64,000 bases of DNA. Source: Azolla caroliniana (lineage: Eukaryota; Plantae; Polypodiophyta). Shown one piece after another: positions 1 to 64,000 of the stretch. Both the position numbers and the translations under genes were made by a program. Under the pieces are notes generated by a model that was not told the origin of the DNA, made no database searches, and saw nothing but the letters and a program-made list of their open reading frames with translations. Each line of letters opens with the position of its first letter. The first letter of the stretch is position 1. The stretch spans positions 8,928,001 to 8,992,000 of the forward strand of contig JBHGNT010000008.1 of the NCBI GenBank assembly GCA_043228905.1, given 5' to 3'.

Positions 1-845
1 ATATGCTCATCTACAACAAGCTCAACAAACACACAAGGTTTATGTGGATCGTCATCGGCTTCCATCCAGTTTTAACATTGGAGATCGGGTATGGTTACTA
101 CAACGACGCATCAAGACTACTCGCCCATGTGAGAAGTTGGATTATCAGCGATTAGGTCCTTTCCGTATTATCGGAAAAATTAATGATGTCGCTTTTCGCC
201 TCGATCTACCTCCACAACTTTAGATACATCTGGTGTTTCATAGTTCTCTCCTCGAACCCTATCATGATAGCACCATCCCAGGTCGTATTAAAAAACCTCC
301 ACCCCCGATCGAACTTCAAGATGGACCTGAGTACGAGGTTGTCGCCAACCTTGATTCCAAGATTGTTCGCAACAAGCTCTACTATTTAATCGATTGGCTA
401 GGATATAGACCCAACGAGCGTACTTGGGAACCAATAGAGAATGTGACCAATGCTCATACTCTTCTTGAAGACTTCCATCATCAATATCCAGACAAACCGG
501 GTCCTCAATCCAAAACGACTTCTGACACTCGTCGTTTTAAAGGGAAGATACTGTCATGATATGACAAGACTCGAACCCATGACCTTATGTTACATGGGTC
601 AAGCTCTTGACCATTAGACTATATGTTGTAATACGAAGGATATTATTTTCATACTTTAGAAAATTGATGTATATTCCAGATTTCTCTGGAACATTCTAGA
701 AACTTTAGGAGTACTCCAGAGAACACTATAAAAGGAGGCACATGGCATTATTTCGAACCAAATCGGTTCAACGCCAGTCTTAAGCCTCTTTCGAGCTACT
801 ATTATATATTCTCTTAACATAATATATATCTATGGTTATCATCAT

Positions 846-883
<38 letters not shown>

Positions 884-979
884 CACTCTTTCCTTCTCTC
901 GAGAGTTCTACACCTCCCTTAGTACTAATCCTCATCTTTTAGTACTAATTCCTACTCTGTCTTAGTATTGTTCCTGATA
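1..979 (+). mobile_element. 3' end of Ty3/gypsy chromovirus F (Tcn1-like): integrase C-terminus, chromodomain, PPT and 3' LTR; inserted into copia E
   Basis: GPF/Y-type integrase tail and chromodomain (PEYEVVANLDSKIVRNKLYYLIDWLGY..TWEP, ORF 233-559). Purine tract AAAGGGAAGATA at ~539-550. LTR 552-979 (TGTCA...TGATA) is homologous to the minus-strand LTR at 59834-60267. Confidence 0.9.
552..979 (+). repeat. 3' LTR of chromovirus F, containing a (CT)n tract at 849-880
   Basis: Starts TG right after the PPT; end defined by loss of similarity to the LTR of element I. Confidence 0.85.
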
Positions 980-3900
980 GTCGTCATTGCCGCTTGCTCT
1001 TACTTGTTCGGATGTGCCGACTCCTTCGGTTGGCTCGACTTCCTTTATTTGCCATCTCCCCCCTTGTTTCTTTCTTCCTCTCCGGCTACTTGTACGGTGC
1101 CATCCATTCCAATACCTGTTCTCCCCCTCAAGTGTGGCACATCGAGATGTTGAATGCCGAGCATCTCTGAAAAATGTTGCAACTTGTCCGATCCGAGCGG
1201 CTTGGTGAAGATGTCGGCAACCTGCCGATCTGTGTGATCATACCGAAGTTCAACTTAACCGTTGAGGACCCGCTCATGAACAAAGTGATAATGCACTTCT
1301 ATGTGCTTTGTCTGAGCATGGAATACAGGGTTCTTGGCGAGTTGTATGTTGCTTACATTGTCGCAATAGATCAAGATCAAGGTCGGCACATCGATCTTGA
1401 GGTCTAACAATAGTCACCGAAGCCAGATGGTTTCACAGGTGGCAATGGTAGCGCCCCGGTACTCAGCCTTAGTGCTCGACAGAGCCACTGTTGGCTGCTT
1501 TTTGCTACTCCATACAACAACCGCGCTACCAAGTGAAAACATGTAACCGGAGGTGGATCGGCGATCCAATGCATCACTAGCCTAGTCGGCATCGGTATAC
1601 TCGACCAACTTCCCACCTATACCGTTGTCGCGTTGTTACGCGTGTGCGTGGAGAACAAGGCGGGACCACTGGGGTCTTGGACCGAGGAATAGGTGAGAAA
1701 AGGGAGAGAGAGAGAGACGCTCTCACACACGTATAGACAAAGAAGCGCACGGGAACGCGGCCCAACAACACAGGAGACGCGAGTTGAGTAGGGGATAGAG
1801 TATAAGAACACTAGTGTATGTATATAAATATATGTATGCAGACGACTCGAACGGTTACAGCCGATCAGGTCGGTGAGATGGATGCCGACGCTTGATCACC
1901 CACGCACACAGGGGAGCAAGATGGAGATTCTACCGGAAGCACACGGGCGTTCCACGGAGCAGAATCAACCTCTCAAGAGCCTGCGCAAAAGAAAGCTATG
2001 GAGAACGAGAGAGAAGAAGAGCTCGGTCCCAGTCCGACAACACTTCGTCCCCTCTCGTCCCCATCTAGCCCCCGTCTCCCTCTCTTTTGTAGCTCAAGGA
2101 GGGAGGCCGTTGACCCGTTTACATCACATTAATTTTCTGTCCTTTCGGACAGAGATACTCCTCGATTCTCCCTATAGAATATTGCTACCTAGGATTCGAC
2201 TTTTGTGCCTACCTATCTACTATACAACAAGGGGCGTGCCCACGTGTAAGGGCCGGTTCACACACGCTATACACGGTTTGCGCCTGGGGACGGTTTTCTT
2301 CACGACATCCGCCCCCACCTAACCGTGCATCCACCAGTATGCGCCAAAATTGGGTTCCTACTGGAGAAAACCGGTCCTTGCTTTTATTCCTCGTTTACCG
2401 GTTCGTCCTCCGCCTCGGGCTGCTCGTCGTTGTTGTCCATGCCCCCTAGCTCCGGCTCACCGTCGTGTCGTTTCTTGAACGCTTTGATCCTCTTCCCTGC
2501 TACCGGTATCGCCATTCTCGTACCGTCGAGCTCCGCGAGATGGTACGTCCCATTGTCGTTGGCGCCTGTTACTACGTAAGGCCCGAACCACCTCCTCGCA
2601 AACTTCCGCGTGGCCCTGTGCTGATTGTCGAGGCTGCTGTCGTAGACTAGCACCCAGTCGCCTTCCTCAATCTTCCTTGGCCGGAGCCGGTGTGTTCGGT
2701 CAAACCGGGCTTTGTTCCTTATCCTCGCTACCCGAAGTTTCTGTCCGAACATAAGCTGTGCCGGCATGAACCTGGTTACCGAACTGTGCGTAGTCCGGTC
2801 CGCCCACAAGGCATAAGGTAGCAGCCGTGGCCAGTTCCCGACTTGGCCTCCGCACGCCCGTACTAGCGCTTTGACAATCGGCCCGTGTCCGCGCTCTACT
2901 TTCCCGTTCACCTCTGGATTGTACGCTGTGGTGAGCGAAAGTTTGACTCCTAGCCGGTCGAACAACTCTTCGGCTTCTTCTGCGTCCAACTCACCACGAT
3001 CAGCCACGATCTTCCCTACGCACCCGTATCGACATACCACGTCCTCAATCAAAAACCGGCACACGGCTGCAGTCATCTTGTTCTGCAGGGCTCGGCCTTC
3101 AACCTGGTTCGTTAGATCCTCCCGAGCCAGCACCAGATACCGCATCTGTCCTACCCCCATTGGCATTGTCACCAAATCCACCATCCACTTGAAGTGGACG
3201 GTCGGAGGGTAGGTCAGGTGAAGCTCGTCCCGGTGTCGGATCATGGAGTGCACCTGACAGCTTTCGCAAGTCGTCACGAACCGATGCACGTCCCGGTATA
3301 GTCCCGGCCACCAGTACTTCCCCTTTAGCTTTTCGAACGTGGCCCACGTTCCACGGTGTCCAGCCCAAGGACTATCGTGGTACGCCGCCATCAAATCCTC
3401 TTGTTCCTCCTTCTTTGTTGTCCAGAGGAGAGAAATGTAAACTTAGGAAATTAGCAAACGCCGAGTCCGAGTATCACGGGCCACCGACGGCTCGGCTGTG
3501 TATTAGGGGAAACGTTATTTAAACGAGGACCAGTACCTCAGAGCGGGAGAGAAGAAAAATATAGGCGGAAGCACTAGCTTAGTCCCTTGTAACTAGATAA
3601 TCTTGTAAGGTCACCGGCCGTAGGCCGTGTTTGTAATCTTTTTTCTGTCGCAGTAATATATCTGATTTGTGCCCATTTTGCTCCATGTGTCTGTGCTTGG
3701 ATTCATACCTATGATTTCAGCGCCGCCCACGCCTATCAAGATCTCGCTAGTGTTTTATCTCTGATCATTGTCTCTCTCACGACGCCTCTGTTACGAGCCT
3801 TCACGTACCATGCCCTTGAATACCGATAGCCGCAGATCTATCGAAGATGTTCACCCAAAGGAATGGGTAACACAATTGGGCACGCTCGGTTACAGCTGTG

Positions 3901-4063
3901 AGTGCACAGCGAACTTCGTTGAAGGTAACCACCAGCCGCCGTTACGGCGCCCTCTCGCACCACGAGGTCTCTGCCACCTGCTCGACGCCCTGAGCTAGTC
4001 GAAGGAACTTCCGACTCGGCGGTCATTGAACAATCCTTTCTCGAGCAATCGGAGGCTTCCCCA

Positions 4064-7000
4064 GTGCAATACTCGCCACCGGACACTCGATTGCGAGTTG
4101 ATTCACCACCAAAACCCCTGCCGAGCCCTTCGGAGGTCAATCAACCGGAACTAAACCCTTTTCCGGTGCTACCAGAAGACCTAGAGTACGACATCATGCC
4201 GTACCCATACCCACGATACACCGACGGCCCAGACGCGGAGTCACACATCTGTGCCTTCATATCCACGTGGCAGGCCAACCACTCAACACACCGCCTCACG
4301 CCGGCCGAAATCGATGCCTCAAAGATTGCCGAGTTCACACTCTCCCTCGATGGACCGGCCGCACGATGGTACTCTCGGCTCGAAATAGGAGAGGCCACCA
4401 CTTTCCAAATCGTGCGCACAAAGTTCCTTGAACTTTTTCATCGCGAGGTGCCTAAACGGGAACTGCTTCGGCAATTCTTCTCTATATGCCAGGAACCGCA
4501 CGAAACGGTCGCGCAGTTCACGATCCGGTTCGAGGATCTCTACAGACAAGTGGCCGATGATGTCTCAGCACAACATATACCGGACACTTTCCTGTCCAGT
4601 TTACAAGAGCCTCTCCGAACGACTCTCGCACTTACAAATTTCGCCAACCATACTATCGAACAAGTCATAGCGCGGGTTCTCGCCCACGATTGGACCCAAC
4701 ACGGTGCGGCCTTCTCGATGACATCCTTACAAAACGCTCTTCCCCAAGAGGACAATCGCTTTCGCCAAGCTTTCCAATGCACAGCGTGTTCAGGATCAGG
4801 GCACCTGGCCCTCGAATGTCCCCACCGACCACAGTGTCCGATCTGTTAGTCTCGAGCTCACACTGTCGAGCAGTGCGAATATAATATGCTGAACCGCACA
4901 ACGGCGGCACCGGTCCGCTAGATCGAGCCACGAAATACATACTCTCGGTAGGACGAGCGATATGTCTACCGAGACTAGGATAACGACCGACCGCGATCCC
5001 TGGATCGACGGCACCGAGACGACGACTACCGACGTGATGACCGTCGTGATCACTATCGCGATGACTGGCACGACGATTATGCTCGATATGATGACGATCG
5101 CGATGACCGGTATGACCGACGGAACTCACGCATTGATCGGCGAAACGGCAACCACAACACACGCAACAATAGGAGACCTAATGACAACCGCCGACGGGAC
5201 GCTCCTCAAAATGACCAGCGCAACGCTAACGCACCTCGGAACAACCCACCACCAAACGAGACTGAGAATCAACAACAACAACTTCCACATACAGACCGAG
5301 CGGACACCAGTAGCTCGGCCAACGTTACATGTTTTAAATGTTACCAACCAGGCCACTACGCCATGCAATGTCGAACAACCAACCGTGGCAAGGCACCTGC
5401 GGTGAACAATATCATGGCCGATGTTCAAACCGTCACTACCCGGAGTAAAGCGCAGACTACTCAGTGGCAAATCCAGGATGACGTCCGTCAGGCAGCAAAA
5501 GAATGGATCGACATGGCCAATAAAAATAATGCCGTGCGCATGCAAACAGACATGAGAGACGGGCCCAGTGAGGCACCACAAACCTCGGTACCAGCCATGT
5601 CGTCAGAGGACGACCAACTATGGGATGTTCTTACCAACTCCCGCATCTCGCTGCCCCTACATAAACTGTTACCACTCATGCCGAGATTTCGGGACACCCT
5701 GGCGGCACTCCAGGCCAATACTAAGCCCGTGACGCCACTGGTACACCTCACCGAAGCAGGAACCGGTCCACCACTCATGGATTCTCAGAACCCAGCCGTG
5801 TGAATCATCATTAAGGGACAAGACCTGCACGGATGCATCATTGACGGCGGATCCGGCGTAAACGTTATTAGTGAGTCAACGTGTCACAACCTCGGCCTGA
5901 ATCAATAGGAACCATGCCCCTTTTGGCTTCGGATGGCCGACACCCGCTCCGTTCACCCCATTGGTTTAATCCGCCATCTCGACTTCACACTTGGAGGCTA
6001 CATGTTCACGATCTCAGCCGTCGTGCTAAGACTAGAGACACAAGGCGCCTACCCAATGTTACTAGGTCAACCATGGTTGCGTACAGCGAATATCAAGCAA
6101 CATTGGCAACGCAACATGATCTCGTTCCGAAGAGGCAATACAAAAGTCCAAATCATCACTGAAGAACGAGTCCCCGTCGCCCTCAACACTTCGCCGTTAT
6201 ACGCGGAAGGGGTCCATATGCTTGACGGTTTGGCCGATGAGGAGGTCGATGACTTCCTAGATGATCATCCCACGATCATCCCTCTCTTCGAAATCAATGC
6301 CTTACCAACCATCGAGCCACCTAAAGACGAGGAAGTCACGGAGGAATCACCACCCCAAGATGAACCAGATCCAACCACAGTTGCCGAGCTACGCCATGCT
6401 CGGGAGGCTTTCGAACGCGAACTCGCCATTTCACAACGAGTCAAAGCATCAACCCTGGAAACAATAAACCTCGGCTGAGACGAGAATCCCTGTACAATAC
6501 AAATCGCCAATAATCTACCAACTGGAGAACGAGCATGCCTCGTACGATTTCTCACCGACTACCAGGATGTTTTCGCTTGGTCTTACACCGATATGAAGGG
6601 GCTGGATCCTCAATACTACCAACATCAAATTCACATCTTACCCGACACTCGGCCGGTTCAGTAGAGGCGCTACAGGATGAACCCCAACTAAGCCGCTAAA
6701 GTCAAAGAGGAAATCGACAAACTACTCCGAGTGGGCTTCATTCGCCCTGTTAAACGGGCTACGTGGTTGAGCCCGATCGTTGTGATCCCAAAGAAGAACA
6801 GAAAAATCTGCGCCTGCGTCGACTATCGGAAGCTTAACGCGGCAATAGTCACCGACGGTTTCCCTCTCCCATTCACAGACAGCGTCCTCGACACGGTAGC
6901 TGGCCACGAATGCTACAGTTTCCTCGACGGGTTCAACGGCTATAACCAGATAGGAATGCACCCAGAGGATCAGGAGAAAACCACTTTCGTCACGGAATGG

Positions 7001-9305
7001 GGTGTTTTTGTAGCAGAAGTAATGATGTTCGGTCTAAAAACGGCGCCGTCTACGTTCCAGTGCATCATCACCGAAATCTTTCATGACTACATCCCGGCGT
7101 TCATGCAAGTCTTTCTCGACGATTTCGGTGTATGGCCATCGACGGGAACACATAACCCAATTACGACTCTGCCTGGACCGATGTCGCCAAGCTCGATTGA
7201 GCTTAAATCCGGCGAAATGCGCGTTCTTAGTAACCAGCGGCAACCTTCTCGGCCACATTGTCAGTCAAGAAGGCATCGCTATGGACCCGGATAAAGTAAA
7301 GGCAATCCTGACCGCCACCGCACCCTCGAACGCTAAGGCACTAAGCCGATTTTTAGGACAGATCCGGTGGCACAGCCGAATGATACGACACCTGGCCGAT
7401 TTCGCGACACCTTTACACGTGGCAGTCCATCGCCTTCCCTTCCAATGGACGTCAATCGAGGACACGGCCTATCAGACCCTGAAACTAATGCTATCACATG
7501 CCCCGACGGTCCAGTCTCCGGTTTGGTCCGAACTGTTTCATGTCTTCGTAGATGCTTCAAACATCGCCATCGGAAGTGCCCTGATGCAATGCACACCCCC
7601 AAATTGGTATAGGCCCATGTACTACGCCAGCCGACGGCTCTCGACTGCAGAAAGGAATTACTCCACCACCGAGTGGGAGGCCCTCGGTATGATTTATAGC
7701 ATCAATAAATTCCGGCATTACCTCTTGGGCCGGAAATTTACCTTTCACGTGGATCACTCGGCCCTTCTTTATTTGGTCAATAAACAAGCCCTCACCGGAT
7801 GGTTGGCTCGATGGATGCTCCTACTCCAAGAGTTTGATTTCCAGATTCAGTATCGACCCGGGGTACAACATGCCGTCGCCGACTACTTGAGCCGTCTTGA
7901 GTCAGGGGAACTGGCGAAAACAACGTACGAAGAGCTACCGGACGCCAGCCTATTTAACCTGACCACGATACCAGACAATAACGAAGATGAATGGATCACG
8001 GAGATGGCCCATTTTCTCACTACCGGTTTACCTCCCGAGCAGATGCCCCTTGACACGAGAAAACGCCTAGCAGTGCGTAGCCGGAATTTTTGCCTCGTCT
8101 CGGACATTCTCTACCACAAAGGCTCGGACGACATATGGCGCCGAGTGATTCGGCAATTCGAGAAGAACGCCGTTCTTCAGGAGGCTCACCAGGGAGTAGC
8201 TGGGGGGCACTACGCCGGGGATTCCACAACAAGGAAAGTTTGGCAAAGTGGATTGTGGTGGCCGACAACGAAGAGAGACGCTCACGAGTTTTGCCGGCAG
8301 TGCGATTTGTGCCAACGACTGGGGCAACCAATGGAACAGTCACGCATGCCACACCAGCCGATTCTTCCGTTGGACCCAGTTCAAAAATGGGGTTTGGATT
8401 TTGTAGGCCCTTTCAAACCACCTGCGGCCCGTACAAGGAATAGGTATATTATCGTTGCCACGGATTACTGCACCAAATGGGTCGAGGCTAAGGCACTCCG
8501 AGACAACACGGCAACATCCACGACTAAATTCGTGTACGAGCACCTTTGGTGCCATTACGAATGCCCAATCGAGCTCGTTAATGACCAAGGTGGGCACTTC
8601 ATCAATCATCTAATACATGAGCTTACACACCACTACGCGGTGGTGCACAAGAAAAGCACATCATACTACCCGCAGGCGAACGGCTTGGCGGAATCGACCA
8701 ATAAAATCCTCCAAACCATACTGAAGAAGATCGTCAATGAAAACAGGACCGATTGGGATGACAAACTCCAGAGCGCGTTGTGGGGGTATCGTACGACTTT
8801 CAAAACAAGCATCCAATCAACCCCCTTTCGAATGGCGTTCGGGTTAGAAGCCGTAATGCCCGTTGAGTTCCAAGTCCCGAGCCTCTGAGTTCAAATCAAA
8901 GCACGGCTCCCCGAGGCCCAATCCGAGCAATACCGGCTGGAACAACTCCTTGAACTCGGCGAAGATAGGATAGAGAGTATGGCCCAGCTCGAAGAACGCC
9001 AACGACAACGTAAGGCTTTCGTGGATCGACATCGAAACGGGCTGGAAAAGGAGCTCACCATCGGCAAACCGGTTCTTCTTTTTCAAACACGACTCAGGTC
9101 TATGCCGGGAAAATTAAGATTTCGGTGGACCGGTCCATTCTGGATTATCGACGAGTTCAACGGGACGTTCCAGCTCGGCACACTCGCCGGCGACACTGTC
9201 AAAAGCTGGGCCAATGGTTTCCAACTTCGACCATATCGAGGCACTACACCACCCAACCCGTTTCGGGAAACCACCACGGAGGAGGCCACGTGTCCCCCTG
9301 AATAA
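4064..9305 (+). pseudogene. Element B gag-pol polyprotein (gag with three CCHC knuckles, PR, RT, RNaseH, integrase), disrupted
   Basis: CTACSGSGHLALEC and CFKCYQPGHYAMQC knuckles; IIDGGSGVN protease; CVDYRKLN, FLDGFNGYNQI and FLDDF in RT; DAS..AIG RNaseH; GLDFVGP integrase. In-frame stops plus one frameshift near 7130. Confidence 0.9.
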
Positions 9306-10519
9306 GGACTCACCCACCTTCTTGAAATTAATAAAGTAGGTAGGATTAACCATAGTTTAGCCACCGATTAGCTACACCTACACCACCCACCTAGGCACCC
9401 ACAAATTTAGGAGCACCCCTCGCCACCACTCATTTAGTACCTATTTAAGCACATGCAAAGCACTAGAGGCACCCCACTCACCTTCAGGACACGTGATGCT
9501 AGTCACTTATTATGGCACCCATGACTCAGAATCTTCAGGATTCGCTTCAGGCACAAAACCCTAGGAGTAAGTTACTAAAACCGTTTCCAAAATGCAGCAC
9601 AGACACGGAAGTTCATTATCACTCCCAATCTCCATTGCTCTCAAGCTCAAAAACCCCGTCTCGCTCTCGTCGCTCTAAACGCTTTTGCTCTCAAGCCCTC
9701 TTTCGCTCTCATAGCCCCTCTGCTGAACTTCCCCTTCCTGTTGTTCCTCCTCTGCCTTGCCCTCACCTCATCACTCTTCTTCACTCTTCCACACAGTCAA
9801 ACCCCGTCTCCATCTCCACCATGCCTCTTACCGCTTCAACAGAAACCCGCGCCTGGCTCCAGGAACGAGGAATGGGCGGTTACCTGAAGATCATCGATGC
9901 CCCCGCGCACCCAGATGCCCAAGGTGTGGCTAAATGTATTTGTCCTGAAGCCATCACCAACAATGTGCTTCGGGCTATTTTGGACCTACAACGGGGAGGG
10001 GACCATGAAGTCGACATACCCCCGGCATCGAAGATGAAAGAGTACTTCGGTGAGTACTCAGCCTCAGGGAAGGCATATCGCACGTATGGCGGTCCCAACA
10101 GAGCTTTCGGGGAGATTGCTCGTATATTGATGGAGTATGCGTTCGTGCATACGAACCCGACAAGCATGCCGCAGAACAAGGCAGCCATCATCATCAGCGC
10201 GTATGAAGGAAACAGAGTCAATTGGGGAATCATCACAGGCGAAGGACTCCGCGCCGCCTTAGCCTCATTCCAGTCCGGTAAGAAGATGTTGTCTGTTCTT
10301 ACCCACTTTTTGATGGTTCTATACCCACCCTCTTCTCTTCCTTCCCCTCGCACACTCACGTCCCCACCACCACCACGAAGGCAGAGAGAGAAATTTGTTG
10401 CCATCAGCCACGAAGCATGGGAGGAGCCCACATCGCCTTCACCTCCTACCGCCGACCAAAACCCTGTTGAGAAGCAAGCTCAACATGGTATGTGATGCTT
10501 ATGAGAAATAAGCTATAGT

Positions 10520-10676
10520 AGCTATTTAGCTACTAGTGAACAAAAAGGTAAAACAGCTATTTAGCTATGGACAGCTAATTAGCGACTGAACAGCTATTTA
10601 GCTAGTGACAGCTAATTAGCTAGTGAACAGCTATTTAGCGACTGACAGCTAATTAGCTACTGGCAGCTAATTAGCT
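10520..10676 (+). repeat. Array of 8 AGCTA(A/T)TTAGC near-palindromes (~18-19 bp period) in the U3 of C; duplicated in its 3' LTR
   Basis: Copies start near 10520, 10555, 10573, 10592, 10610, 10629, 10647 and 10665. Confidence 0.85.
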
Positions 10677-11113
10677 GCATGTGTAATAACTTATGACTTA
10701 GGTAAAAGTAAGTGAGAGTGAATAGGAAGTAAGTAGTAAGAAAAAACAGAGAATAGTGAGTAGAGAACTCTGAGAGAGAGTGAGAGACCAGAAGACTGAC
10801 GAGAGCAAGTTGAGCTCTACATGTAATAGAAGAAAACCATTTTGCTACTACAGAGGTAAGTCCCCTTTCCTTTCTCTGTCTGTTTAGAGCACGCTAACGA
10901 TCCAGCACACTACGATCCGCCGCGCATACAGAAGAAGAGCCCGAGTGCCTTCTTCACGTTTTCTTAACATGGTATCAGAGCAGAGTAGCTCGTAAGGAAG
11001 AGTATAGCAGTGCCTTAATCTGAGAAAGTTATTTCTCTGGTTGCTGATCAGAAATCAGAAAGTTACTTGTTGAAGTAACTAAAGCAGAACCCTGGTTTTT
11101 TGGAAGGAAAAAA

Positions 11114-14100
11114 ATGGCTGCAGAGAATGTAGGCCAAATGGTCACAGAGAAATTAGATAAAAACAATTTCCCGGCGTGGAAATTCAGAATGACAAACTTT
11201 CTGATGGGGAAAGGATACTGGGATTACATTGAAGGAGACCTAGAAGAGGCTCCAGAGATCCCAGAAGAGAATGCAACAGCTGCACATATTAAGGCATTCA
11301 AAGATTGGAATCAAGGGGCAAGGAAGGTAATGCATTGGCTATCACTCAGCATCTCAGATTCAATGCTTGGGCATATACAAGATGCTATGCTCCCAAAAGA
11401 AGCTTGGGACAACTTGGTAAAACTGTTTGCTGTAAACACAAAGGCTAGAAAGCTCCAGTTAAAGACTGAGCTAAATACCTTGGAGAAAGGTAAGATGTCA
11501 ATAAATGAATATGCCCTAAAAATCAAGAGTATATGTGAGTCACTTGCTTCTATCAATGTGAAGATAGAAGATGATGATAAGGTAGAAATATGCTTGAGAG
11601 GCTTGGGACCTCAATACAAAAGCTTTAAAACCTCTATGCTTACAAGGGATAGTATCCCAAGTTTTTCAGATCTGGTCTCAATGCTTGTGGTAGAGGAAAG
11701 GAATCAGATGGATGATGCAAATAAAGGAAACTCAGAGAACGAGGGGCAAGCCCTCTATAATAATGCCGGAAGAGGCCGAGGAAGAGGCCATGGAAGATTT
11801 GGCTCAGGAAGAACCAATAATAATGGTTTTCAAGGAAGAGGACAACAAGCTCATAGAGGAGGAAACAACAATAGAGGCAGGGGGAGCAACCGAGGTAGAG
11901 GTAAGCAAACTTATGTAAATGATGATGGCTGCTGGTATTGTGGTAAACCAGGCCATACACAGGCTGAATGTTACAAGAAACAAAATGATGAGAAAAGAGG
12001 AAAAGGACAACAGAGTAACTATGCCTCTACTAGTGAAGATTGTGAAAAGGAAGGTGTTTTTGTAGTGCAACATGAGATAGCAGCAGTGGCTGAAAGCTCA
12101 CAGAAATGTAATGAAGAGTTTACGTGGTATGTAGACTCGGGGGCATCTAACCATATGACTGGACATGCAAATTGGTTTGAGAGTTTAAGAGAACCAGAGG
12201 TTCCTGGTTATGTACAAACAGGTGATGACACAACTCACCAAATAAAACATGTTGGAGATATCCCATTGTGGGAAGAAAGAGGAAAAACCAAGTATATGTT
12301 GAATGTGATGCATGTTCCAAACCTTGCTAAGAATCTGATTTCTGTTGGACAGATTGTAGAGCAAGGTATGCAAGTAAAGTTTAAGCCAAGTGGATGCTAT
12401 ATAGAAAAGAATGGGAAGCTCATTGCAAAAGGGAAGAGACAAGGAAGAATGTTTATCTTGGATGTAGAAATGCCCAAACAGATTTCAGCCATGTTTGCAA
12501 ATGGAACGAGTGTAATCTCAGATGTGGAAATGTGGCATAAAAGGATTGGCCATATAAGTATGCAAACATTAAAGAATATGTTGAGAAAAGATGCAGTGGC
12601 TGGACTGCCAAACTTGAAAAAGTGTGAAATGGGAAAAGTATGTGAAACATGTCAATATGGTAAGCAAAACAGGTTGCCATTCCCTCATGAGAGACATGTA
12701 AGCAAAAATCTGTTGGATTTGGTACATACAGATGTATGGGGACCAACAAAGAATGCATCTATTGGTGGATGCAGATTTTATGTTACATTTATTGATGATT
12801 GTTCACGGAAGACATGGGTGTACTTCATGAAGGAGAAAAGTGAAGTATTTGACTGCTTTCGTAAGTTTAAATGCATGGTAGAAAAGCAGGCTGGTACAAG
12901 GATAAAATGTTTGAGATCTGATGGAGGAGGAGAGTATTTCTCCAATGAATTTTCTGATTTTTTGTGTAATCAGGGAATAAGAAGACAGTTCACATGCCGA
13001 TATACTCCACAGCAAAATGGAGTTGCTGAGAGGAAAAACAGAACTTTGGTGAACATAGCAAGGGCAATGATGATTGAGAAGAACATGCCATTATACTATT
13101 GGGCAGAAGCTGTAAATACAGCAAATTACATTTTAAATAGATGTATTACATCAGGAGTACATGAGGCAACTCCTGAAGAGTGTTTTTATGGCAGGAAGCC
13201 TAGCTTACAACACTTGAAGGTGTTTGGATGCCTTGCATATGTACATGTGCCTGCAGAAGTAAGAAGTAAGTTGGATCCAAAAGCAGAAAAATGTATCTTT
13301 GTTGGATATTCAGAAGAACAAAAAGGGTACAGATGTTATAACCCTATGACTAAAAAGATTGTGACAAGTCGAGATGTGATATTTGATGAGTTGGCTAGTT
13401 GGTACAGCCCAAAACAGAATCTAGAGACTGATGAAGACTGTCAAAATGAAGACAAAGACAGATCAGAAAATGTAGAAGACTGTCACAGAGATGGAGACAA
13501 GGTTGGACAGCAAAGTCCAACATCAACAGAATGTTCTGGACCATCAAAAAGCTCAGATGGTAAATCTGATTCAAATTCATGGAGTGGAAAAACTGGACAG
13601 AAAAAATCTGATGACAAAAAAGGAAAACAGAAAATGCCAGAGTATGAAATCCCGGATGATCTATCAAAAAACATGGAAGATGAAGATTCAGATATGTCTT
13701 TGGATGATTTCCTTGGAATACAGGAAATGAAAATCCCTGGTATGGAAAAGGCAATAAAGAATGCAAATCAAAAACTGAGAAGATCAGATAGAGAGAAAAA
13801 GACTGTGGAAAGATTCGGGTATGATACATATATGGCTATGCACTATGCATATATGTCTAAGGTGGTACAGATCCCTGACCCAAACAGCTTTGAAGAAGCA
13901 AAATCTGAGAAGAAATGGATGGATGCAATGCAAGAAGAGATTGATGCATTGGCTGAAAACAAAACGTGGGATTTAGTGAAGTTACCAAAAGAGAAAAATG
14001 TGGTAGGCTGCAAATGGGTCTACAAGACAAAGCATGACTCCAATGGAAATGTAAGTAGACATAAAGCAAGATTGGTTGCAAAAGGATATGCTCAGATGCA

Positions 14101-15439
14101 AGGGATTGATTATGATGAGACTTTTGCACCGGTTGCAAAGATGGCAACCTTGAGAACACTACTTGCTGTAGGAGCAGCCAGAAAATGGATTTTGCATCAC
14201 ATGGATGTAAAAAATGCTTTTTTACATGGTAACTTGGAAGAAGAAGTGTATATGAGTCAACCACCAGGTTTTGAAGATAAGAAACATCCTGATGATGTAT
14301 GTAAGCTGAAAAAAGCTCTCTATGGACTGAAACAGGCACCAAGAGCATGGCACAGAGAACTTTCAGATTCTCTGAAAAATCTTGGTTTCAAAATGTCAAA
14401 AGCGGATCCTTCTTTGTATGTAAAAAGTGAAAATGATTGCATTGTTATTATTCTGATTTATGTAGATGATTTGATTATTGGAGGAGATTCCGTGGATGAA
14501 ATAAGAAAGTTGAAAAAAAATCTGGAAATGCAGTTTCATATGAAAGATTTGGGAGATCTGAGATATTTTCTTGGTATTGAAATCATCAGATCTGAAAGTG
14601 GTATATGTATGTTGCAAAAACAGTATGCAACAACTATGTTGAAAAAGTATGGTATGCTTGGATGCAAACCTATTGCTGTACCACTTGATAAAAACTGCAA
14701 GTTGAGGGCTGATTTGGGAGCCAAGATAGAAGATGTAAACATGTACAGGTCTATGGTGGGCAGCCTTATTTATTTGACTATAACAAGACCTGATTTGAGC
14801 TATGCTGTTGGATTAGTCAGCCAGTTTATGCAACAGCCAACAAAGCCACATTTGGACTGCATCAGAAGGATTCTGAGGTATGTAAAAGCAACTCAGAACT
14901 TTGGACTATTTTACAGGGCTGATCTAGACATAAATCTGGAAGGATATACAGATGCTGATTGGGCTGGAAGCCAAACAGACAGGAGATCCACAAGTGGATA
15001 CATGTTTACCTTGGGAAGTGCAGGAATTTCATGGAGTAGCAAGAAACAGGCTACTGTTGCATTGTCCAGTACAGAAGCTGAGTATAGAGGGGCTGCAATA
15101 GCCACATGTGAAGAAGTATGGATCAGAAGACTGCTTGCTGATCTGGGAGTATATATAGATGGTGCTGTCACAATCTGGTGTGACAATATGAGCAGCATTC
15201 AGCTTGCAAAGAACCCAGTGTTCCATGCAAGAACAAAGCACATTGAGGTGCATTATCACTTTGTTAGAGAAAAAGTGATGGAAGGTGAAGTTGATCTGGT
15301 GTATGTGAATACAAATCAGCAGGTTGCTGATATCCTTACGAAGGGATTGAGTGTGGAAAAACATACACAGTTTCGGAACATGATGGGAGTTGTAAACATT
15401 GATGAGATGGCTAAAAAGCAAAATGGAAAAGAAGATTGA
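11114..15439 (+). CDS. Copia gag-pol polyprotein (gag, CCHC, PR, integrase, RT, RNaseH), 1441 aa, uninterrupted
   Basis: CWYCGKPGHTQAEC; WYVDSGASNHM; GAG-pre-integrase WHKRIGH..CETC; integrase HTDVWGP/RSDGGGEY/NGVAERKNR; [15 protein letters not shown]; RNaseH YTDADWAG/TKHIEVHYHF. Integrase precedes RT (copia order). Confidence 0.97.
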   Translation: MAAENVGQMVTEKLDKNNFPAWKFRMTNFLMGKGYWDYIEGDLEEAPEIPEENATAAHIKAFKDWNQGARKVMHWLSLSISDSMLGHIQDAMLPKEAWDNLVKLFAVNTKARKLQLKTELNTLEKGKMSINEYALKIKSICESLASINVKIEDDDKVEICLRGLGPQYKSFKTSMLTRDSIPSFSDLVSMLVVEERNQMDDANKGNSENEGQALYNNAGRGRGRGHGRFGSGRTNNNGFQGRGQQAHRGGNNNRGRGSNRGRGKQTYVNDDGCWYCGKPGHTQAECYKKQNDEKRGKGQQSNYASTSEDCEKEGVFVVQHEIAAVAESSQKCNEEFTWYVDSGASNHMTGHANWFESLREPEVPGYVQTGDDTTHQIKHVGDIPLWEERGKTKYMLNVMHVPNLAKNLISVGQIVEQGMQVKFKPSGCYIEKNGKLIAKGKRQGRMFILDVEMPKQISAMFANGTSVISDVEMWHKRIGHISMQTLKNMLRKDAVAGLPNLKKCEMGKVCETCQYGKQNRLPFPHERHVSKNLLDLVHTDVWGPTKNASIGGCRFYVTFIDDCSRKTWVYFMKEKSEVFDCFRKFKCMVEKQAGTRIKCLRSDGGGEYFSNEFSDFLCNQGIRRQFTCRYTPQQNGVAERKNRTLVNIARAMMIEKNMPLYYWAEAVNTANYILNRCITSGVHEATPEECFYGRKPSLQHLKVFGCLAYVHVPAEVRSKLDPKAEKCIFVGYSEEQKGYRCYNPMTKKIVTSRDVIFDELASWYSPKQNLETDEDCQNEDKDRSENVEDCHRDGDKVGQQSPTSTECSGPSKSSDGKSDSNSWSGKTGQKKSDDKKGKQKMPEYEIPDDLSKNMEDEDSDMSLDDFLGIQEMKIPGMEKAIKNANQKLRRSDREKKTVERFGYDTYMAMHYAYMSKVVQIPDPNSFEEAKSEKKWMDAMQEEIDALAENKTWDLVKLPKEKNVVGCKWVYKTKHDSNGNVSRHKARLVAKGYAQMQGIDYDETFAPVAKMATLRTLLAVGAARKWILHHMDVKNAFLHGNLEEEVYMSQPPGFEDKKHPDDVCKLKKALYGLKQAPRAWHRELSDSLKNLGFKMSKADPSLYVKSENDCIVIILIYVDDLIIGGDSVDEIRKLKKNLEMQFHMKDLGDLRYFLGIEIIRSESGICMLQKQYATTMLKKYGMLGCKPIAVPLDKNCKLRADLGAKIEDVNMYRSMVGSLIYLTITRPDLSYAVGLVSQFMQQPTKPHLDCIRRILRYVKATQNFGLFYRADLDINLEGYTDADWAGSQTDRRSTSGYMFTLGSAGISWSSKKQATVALSSTEAEYRGAAIATCEEVWIRRLLADLGVYIDGAVTIWCDNMSSIQLAKNPVFHARTKHIEVHYHFVREKVMEGEVDLVYVNTNQQVADILTKGLSVEKHTQFRNMMGVVNIDEMAKKQNGKED

Positions 15440-18434
15440 AGAGAACCTCAAGCAAGAATAAGTTGAGCTTGAGGGGGAGTGTTGAGAAGCAAGCTCAACA
15501 TGGTATGTGATGCTTATGAGAAATAAGCTATAGTAGCTATTTAGCTACTAGTGAACAAAAAGGTAAAACAGCTATTTAGCTATGGACAGCTAATTAGCGA
15601 CTGAACAACTATTTAGCTAGTGACAGCTAATTAGCTAGTGAACAACTATTTAGCGACTGACAGCTAATTAGCTACTGGCAGCTAATTAGCTGCATGTGTA
15701 ATAACTTATGACTTAGGTAAAAGTAAGTGAGAGTGAATAGGAAGTAAGTAGTAAGAAAAAACAGAGAATAGTGAGTAGAGAACTCTGAGAGAGAGTGAGA
15801 GACCAGAAGACTGACGAGAGCAAGTTGAGCTCTACATGTAATAGAAGAAAACCATTTTGCTACTACAGAGGTAAGTCCCCTTTCCTTTCTCTGTCTGTTT
15901 AGAGCACGCTAACGATCCAGTACACTACGATCTGCCGCGCATACAGAAGAAGAGCCCGAGTGCCTTCTTCACGTTTTCTTAACAAACCCCGCATCTGCAC
16001 CACTACCCACCCAACCCCAACAAAAAAGGGCAGTTTCTGAGACCTGCCAAGAATGGGAGGAGGAGATTGCCGCGGAGGACAACACGGCAGATGATGTCAC
16101 CATTCGATAGCCAATGTCACGCCCCTCGGTAACTTCCCCAGGGCCTAGCCCACACGCCAACACACAGCAGGCAGCACCACCACGACCCCAAAAAAGGAAG
16201 CAGGCGGAGGAAACGACACTACCGGCCCCGGAACCCCAAACCCAGCCGAGCAAGAGAAGACGACTCAACCGCGAGTCCTCGGCAGAACAAAAAGAGCCAG
16301 AACAGGAGCAAGCCTTAGTTGTCAGACAGAGCAACCTGGCCATCATCCTTGAGGAGGCATCGCTGAACCAGGGAAAGATCGAGCATGGGCAGACAACGCA
16401 GATCTCAGAGGATGAAGTCCTCGGGTATAAAGACCTCCTCGCGGAGGCTCCTACGCCTCGGTACGACATTCGAGCTGGTCGACTTCCTCGCTAGAGCCCA
16501 AGTCGCGGCAGCCGCTCAAATGGCGGAAGAGCACGCCGAAACAAAAATGATTCAACGCGCGCTATTAGGTGAAATTGAGCCCCAGGAGGACAGAGCTTTA
16601 CAAAAAATAGGGAGAAAGAAGCAGGCCAAACAGGCCGCTCTCCTCATGGAGGTCCCCGAGTTGAACACGGCCCTTATCGAGGCATATAGGGACCTGGATC
16701 GCAGTACGGAGGCAGCCAAAGACATGGCTCGAAAGATAAAAATAGCCCAAAAACAGGCTAAGATGGCTACGGAATTATGGCACGCTGTGAAACAGAAGCT
16801 GGTAGCCTGGGAGCAAAACCGGCCGGAACAACAACTCTTGAGCCTCCCGGGCATGACCACCGAGGCCCTCCCAGCCCTTCCACGCATAACAATGATGGAT
16901 GAAAGCACCGTCACAGATTCAATCCTGACGATTCAGGCCAGCACACAAACTGACTCGTTACAAATGGTCGATGCCTGCACAACAACCGCGGCGGCCACGC
17001 CCATGGAGAAGACTGAGATACCACCCCCCTCGTCCACCCAAGGAGGTGGCAACCTAGACAGAACCCCCGCTCCGGGATTACCGAGCGGAGCTTAAAGAAG
17101 AACAACGACGAACCGAGAGACACGAACAACGGCATCAAGAGGCGATGGCTCGCCTAAAAGAAGAAGCTTCCAAGCATATGGCCGAGATTAGAGCCCAGGC
17201 CGACCAAAGGATACACGAGCAGAACGAAGCACTGGGCCGGGTACAAGCGCAAGCCGCGGGCAAAGAAGCCGAACTCAAAAGCAAGCTGGAGGAATACGCA
17301 ACCATAGTGGCAAAGAAAGAGAAGGAGGTCCTAGACCTACAGGCCGCGCTCGACAATGTGAAAGACTGGAACCACCGGCAGGAGGAAAGAAATCGCCAAC
17401 GGGAGGAGAGAATGATTGTGGAGAATGCCGAGCTACAGAGTCAGCGTATGACCCTTAAAGAAATGGCGGACGAGTTTTTCATCAAATGCAAGCTACTTTT
17501 GGAGCAAAAAGATGAATTATCTGATTCCTACTTCGCCCTACAAGAAGAGAGAATCGTCGAACGGGAACAAGTCCGGGCCACGTGTCAAAAAGAATGGGAG
17601 AAAGCTACCGAAGAACTCACCAAGCATTATGAGCAGTCTATCCAGCTCGTAACCACGGATGCAAAGAACACTCAAGCCACCTATGAACTACTAGCAAAGA
17701 AGCTTCAGGCCGAGGTCGACGGCTTAAAACAGGAATTAGCAGCCATCCGAGCACAACCCGACATGGATGAGACACGCATCAGACTACTGATTGAGAAACA
17801 ACGCCAGCACCTCACCAAAAAGGTTGAGGAAACATTAAGTCACACAGGAGACGAATGGGCAGCCCAAGCTGCCGAATTGCATATTTTACACGCCGACGCC
17901 GAGAACCGACAGAAGGAAGGCCGCGGCGTTTACAAAATGGACGAAGCCAGCATACAAAACCTGCGTGCAGATTTAACCGAGGATTACTAGTCCTTGGCAA
18001 AATCTCACACTGCGGCAATCGAGCAAATATTGGAGGACTTCAATGACGGTCAGATGTTGTTTCGCCTGGAAGCAGAAGCCTTCGAACAAGAACGACTCGC
18101 AGCCATCCCAACCAGCCCTCCAACGGCCACAGAGCAGAAGGAAGAACCTTCCAGCGAGGGGATCACGGACACGGCACAGGAGGAAATTGCCCCGGCCAAC
18201 AGACCTCCCATGGACGCCCACACGGTACCAGATCCAGTCAAAGTAGAGGTCAGCGCCCTCAAACCCACACCCCCACCAGAAGAATTGGCTGCACCTGAAG
18301 CGGACGCCTGAGAAGATATGACACCCCCGGACCAAACTCAACCCCCCGCACTGACAGTCCAACCAGACCACCCTGCCACCACCCCGGACCCCGAAAACAT
18401 CCTCGACATCTTAAAAGAGGAATGAAACGAGGAT

Positions 18435-18522
18435 CACGCCTAAAAGGCCATTTTTGTAATATTGTTAGTATTTTTGTAAGTCGTGGGTCCGACGGACAAG
18501 GTCCTGTCCCACAGGCGTGCCA
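18435..18522 (+). ncRNA. tRNA-like structure at the expected PPT position of element B
   Basis: CACGCCT (18435-41) pairs with AGGCGTG (18513-19) and is followed by CCA. GTGGG/CCCAC T-stem with a TCCGA loop start. 41 nt lie between the acceptor 5' strand and the T-stem. Confidence 0.6.
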
Positions 18523-21328
18523 GGTGTTGTCTAGAGGACAGAAATGTAAAATTACGAAATTAGCAAACGCCGAGTCCGAGTATCACGGGCCATCGACGGC
18601 TCGGTTGTGTATTAGGGGAAACGTTATTTAAATGAGGACCAGTACCTCAGAGCGGGAGAGAAGAAAAATATAGGCGGAAGCACTAGCTTAGTCCCTCGTA
18701 ACTAGATAATCTTGTAAGGTCATCGGCCGTAGGCCGTGTTCTGTAATCTTTTTTCTGTCGTAGTAATATATCTGATTTGTGCCCATTTTGCTCCATGTGT
18801 CTGTGCTTGGATTCATACCTATGATTTCAGCGCCGTCCACGCCTATCAAGATCACGCTAGTGTTTTATCTTTGATCATTGTCTCTCTCACGACGCCTCTG
18901 TTACGAGCCTTCATGTACCACACCCTTGAATACCGATAGCCGCAGATCTATCGAAGGTGTTCACCCAAAGGAACGGGTAACATTCTTCGCCACCACTCGG
19001 AGCGGGATGTCGTTCCTCTTCTTCGGGAACTTCCATATGTACCCGTCCTGGAGAAAGAATCGGTATGCTTTCTTCCGAATCCGGTTGGCCTCATCCTTGA
19101 TCTGCGTCCGGTTTGCTGCGTGCCTCATCGGTATGCTGCGTCCGGTGTCATTGTTTTCAGGAACCCGCCGATCTGCAGCCACTCCCCGTTGTACTTGATC
19201 TCGTCGAAATCGTTAAGCGTTGAAGTGCATTCCCTGCAAGTTGTTACGTAAGCCGCCTCGAAAAAGTCCACGCCGACTTCCTCGTCCTCCAAAACCATGC
19301 CGCCCTTGTTTTCGAACCTCGCCCTTGAAAGCATGTCGGCCATGGCATTGTCTTTCCCGGAAATGTGTCGTATTTCCGGATTCAGGGACTTGATGTACGC
19401 TATCCACCTGAGCATTGCCAGGTCCGGCGTCGCGCATCCGGAAACCATGCCAAGAATTGACAGGCAGTCCGTCTCGATAATTACCTCTGTCCCGATCAAG
19501 TAGTCTTTATCGGCCTTTACCGCCGAAACGATACCCCAGAGCTCGCGTTTAACCTGGGCGTATCCTCGTTGTCGCTCGTTGAGGACCTTCGCGCCGAACC
19601 GGATCGGGAAACGCATGCCGTCCTCGTCCTCTTGGTTGACGACCCATCTGATCCTGGTCAGACTCGTGTCTACTGTTACGTAAATTGGAGTGTCCTTTTC
19701 GTAGATAGCCTTTCGTAGCATCAGAGCTGCGGCAAGTGCTTCCTTCATCTTTCGAATAGAATCCGTATGCTCGTCTCTCCACTCGAATTTTCACCCCTTT
19801 TTCAGCAACCCGTATAACGGCTCCGCGACGTGGGCGTAATGCGGGATCCATATGTGGTAGAACGTGCATGCTCCCAAGAACCTCCGAACCTCCGTGACCG
19901 AGCTACAATCGTGCTTCATCGCAGAGATGGCTTCTACCTTAGCCGGAGACGGATTCCGGCCGTACGACCCGCATAGGTGTCCGACGACCATGATCTCTGA
20001 TTGCCCGAAGGCCAATTTTTCCCCAGAGAAGGTGAGCCTCGCACCCTCTAACCTCTGCAGCACCTTCTCGCAGTCATCGATGTGCGTCGCCACGAATTTC
20101 CAGCACCCATCCGGTCCGATCGTCTCATCCTTTTCCTCCACCGGGCATCCCTTGATCGGGACGTTGTCCAAAAACGGCATGGTGATGTCCGGGATACAAT
20201 CCCTCAGCACCTTGTTCATTGCGTTCACCATGTGAGCCACCGAGTTCGTCCCTCCTTGCGGTAGGGTACACATCCGTACTAGGCCGAGAGGAGTTCGCAT
20301 TGTCGTGATGTCTCTGCTCTCTATGGCTACCTAGAACTGATCGTACCTCGAGTAGAGATCACCAACCGAGTAAATCGACCTTCCGGCGAAGGCCTCCGCG
20401 AACTCGTCTATTGTGGGTCTGATTCCTGCGTTTCGAATGGTCACCTTGTTGACCGGCTGCAGGTCTTGGATAAAGAGCAGCGTGCCGTTCTTCTTTGGCA
20501 CGGTAAACCACCGATTTGAGTATGGGTCACTCGACGGTTCGAGGATGCCCATCTTGACCTTCCGCTTTAACAGCTCCATCAGCTTCAGGATGTGAGATCT
20601 GGGTACTGGAATCGGTTTGAGACTCCACGGCACATGCGGTACCGTGAATATCACCATCGGTTCCACGATTGTTGGGTCTACGCACCCAATCTCCTCCGGT
20701 GAGAATGCGAAAGCCTTCCCGTGCCTTCCGAGCATTTCCCGAAACTGGTCCTCTTCCGCCAGCAGTAGGAAGCCGCCCCCACCGATTTTGAGCTCACGTA
20801 GCGTTATGTCGGTGAAAGTGTGTCCTATGTGGGCCGGATTTCGTAAACTCGGGTCTGACGCAACCCCCTTTATTCGCAACTCGCTGCCCTCCGGCAGGGG
20901 AGCCGCGACTGGCCTCACCTTCCGGTCCACAGTCTTGTACCTCGTGTCCACCCGGGCCGTCCGATCCGACTCGAGCCCTCTACTGAAGTTCGCGATGACT
21001 TCGTACATCCTTTCCGAACATACCGGAATCGTCCGGTCCTCTTTAAGGACTCGTCCGACTACCTCTCGCAGCTCCCCCAAGGTATCGTCGAAAGAGACCG
21101 CCTCCACGGTTCCGTTAATTTCCTCTCCAGGGTTGAGGATACCACATGCCCGAAGTCGCTCCTCCGCCCTTTTCTTCTTCCGGCCAACGACGTCGACTAT
21201 CGTACACCCTCCGTTGTCGGAGAACCAAAATTTCCTACTTATAGTACAGGTCTTCTTCCCTATCGTACACTTGTGGGGTTTCCCCGGAGTGTCCGGACTA
21301 TTGCGGCCCCACGCCTTGATAGCCCTCT

Positions 21329-23455
21329 CTAAAAATCCTCTCGACTTTCGCCCCCGAGGGTCTCGCGGTTCCGCTCATGGTTCGGTCTCACCGTCAGGAA
21401 CTAGACCGAGTGACGCCCATCCTGGCTCTTAACCCTTGCATAGGCCGAGCCGTTGTCCAGCACCTTGGTCTCCATCCGTGCTGCCGTGATGTACGGTTCT
21501 CCTAGTATAACCGGATGTGAGGACGTCTCCTGCACGAAGAAGTGCTGGTCAATCTCGACATCGCCGATCTTTACTCGTACATTCGGGTAGGCTCCATGCA
21601 GTTCTTCGGTGGCACGCGTCGCTGCCCGTATTTTCCACCCGTGCTTGGTGTTGATCAGCCATTTCCCTTTCTTGTAGAAGTCCATGGACATCAAATTGAT
21701 TTCTGAACCATGGTCCACCAACGCCACCACCGGTTAATGAACATCTCCGATCTTCACGGGGGTCTCCGTGGTCGCTCTGGCCCAGTGTAGCCTCGAATAA
21801 TGGCTCTCCGCCAACTCGTCTTCCAGCGCCATGTCCTCTATGTGCGTCGTCCACACCTCCTCCGGCTTCTCCGGTTCTATCTCCGTCGACAGCCTCTTTC
21901 TCTTCACCAAGTCTACGATGGAGTCGTGGAACTCCTTCTTGGCGATCCTGAGCACTTCCCTCAGCGACAGTTCCACCTTGCTGTCGAGGATTCATTCTTC
22001 TAGGACCTTTCGCAGGTCCGTGGATCTTTCGATTTCTGTGCCCAGCCGGTACCCGCCCTTCTTGGGATTATCTTGGGCACCGGTTACACCGGCCTCATTC
22101 CGCCTTTGCCCGAATCGAGTTTCATATCGTTGTGAGGGCCCGGCCCCTCCGGTTTTTCCTACCCGCTTGTCCTCCACCAGAGCCTCGTAGTTTTGACAAG
22201 CGGCTTCGACGAAGCCCATCTTTTCTTCCACCGGGTCACTCCACCCGGTTACCTCCTGGACCCAGTTTTCCGCGCGGTCCGCCTCTTCTTTCCTTAGTCA
22301 TGCGCCGGCGAGGCCTTCTAGCATCATCGGCCAAAACCTGGCTTTGTTTGTCTTCGGGGCCTCGCCACCTCCGACCCGAATACCAGCTGACGCCAAGTAG
22401 TGGACGGTCTCCGCGTGACGAGCCGCCGCCTCCTCCATCAGCCTTTTCATACCTCCTCGCCCGACGTTCAGGTCCAGGGCCCTTCGGGTCTCATTGGCGT
22501 GCACCCGACCATTCCACAGGTACACCACGTTGCTTCTCATCGCCTCGGCGAAGTCCCTGCAATCCTTCCGGATGTGGCCAACCGCGTCACACCACATGCA
22601 CCTAATTCCAGCCAGAGGTCGTCGGTCACGGGCCTGTTCGCCACCATCCCTGCGTGCCTGGGCGATCTGGAGATCCTTTACAATCCGCGTCAGTTCCTCC
22701 AGAGCTGCTCCCCCGGACGAGCCCTTGACCATGCCGGTTGAAACCAATCCGGTCTCGAGCCAATCTCGGGTCTCTTCCCTTCGCGTTGGTGGTGTTGGCT
22801 CGAGCTTCCTTGTTGCGACAGAGCCCGCCCCTATCGATCCTTTGTCAACCCATTCCTGCTGTTTGTCGAAACGGCCACAGACCCTCTTCACCACGGCCCA
22901 GTCGGCCGTCAGCCCGTCATCAGTCTCCAATAGGAGGCCTACTTGCTCCTGATCCCGCTCGTCAACTGACTTAACAAACAATAGGACATGACTTGTGTCC
23001 AGAATGGTCTGGTCAAGCACTGAGAGGCACGCGAAGCGTTCCTCAAACTCCCGGAGGAGCACCGACGCGTTCCTTCCTTTGTCGGGGGTCTCCACCCACT
23101 CCATGAAGTCCTACTTCGAAAGTCAAAGCGCATCTTCAAGCCTGTATTTTTCGAGGAGCCGACCTTCGAACTCCTCCCAGGTCCGGCTCTCGGCCCGTAC
23201 CTCGAGCACCTCTGTATGGATTCTCGGCATCGCCACTCGAGGGAATCCGGCTAGACGCCTCTCTTCCGAAATGTCCCTCATTACCATCTCAGCCCGGTAG
23301 GACGCCAAGTAGCTCGTGGCATCCTTCCCACTAAACCGGCCGATTGTACCGACAACCGCCTCGATAGCCCTATCAAGGGCGCCGGTGCCTTCGCGCAAAC
23401 TCACTATACGGTCCACAACAGAAGCCATGGCTTCTGCGAGGTCCGACCCCCTCAT
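21329..23455 (-). pseudogene. Element A ORF1 (gag + zinc knuckle + aspartic protease), single frame with premature stops
   Basis: ORF fragments starting 23455, 23104, 22231, 21976 and 21730 are all in one frame. CMWCDAVGHIRKDC knuckle; VALVDHGSEINLM protease; frame ends SREDF* at 21329. Confidence 0.85.
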
Positions 23456-23473
23456 CTTCTACTCTGCCGCCTT

Positions 23474-23491
23474 TTCACGTCGGGTTCACCA
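23474..23491 (-). promoter_or_regulatory. Primer-binding site of element A, complementary to tRNA-Trp
   Basis: Plus strand reads TTCACGTCGGGTTCACCA, the 3' end of plant cytosolic tRNA-Trp as recalled from memory; it lies 7 nt inside the 5' LTR. Confidence 0.8.
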
Positions 23492-24588
23492 AAAGAGATG
23501 TCGCGTTGTTACGCACGTGCGTGGAGAACAAGGCGGGACCACTGGGGTCTTGGACTGAGGAATAGGTGAGAAAAGGGAGAGAGAGAGAGACACGCTCACA
23601 CACGTATAAACAAAGAAGCGCACAGGAACGCGACCCAACAACACAGGAGACGCGAGTTGAGCAGGGGATAGAGTATAAGAACACTAGTGTATGTATATAA
23701 ATATATGTATGCAGACGACTCGAATGGTTACAGCCGATCAGGTCGGCGAGATGGATGTCGACGCTTGATCACCCACGCACACAGGGGAGCAAGATGGAGA
23801 TTCCACCGGAAGCACACGGGCGTTCCACGGAGCAGAATCAGCCTCTCGAGAGCCTGCGCAAAAGAAAGCTATGGAGAATGTTACGAGCATGACCATATAA
23901 TATCCCGTGGTAAGAATTTACCGTAGTATTCTATACACGTGGATAAGTGTGAGGGTTAAACGAGGGTGTAAAGAAGGGGAGGATTACTTTTAATCCTCGG
24001 GATTGAGACAACCCATTAGGTCAAGTGTGAACTTGCCTGGGGGCCTTGGGTATCGCTATAAATAAGAGGCCTAGCTACCCTCATTTGATCATCTTTTGAC
24101 TACATCGAGACTCTGCTCGTGTGGTGGGTCAACTCTTGTAGCGAGCGTGCCAGCACTAGGTACGACTCGACTCCACGGCGGTGGTATGGGACGCCGATCG
24201 AGGCTCGAGTCCGTCTCGATCCCTTCGCTCGGGGGTGGTCGGGTGGATCGGCACCCTTCTTTCTCTTTCTCCTTTCTATCTATCTTTTCATTATCCTTAT
24301 CTTAAGCTTACGTTAGTACCAAGATCTATAATATTTGGTATCAGATTTTTGTACTAATGTTTCTTTGTTTTTCATTTGTCTTTTGATTGATGCTGATCGA
24401 TCGTTGTGCGGTTGGCCTTGATCCAGACAACGATCAACAAAGAACTTCGGTAACTCTTTCCATTTTATTTTTTCTATTCTCTTTTCTCCCATCTAATCAT
24501 GTGTTTAGTTTATATGTCATTTTTTTCATTAAGTCAATGTTGTTGTATTGGTCTTTAATTGATTATCTAAAACGTTTACATATGTGCA

Positions 24589-24842
24589 CGAGGTCAATAC
24601 CTCGTTTGACATATTAATAATATGTGATGAGTGTCGTATGCGTACGAGGTTAATACCTCAATTACGTATTACGTTCACGAACATATGTTACGTTTGCGTA
24701 TGAGTTTAATACCATGATTTGTTGTAAACGATATGCGTTTGGTCTCGTATTCGTAAGAGGTCAATACCTCCATTGCGTATTATGATGATCTCTTATTTGT
24801 GGATGTTTCGTGTGCGTAGAGGTATATACCTCGATTACGTAT
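24589..24842 (+). repeat. Five regularly spaced GAGGT-NNNN-ACCTC stem-loops in the 5' leader of J
   Basis: Cores at 24590, 24646, 24702 (degenerate), 24757 and 24819; periods 56, 56, 55 and 62 bp. Confidence 0.8.
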
Positions 24843-26021
24843 CTCGATCACATCATTTGTGGCTATTTAATATAAGGATATGTTTAATATAGGCATATGT
24901 GGTCACATATATACATATTTGATCGTATATATGTGATAAGTAAACATATGTGTATATTCGTTATTACGTGATTATCTCGAAAGTTGTCCTTGTCGGGAAA
25001 AGGATGTTGGTGGCCGTCCTCACATTTTTGTGAGAATGGCGTTGTCACCATCCCTTTTTCAACATTTTTTTATTGTTGATAACCCCGTTGACGACCTCGA
25101 TTTCGTTACGTAAAGAAACGCGAATAGCCAAAATGATGTTGAGTACGTAGGGCTTGACCCACTTCAAGTGAGGTCGCTCCAATGACGCACGTATCCAACA
25201 TCCCTCCCTCGTCACATGGATACGATGCCACCATGAGCTCGTTCTTACGAGAGGCATTCGTAATGACGTGACCATGTGATGGCCCACGTGAGCCTACTAC
25301 GAAACGAGGGCTCATTTGGCTTGACCATTAGGTTGCCCTTTGGCATATGCCATCGTAATTACGAGACTTGAGGTTAGGTAACGTACCAACATAGTTTTGG
25401 TAAATGAGGGCGAAATAAGGACCTTGACATATATGTTCTTTTAAAAAAACATATATGATCAATTGCCTCGCATATCTCTTATACGCATCAAACATTAAGC
25501 ATTCGAGAAGAGCAACTTACTTGGTTGGCTCAAGTGTTTAATGTATTTGTTCTCGAGGTCTCGAGTTCAAATATTGACCAAGACCATACAACATCCTTGA
25601 TACATATGACTATAACACATGTTTAGACTTAAGGTCTAAGTGCACCTCGGGGTCCTCGTAATAGGACTTAAAGAGCCGAAACCACTTATGTGGGCACCGA
25701 AACATAGTTTATTGTTAACATTTTTTTTCGTGTATAAACTATTCATGACGCGAACATACATGGTTGAGCCTCGGGGAGCCACCATGAAAAAATCGATATA
25801 GAGATCAGGGAAAGACATTTATTTGTCACCCCCATGGTTTTTAAAACACCTTTGTGTTACCATAGTAACCTGATCTTGAACCTCATCTCATACGTCTAGA
25901 GGGGTATTGACGTGAGATAATGATATCGATTAATGCTCGCCCATGATATGTTTACATCACGACAAGATGTTATGACTATATCTCTGACCTTATCCTATTT
26001 CTTTTCCAGAAATAATCTTTA

Positions 26022-29000
26022 ATGGCTCAAATTAACGACCCGTTGTCATCCGCTCAAGCGGAAGGAACTCAAGGGAATCCTCCTGGACAAATGTCCACTG
26101 AGATGTATTTGGCACAAATAACCCAATACCTTAGTTTCACCGCTCAACAGATGACCGAACTTCGGCAATCTCAGAGTGCTCTTGAGGCACGTGTCATTAG
26201 TCTACAACGTGAGACTAATAGACCTGATGAGCGACAAGGTGAACCATCATTTGTCGTTAAGCCATTTACGGGAGACAAAAAGGAAAGAACCGAAGAAGCA
26301 ATCTGCACATGGCTGGGACGATGGGAGTCTCATTTTGAGCTCTATCCCACGCCAGATAGTACAAAGATTGCATATGTCGGCCGAGAACTCTGGGGTAAGG
26401 CCGCCGCCTGGTGGCGTGGCCTCCGTACTATGGGGAAATTGCCCAATACCTGGACAGATTTTGTCACAGTTTTTAAGGGCCAATTTCTGCAACCTCCCTC
26501 TCGAACCGAGGCAGCACAAGCTTTAATGAACCTCTCTAGCAGGAAATTTTCCTCGCTAGAGGACTATGTTCACCATGCTAGAACCCAAATCCAAAAATCG
26601 GGTCTAGAAGGGGACAATTGGTTGATAGCTTGTTTTGTCAATGGCATCCCCAATTCGGACTATCACTGGATAGTGCACGATAAGGATCCAAAATCCTTCG
26701 AAGAGGCCGTTGAAATAGTTCTTCGCTATCAACACACTTCGAAGAAGGACCATAACAAACCCAACGAAGCGCCCGGGACTAAGCAGTCGCAATTTGTTGG
26801 GAAACGCAAGACACCCAACGAATTCCTGGATCGCGATTGTAAGCGACAACATCCTTTTTGTGTATTCTGCAAAAAGAAGGGTCATACAAAAGATCAATGT
26901 CGAAAGCTCCAACGGAAAGAGCACGACAACAAAGCTAAAGCTGCAAACCATAAAGGTCAGATTCCTAATGTCCTTCAGGTCTATACACACCATTTAAGTA
27001 ATTGTCAATGTTCTTTTCCTCACTATGTATTGGGTCCCAATGATTTACTACGTGCAAATGGGTATATCAATGGATCTCCCGTACAATTTTTATTTGATTC
27101 GGGAAGCTCACACAATTTTGTGAATGATCGTTTGGTTCAGATATGGGGAATCCAACCCACCGTAAGTGATCACACCTACACGGTGCACTTGGCTGATGGA
27201 AGAGTACAATACATCAACGGGGTGATTCATTCATTAGGAATTTCTATTGATACTTATATAGAGGAAGTAGACTTCCATGTAATGAATCTTTGTACCACCG
27301 ATGTAATACTGGGTTATCCCTGGTTTTATAATAAAAACTCTTCTTTATTGATTGATTGGGTTCGTCATTCCATTTCTTTTGTACTGAACGATTGTACGCA
27401 TTTTATTCAATGTGTAAAAAAACAATCCCTCTCGATTGTTTCCTCGTGTCCATCAATATCCGAGTTGTCTTGTTCTACGTTATTTTATTGTGTACTTGAT
27501 CCGGACATTCACGTTTACAATATCGATAATGTCCCGATTCAATTAACATATTTTGAACAACAACAACTTGATGAAATCTTAAATGATTTTCATGATGTTT
27601 TTCCAAGTGAACTACCTGATGGGTTACCTCCTAAACGTAATATAGACCATCGTATAGATATTGTACCTGGTGTTGCACCAATAAGTATACCTCCGTATCG
27701 CTTAAGTCGATCCGAAGAAGATGAGGTATCTAAGCAACTCAAGGACTATTTACAAATGGGTTATATACGTTATAGTAAATCTCCATGGGGTGCACCAGTT
27801 CTCTTGGTTAAAAAGAAAGAGGGCACATGGCGTATGTGTATTAATTACCGACGCTTGAATAAAGTGACGATCAAGAATTCGTATCCATTGCCCCGGGCTG
27901 ACGATCTAATTGACCGTCACCAGGGAGCTCGGTATTTTACGAAACTTGATCTCCGTACTGGCTACCATCAAATACGAATAAGTGAGGACGATGTTCCTAA
28001 AACGGCATTTCGTACGTGCTATGGCCATTATGAGTTTTTGGTTATGCCTTTTGGTTTGACCAATTGATGCTCCGGCTACTTTTCAACAAGAAATGAATGA
28101 CATTTTCCGAGAACAACTTGGAAAATTTGTCGTTATTTTCTTGGATGATATTTTAGTTTATAGCTGTACATTACAAGAACATGCTAGACATGTCCGCTTT
28201 GTTTTACAAACATTGCGTGACAAACAGTTTTATGCGAAGATCTCAAAATGTGAGTTCTTCAAGAAATCAATTACTTATCTAGGACATCTCATAACCGAAC
28301 GAGGAGTTGAAATTGATCCTTCTCGCATTGAGAAAATCAAGCTTTGGCCCACTCTTCGGAATATTCGAGAAGTTCGATCATTCCTTGGTTTTGTGGGGTT
28401 TTTGCGAAAGTCTCTTCGTAATTACTCCCAATTGACGACGCCATTTACTGATCTTTTAAAAGGTCAAACGCGTAAGTCTACAAAACCTATTGTGTGGAAT
28501 GCTACACTAGACCTTTCCTTTAAGGAACTCAAGGACCTGGTTTGCAAGGCTCCTTCACTTCTTTTACCCGATCCTTCAAAACCTTTTGAGGTTGAAACCG
28601 ATGCAAGCGATTATGCTATAGGTGCTGTCTTGTATCAAGATGGTAAACCAATAGCATTCGAGAGTAAGAAACTTGATTCTGCTCAATGTCGGTATACCGT
28701 TCAAGAAAAGGAATTATTTGCAGTTATACATGCGCTCAAAACATGGCGCCATTATCTTTATGGAAATCACTTTGTGGTAACTACGGACCACGAGTCCTTG
28801 AAATATTTTTGTGACCAACAAGACTTGAAAGGTCGTAAGGCACGATGGGCTGATCTCATCCAGGACTTTGATTTTTCCATACGATATCGTAAAGGTTCCA
28901 TGAACACTGTCGCTGATGCACTAAGTCGCATCCGTGAAGTTAACATGCTTAGCTTCACTGAAATATCATCAGATCTTTATGATCACCTTCGAGGAAAGTA

Positions 29001-30461
29001 TCCTGATGACAGTTATTTCGGAAAATACTGGGCAAGAGTTGAGTCTGGAACAGACACCACCACATCCTCGAAGGAATACTTCCACATTGCTAACGGTTTG
29101 CTCTACCGTAATGGGAAGGTTTGTGTTCCAGATTTACCCGAGGTCAAAAAGAGGATTCTTTTTTAATGCCATGATGCACCCTCAGCAGGGCACCCTAGAA
29201 TACATCGTACACTCGTTCTCATCTCCACTCAATTTTATTGGCCTAAGATGCGTCCTGACATACATAGCTATGTGACTATATGTCACCAGTGTCAGGTTAA
29301 CAAAGCCGAGCGACTTAAAGCTGCAGGACTTTTACATCCCTTGGACATTCCCAATAATAAGTGGGAAAGTATATCCATGGATTTTATTGTTAGCCTTCCT
29401 CGCACCCAAAAAGGTCATGATGCCATCTGGGTTGTCGTTGATCGACTAACTAAAATGGCCAGATTTATTGCTACTAAAACCACGGTAACAGCTCCTGAAT
29501 TGGCTTACCAATTCATTGACGAATTGTTTCGTTTTTATGGGTTACCGATGGATATCGTGAGTGATCGAGATCCAAAGTTTACTAGTGACTTCTGGACACA
29601 AGTCTTTAAGAAGTTAGAAACTACGTTGAGCATGAGCTCCACGGATCATCCTCAATCCGATGGACAGACAGAACGAGTAAATCAAATTATTGAGGACATG
29701 CTTCGAGCATACGTTGGTGCAAAACCAACAAAATGGGAACGTTATCTCCCAATTTTGGAGTTTGCTTATAACAGCTCCAAGCATACGTCGACGGGATATA
29801 TAGTCCTTTTATGTTGATGTATGGTTTTCAGCCACGAGCCCCGATTGATGTTACTATACATCATGATGAGTTGCGAAGTACGCAAAACTTTCTTCGGGAT
29901 ATGCAAGATATGTTGCATATTGCACGAGATAATATAAAAACAGCTCAAGATAGAGCACGTTTTTATGCCGATCATCATAGGCAACCTCGTGTATTCAACC
30001 CTGGACAGAAGGTATTTTTACGTGTACCTCACAATTCTAAGACACTGTCTACGGGTAAGTGCGCTAAGTTAGCCCCACGGTTTTGTGGACCTTTTACAGT
30101 CCTCAAACGCATTGGGTCATCAGCCTATCGTCTCGCTCTTCCCGATGGTGTTGGAATTCATCCAGTCTTTCATGTGAGTCGTCTAAAAGAACTTCTAGGT
30201 TCTGGCGACAATACAGTTACGACTGAAACTCTGGTTACTTCTGAAGAATTATCTTCTAAACCACATGTACCAGAAAGAATTCTCGATGTTAAAACAAAAA
30301 AATTACGTACTAAAGAAATCCGAGAATTTAAAATAAAATGGATGGATAAATCAATAAAAGGTGCCACATGGGAACGCGAAACTACTCTTAGAACTAACTT
30401 CCCTAACTTTCTATTGCAAGAGTGCAATGTTTTAAAGAGGGGGAGTATGTTACGAGCATGA
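26022..30461 (+). pseudogene. Element J gag-pol with C-terminal chromodomain; frameshifts near 28065 and 29800 and a stop at 29164
   Basis: [14 protein letters not shown]; [10 protein letters not shown]; [24 protein letters not shown]; ETDASDYAIG; SMDFIVSLP; GPF motif; chromodomain-like PERILD..EFKIKW..ATWE. Confidence 0.92.
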
Positions 30462-33400
30462 CCATATAATATCCCGTGGTAAGAATTTACCGTAGTATTC
30501 TATACACGTGGATAAGTGTGAGGGTTAAACGAGGGTGTAAAGAAGGGGAGGATTACTTTTAATCCTCGGGATTGAGACAACCCATTAGGTCAAGTGTGAA
30601 CTTGCCTGGGGGCCTTGGGTATCGCTATAAATAAGAGGCCTAGCTACCCTCATTTTATCATCTTTTGACTACATCGAGACTCTACTCGTGTGGTGGGTCA
30701 ACTCTTGTAGCGAGCGCGCCAGCACCAGGTACGACTCGACGCCACGGCGGTGGTATGGGACGCCGATCGAGGCTCGAGTCCGTCTCGATCCCTTCGCTCG
30801 GGGGTGGTCGGGTGGATCGGCACCCTTCTTTCTCTTTCTCCTTTCTATCTATCTTTTCATTATCCTTATCTTAAGCTTACGTTAGTACCAAGATCTATAA
30901 TAGAGAACGACAGAGAAGAAGAGCTCGGTCCCAGTCCAACAACACTTCGTCCCCTCTCGTCCCCCTCTAGCCCCCGTCTCCCTCTCTTTTATAGCTCAAG
31001 GAGGGAGGCCGTTGACCCGTTTACATCACATTAATTTTCTGTCCTTTCGAACAGAGATACTCCTCGATTCTCCCTATAGAATATTGCTACCTAGGATTCG
31101 ACTTTTGTGCCTACCTATCTACTATACAACAAGGGGCGTGCCCACGTGTAAGGGCCGGTTCACACACGCTATACACGGTTTGCGCCTGGGGATGGTTTTC
31201 TTCACGACACCGTGTCGGTATAACAGTCCCCGGTCCTTCGTGCCACTCAGATATTGTAATGGTCGATGCATGTATTGAAGGTGCTCCACGGTCGGCTTCT
31301 AGATAAACTGGTTGATCACCCCGACTGGATAACTGATGTCGGGTTGGGTGATTGTCAAGTATATAAGGCTTCCGACAATTTGTCGGAACTGTTTCTCATC
31401 GTAGGTCGGGCCGGAGTCGGGACGTAGCTTCAAGTTCCGGTCCAAGGGTGTGGAGATCGGTCGGCCTTCCGTCATGCCGAACTTGTACAACATATTCAGC
31501 ACATAGTGTCTTTGTGAGAGCAATATGCCATTGGGGGTCTAGATCACTTCGATCCCAAGAAAATAATGAAGGTCCCCCCTGGTCCATCATTTCAAATGCG
31601 TCCGACAACTAGGACTTCACTCTGCCGATTTCATCCAGCCCGGTTCCGGTGATAACTAAATCATCAACATATAACAAGATACAAACCGGACCGTCTGGAC
31701 CTTTCCAGATGAATAGTGACAAGTTGGACTTTGAGGCCGCAAACCCCATCTTACACAATCGATGTGTGATCTTCGCATTCCAAGCTTAGGGGGCTTGCTT
31801 TAGACCGTAAAGCGACTTCTTGAGTGGGCATACTGCCGACTTGTTCATTTCCAATTGGAATCCGGGGGGTTGGATCATATAGACCCATTCTTCAAGGTCA
31901 CCTTGAAGAAACACATTCTTCACGTTCATTTGGTGAAGATGCCATCCCTTTGCCACAACAACAACTAGTACCACACGAACCGTCGCCATCTTCACTACCG
32001 GAGCGAAGGTCTCATTGTAGTCGATTCCATGGGTCTGTGCGTATCCCTTTGCCACTAACCGGGCCTTGTACCGGTTGACGGAATCGTCAGCATTGTACTT
32101 CACCTTATATACTCATTTGCAACCAATTGGTTTACAATGTTGGGGAGGGTCAACCAGGTCCCATGTGTCGTTGGCATCAAGTGCCCGCATTTCTTCCTCC
32201 ATAGCAGCACGCCAATTTGCGTCTTTTGTTGCTTCTGCGTAGCTCTCTGGCTCACACACTTCCACCACCTTAGTCATGTATGCATAATGCGCCATGTACT
32301 CATTGTCCCCGTACCTCTGAACGGGGTTCTTCTGGCGGATTGAGCGGCGTAACTTTTCGTTAGCCGGTTTGAGGCCCTTCTTGGTCGCTACGGACTTTGT
32401 TTCTGAAGTTCCGCCTACTTCCTTTCCGGGGTCAGATTTGTTCCAATCCGACGCTTCACTGCCGGTATCGTATTCCGGCATCTTCTTCTTCCCCTTCTCT
32501 TTGCGCGTGAACCGTCTCCTCGGTTCATTGCACGGGGGGAACACGATAGAGTCTCCACTACTCACCGGTTCTTCATCCGATTGGTCATCTCGACTCAGCC
32601 GCTCATTTGGTCCACTTAACCAGAATCAGATCGGACTCTCATCTAGAGTACTGAATCCTTCATCTTCTTCATAAACCTCTCCGGGTTCACTAACCTCATC
32701 CTCTGGAATCGGGTCTTCGTCGGGAGTTGGAGTCGATAGGGAGTACCATGATGCCGACTCATCAAACTCGACATCTCGACTTACTCGTACCTGTTTAGTC
32801 CAGGGGTTATAACAGTTATACCCCTCTTGTTCATGCGAGTAGTTGACGAGTATGAACTTCTCTGATTTCGGATCCAACACTTTATCTTCCTCTCCATTTC
32901 CCTTTCGACTAAGCTTTATTATGGTTCCGGTTTCATTCGGTGGGGAATGGAAACCGGTGTTGCTTCCCAAGTTGGTAGGCTTCACATATTTGGGCCTTCC
33001 GGCCACTAAACTTCAGCAATCCGAACACAACTTATTTCGATTGCAGATCTTGAAGCCTCCGGTAGTTGACGTGGCCGATCTGTTTATGCCAGAGATCAAT
33101 GTCTGATTCAATCTTCTGTCCTTTGGCAAACATGGCGGTGCCGACGTCATTTGTGTTGAGGATGAACATCCTCCCTTCCCTGCGCCCTTGCGCGATTATC
33201 CGGCCTTCTTCCGCGATGAGGCACCCAAGGTGCGTAAACCGCACTTGCATTCCCTGGTCCTTGATTTCTTCGACCGACACCAGGTTCTTTGTGATTGTTG
33301 GAACATGTAGTACGTTCATCAACTTTCCCTTTTGTCCAACATGGCTTAAAGGAACTTCTCCGACATGCACAATCACGATTCTCAGTTGTTCTAGTTTCTC

Positions 33401-34522
33401 CAAAAACGAGAACCACTCTTCGTGGCTCGTCATGTGGTTTGACGCTCCGGAATCAACATATCATACTTCCTCCAATCCGGAGGTGGTCTTCTTCATCGAG
33501 TTCGCCTTGTGCTTCATGACAAAGGTTGGCCCTTTTCCGCTCTTCCCGGTTCTGGATCCTTTCGATCCTTTTGCGTAGTGCGAGCTTTGCCGGTTCCCTC
33601 GTCCGGCCTTGCCGGATCCGGATTTATCCGAATCGGTACGCTTCTTCCAACACTCGCTCTCTCTGTGACCTTTCTTGTCATAGTACCAACATTTCGTGTC
33701 AGTTTTAGATTGTCGGTTTCCGGCTCCGACTTGACTCCCCCTACTTGTGGAGGGTCTAGAACTGCTTGCGGCACCGTCTCTGTGCCTTCGATTCTGCTCT
33801 TGCCTGCCGCCTCCATTGCGTGCCGACCCACCTTGTCCTCCATGCCCACGGGGTTGATCCGCCTCCATGTACAACATCCGGCTGTCCGATTGATCACGTG
33901 GTTTTCTTCGACCATCAACATGGATTGTAAGTCGAAGAAGGATGGTGGCTTCTCCTAGGTGCAAATTGCCGTCCGAATAGGCATGTACCGTTGTGTGAGA
34001 CCACCAAGACAGTTCTAGACCATCTCGTCTTCTTCCACCGTTATGTTGATGGATCCGAGTGCATTGAAGATCTCCTTAATCTTGGTGGTGTAGTCCGTAA
34101 CCGACATATCTCTCTGTCGGATGTTGTTCAGCCCTTGCCGGAGCTGCAACTTATGGGTTGTGGTACTTGCGGCGAAAATCTTCTGTAGATTTTCCTAGGC
34201 CTCCTTTGGCATTTTTGCATCCTTGATGTAGCCGAGCATCTGATCGTGCACACAAGACGCGAAGCAGTACAATACTCGGCTCGCTCCTTGCTCCCATGAC
34301 GGGAAGTCTTTCTGTGTTGGCTCTGGTGCTACCTCGTTGGTTCCTTCCACATTACTCCAATATCCATGCCCCAGCAGGTATTGGTGCATTTTATATGACC
34401 AGGATGCATATTTGATCCAATCGAGCTTTTCTGTGAGAAGCGAACTTGCCATACCTCTATCCATTTCGGTTCTCTACTGTTCTTCACCGGGTGTTAGGGT
34501 TTGTCTTTGAAAGCATCTGTTG

Positions 34523-37500
34523 TGTTGAGAGACAAGCTCAACATCGGCCGGATCGGCTGAAGAAGCCGAGGACCGGATCGGTTGGGACCGATCGGTTAGG
34601 CCGAGTGCGTAAACCGAGAGGCCGTTAGGAAAGATATTACGTGAGGAATATATTTGGGAGTTAGTGTAGGAGCTCTTAATGAGTATTGAAGTATTGTCAG
34701 TACTTCGGTCAGTCCTTCTAGGACTTGTATAGAAGTGTTCATTGAACACACATATGTATAGAGTGTGGTGAATAGAGATTGGGTTGTTGTTGTTGGTGAA
34801 TATAGTTTGTGTGTTTTCTCTCTCTCTCTCTCTCACTCTCTTTGTCTCTCCCGTGTATACTACATAAGCTCAAGCTCTCCATTGAACCTGAGTTTTCTTC
34901 CCCCTATTCGGTCTTCACACTTGCTTCCACACGTTACTTTTTACATGGTATCAGAGCGCGAGGGTTGAGAACCTCTCTGCAGCCGACACAGCTTGACGAA
35001 GAAGAACAAGAAGAACGATGGATAGAGGCATGACGAGCTCGCTTCCAACAGAGAAGCTCGCCAGAACCAACTACGCGTCTTGGTCCTACAAGATGCACCA
35101 GTACCTGCTCGGGCACGGCTACTGGAGTTATGTCGAAGGAGCTAATGACGCCGCACCCGAATCGACACACAAAGACTTCCCGTCGTGGGAGCAATCAGCG
35201 AGCAGGGTATTATACTGCTTCGCGTCGTGTGTGGGCGAACAGCTATTGATCTATGTTCAGGATGCAAAGACGCCGAAGGGTGCGTGGGAAAATCTGAAGA
35301 AGATTTTTGCCGCGAGCACCACAGCCAGGAAGCTTCAGCTACGATAGGAGTTGAGCAACCTACGACAACGCGACTTGTCGGTGGCGGACTATACCTCGAA
35401 GATCAAGGATATTTGCGACTCCCTCGCCTCCATAGAGGTGAACATCGAGGAGAGCGAGATGGTCCAAATCTGTCTCGGAGGTTTGGCGTCGAAGTTCGGA
35501 GCGTTCCAAACGGCTGTGTGTACCCGGGAGAATACGCCGTCCTTTTTCGACTTACAGTCAATGCTCCTGGTAGAGGAAAACCATGCGGGTGCGTCTACAA
35601 GCATGCACACCGATAGCAGAATGTTGTACACGGAGGGAGATAGGCCCCGTGGACGTGGAGGACGAGGCAGGTCGGCGCGCAATGGAGGTGGCCGATGAGA
35701 TCAAAGAAGAAGACACCGAAGTGATGCCGACAGCAACTCTGGACCCTCCGGAAACAGGGGGAGTCGAAGCGATGAGAACCGGCAAGGGAAGGCCATCGCG
35801 GAGTGCTGGTACTGTGGCAAGAAAGGCTATAGGGAAAGTGAGTGTTGGAAGAAGCACGCTGATTCGGAGAGAACCGATTCCGGAAACGGCTCTGGACATA
35901 CCGACAAGGGAAATCGGCAGCGATCGCACTACGCCGAGGACTCTGGGAGAGCCGGAGAAGGGTCTGCCTTCGTGACGAGACACGAAGCAAACTCAATGAA
36001 ACAGACCACCCCGAGATCAGACGAGGTGTGGTACGTAGATTCTAGAGCGTCAAACCACATGACGAGCCATAAGGAGTGGTTCTCGTACCTTGAAAAACCA
36101 ATACAACCTGGAGTAGTCGCAACTGGAGACGACACTCCGCATCCGATCGCGAATGTCGGAGAAGTTCCCCTTAGCCATTTTGGGCAGAAAAGGAAACTCA
36201 TGAGCGTGTTGCACGTTCCGACAATCACGAAGAACTTGGTCTCGGTCGGACAGATCGTCGACCAAGGGATGGAGGTTTGGTTTACACACCTCGGGTGCTT
36301 CATTGAGGAAGAAGGCCATGTGATTGCGCAAGGGCGCAAAGATGGGAGGATGTTCATCCTCGACTCCACTGATGGTGGCACCGCAACATTCGCAAAGGGA
36401 CAAAAATCTGAGTCAGACATCGACTTGTGGCACAAGCGGATAGGCCACGTCAACTACCAGCGGCTTCAAGATCTGCAATCGAAACAGGTAGTGTTCTGAT
36501 TGCCCAAATTTAGTGGCCGAAAGGCACAAATTTGTGAAGCCTGCCAGCTCGGGAAGCAACACCGACTTCCTTTCCCCAACGAGCAAAACCGGAGATGGAA
36601 TAAGCTCGACCTTATACACTCCGATGTATGGGGGCCGGCACAAAACGTTAGTCTTGGCGAGAGCCGATATTTCGTCTCCTTCATCGACGACCACACGCGG
36701 CACACATGGATCTACCTCATTGAGAGGAAGAGCAAAGTCTTCAACTATTTCCGGGACCTCAAAGGGTTCGTGGAAACGGAAACGGGACGAAAGATCAAGT
36801 GCCTGTGGTCGGATGGCGGGAAAGAGTACTTTTCTGGTAAATTCAACGGTTATCTAAAACAAATGGGAATTCGGCGCGAATTCAGTTGTAGATACACGCC
36901 AGAGCAGAACGGCGTGGCCGAGAGGAAGAATCAGTCAGTTGTGGAAGCGGCACGGGCAATGTTGGAGGAGAAGAGCTTGCCCAAGTTCTACTGGGCCGAG
37001 GAGGTAAGGACCGCGGTATACATCTAGAACCGGATCGGAGACAAAGTGTCGGCGCACGAGCTATATTTCGGAACAAAGCCGAACTTGCGACACTTGAGGA
37101 TGTTCGGTAGCATTGCGTATGTGCATGTACCGAAGGAGAAAAGGAGGAAGCTGGACACAAAGGCCGAGAAATGCATCTTGGTCGGTTACCCGGACGAGCA
37201 GAAGGGTTATAAGTGCTATAACCCTCGCACCAAACAAGCGCGTGTTAGCCGCGACGTTGTGTTTGACGAGTCCGCGTCCTGGTACCAGCCCCCGACTCCG
37301 AACCCCGACTCCAATCCGAGCTCTGACGATGAGGTCAGCAAGGCCGAGATGCCTCCGGATGAGCCCGAAATCGAGACCCACAAAGAGAGTCCGATTTCAC
37401 TCCGTTTAAGTGGACCGATTGGACGACTGAGTCGGTACGACCAGTCCAATGAAGAGCTGGCGAGTAGTGGAGACTCGGCCGTGCATTCCCCGCGCAGGAA

Positions 37501-40284
37501 GCCGAGGAGACGGCTTACGCGCAAAGAGAAAGGGAAGAAGAAGGTGTTGGATTCCGGCACGGATAGGAACGAGTCAGACCGACGAGAATCCGACTCCGAG
37601 GGAACCGGTGACAGGTCTTTAAAGGTGAAGACCGCGTCGACCGAGAAGGCCTCGACATCGGCTAATGTGAGATTACGCCGATCTACCCGCCAGAAGAATC
37701 CTGTTTTGCGGTTCGGATACAACGAGTACATGGCGCATCATTATGCGTACATGACCCGTGTAGCGGAAGTGCGTGAGCCGGAGAGCTACGCAGAAGCGGC
37801 TAAAGACGCGAATTGGCGTGCCGCGATGGAGGAAGAGATGCACGCATTGGCAGAGAACGAGATATGGGACCTGGTTGACGCACCAAGAGGGGTAAAACCG
37901 ATCGGGTGTAGGTGGGTGTACAAGGTCAAGTACAACACCGATGGCTCGGTCAACCGGTACAAGGCTTGGCTAGTGGCAAAGGGCTACGCGCAGAAACACG
38001 ACATCGACTACGATGAGACGTTTGCGCCGATCGCGAAAATGACAACCGTCCGTGTTTTGCTCGTAGTAGCTGCGATGAAGGGGTGGCACTTACATCAGAT
38101 GGATGTAAAGAATGAGTTCCTGCAAAGTGACCTTGAGGAAGAGGTGTACATGGTACAACCCCCCGGATTTCATTCTGGAACGAACTCCTCGGCAGTATGC
38201 CGACTGAAGAAGTCCCTTTACAGACTGAAGCAAGCCCCGCGTGCCTGGAATGCGAAGATCACGCAACAACTGCGTCGGATGGGCTTCGTCACGTCAAAAT
38301 CAGACTCTTCCCTGTTCATCCGGAAAGGTCGACTCGGACCGGTTAGTATTTTACTATATGTTGATGACTTGGTCATCACTAGCGCCGACCTACGTGAAAT
38401 CGACCGCGTGAAGCTCCAACTTGCGGCATCGTTCGACATGAAGGATCTGGGGGACCTTCATTACTTCCTCGGGATCGAAGTGATCCGTACCCCCGAAGGC
38501 ATATTGATCAACCAACGTCACTACGTGCTGAGTATGCTCTTCAAATTCGGGATGGTCGACTGTAAGTCAGTCTCAACTCCTCTGGACAGAACCGTCAAGC
38601 TTCGTCCCGATATGGGAACGGTATGCGACCCGACGAGGTTCCGACAAATTGTCGGAAGCCTCATATACTTGACCATCACTTGACCCGACCTCAGTTATCC
38701 GGTCAGAGTGATCAATCAGTTCATGGCGCAACCTACCGAGGAGCACCTTCAGTGTGCGCAATGCATACTTCAGTATGTCAACGGCACTAAGGACCGGGGA
38801 CTGCTATATCGGACCAGTGCAGCCGCGCAGTTAGTCGGCTACACCGATGCTGATTGGGCTGGCAACGCCGCCGATCACCGATCCACATCCGGATATGCGT
38901 TCTCCCTCGGGAGTGCCGCGATCGCGTGGAGCAGTAAGAAGCAGCCGACAGTTGCACTGTCGAGCACCGAAGCTGAGTACCGAGGAGCGGTTGTCGCGAC
39001 ATGCGAAGCCATATGGTTGAAGCGGCTACTTAAGGACATGCAAGAGGAGGTGTCAGATCCGACGATGATCTACTGCGACAACCTCAGCAGCATCCAGCTC
39101 GCGAAAAACCCCGTTTTCCACACACGGACCAAGCACATTGAGGTGCACTACCATTTCGTCCGTGAGCGTGTCCTTTCCGGTGAAGTCGAACTTCAGTACG
39201 TTCCGACGGATCGGCAGACTGCCGACATCTTCACTAAGCCCCTTGGTCTGGACAAGTTGCGGCAATTCTTCGGTGCGCTCGGATTGCGTCACCTCGACGT
39301 GCCAAACTTGAGGGGGAGAACAGTGCCAAACGACCAAGCAAAGCAGCAGGAAAGGAGCGGAGGCCACGACACCGAGTCGGTTGACTCGGCTGTTGACTCG
39401 GTTGTCGAGTTCAACTTCGGATCGGCTGAAGAAGTCGAGGGCGGACCCGCGGAAAAGTCTGAAAGCAGACAGAAGGGGAGCAGCCGAAGGAGAGAGCCGA
39501 AGCCAACCATGCATGGGGAAGATGACGCCACCAAGGGCGAGAAGACCGAAGACGAGTTGGAGACAGCCAACTCGGACGGGAGCGAAAACCGATCAGAGGT
39601 AACCGAGTCGGTTCGGATGTTTGATTCAGATACGCTGAATCAACCGAGGCCCAAGCGGAAGAAAAGGCAGCAGGAGAAGCGTCAACACCGCAACAGCAGA
39701 AGAGCTGATAAGGGCCACATGAGCAGACAAGCCGACCGGAAGGGTCGAAGCGCGCGGAGTCAAACAGGTCGTGGAGCGCGAGCGAGGCGTGAAACCAGGA
39801 GGAACCGGAGCTGTGAGCCCGAAGATCCCGAAGAGCCTCAAGTTGAGCTTGAGGGGGAGTGTTGAGAGACAAGCTCAACATCGGCCGGATCGGCTGAAGA
39901 AGCCGAGGACCGGATCGGTTGGGACCGATCGGTTAGGCCGAGTGCGTAAACCGGGAGGCCGTTAGGAAAGATATTCCGTGAGGAATATATTTGGGAGTTA
40001 GTGTAGGAGCTCTTAATGAGTATTGAAGTATTGTCAGTACTTTGGTTAGTCCTTCTAGGACTTGTATAAAAGTGTTCATTGAAAACACATATGTATAGAG
40101 TGTGGTGAATAGAGATTGGGTTGTTGTTGTTGGTGAATATAGTTCGTGTGTTTTCTCTCACTCTCTCTCTCTCACTCTCTTTGTCTCTCCCGTGTATACT
40201 GCGTAAGCTCAAGCTCTCCATTGAACCCGAGTTTTCTTCCTCCTGTTCGGTCTTCACACTTGCTTCCGCACGTTACTTTTTACA
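34523..40284 (+). mobile_element. Ty1/copia element D (LTRs 34523-34945 and 39860-40284; TSD TGTTG), inserted antisense in the leader of E
   Basis: 423/425-bp LTRs, ~96-97% identical. TGTTG at 34518-22 and 40285-89. iMet PBS at 34946-57; PPT at 39851-59. Confidence 0.95.
35018..39865 (+). pseudogene. Element D copia polyprotein with in-frame stops and a ~180-aa C-terminal extension after RNaseH
   Basis: Collinear ORFs 35018, 35351, 35972, 36500, 37046 and 38708 in one frame, separated by stop codons. All copia motifs are present; the final stop lies inside the 3' LTR. Confidence 0.9.
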
Positions 40285-40693
40285 TGTTGGCTGTAGAGAA
40301 GTCTCAACCCTCGCGCTCTGATACCATGTAAAAGTTAGCGTGTGGAAGCTTGACAAAACTGGTTTAGCTAGAAGTAACAGAGAATAGAAAACACAGGTTC
40401 AATGGAAGCTTGAGAAAGCACTTTTATACAAGTCCATAAAGGACAGACAGATGTACTTACAAGTACTTCAATGCTCACACGAGCGACTGTCACTGACTCC
40501 CAAAAATATGCCTACATACTAGGTTGGATCTGTAGGTCTCTAACGGCTTACCGGTTTCAATCCGATCCGGCTCCTGGTTCCAGATATCATCCAAACATCG
40601 ATCCGGTTCTCCGTTCCGAATACCGATCCGGCTTTGGCTTATTTAGCCGATCCGGATCCAGAGCCGGATCTGGTTGAGCTTGCTGACTCAACA

Positions 40694-40899
40694 ACCTTAT
40701 TCAAGCCATGGTAGTCCACAACTAGACAAAGTGATCCATCTTTTTTCTTGACAAAGAAAATAGGTGCGTCGGTTGAAGATTTCGAATATCGAATAAACCT
40801 ATTTGCCAAATTTTCCTCTATGTAGGCTCGAAGAACTTCAAGCTCAGTTGGTGACAAGTTGTAGATCGGTCCCCACAGTGGCTCTTTTCCTGATAACAA
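40694..40899 (-). pseudogene. Tcn1-like chromovirus RT fragment (target of copia E)
   Basis: [48 protein letters not shown], nearly the same as the RT of element I. Confidence 0.8.
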
Positions 40900-40909
40900 G
40901 GCTCTAACA

Positions 40910-41307
40910 CATGATCTATGTGTAGATATGCCAAGGACCTAACCATTAAGCCATTTGACAGTAATAATTATCTTTAGAATATGAAATCTATAACATTTTA
41001 GGACTTCCTAGAACTTTCTTGAACATTCTAGAATTTCCCGGAACACTCTAAAACTTCCTAGAACTTCTAAGAACATTCTAGAGAACCTATTCGGAGGACT
41101 CGAGATTGGTATTGAACCACAATGGCTCAACAAGAGTGAGGGGGCTTCATTATATAGTGGGTCGTGGAGCATTCTAGGGTTTTCGAGAATGTTTTGGGAA
41201 CTAGAATGTTTTAGGGTTCAACCTTTATGAGATTATGGCTTAGTGGTTAAGTCTTTGATATATGTATACATAGGTCACGGCCTATAGGTTTGAACCTTGC
41301 AATCACA
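40910..41307. repeat. Two degraded chromovirus-type LTR fragments in inverted orientation
   Basis: Imperfect ~45-bp inverted match between ~40910-40955 and ~41235-41279; CTAGAA-rich motifs like the F and I LTRs. Confidence 0.5.
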
Positions 41308-41959
41308 TTGTGGCCATTACAATTAAATCTAATCTTGATTCTTTGAATGCATCTAGCACTCTTAGTAGCTTCATACTTCCAAATTAGTTTGAAGTGCTTG
41401 TCCAACTTGATGTAGTGTTAAACAAGTATATACAACCAAATTAGGTGTGATTTGGTTAGATAACTCAGAATTTGTAGAGCTAGTCCATAGTAATGGTTCC
41501 ATTTCATCGAATTGAGCTAGATAATTTTTGCAGCAAATGTTGAACTTAGTAACTCTAGATATAATCATGTCTTTGCCTTTGTTCTCTTAGATTCAGGAAC
41601 GAACTCTTGTTTCATGGATTGAAACTTTGTCTTGACACATAATATCTCATTAAAAACACTCCATTGTCCAATATCTATCATAATCATAGATAGTTGACCT
41701 ATTGCCTTTGGAGACATAACTAAAATGTTTAAGTTAATTTGTAATTGTCTTGGTGATTTGGCCTATGTGATTTCATTCAATATCAACCATAGTTTGAGCA
41801 TGAAGAGTCTGAGTTTGAGCTTTTGATTTTCCTTTGTCTACCTTGGTTTGAGCATCACCACCCACAAATTGGATGAAGAAAAATCCTAGAAATCCCAGCA
41901 AAACCACATAACAAATTTCCCTATTGCTTCTAACCAAATCTAGAGTGCCATCAGATCTC

Positions 41960-42970
41960 AATAATATCTCTAAGAAGCACACACAAAGAGGAGCAGATAG
42001 AAGAAATGCATATATTTGCAGTAATAACAATGCCAACGCCAACTCAAGAAAGTCGATTACCTTACTTCCAAGCAAGTATCAAGAATTCTAATAGGTATAT
42101 TCAATAAGGACAAGGTTATAAGTCTCCTAGAACATTAACCTTATTGTCTTATCGATCTTCAGCCATGAAAAGATCCACTGTGGGGACCAATTTATAATTT
42201 ATCACTAGTAGAGCTCAAGGTTCTTCGTGATTATATCGATGAAAATTTAGCAAGTGGATTTAATCATCATTCCGATATCTCATGCTGATGCACCAATACT
42301 TTTTGTTAAGAAGAAAGATGGAATGCTTTTCTTGGTTGTAGATTATCAATGCGTAAACAAAAATACAATTCAGAATAGGTACTCCTTGCCTTCCATCTCA
42401 ACACTTTTGGAGCACTTGAGTGGAGCCAAATACTTTACAATGGAAAACTGCATTTCACGCTTGATATGGGCAGTTTGATTATATAGTTATGCCTTTCGAT
42501 CTTCGAAATGCTCCTGCGGTTTTTTAACGTATGGCAAATGATAGTTTCCAGGACTTATTGGATATATTCGCCATCATTTATTTGGTGGATATTTAGGTAT
42601 TTTCCAATACTTAAGAGGAGCATGATGAGCATGCACGCCAAGTTCTACATCGATTACAAGAATACGGTCTCTATTTCAAACTTGAGAAATATAGTTTTGA
42701 TCTCAACCATGTGTAATCCCTTGGGTACATAGTCTCACCAAAAGGAATCTTTATGAATCTCACAAAGGTACAAACAAGGCAAACACCACAATCTCTGCGT
42801 GACGTCCAATGTTGCTTGGGATTTGCAAATTTTTACTGCAAAAACCAGCATGAATTATTCAAAGATGGTTCTTCCTTTTACACAATTAACACAAAAAAAC
42901 AACTATTCATATGAAATTAAGGTCCAGTTGAGGAATTTGAAAGATTAAAAACTGCATTCATGTTTACCCC
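41960..42970 (+). pseudogene. Highly decayed Tcn1-like RT/RNaseH remnant
   Basis: [40 protein letters not shown] and NRYSLP motifs across several frames. Confidence 0.7.
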
Positions 42971-43388
42971 TAAATTTAATTATTTAAATAAAAATAATTA
43001 AAAGCTCATGTTATAATTGTCGATTAAATGATGAAACCCTAATTGAGTATTAACACGAAATTGAACCACCACACAAATTGATGAACCAATCACCCCACAC
43101 TTGTAGAAGAGAAACAAAATATTTTATATAATTATAAAAAGAAGAAGAGAAACCGAGAATACTGAAGTTCTCAAGTTGGTTGTTCCTGGATCAAGAAATC
43201 GCTCTCCGTTAATTGCTCCAAAATTAAGAAAAACATAAAAAAAACAAACCAACACAAGAACACTTAATTACACTGTGATACCAAAGGTTAGGATCTTAAC
43301 TAAAGTTAAACAAAATTAAAGAGAAAATAACAAAGGAAAGGGCAACAATCCACATGATCACCCCCTACCGAAGGTGAGAGATGGATCC

Positions 43389-44255
43389 TGTTGAGCGGCA
43401 AGCTCAACCGGATCCGGATTGGCTAAATAAGCCTGAGCTGGATCAGCATCCGGAAGGATGAGCCGAATCGGTGAGCCGATGAGCAAGTTAGCCGGTGAGC
43501 TGGGGAGTCGATTAGCCGGATCAAGCAGTAACCGAAAGCCTAATAGCAGCCTAGACTACTAGGTAGTTAATGTCTCATAGTTAGTGTCAGACACTCGTGT
43601 GAGCATTGAAGTACACTGTACTTTTGTCAGTCCTCTTAGGACTTGTATAAATAGTGTTGTTGAGCACGTTGTATTTACAGAGAATTTTACAGAGTTGTTG
43701 ATAATAGATTTAAGTTGTTCTGCTCTTTCTCTGTCTCTCCTACGTACCTTCTGTGTGTTAATCTCTATCTCTCTCTCTCTCTGTTGCTATCAGGCTAAGC
43801 CGGTTGTCTAACGCTTCCGCACCTTCGTTTTTACATGGTATCAGAGCGCGAGGGTTGAGAACCTCTGCAACCAACATCGGCATCTGAAGACAAACCCTAA
43901 GACCCGGTAAGAACAGAAAGAGAAGTGATGGATAGAGGTGTGTTAGGATTTGGGTCCCTCCGAATGGGATACAAGTACCCGACAACGGAAGACCCGGTGA
44001 GAACCGGATGATGAGTACCCGGCAAGGAAGACCCAGTGAGAACTGGATGACGCGGGCCCGGTGAGAACCTCTCACCGAATGAAGGGACATAGATATAAAT
44101 ATGTTTCTGTTACCCCATTGTGGCTATATTTGTAAATAGCCCGAAAGTCATATTTGTATATGTATATGACCTAGGGCAAACAGTATCATGTTTGTTGCCA
44201 TTATCATTGTATAGAGCCATAGTGTGTAACGGTTGTACAGAGCGTAGCAGAGGGA

Positions 44256-44296
<41 letters not shown>

Positions 44297-47200
44297 AATA
44301 CAGAGCATGTTTTTGTTGTAACCGCCGCCAGGCGAAGATCGTGAGCACGAGGTCGTTGCCTTTGTGCTCCCTACTATATTCTCCTTACATAGTGATAGTT
44401 GGAGTTTATGAACTCCTGTGGTTTTTCCCTCTTAGGGTTTTCCACATTAACATCCTGTGCATTCTCTTCTGTTTATGTACTTACTTCCATTTCTCATTTT
44501 TTCCTGTGTTTGATAATCATTAAGTGATTGAAGACTTGGTTATGGCCAAGCACTATTCCGCGTATTCTTTGCACCGATGGAGAAGCTTGACATATCCAAC
44601 TACGCATCTTGGTCATACAAGATGCACCAATACCTGCTTGGGCATGGTTACTGGAGCTATGTCGACGAAGCTAATGACACAACACCTGATGTGGCACGCA
44701 AGGACTTCCCAGTGTGGGAACAAGCGGTAAGTAGAGTGATGTACTGCTTTGCATCTAGTGTCGGAGACCAGTTGTTGAGCCATGTCCGAGATGCCAAGAC
44801 ACCAAAAGAAGCGTGGGGAAACCTGAAGAAGGTTTTCGCGGCAAGCACTACAGCCCAGAAGCTGCAACTCCGACATGAGTTGAGCAATGTCCGACAGAAG
44901 GACATGTCGATACCCGATTACACGGCTCGAATCAAAGAGATCTATGACTCATTTGCCTCTATCAACGTCATTTTAGAGGAAGATGAGATGGTGCAAATCT
45001 GTCTTGGGGGCCTAGCGTCTAAGTTCAGAGCGTTTCAAACGGCGGTATGTACAAGTCATTTTTTGACTTACAGTCGATGCTCCTTGTAGAGGAGAACCAC
45101 ACCGGTGCGTCAACAAGTGCACCCACCGGCAGCTGGATGTTGTACATGGAGCCGGATCGGCCCCGTGGGTGTGGAGGATGAGGCGGGTCGGCTCGCAATG
45201 GTAGCGGCCAGTAAGAGCAGGACCGAAGGCACAAAGAACGTGCCGACAGTAGTTCCGAACCCTCCACAAGCAAGGGGAGTCAAGGCGGTGCCGGAGGCCG
45301 GCAAGCAAAGGCCAACACAGAATGCTGGTATTGTGGTAAAAAGGGCCACAGAGAAAGCAAGTGTTGGAAGAAGCGCGCCGATTCGGACAGATCCGGATCC
45401 GGCAAGGCCGACAGAGAGAACCGGCAATACTCGCACTACGCAGAAGGATCAGGAGGATCCAAAACCGGAAAAGCCGGTAAGGGGCCAGCCTTGGTGATGA
45501 AACACGAGGCTAACTTGATGAAGAAGACCACTTCCAAATTGGGGGAAGTGTGGTACGTTGATTCCGGTGCATCGAATCACATGACAAGCCATGAAGAGTG
45601 GTTCTCTTTCTTGCAGAAACCGGAACAACCGGGAGTCGTCGAAACCGGAGACGATACTCCTCACCCAATCGTGCATGTCGGAGAAGTCCCTTTGAGCCAC
45701 GTCGGACAGAGGGGGAAGTTGATGAACGTATTACACGTTCCGACTATCACGAAGAACTTGGTGTCAGTAGGTCAGATCGTTTACCAGGGGATGCAGGTGC
45801 GGTTTACGCACCTTGGGTGCTCCATCGAGGAAGAGGGCCAGATTATTGTGCAAGGGCGCATAGATGGGAGGATGTTCATCCTCGACACCAATGACGTCGG
45901 CACTGCTTTGTTTGTCAAAGGACAGAAGATTGAATCAGATATTGATCTTTGGCACAAGCGGATCGGCCACGTCAATTACCGGAGGCTTCAAGACCTGCAA
46001 ACGAAATAAGTTGTTTTCGTTTTGCCGAAGTTCAGTGGTCGGAAGGTCTAAATATGTGAAGCCTGCCAGCTCGGGAAGCAACACCGGCTTCCATTCCCCA
46101 CCGAACAAAACCGGAGCCGTAACAAGCTCAACCTTATTCATTCGGATGTATGGGGACCGACACAGAACATTATTCTTGGTGGGAGTCGATACTTCGTCTC
46201 CTTCATTGACGACTACAGCCGGCACACATGGATCTACCTCATTGAGCGGAAGAGCGAAGTCTTTGAGTGTTTCCAAAACCTGCAAAGCCTGGTTGAACGG
46301 GAAACGGAGAGGAAGATCAAGTGCATGCGGTCGGATGGCAGAAAAGAATATTTTTCCGGCCAATTCAACAATTATCTGTAGCAAAAAGGAATTCAGAGAG
46401 AGTTCAGCTATAGATACACACCGGAGCAAAATGGTGTGGCCGAGAGGAAGAACCGGTCAATTATCGATGCGGCAAGGGCGATGCTAGAGGAGAAGAGCAT
46501 GCCCAAATTCTATTGGGCTGAGGCGGACCGGACGACCATCTATATCCAAAACCGGATCGGTGACAAGGTATCCGCGCATGATATGAGACACCTTTGGATA
46601 TTTGGTAGCATTGCATATGTGCATGTGATGGATGAGAAGTAGAGGAAGTTGGATCCTGGTTGGTTACTCGTATGAGCAAAAAGGGTATAAGTGTTATAAC
46701 CCCCGGACGAAGCAGGTCTGAGTTTGCTGGGATGTTGAGTTTGATGAGACGACATCATGGTATGCTTTACCGGCTTCGACTTCCGACCCCAACCCAATAC
46801 CGGAGGATGAGGCTAGTGAGCCTGAACCGATCCAGTTAGAAGACGAAGGGTTCGAGACTCTAGATGTGAGTCCGGATCGTTTCGGTCGAGCGGACCGAAT
46901 GAGTGGTTGAGTTGGGATGACCAGTCGAATGAGGAACCGGTGAGTAGTGGAGACTCAGCCGTGCTCTCCTCGCACAAGGAACCGAGGAGACAGTTCATGT
47001 GCAAAGAGAAGGGAAAGAAGAAGATGCCGAAATATGAAACCGGCAACGTTGAGTCGGATCGGAGTGAATCCGACTCCGGAAAGGATGAAGGCGGATCCTT
47101 GGGAACAAAGTCCGAACTGGCCAAGAAGGTCCTCAAACCGGGTAACGATAAGTTACGCCGGTCTTCCCGCCAGAAGAACCCCGTGAAGCGGTATGGGTAC

Positions 47201-48786
47201 AATGAGTACATGGCGCATCATTATGCGTACATGACCAAAGTGGCAGAAGAGCGTGAGCCGGAGAGCTACGCAGAAGCGGCAAATGACGCAAATTGGTGTA
47301 CCGCTATGGAGGAAGAAATGCGGGCACTTGATGCCAACGACACATGGGACCTAATTGACCCTCCCCGACACTGTAAACCAATCAGATGTAAGTGGGTGTA
47401 CAAGGTAAAGTACAATGTCGACGGTTCGGTTAATTGGTACAAGGCCCGGTTAATGGCGAAGGGATACGCACAGACCCACGGAATCGACTACGACGAGACC
47501 TTCGCTCCGGTAGCAAAGATGACGACGGTTCGTGTGGTGCTGGCGGTTGCTACGGCAAGGGGGTGACATCTTCACCAGATGGACGTGAAGAATGCATTTC
47601 TTCAAGGCATCTTGAAGAAGAGGTCTTTATTACCCAACCCCCCGGTTTCTAGTTGGAGATGAACAAGTCAACGGTATGCCAGTTGAAGCAGTCACTTTAT
47701 GGCCTGAAGCAAGCCCCCTGAGCTTGGAATGTGAAGATCACGCACCAATTGTGTAAGATGGGGTTTGCGGCCTCCAAGTCCGACTCTTCGTTGTTCATCC
47801 GGCAAGGTCCGGACGGTCCGGTTTGCATCTTACTGTATGTTGATGATCTAGTCATCACCGGACCCAGACTCGATGAAATCAATCGAGTCAAGTCCCAACT
47901 GTCAGACACATTTGAGATGAAGGACCTGGGGGACCTTCACTATTTCCTTGGGATCGAGGTGATCCGAACCCCCAACAGCATATTGCTATCACAAAGACAC
48001 TATGTGTTGAATATGTTGTACAAGTTCGGCATGACGGAATGCCGACCGATCTCCACACCCCTGGACCGGAACCAGAAGCTCCGTCCCGACTCTGGATTGG
48101 CCTGCGATGAGAAGAGGTTCCGACAAATCGTCGGAAGCCTTATATATTTGACAATCACCCGACCCGACATCAGTTATCCGGTTGGCGTGATCAGCCAATA
48201 TATGTAGAAGCCGACTGTGGAGCACCTTTTGTGCACGCATCGAATTTTGCGATATGTGAGCGGCACGAAGGACCGGGGACTGTTATACCGGCACGATATA
48301 ACCGAAGAGCTAGTTAGCTACACCGATGCCAACTGGGCCGACGATGCATCGGATCGCCGATCCACCTCCGGCTATATGTTTTCCCTTGGTAGGGCGGTTG
48401 TTGTGTGGAGCAGCAAAAAGCAGCCAATAGTGACCCTTTTGAGCACTGAGGCTGAATACCGGGGCGCTACCATTGCCACATGTGAAGCCATTTGGCTTCG
48501 GCGACTGCTGCAAGACCTGCGGATCGAGGAGCTGACCCCGATCTTGATCGTGTGAGCATTGAAGTACACTATACTTCTGTCAGTCCTCTTAGGACTTGTA
48601 TAAATAGTGTTGTTGAGCACGTTGTATTTACAAAGAATTTTATAGAGTTGTTGATAATAGATTTAAGTTGTTCTGCTCTTTCTCTGTCTCTCCTGCGTAC
48701 CTTTTGTGTGTTAATATCTATCTCTCTCTCTTTGTTGCTATTCGGCTAAGCCGGTTCTCTAACGCTTCCACACCTTTGTTTTTACA
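43389..48786 (+). mobile_element. Ty1/copia element G (same lineage as D and E); 5' LTR 43389-43835, truncated 3' LTR ~48548-48786; TSD GATCC
   Basis: GATCC at 43384-88 and 48787-91; iMet PBS at 43836-47; degenerate gag-PR-INT-RT-RH at 43928-48548. A deletion joins RNaseH to the middle of the 3' LTR. Confidence 0.9.
43941..44570 (+). mobile_element. LTR-like insertion H inside the gag start of G
   Basis: Interrupts MDRG|..PMEKLD. Starts TGTTAGG and has short tandem CCCGGTGAGAAC repeats, (GA)n and a GTGGTTTTTCCC..AGGGTTTTCCAC motif common in plant LTRs. No TSD seen; right end approximate. Confidence 0.55.
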
Positions 48787-49724
48787 GATCCAAGTCTCCG
48801 GTTGGTGTTCCATACCACTATGTAGAAAAGAGACCCTCTACATGAAAGTCGCTAGCCTTCTTATATAGGCTCAAACCCTAAGCCCTTCTTATCATAGATT
48901 GTGTTGTGAGCTTCGAATGAAGGCATAACTTGTAAAAAACAGACCAAGTAATGATTAAAATAAACTTGAAGGAGACAAAAAGAGAGATTATCTTGTAATA
49001 ATCTTAGTTGGTAAGGTTGCCCAATGGAGACTAAGAGGTCATGGGTTCAACCTGTACATTTAAGTGGCATCTAATAAACTAAGAGATATGTATGGAGTAA
49101 TACATAAGGGGTGAGAAGATTGGGTTTTGAACCCAAGGCATAATGCTAGTAGTGTAACAACCTACTGGTAAGGTAAGCTAATTACAATGGAAATAAAATA
49201 AAGTCATAGAAATTATGTAAGTTTAGAGTATCCATACTTATCTTTGCATTTTGGCTCAAATCATGTTATTCCAATGGGATAAATCTTGACGGTGGAGGAT
49301 GTTAAGGCCTAAAAAGCAAGGAAATGGCTTTGGTCCTCTATTTGTTGACAACATATGCAAGTGAGGGGGATATCGACGCATGATCCTAAATGAATGAAGC
49401 CATTATCAATGTCGTGGAGACCATAGGCTACACATAAGAGGTCGATGAGAGACCAAAAGGCTTAACTGGTTTGCGAATTTCCAAACTTGAACTGAGCCGG
49501 TTCCGGTTTAGCCAACTCAATTAAGCCTTAACCAATTTGGCCCAAATTGGTTGGGTTCAGCTTGAGCCATCCCAAAGCGAGCTCAATACGGTTAAGGAAG
49601 CTCAAGCCTAAATTGAGCCAAACCGAACCAAGAAACCGCCAAACTGTTAAAAAAACGGTTTTAACGGTTCGGTTCAGGCTTGAGCCGAGGCAACCGGATT
49701 CCAAAGCTCCTAGGCAAAAAGATG

Positions 49725-49864
49725 AGAAGAGATAGAGATAGAGAGAAAGAAGAAGAAGAAGAAATAGTAGAGCTTTTTGGATAGAGAGAGACAGAGAAGA
49801 AGAAGAAGAAGAAGAAGAAGAAGAAGAAGAAGAAGAGATAGAGAGAGAGAGAGAGAGAGAGAGT
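49725..49864 (+). repeat. (GA)n/(AAG)n microsatellites immediately upstream of the GPDH start codon
   Basis: Seen directly in sequence; typical of plant promoter/5'-UTR GA tracts. Confidence 0.85.
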
Positions 49865-49868
49865 AGCT

Positions 49869-52800
49869 ATGGCTCTCCTTCCATTCTCTCCTCACATCAT
49901 CTCTCCCCGCATCTCTTCTCCTTCTCACATTCGCTTGCAGAAACCTCCCCTCATTCTTAGAGCTTTTTGCTATTCTTCCCCTTCTTCTTCTTCTTCTTCT
50001 TCTTCTTCTTCTTCCTCCTCCTCCTCCTCTTCATCTCTCTCCACATCCATTATCGGTCTTTGCATCCGTAAAGACTCTGCCAATACGAGAGCTCCCGACG
50101 AACTTAGAGCTCCTCCCGAAATCAGGGCTGTCTCAGTGCAGAAACCTCCCCTCATTCTTAGAGCTTTTTGCTATTCTTCCCCTTCTTCTTCTTCTTCTTC
50201 TTCTTCTTCTTCTTCCTCCTCCTCCTCCTCTTCATCTCTCTCCACATCCATTATCGGTCTTTGCATCCGTAAAGACTCTGCCAATACGAGAGCTCCCGAC
50301 GAACTTAGAGCTCCTCCCGAAATCAGGGCTGTCTCAGAAATTAGGGCTTCAGAGGCCTATCCAGAAGTTAGGTTTCTTACCACCGCTGAATGCCCAATTC
50401 CTGATGATAAGTTGGAAACCGGAATTAGGGACTTAGAGGAAATCTCGGAAATTAGGGTTCCGGAGGCCTTTCCAGAAACTATGTATGAAGAGAGAGTTAC
50501 AGAAATTAGAGCTTCAGACGGCACTTTAGAAACTAGGTTTGAGGAGACAGCTCCTGAAATTAGGGTTTCAGAGACCTTTTCAGGCACAAGGTATCTGACC
50601 TCTGCAGCAGAATCTCCTCTTCCTCATTCTGGTGAAATATCTTTTACTAATCGGAACGTGGGGATGGATTCAAACTTAGGTTTTCAGATGGCGTTGGAAA
50701 CCTTTATATCAGCATCATCATCATCATCTGCATCTCCATCTCCATCTGAGTCTTCATCTTCCTCTTTTCCAATCCCTCCGGCAGTGTTACAGTCTCGGGA
50801 TAGTCGAAGCAAAGTTGTGAGGAGAGCATGGGAGGCCCTTGTTCGATGGTCGAGATCATGGCAACTTCTTAATGCTAAAAAGACGACGAATGTGTTGCAA
50901 ACAACCAAGAAGGTAAGCTTGCTTAATCTCTCCCAGATTAGTGTTTTATATTTATTATAATCAATTGCCTAATCATGTGATCAGTATCCTGTAACCAATG
51001 ACTCATGTACTTAAGATGATTAAGAATAGAGAATGTTCACATTCTTAAGCTTCTTATTATGTGATTATTATGATCAGTAAAGAAAATAACATGTTTAAAG
51101 CTAGAATGAGGTTCAATGTCAGTTTACGCAATCTCCTTACTATGAGATTAGCATCAATTTTGGAATGATTAAAGTGAAACTTGTTTAAGGTTAGAGTAAA
51201 CATCCTTAAACTCCAAATCATGTGGTTGGCACCAATGAAACAAAGCTTAAAAGTAATCCAATCAATATTCTTGCATTTCAGTAGACCCAAAAGTGTGTTT
51301 ATCCAGTCTGAAGTCTGGCATGCAGAAGACCCATTTATGTTAGGCTACAGAAGAAACATAACATTTCTACTTCCTGTCCCACCATTTCATGCCTAAGAGG
51401 TACCTTGGGTAGAAAAACCTTAAGGGTTGAAAACAGTGACTCAATTTATTTTGATTGATCATTCATCTTTCTCTCAAAAAATGGCTAGGTAATGGTTAGT
51501 AGTTTTCCATTGATCTATGTAAATCCAGCCTACAATTCTCATGCTCAATCAATCCCTTGGGATGAGGCAAATTCTCGTACTAGGAGACTTCTGTGCAGGT
51601 GCACCCAATATCCATATGTCTCCTGCATCACAAGCAGAGGCATCAATTTGTGGTTCCTGGAGTGAGTGGAGAGAAGAAGAGGTGTGTACAAGCACAGCCA
51701 ATCCTTCTGTCGCTCTAAACCTTTAGAACATTTCCATATCCAACCATAGCTTTCTGGCAGCAAATAGCCATAATATCCTTGAAATGTAGCACTTATAAAT
51801 TATCATTTTGTTATGAAAATATGTAGCTGGGATGTTACTTAGAAAAATTATTTGAAAATGCAGCTATCACCATTATATAGTAAGACTCATTCCATATATG
51901 CATTCTGATACATTATATATATCTGGTTCAAAATGATTCCTGGCACGTAAAGAACCATCTCTCTAATTTTATATCTTGTTGAGAATCAAGCTCAACCTAA
52001 TCTAGTGTCTCATTTCCTATCTATCTTGTGTCTCATCTCTCCTCCTTGTATTCCCCATGACACATGAGCTTCTATAGTTACTAGAGAGAGAGTGGGCGTT
52101 TTAATGTAGAGCGAGGGTGACTTTATATAAAGCACCCTCCTTCCTTTGTATCTGTTGGTTGTTTTCTATTGTATTTCTTACTCCTTGTTAATATACATTT
52201 GAGTTCTTTATTTCCTATCTATCTTGTGTCTCTTCTCTCCTCCTTCACACACACATCTCTAATCTATTCCACATAACATAATTACTCTAGCTAATTATTT
52301 ACATATCTGAATGAGAATGCTTGGTGTACATTTCCATGGTTATATGAGGGTACAGGGGACTTGCGCATTCTTTGGCAAGAAAATCCAAGACAAAGGACTT
52401 AACTAGATATATCTTTCTTGTCCAGATATAAATCTGATCATTTTTTCAATGGCTTGTGGTATGTGCTAAGGCATGTCTCTCGTAGTAACTCTCCCAATAT
52501 CATGTTACGATGTACTTTTAGTTAGTTCATAATTGTTTGACATACACTTCATGACAGGTGGTGGTAATTGGTGGAGGATCTTTTGGAACAGCCATGGCAG
52601 TGTTGTTGGCAAGAAATAAAACTGAAATGCAAGTCAGCTTGCTTCTTAGGGATGTCTCATTATCTGAGTCAATAAATAAAGATCATGTGAACAGGTTGGA
52701 ATCAGTTATATATTTTCATGTATAGGCATTATTTAAGATTTTGATTTTTTAAATCTTTGATCGACTTTCTTCATTTTGTACTTTTAGAAAATATTTCCCA

Positions 52801-55800
52801 AAACATAAATTACCACATAATATTGTAGCAACGACAAATGCACAAGAGGCGTTCAAAGATTCTGAATTCTGTATCCATGCTGTTCCAGTGCAGGTAATTC
52901 ATACTTGACATCAAGATACAAGTGAAAAATCATATTCTTTTGAAAAACCATAGTTTCAAATAAACATGATAATGTCGAACACATTATGTCGAAACTGATC
53001 TTTATGAGATCCGCCCCTTTGTTCCACTCATTCCCATCAAAATTGATTATAGTGTTCTCTGTTCTGATGCATTTCTCCGTCCTGGTTCCCTATACTGTTT
53101 CCCTGTGATTATGCTATGAATTAGGTATCATTTTCTATTATAAAATGATGTATTTTACTATAGTTTAAGGAAAATGCATACCTGGCATATGACAATAGAT
53201 TGCATAAATACTGGTTACAGCTCTGTCTGAGGGCACAGTTTAAATTACCCTTAAAACCCACCATTGAAAGTGACCCTAAATTTTCACCAGTGGTTGTACT
53301 AAAGCTAGGAAAATGGATGCATTAAAGTTTTGAATGTGGAAGTTACACTGCAGCATTGTTTTCTTGAATAGTAAGAATCACCAATAGATAATTTTAGTGC
53401 TTGTGAAATATTCATAAGTCTGAGTATATTGTATATTCTGTTTAGATTTTCAAGTCACTTGATTATGTTAAGAGTTCATGCATCTCATTGCTTTTCTTTG
53501 TTAGTTGCTTCATTTTTAGTTTCTTGCATAAAAATTTAATCAATAATGATTTTCAAGATTTGTGAAATTTGATTCCTTGTTTATGCACAGTACAGTGCAG
53601 ATTTTTTGAAAAGCATATCAGAGCATGTACCGGTGAATTTGCCCTTCTTTTCCGTCAGCAAGGGTTTGGAGTTGTCATCTTTAGAAATGATGTCACAGGT
53701 GATACCGCGGGCTCTAGGAAATCAGCGACAACCTATTGCAGTAATATCAGGGCCCTCCTTCTCAATTGAACTTATGGATGAACTTCCTACAGGTGGGTTC
53801 CACATTTTGCATGATTGTGCTTTCTTTTATAATGTTAGTTTATTCTGCTTTCTAAGTAATTGTTAACAACTTATGGGGTAGGACATCCTATGCAGTATGA
53901 TTAAAGAGCGTGCCATACCAAACATGCTCTGTAGACCACTAATCTCTCTACTATTAAGCACTTTAATGTACTGATGTATTTTTTGCCTATAATTATAATT
54001 GCAGCAATGGTGGTGGCATCAAAAGACAAAGAACTTGCAAGATCTGCCCAACAGCTTTTGGCTTCTCGGTATTTGAGGATCAATACATCCAGGTAACAAC
54101 AGTTTTTGCGTTTGAGAAATGAATTAATATAATCTGTGCTTTCACAACTAATAGTTATGATATCAATAGAAATGTGTATATTTCTAGAATCCAAATATAA
54201 GTGCTGGGAATGATTTAAAGATTTCCAACTCAAGCTATGTTTGAAATAATTTTACCAATCCCATTTCTAAGCATCGGGATTCTCTTAGATGATGTAATCT
54301 GGGGTTAAAGGTTATTGTAGTGTTTTAGGAGGAAGAGGATTTATCTCACATGATTTTACTCAACATGGCATCACTGCCTGGCAGCGATGTTATTGGTGTG
54401 GAAATTGCAGGAGCATTGAAGAATGTGCTTGCAATTGCTGCAGGGATTGTGGAGGGGATGAACCTGGGAAATAATTGCATGGCTGCATTGGTTGCTCAAG
54501 GTTGCTCTGAGATCCGCTGGCTGGCTGAGAAAGTATGGCATCTCTACCTTTGAATATATAATTGTCTCTTAAGAAGTGTGGGATGTACCTTTGTTGTTGC
54601 TGTTATGAAATGAATGTGGAATTTGTGTCTTTGTTTACATTATCTTATAATTGATTGAAACCGCTCTGTAACAGCTTAGATTTATTTGCATAAATTTTCA
54701 AGTTCTCTTTGGTGTGAGATGGGGATCCTCTAGACTGGATAAATGTTGTGATACAAAGGATAACTCTCCATATCCATCCTGTTTGAACTTCATAATGAAG
54801 CTTAGTACACTGTTTTTGTCATCTGTGTCTATGAGAGAATGGTCAGCCCCAATTGTATTTTTTATTTAGCTGTTCCCTAGGGAAGATCTTTTTTGTAATA
54901 CATTATTTAGAATTTGTGAACCCTAGGAAATATGACCTGCATCCTAGTAGCTTTGTTCTGCCTTATCGATTAGATCGTTAATGATATTTGTATTACAACA
55001 CATCCTTGACACATGGCATCCATAAAAGAAGTGTCACGTCACAACTCATCCTCGAAAAATCCATATAATGATGAGCATATCCAGTGTATTTTCTGTTGGA
55101 GGCTGCATATCACATTCTGAATTTTGTTTTCTTTCTTAAATAAATCGGTTGTTTTTATTTGTTAATTCGATTTGGTAATTAATGTTTTCTTCTTGGACTG
55201 ATAAATTTATTGGATTTTTCTCCAAAGATGGGTGCAAAATCGACAACTATGGCAGGGCTATCTGGGACAGGAGATATAATGCTCACTTGTTTTGTGAATC
55301 TTTCGAGAAACCGAACAGTTGGAGTAAGACTAGGAGCTGGAGAATCACTTAGTGACATATTAAGCTCAATGAATCAAGTGAGTTGTTGGTATTCATACTC
55401 AAACTTTCATGAAGAAAAACCCTTTTTTTCACATTATTTCGTTTGGGAAAACGCCAAAATACCCTTGTTATGGGTATTTCCCAGAATACATCAAAGGTTT
55501 CAAAATTTACAGCATGTCCTTGTGAAGTACAAAAAACTACTATTTCATTGGAGTATTCTGGTAAACACTTGATAAGTTAAGGGTGTTCTGAAGTTTTTAC
55601 CTATTTGATATGGTCAACAATCCCGTACATACTGAACATAACCAAATAAAGCGATACTCAGGCCTTTATGAACAAAAATAATCTTTCTTGCTATTTTTGT
55701 ATTGCCACTTATAAGTTTCTATGCTTTTGTTATAGGTTGCAGAAGGCGTTGCAACTGCAGGAGCAGTCATTGCTCTTGCACGCAAATATCGTGTGCAGAT

Positions 55801-56503
55801 GCCCGTTCTAACAGCCGTAGCTCGTATTCTCGAGAATGAACTTACACCAAAGAAGGCTGTTCTGGAGTTAATGAGTCTTCCTCAGGTCTGCACCTAAAGT
55901 TTTCCATTATGCTAATTAATATATAGAAATTTCATGAGTTGGATGTCTATGTGAAGATGAACCACACATTTGGGACAATGGGTTCATGTAAGAAAAGCTG
56001 GGAAGCGAAGTGCCGCATGTTTTTATAAAATAGAGGGCTACAAATTCATATTCGTAAGGGAATATGTTCTCTAACCCTCACATTCTTGTCATTGTAACGG
56101 TCTACCTTAGTAACAACACATGGTCGTGAGTTCCGACCCTTACTTCACACATCTTTGTTTCACCAGATATTTTATCTCCTAAATTATGTGCCACATTGGC
56201 TGAATCGAACTAATGACTTCAGTCTCCAAGTAGTTGACATAAACATGTAAACTATGGCCTGACTACCACACTGCTCACATCTTACCCCAATTTCCAAAAA
56301 GTTAACGCAACCATCTCAACTAGGGCCTGATTGCCACACTACTCACTTCCTCTTACACGTCTTTAATCTCCTCAATCGAGTATGATCTGATGTCTTTACT
56401 CTAGTTTTCTGATGTGACTATGATCATCCATTGTCGTAATAGTTCAACATTACTAGCAAGTAGGAGTTGACAACTATTTTGCTTGCAGGTGGAAGAAGTA
56501 TAA
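49869..56503 (+). CDS. GLY1: Plastid NAD-dependent glycerol-3-phosphate dehydrogenase (GLY1/SFD1-like); exons 49869-50912, 52558-52694, 52788-52893, 53591-53792, 54005-54092, 54385-54532, 55228-55377, 55736-55885, 56489-56503 (679 aa)
   Basis: All introns are GT-AG with consistent phases (2040 nt CDS). Rossmann [14 protein letters not shown]; HAVPVQ; SKGLE; SGPSF; [12 protein letters not shown]; [12 protein letters not shown]; VAEGV; C-terminus LPQVEEV*. Ser-rich N-terminus resembles a transit peptide. Confidence 0.93.
49936..50337 (+). repeat. Perfect 201-bp in-frame tandem duplication in GPDH exon 1
   Basis: Units 49936-50136 and 50137-50337 appear identical, including the poly-Ser (TCT/TCC)n tract. 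Confidence 0.92.
51977..52303 (+). mobile_element. Copia-type solo LTR in GPDH intron 1 (TSD TATCT)
   Basis: TGTTGAGAATCAAGCTCAAC...TTTACA, flanked by TATCT at 51972-76 and 52304-08. Confidence 0.85.
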
Positions 56504-59500
56504 GATAACAAAGAAATGCAAGCTGTGGTTTCTATTATATTGCAATGGTAATGTCAATACATACAGCCCCTCGATTTCTATGGCGTCAGCAGACAATCAC
56601 TCAACATAGCGATGTCGTTCATATTTGTGTAAAGCGGTTCGTATACCTCGTATGAGTAAATGCTGATATGTCATCCTATTATCTTCAACCATATTGGAAA
56701 GGCTACAATACCATGTTTTTGGTTATTTACTAAAACTACAACTTACACTTCATCGGAGGATCAGCATACAGATTTGTGGCAAAGAACAGAATTTTGTGAT
56801 AGTATGTAAAAGAAAATAATGGAATAGCATGTCCATCAATGTAAAAGAGAGCTCAGGTATATTATAATGTACCTGGAGAGCCCTGCATCTTTTGTTCTTA
56901 TATTCTATGGTATGACCATTAGAGAGACTTCTAAGCTAAATCAAAGAGGCTCTGGGTTAAGGACTGAATCGTATCAGCTAAATGTGTAAATAGGTTCAAT
57001 CATGGCACACTTCATTAAAACATGAGAATTATGATACCGAGGTGGAATCAGACTAGGCATATGATGATGTAAACTGATCATTTCTCAATGAAAACTCATG
57101 TCTGAAGTTTTAAATGAGATATCCATGCATACCTTTCAAGATACACAAGCATAATTGTACCAAACATGGTAAATATGCTGGCGTGATCACTTAAAACTTC
57201 AGGCTATCACATGACCAGAAACTTTGAGAAATGACCAGTTTGAGCTTTGCTTCACCCACTTTCACATGTATTATGTGAAAATGTTATATTTTGGTTTCAT
57301 TGGTCATATTTGACTTCTTAAGGCAATAATAAAATCTATCATATAACCACCTAATAATATGTAGATGATACAAAGTTGTTGATGAAAATGCCTAGTGCGT
57401 CATTTGGAGGCAAGGTTACTCTTGTTTCATAGTCCACTCAATTGCTTGATGTGTACGTTGAAGCTGTTTATATCATAGTCTCTTCCTTTCTAGGAAGAAC
57501 CATTTATTCAATTATCGATATTGTATTTTCTATTCTATTTGTTGATATTATTTGCATTGCTCTTGCCCCCTTTCTTGATCTATGTCGTATAGTAGGCATT
57601 TTAAGTAATAAGGGATAGGTGTAAAAGAGCATATTTATGAGTATATATCACTAGGATTTATTATTAGAGCTCAAATCAATGCTGGATTACCCTAGAGGAT
57701 AACAAGTGGTGACCTACATGTAACATGATGTATCATGTTTGTTGTTTGAAAGCACTTCACCTCAAGGCAAGAATTTGACGGGTGTCATGCCCATAAAAAA
57801 CACACATAATAAAAATGCTTGTCAAGTGACAAAGTTTAAATTTCCAATTTTCATGTGAAAGGCCCCTACAAATTATGCATGTCAAATGACATGCTAAAAT
57901 TTTATTTTCCATGTCATATATATATATTCTATATACATATATGCCACTTATTATAGATGCTATGAATGAAGTGTGTATAATAATATACTTATATTATATG
58001 TTTTTTTTTCCAAAAAATTATATGTTTTTTATAACACGCTTAAAATAATATCATTATCATGTAATAATAATATACATATATTCTCAAATATTTATTCTTT
58101 ACTAATAATATTAGTTGAAATTTGATTGAAATTTTAAACAATAACCTTTATTAAATACTTTAAGAGTGTAAACTCTAGGTTTGATTTTAATGTTTTAAGT
58201 TTTAAGTTAAAAATAAATTTTTTACTTACCTAAAATTTTAAGTTAAAACAAATTTTTTTACCAACCTGTTTTTTCATACTTATTAGTAAAAACATTAACA
58301 TGATATTTATTTGATGTATTTCATTATCTTTGTGAGGTAATTATGTTTATTTGTGCATCTTTGTGTACTTTCTATAGTAATGAAATGTATAACAATGAAG
58401 CATTATATAGAGCTTTTCATTATTAAAATTCGTATGTCAAATGACATGTTAGTTTTTGCACTCTCATGTCATATGACATACATACATATGATAGCCAAAA
58501 TGGGGGGGCAAATAGCGCTTTCCTTATTTTTTTGCCTTAATTATTGTCGATTAATATGGGAATGTGCAAATACAAAAACTCCCTAAACATATAGGGGCAT
58601 ACCAATTCAATAAATGAACTTCAATATGACAACTTGTGGTTACTAGTAATGATGTTAACAGTAGATATTACTTCATTAGCATGGTGGAATCATTGAATCA
58701 TTAAGTTTACATTAAATTTGTTATTAAAATGAAAAGTGGTTTATAATGAGAATGGGAAGAAAATAAAGATCAGAATTAGTAGATGTATGAAGCACATTAA
58801 TGTGAAAGTCTCCTTTAAATTATATCAAAATTGACCAACCCCTCATCTCTCTATTCTTTCTCGAGTTTGAAGATTGTTTTTTTCATCCCATTGCTCTAGT
58901 CTATTCTCCTCCACCCACAATCCATAATTTGTAGTACAAAGAAAGAAGTAGAAAAACTTTACCTAGGAAAATTTGTAGTACAATATGATTGATAAAGGAG
59001 AGAATTTAGAGACACCTTGGCTGAAGACCGAAGATAGGGTTTCGATGAAAACTCCACCTAACATGGATGTCAAGTTGAGATTGAGGCTGTCAAGATAGGG
59101 TTTTAGTGAAAACTAGCACCATAGTGCTTGACGAGGGCCAAATGGTTAGCACACCCATACCGATTGTTCCTCCGGATCTAAACATGGCATCCAACATGAA
59201 AGAGGGCACTAATAGGGAAACGACGGGTGTTCCTTTGGATGTGAACATGACATCCAACTCGAAGGAGGATACCAACATGAAGATTTAAGGAATGGTGGTC
59301 AACTCTAACGTGAGAGAATTCCATGAAATAGGACAAAGCAAAATAAACGAAACATGGGCATCTAAAGCTCTAAAGCCCTAAAAGGGAGCATGTACTTAAA
59401 GGGGCTACAACGAGTAGTCAAGGTTGATAAAGAGATGGGATGGGGCCTAACAAAGGCAAGAGTGGATCGACAAAAAAGAGAGGACCAAAGTGCCTTAGTT

Positions 59501-59732
59501 AGGGGATGATAGAAACAAAGTTGGCACATACTTTGAGAACGAAGGGTTATATCTAGGAGAAGCAAATGATGCAGTGACAATGGTTTGAGGTAGTGAGAGA
59601 TGCAAACCAAAGATATATGGGTCACTGGATAGTAGCCTTAGTTTTGGTGGGATGAATGGACGTGGTCAAGATGGAAGAACAAAGACAACATGTAGGAAAT
59701 GAAGAAATCAAAGGCTGTCTACCTTTGTCACT

Positions 59733-59836
59733 ACCAATCATTCTCTTTTCTGGCACATGTTGTAGGATGTGCAATTTGGTGGAGGTGGCACATGTTGCAC
59801 ATCCTACAACATGTGCCAGAAAAGAGAATGATTGGT
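59733..59836. repeat. Perfect 42-bp inverted repeat with a 20-bp spacer, abutting the LTR end of element I
   Basis: 59733-59774 is the exact reverse complement of 59795-59836. Confidence 0.92.
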
Positions 59837-62800
59837 CAGGAATAGTACTAAGACAGAGAAGGAATTAGTACTAAAAGAAGTATTAGTACTAAGAGAGGTG
59901 AAGAACTCTCTCGAGAAGGAAAGAGTGAGTGAGAGGGAGGGAGAGAGAGATCGAGAGAGAGAGAGAGAGAGTGATGATAAGAAAAGATATATATTATGTG
60001 AAGAAAATGTACAGTAGCTAGGAGGCTTAAGACTGGCGTTGAACCGATTTGGTTCGAAATAATGCCTTGTGCCTCCTTTTATAGTGTTCTAAGGAATACT
60101 CCTGAAGTTTCTAGAATGTTCCAGAGAAATCTGGAATATACATCAATTTTCTATAATAAAACATAAATGAAAATAATATTCTATGTATTACAATGTATAG
60201 TCTAATGGTCAAGAGCTCGACCCATGTAGTATAAGGTCATGGGTTCGAGTCTTGCCATATCATGGCACTATCCCCCCTTTAAAACGACGAATGTAACAAG
60301 TCGTTTTGGATTGAGGACCCGGTTTGTCTGGATATTGACGATGGAAGTCTTCAAGAAGAGCACGAGCATTGGTGACATTCTCTATCGGTTCCCAAGTACG
60401 CTCGCTGGGACTATATCCTAGCTAATCGACTAGATAGTAGAGCTTATTGCAAACAAGCTTGGAATCAAGGATGGCGGCAACCTCGTACTCAGGTTCATCT
60501 TCAAGCTCGATCGGGGGTGGAGGCTGTGTAATACGTCCTGGGATGGTGCTTTCTTGATAGGGTTCGAGTAGAGAACTATGAAACACCGGATGTATCCGAA
60601 GTTGTGGAGGTAGATCAAGACGAAAAGCGACATCATTAATCTTTCCGATAATACGGAAAGGACCTAATCGCCGATAATCCAACTTCTCGCATGGGCGAGT
60701 AGTCTTGATGTGTCGTCGGAGTAGCCATACCCGATCTCCAATGTTAAAACTAGATGGGAGTCGATGACGATCCGCATAAACCTTGTGTGTTTGTTGAGCT
60801 TGTTGGAGATGAGTAGATAAATCCGCTTTTATCTTGCGTAACCTCTCCAAACGATCCTCTGCGCAAGGATTTGTGGACACCTCTGGGGTTTCAAGTACAC
60901 ACCATCGGGGGTGACATCCCGTATAAGCATAAAATGGCGTAACTTTCGTGGATGCGTGGATAGAGTTGTTATAGGCAAATTCGGCGAAGTGGAGAATATC
61001 TGCCCAGTCATCCTGATGATAGCTGAGAAAGCACCGCAGATACTGCTCCAACGTTTGATTGGTTCGTTCGGCTTGGCCGTCGGTTTGTGGGTGGTAGCCG
61101 GAGGAGAGGTTACAAGTGACCTTGAGCAGGTTAAAAAGGTGCTTCCAGAATTTTGACATGAACTGGGGTCCACGGCCGCTGATGATACTATCGGGAAGTC
61201 CATGATGCCGACATACTTCACGCATGACAATTTCAGCAGTGTCTTCACTGGAGATCTCCCTAGTACATGGCAAGAAATGAGCCATCTTCGTATATCGATC
61301 GACCACCGTTAGAATCGCATTGAACCCCTTAGAGACTGGAAGATCTGTGATGAAGTCTAGAGCAATGGATTGCCACGACTTGCTTGGAATTGGTAATGGT
61401 TCTAATAAACCATATGGATGATGCCTTGGCATTTTCGCTCTACAGCATGTATCACAAGTCCGAACAAAATCCTCGACAAATTGTCACATACAGGGCCACC
61501 AGAATGATCGTTGTACTAAATGTAGTGTTTTAGTACTACCAAAATGCCCAGCTGTATATGTGTCATGACAGTTTTGTACTACTTGAAGGCGGCAAGAACC
61601 ATTAGGAACATACAAAAGTTCTTTAAAGAAGAGTAATCCATCATGGTATTTGAATTGCCGATAGTCCGTACCTGGTGGTTGCGACTGTGAACACGACGCT
61701 CGAGAGGGATCAATTTGTGCTAGTATAGCTTGGGCGAACGCATCTGTCTTCAAGTCTTCGCGTATGGTATCGATAACGCGGGAATCCATGGGCATGTCAA
61801 AGATCTTTGTTGCTTGTAGTCGTGCCGGTCCCAAGATGACTTGTTTTTTGTTATCGAAAGCTGGCTCGCCGGGACGGGGTGCTAGGTACGAACGCCGTGA
61901 TAATGCATCGGCCTTCCCTTGGTGCTTCCCCGGACGATATGTAATTTTGAAGTCAAAACGCGTGAGGAAGTGGGCCCACCGAGCTTGACGTCGATTCAAC
62001 ACACGAGCATCCTGAAAGTAGGCAAGGTTCTTGTGGTCACTAAATACGGTGACCGGATGAGAGGATCCCTCCAGAAAATGCCTCCATTGCATAAAAGAAT
62101 CTACTATTACAATAGCTCCTTATCATGAATTTCGTAGTTGATTTCGGCGGCGTCAAACTTGCGTGAGTGAAAAGCCACAGGATGTAGCTTCTCATCATTC
62201 CCTTGTTGTGATAGAATGCTCCCCAATGCAAAATCCGATGCGTCAGCTTCGATAATAAATGGTTTTTCCGGATCGACATGAGCTAGAATTGGAGCCGATG
62301 TAAATGCCTAAGACTCTCGAAAGCCACGTCCATTTCTTCAGACCACATGAACGGTTGTCCCTTCCTGGTAGGTTGTGTGAGAGGTAGAACGATCTTTGAG
62401 TAATCTTGTATGAACTTCCGGTAAAAATTGGCAAAGCCTAGGAAGCATTGCACATCCCGCACCGAACGTGGAGTCTGCCATTCTACCACCATTTTGACCT
62501 TAGCTGGGTCCATGGAGATGCCTTCTGATGAAATGATGTAGCCGAGAAATTCCACTTGGTTGCACCCGAAACTACATTTTTCCAGCTTTGCATACAGACC
62601 ATGTTCTCGAAGTCGTTTTAGTACTAATAGTACATGAGAATCATGTTCTTCTTGGGTCTTTCAATAAACCAGTAGATCATCCAAATAGATGATCAAACAA
62701 TCATCCAATAGATCTCGGAATATATCATTAGCCATGTGCTGGAAGACTGCCGGTGCATTAGTGAGGCCGAACGGCATGACTGTATACTCGAAGTGCCCAT

Positions 62801-64000
62801 ATCTGGTGCGAAACGCGGTCTTCCATTCGTCTCCTGGTCGGATCCGTACGAGGTTATATGCTCCCCGTAAGTCGATCTTCGTGAAGAACCTGGCACCATT
62901 GATCCGTTCTAAAAGACTTGAGATAAGGGGAAGAGCATACCTATTCCTGATTGTAACCTTATTCAGGCCACGGTAATCTACAACAAGACGAAGCGATCCA
63001 TCCTTTTTCATGACGAAGAAAATGGGCGCGCCGGCTGGAGATTTCGAATGCCGGATGAAACCATTTTCCAAATTCTCCTCTATATAGGCCCGAAGGACTT
63101 CCAACTCGGTTGGTGACAAATTGTAGATCGGTCCCCATGGCGGCTCTTTTCCCGGTTGTAAATCGATGGGGCAATCGTACGGTCGATGATGGGGAAGTGT
63201 GTTGGCTTGTACTTTATCGAACACATCGGCGTAATGACGATACTTCTCGGGAAGTTGAACGGTGGATCCTTCTTTAGTGGTGCTGGAGGGGTTTACTGAT
63301 ATTGCAAAGAGGAACATTTCCTCCTTGTGCCCTTCTTTATGCAACTGACGTAGCGAAATGTTTGCCATCTTCTGAGTTGACCCTTGGGTTTGTCGACACC
63401 GGATTTCTCTTGTTCTCCAATCTATGTCTGGGTTATGTAACTCGAACCACGGTAATCCTAAAACTATGGGATGTTCTGGGATACTAATAATATTAAATGA
63501 TACTACACATGCTAAGTTATCTAGGACAATATTAATGGGCTCTGACTCTTCTATGATATTTCCGGAAGCAATGGGACGTCCATCAATGACTACTACAGAG
63601 GCTGGACACTGGAGTTTTCTTAGGGATATCTTATGAGCTTGAGCAAATTTCTTATCCATAAAGCAAGAGTTAGCTCCGGAATCTAGGAGTGCTAGGACAT
63701 GTACTGGAGGGGTACTTTTAGTACTAACTATTACTTGGGCTACGAACACATCACTAACTTGCTTAGAGGGAATGGAACCACTAATGGGCTACACAGATCT
63801 AGGGCTGTCCAACCAAACGGCTCCTATTTTGGCTGGACTTAGTCGTTTAACTCTTCTTCTAACTGACTAAGGACATCAAATCTGTTTGCTAGATCTAGGC
63901 TATTAGTACTATTAGTACTATCAGATATCCCTACTGAAATAGGCTCGGGTTTAGTACAATTAGAACTAACGACTATTTGGTTTACCTGTCTTCTTGGCCT
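59834..64000 (-). mobile_element. Tcn1-like chromovirus I (same family as F): end of gag, pol, chromodomain, PPT and 3' LTR (60267-59834)
   Basis: [10 protein letters not shown] protease; [26 protein letters not shown]; IALDFITDLP integrase; PEYEVAAILDS chromodomain; PPT AAAGGGGGGATAG at 60280-60268. Several stops and frameshifts. Confidence 0.92.
63807..63851 (-). promoter_or_regulatory. Putative -1 ribosomal frameshift signal between gag and pol of element I
   Basis: G TTA AAC in the gag frame (63851-45), 6-nt spacer, then an 11-bp stem GTCCAGCCAAA/TTTGGTTGGAC. The -1 frame is the pol frame of ORF 63749. Confidence 0.7.

Follow-up and report, generated by a model that had tools for sequence, protein, structure and literature searches.

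A conserved tRNA-shaped site in place of the polypurine tract of a Ty3/gypsy family: a candidate second primer site for tRNA-Arg

The available text of two sources (PMC5371799, PMC6317226) presents priming of the plus strand from a polypurine tract (PPT) as the rule among retroviruses and LTR retrotransposons, and in Ty3 and the retroviruses the start of U3 is set by this plus-strand primer, the PPT lying just upstream (PMC5371799). The Ty3/gypsy family described here resembles these canonical elements, as the available text of the Ty3 review presents them, in a presumably tRNA-primed minus strand at a PBS, a plus-strand site abutting U3, and an RT, RNase H and integrase; however, their plus-strand primer is a purine tract cut from the RNA, whereas the present family has no PPT and its site copies the 3' half of a tRNA (PMC5371799). 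The bipartite PBS of Ty1 and Ty3 is a parallel in that the acceptor stem and T arm of a tRNA pair with two separate template segments, but there the segments lie on genomic RNA and serve minus-strand priming, while the site considered here is antisense and lies at the plus-strand origin (PMC5371799, available text). Self-priming elements of the Tf1/Tcn1/TAR kind likewise hold an internal sequence complementary to the PBS, but their self-primer is part of the 5' LTR and takes the place of the tRNA, whereas in the present family the complement precedes the 3' LTR and is a copy of a tRNA (PMC6317226, available text). The Helenus TRIMs also carry tRNA-derived sequence in an LTR element, but, in the available account, theirs is inside the LTRs, is proposed to be a Pol III promoter, and occurs in non-autonomous elements that keep both PBS and PPT (PMC10886601).

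With the plant non-chromoviruses (Athila, Tat/Ogre/Retand, Phygy and Selgy), as a set, the family shares the lack of a chromodomain, a 5-bp target-site duplication (TSD), a length of about 10 kb and an extra ORF after pol (PMC6317226, available text). A PBS of apparent Arg type is common to it and to Ogre and TatIII, in which tRNA-Arg accounts for 89% and 64% of the PBSs, respectively (Neumann et al., 2019, PMC6317226). However, measured against the same text, it is without the archaeal RNase H of the Tat clade (TatI-III, Ogre, Retand) and is thus not Tat; its PBS is Arg-type, against Asp/Asn/Ala in Athila; and its 5-bp TSD, Arg-type PBS and long extra ORF set it apart from Phygy and Selgy, which have a 4-bp TSD, a tRNA-Trp (Phygy) or tRNA-Ala (Selgy) PBS and no extra ORF (PMC6317226). 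By these features, none of the non-chromovirus groups in the tables of Neumann et al. accommodates it, and the available text of that survey mentions no PPT-less group (PMC6317226). In our pol tree, which is midpoint-rooted and holds no named reference, the family clusters with proteins of fern, conifer, liverwort and metagenome origin, separately from a flowering-plant clade that we take to be Athila. Neither tRNA-primed plus strands nor this motif is described in the literature searched, the scope of which lay outside subscription journals, Repbase and the large supplements of PMC6317226; the available parts of PMC11963269 and PMC2533021 give no PBS sequence, and a sequence match in the accessible text of PMC5381547 is unrelated to the motif.

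The window, i.e., the whole stretch of 64,000 nucleotides that was analysed, contains a copy of this family with the following parts:

3416..18982, + strand: Ty3/gypsy element, non-chromoviral, delimited by the LTR pair and TSD
3411..3415, + strand: left target-site duplication, TTCTT
3416..3872, + strand: 5' LTR, 457 bp, TG...CA
3873..3877, + strand: 5-nt spacer between 5' LTR and PBS
3878..3890, + strand: PBS, its first 11 nt being the inverted repeat of the 3' site
4196..9305, + strand: gag-pol (Gag, zinc knuckles, RT, RNase H, integrase), with several stops and one frameshift
9512..18425, + strand: sense extra ORF after pol, broken and split by a nested Copia element
10465..15984, + strand: the nested Copia, young, with an ordinary PPT and a PBS that we take to be of the tRNA-Met type; separate from the finding at the 3' site
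18435..18441, + strand: CACGCCT, proposed 5' acceptor strand, restricted to one subfamily
18483..18492, + strand: copy of tRNA positions 49-58 (5' strand of the T-stem and T-loop), with predicted pairing of its minus strand to the T arm of the tRNA
18493..18505, + strand: 13-nt insert after tRNA position 58, a 4-bp hairpin with a variable loop, showing compensatory changes
18506..18522, + strand: copy of tRNA positions 59-76 minus one base, CCA-ending, the minus strand of which is the predicted inverted second PBS
18523..18524, + strand: 2-nt spacer between CCA and the LTR TG (GG in 41 of 46 copies)
18525..18982, + strand: 3' LTR, 458 bp, starting with TG
18983..18987, + strand: right target-site duplication, TTCTT

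The element has direct TG...CA LTRs and a 5-bp TSD, and the TG edge of its 3' LTR is fixed by the LTR pair together with the TTCTT duplication. This copy is old and its coding regions are broken, the 5' and 3' LTRs being 95.9% identical (K2P 0.041). The domain order is Gag-RT-RNase H-integrase; neither a chromodomain nor an archaeal RNase H was found in its gag-pol, and the intact 1708-aa polyprotein of a relative, locus L032, has no Pfam match to either. The extra ORF of L032 codes for a protein of about 1170 aa with a coiled coil and a conserved C-terminal domain, to which no Pfam family could be assigned. At the 3' junction several features noticed in the preliminary description are borne out in this copy: CACGCCT pairs with AGGCGTG (18513..18519) in a 7-bp acceptor-type stem; GTGGG (18483..18487) pairs with CCCAC (18508..18512) in a 5-bp T-stem; the T-loop begins with TCCGA, and the 13-nt insert holds an 11-nt hairpin (18494..18504); the CCA (18520..18522) ends 2 nt ahead of the LTR TG at 18525; and no PPT precedes the 3' LTR.

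To place this junction in a family context, metagenome contigs were searched with the extra-ORF protein alone (an 8-sequence alignment), such that loci were picked blind to the motif, and the best 80 of 146 relatives were retained; these come from a single series of metagenome assemblies, and include sibling copies and possible mosaics. The anchor before the LTR start is present in 46 of these best 80 loci, 45 of which have the whole motif, the exception being L056, left out of the counts since its hairpin is deleted. The 34 loci without the anchor were likewise left out: 28 are too short (27 ending at most 430 nt from the protein match, and L071 stopping at the ORF stop), four run off into other DNA (L055, L064, L082, L085), and two have deletions (L035 of the entire junction and L048 of its last 10 nt). 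Together with the window copy, the 45 whole-motif loci make up a 46-row set with 41 distinct rows, in which the CCA is present in 42, the GG spacer in 41, and the TG that follows in 44. Among the survey loci (best 80 of 146) that reach the LTR, none has a PPT at the LTR start, and in 42/46 copies no purine run within the last 45 nt exceeds 4, against longest runs of 9, 9, 9 and 5 before four other LTR elements of the window. As purines in the last 15 nt number 8-10 in the family, only slightly fewer than in these four controls (10-12), it is the missing run and the tRNA identity that make the contrast. L032 combines a 5' LTR, a PBS, an uninterrupted 1708-aa Gag-Pol and a 1171-aa extra ORF with the identical junction type; a PPT, sought here in line with the earlier reading, is absent, and the motif occupies the junction instead. 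Contigs from five public runs under three organism labels also agree with the window junction, their common differences being located at 18499 and 18500, within the hairpin loop, and at 18513. The exact junction has no matches in the GTDB genomes, and no pol relative was found in viral contigs, where 10 pattern matches were set aside as unrelated after a tRNA scan.

The tRNA whose end is copied appears to be tRNA-Arg. Searching with a pattern built from the motif yielded 37 stretches of prokaryotic or viral sequence, on 20 of which ARAGORN was run: it called tRNA-Arg at the match in 10, Asp, Cys or an undetermined tRNA in three, and nothing in seven. The stand-in tRNA used in our comparisons is the bacterial tRNA-Arg(TCT) gene of contig L106, which may differ from the tRNA-Arg of the host; 22 of the 46 copies match this bacterial stand-in at 26 of 27 bases. 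In seven of the eight loci holding a PBS, this reads TGGCACGCCCGGT, from which the window PBS departs at 3878 and 3886, as it does from nearly all contigs of the five public runs. In the relatives, the 3' site and the PBS form a perfect 11-nt inverted repeat. A near-match search for the PBS complement located it only before the 3' LTR and not in the 5' LTR.

Across 15 loci with extra-ORF DNA 52-78% identical to that of L032, 22-27 of the 27 tRNA-like bases match L032, while the identity of the spacer and LTR to L032 falls below that of the extra ORF. Judging by this sequence comparison, the tRNA-like 3' site is real, family-wide and under selection. The possibility that it is merely a captured tRNA fragment, or that a PPT was lost in the window copy alone, would draw on the old and broken state of that copy; however, with the motif present in the intact L032 and in 45 of the best 80 of 146 loci, and conserved beyond coding DNA, this explanation is refuted by the conservation pattern and retains a negligible probability. 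Within the site, the T-stem shows a two-sided change in none of its five pairs, whereas the inserted hairpin does so in two of four, its stem being GGAC/GTCC, GGGC/GCCC, GTGC/GCAC or GCGC/GCGC in different copies, with about three independent compensatory events on the extra-ORF tree. Hence, of the stem conservation and covariation looked for, conservation of the motif and covariation of the hairpin are found, but the T-stem does not covary and the acceptor strand occurs in only 12 of the 46 copies. The lack of covariation in the T-stem is weak evidence, since a frozen stem has few changes. Frozen tRNA-like parts around a covarying hairpin are what would be expected if the partner were an unchanging host RNA.

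Consistent with such a partner, co-folding of the last 28 nt of the L106 tRNA with the minus strand of the junction predicts, in six of six loci, a three-way junction from which the hairpin loops out, at energies of -51 to -57 kcal/mol (net -27 to -36), RNA parameters having been applied to what would be an RNA:DNA duplex. In 19 loci with a coverage of at least 4, 21 of the 23 departures from the tRNA would be G-U/G-T-compatible in a tRNA:DNA duplex; among these wobble-compatible departures 18 are one shared change and three break the T-stem on the plus RNA. G>A is also a common type of decay, which bears on how the wobble-compatible departures are read.

We propose that the 3' site serves as a second primer site for host tRNA-Arg on the minus-strand cDNA, from which the plus strand would start, and assign this reading, from sequence, a rough probability of 0.57. 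The priming steps that we infer at the PBS and the 3' site would be the following: a host tRNA-Arg would anneal over 13 bp to the ordinary PBS and start the minus strand; after minus-strand transfer RT would copy U3 and the 3' site, and RNase H would clear the RNA; the zinc knuckles of Gag would open a second tRNA-Arg, which would pair via positions 59-76 (17 bp, with one tRNA base bulged) and also via positions 49-58 (10 bp), leaving the hairpin as a loop between positions 58 and 59; RT would then extend the CCA end by 2 nt into the LTR, the tRNA would be removed by RNase H, and integrase would trim the 2 nt to give the observed TG start. Position 58 of tRNAs is a methylated A at which RT usually stops. 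A split tRNA-binding arrangement is also seen in the primer activation signal of HIV-1, which lies on genomic RNA and serves minus-strand priming. The tRNA-primed model is favoured by the position of the site, by the frozen tRNA identity flanking a covarying insert, and by the mostly wobble-compatible changes. In broader terms, it is likely that this PPT-less lineage of autonomous plant LTR retrotransposons primes both cDNA strands with tRNA-type primers, the plus-strand one being either a second host tRNA-Arg or an element-made mimic of a tRNA end that docks on the split, hairpin-containing minus-strand site. Plus-strand priming by tRNA-Arg or by the mimic on the minus cDNA was one of the options raised in the preliminary description, and, as a prediction, it fits the data.

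The same pairing would be available if tRNA-Arg primed the inverted site on an antisense RNA, with the short plus-strand product then transferring to the cDNA, and the Watson-Crick covariation of the hairpin is valid on both strands; however, such a route requires a putative antisense RNA in the particle and more steps than the use of the cDNA already there, and we consider it very unlikely. Another use of the complementarity might be in the joining of ends: by pairing either with the PBS (11 bp) or with strands set free in the primer tRNA, the 3' site would draw the ends of the RNA close to each other for minus-strand transfer, and an unrecognised short primer would start the plus strand. The perfect 11-nt inverted repeat with the relatives' PBS, and the bridging of the 5' and 3' ends by the tRNA in Ty3 (PMC5371799, available text), would accord with this, but the placement of the CCA exactly 2 nt before the TG in every subfamily goes unexplained, the plus strand is left without a primer, and in Ty3 the 3' segment that binds the tRNA is located in U3 and has a normal PPT next to it; hence, we regard it as distinctly improbable.

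Two features count against the 3' site being purely a pairing site for tRNA-Arg, namely the fixed one-base deletion and the changes at the mid-helix position 55 (T>C in 34/46 and T>A in 3/46 copies), both of which fit a self-folded T-arm equally well. This raises the alternative that the element's own RNA survives RNase H here, refolds into the T-arm and hairpin, is cut after the CCA, and primes the plus strand, which would amount to ordinary PPT chemistry with a primer shaped like a tRNA end that is recognised by RT. It would make a second tRNA unnecessary and tolerate both the deletion and a free position 55, and the covarying hairpin could shield the RNA; moreover, the available text of the Ty3 review has PPT selection depending on local geometry and on the fit to the element's own RT (PMC5371799). 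However, the T-stem lacks compensatory change and is disrupted by T50C and G52A in well-covered loci, and it is predicted with a probability above 0.9 in only three of 15 copies folded in context; further, identity to the tRNA over 27 bases exceeds what such a primer would need. Also against it, a GC-rich mixed RNA:DNA hybrid is expected to be cut by RNase H. Overall, we hold this alternative to be unlikely, although it is the main rival of the tRNA-primed model. In folds of the window copy itself, the predicted T-stem pairing probability falls to near 0 once flanks are included; some loci, such as L062, are predicted to form a stem that joins the 3' site to the start of the LTR, but inconsistently.

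The preliminary description had entertained a full tRNA mimic, excised by RNase P/Z and serving as a self-encoded primer at the PBS. The tRNA mimics mascRNA and menRNA, which are released in this manner, show an acceptor-plus-T-arm stack like that in the window copy's subfamily; in contrast to these, the acceptor pairing in the family is unconserved, the T-loop is interrupted, and the CCA is encoded and out of register. The perfect 7-bp stem stacked on the T-stem in the window copy favours such a mimic, as does the rarity of a 7-bp partner 30-60 nt upstream in shuffled sequence (1.2% of trials, 287/23,500) and an A-to-G change in L013 and L040 that keeps the acceptor pairing. However, the 5' acceptor strand 30-60 nt upstream is missing in 34 of the 46 copies, including L022-L025, L028 and L031-L033, among which are the intact L032 and the deepest-covered loci; on the extra-ORF tree these acceptor-less loci nest within or beside the acceptor-bearing subfamily. 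The 41-nt separation of the two 5' strands, taken at first as the length of tRNA positions 8-48, is correct for the window copy but ranges over 40-46 nt in the 12 copies having the strand. The 90-nt tRNA-like fold does not stand up either: its z-score is -0.42, with 70 of 200 shuffles folding equally well, neither a D arm nor an anticodon arm forms, and at the window's junction ARAGORN called no tRNA and Rfam gave no tRNA match. The discriminator is also missing, the CCA following the 7-bp stem directly, such that the distance from T-stem to CCA is 7 nt, against 8 nt in the tRNA-Arg genes sharing the 3' half, i.e., one base short of the tRNA-Arg geometry.

The PBS, too, speaks against a self-encoded primer. 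In the relatives it pairs over 13 nt with the tRNA-Arg of L106, a bacterial stand-in and not the host's, as opposed to 11 nt with the mimic. RNase Z cuts after the first unpaired base, to which CCA is then added; an end of the mimic made in this way misfits the relatives' PBS and hence counts against a self-encoded primer. The extra G in the window PBS was considered as such an RNase Z and CCA product and rejected, as the G is private to the window copy, the relatives having T. At the level of the family, the excision of a full mimic is therefore largely refuted, and what probability it keeps is slight, below even that of the antisense-RNA route. Pairing of the acceptor in cis may nonetheless occur in some subfamilies without being required: some 7-bp partner lies within 250 nt in 22/46 copies (16.4 expected) and a strong one, with at least 6 Watson-Crick pairs, in 17/46 (8.6 expected), and L049, L053 and L086 have a 7-bp acceptor partner some 120 nt upstream for which pairing is predicted.

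If our preferred reading of a second tRNA-Arg at the minus-strand cDNA is true, this family, high in copy number, represented by an intact member and equipped with a tRNA-shaped site where a PPT would be expected, constitutes a natural exception to PPT priming. It makes primer choice by RT/RNase H directly testable with short oligonucleotides. By implication, LTR finders that reward a PPT may under-call this Gypsy lineage, and tRNA fragments would gain a second target in the replication cycle. A further role considered for the 3' site was that of a Pol III promoter; going by the B-box consensus, its B-box-like stretch is split by the insert, and this candidate was rejected.

In the non-chromoviral Gypsy element B, the C-terminal part of the sense extra ORF that follows gag-pol is a conserved, roughly 110-aa domain (window 17658-18100; P0121-P0270). 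It has 167 relatives under an E-value cutoff of 0.001 and matches nothing in Pfam. Within the end of this ORF, five of the metagenome-contig loci selected by homology to its protein (L037, L051, L053, L063, and L086) carry a 7-nt acceptor partner, i.e., a 5' strand complementary to the acceptor-type 3' strand, approximately 120 nt upstream. Its pairing is predicted in L053 and L086, and this upstream partner may be a coding coincidence. L086 further displays two junctions, at 1217 and 1938 (721 nt apart), an arrangement in which a shortened LTR abuts a second element end. In L048, about 510 nt past the protein match, the junction is missing precisely the 10 nt that end in CCA, deleted between two GG dinucleotides, with the T-arm copy and hairpin still present (single contig, low coverage); this loss may have arisen by microhomology-mediated deletion or may be a footprint left when the primer was removed. 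At the opposite end of the element, the PBS is followed by a hairpin (window 3894-3909) whose 6-bp stem is conserved while its loop varies; it also occurs in L011, L028, L032, and L053.

Element B lies, together with another element at 23873-30902, within a minus-strand Gypsy host (window 1626-31209), and itself contains a young nested Copia (LTR K2P 0.008); all three of these neighbors possess ordinary purine-rich tracts. Elsewhere, the window contains an inverted pair of ~980-bp repeats (6-977 and 59836-60813; 89% identity) and an exact tandem duplication of 201 bp (49936-50337), which is possibly an assembly artefact.
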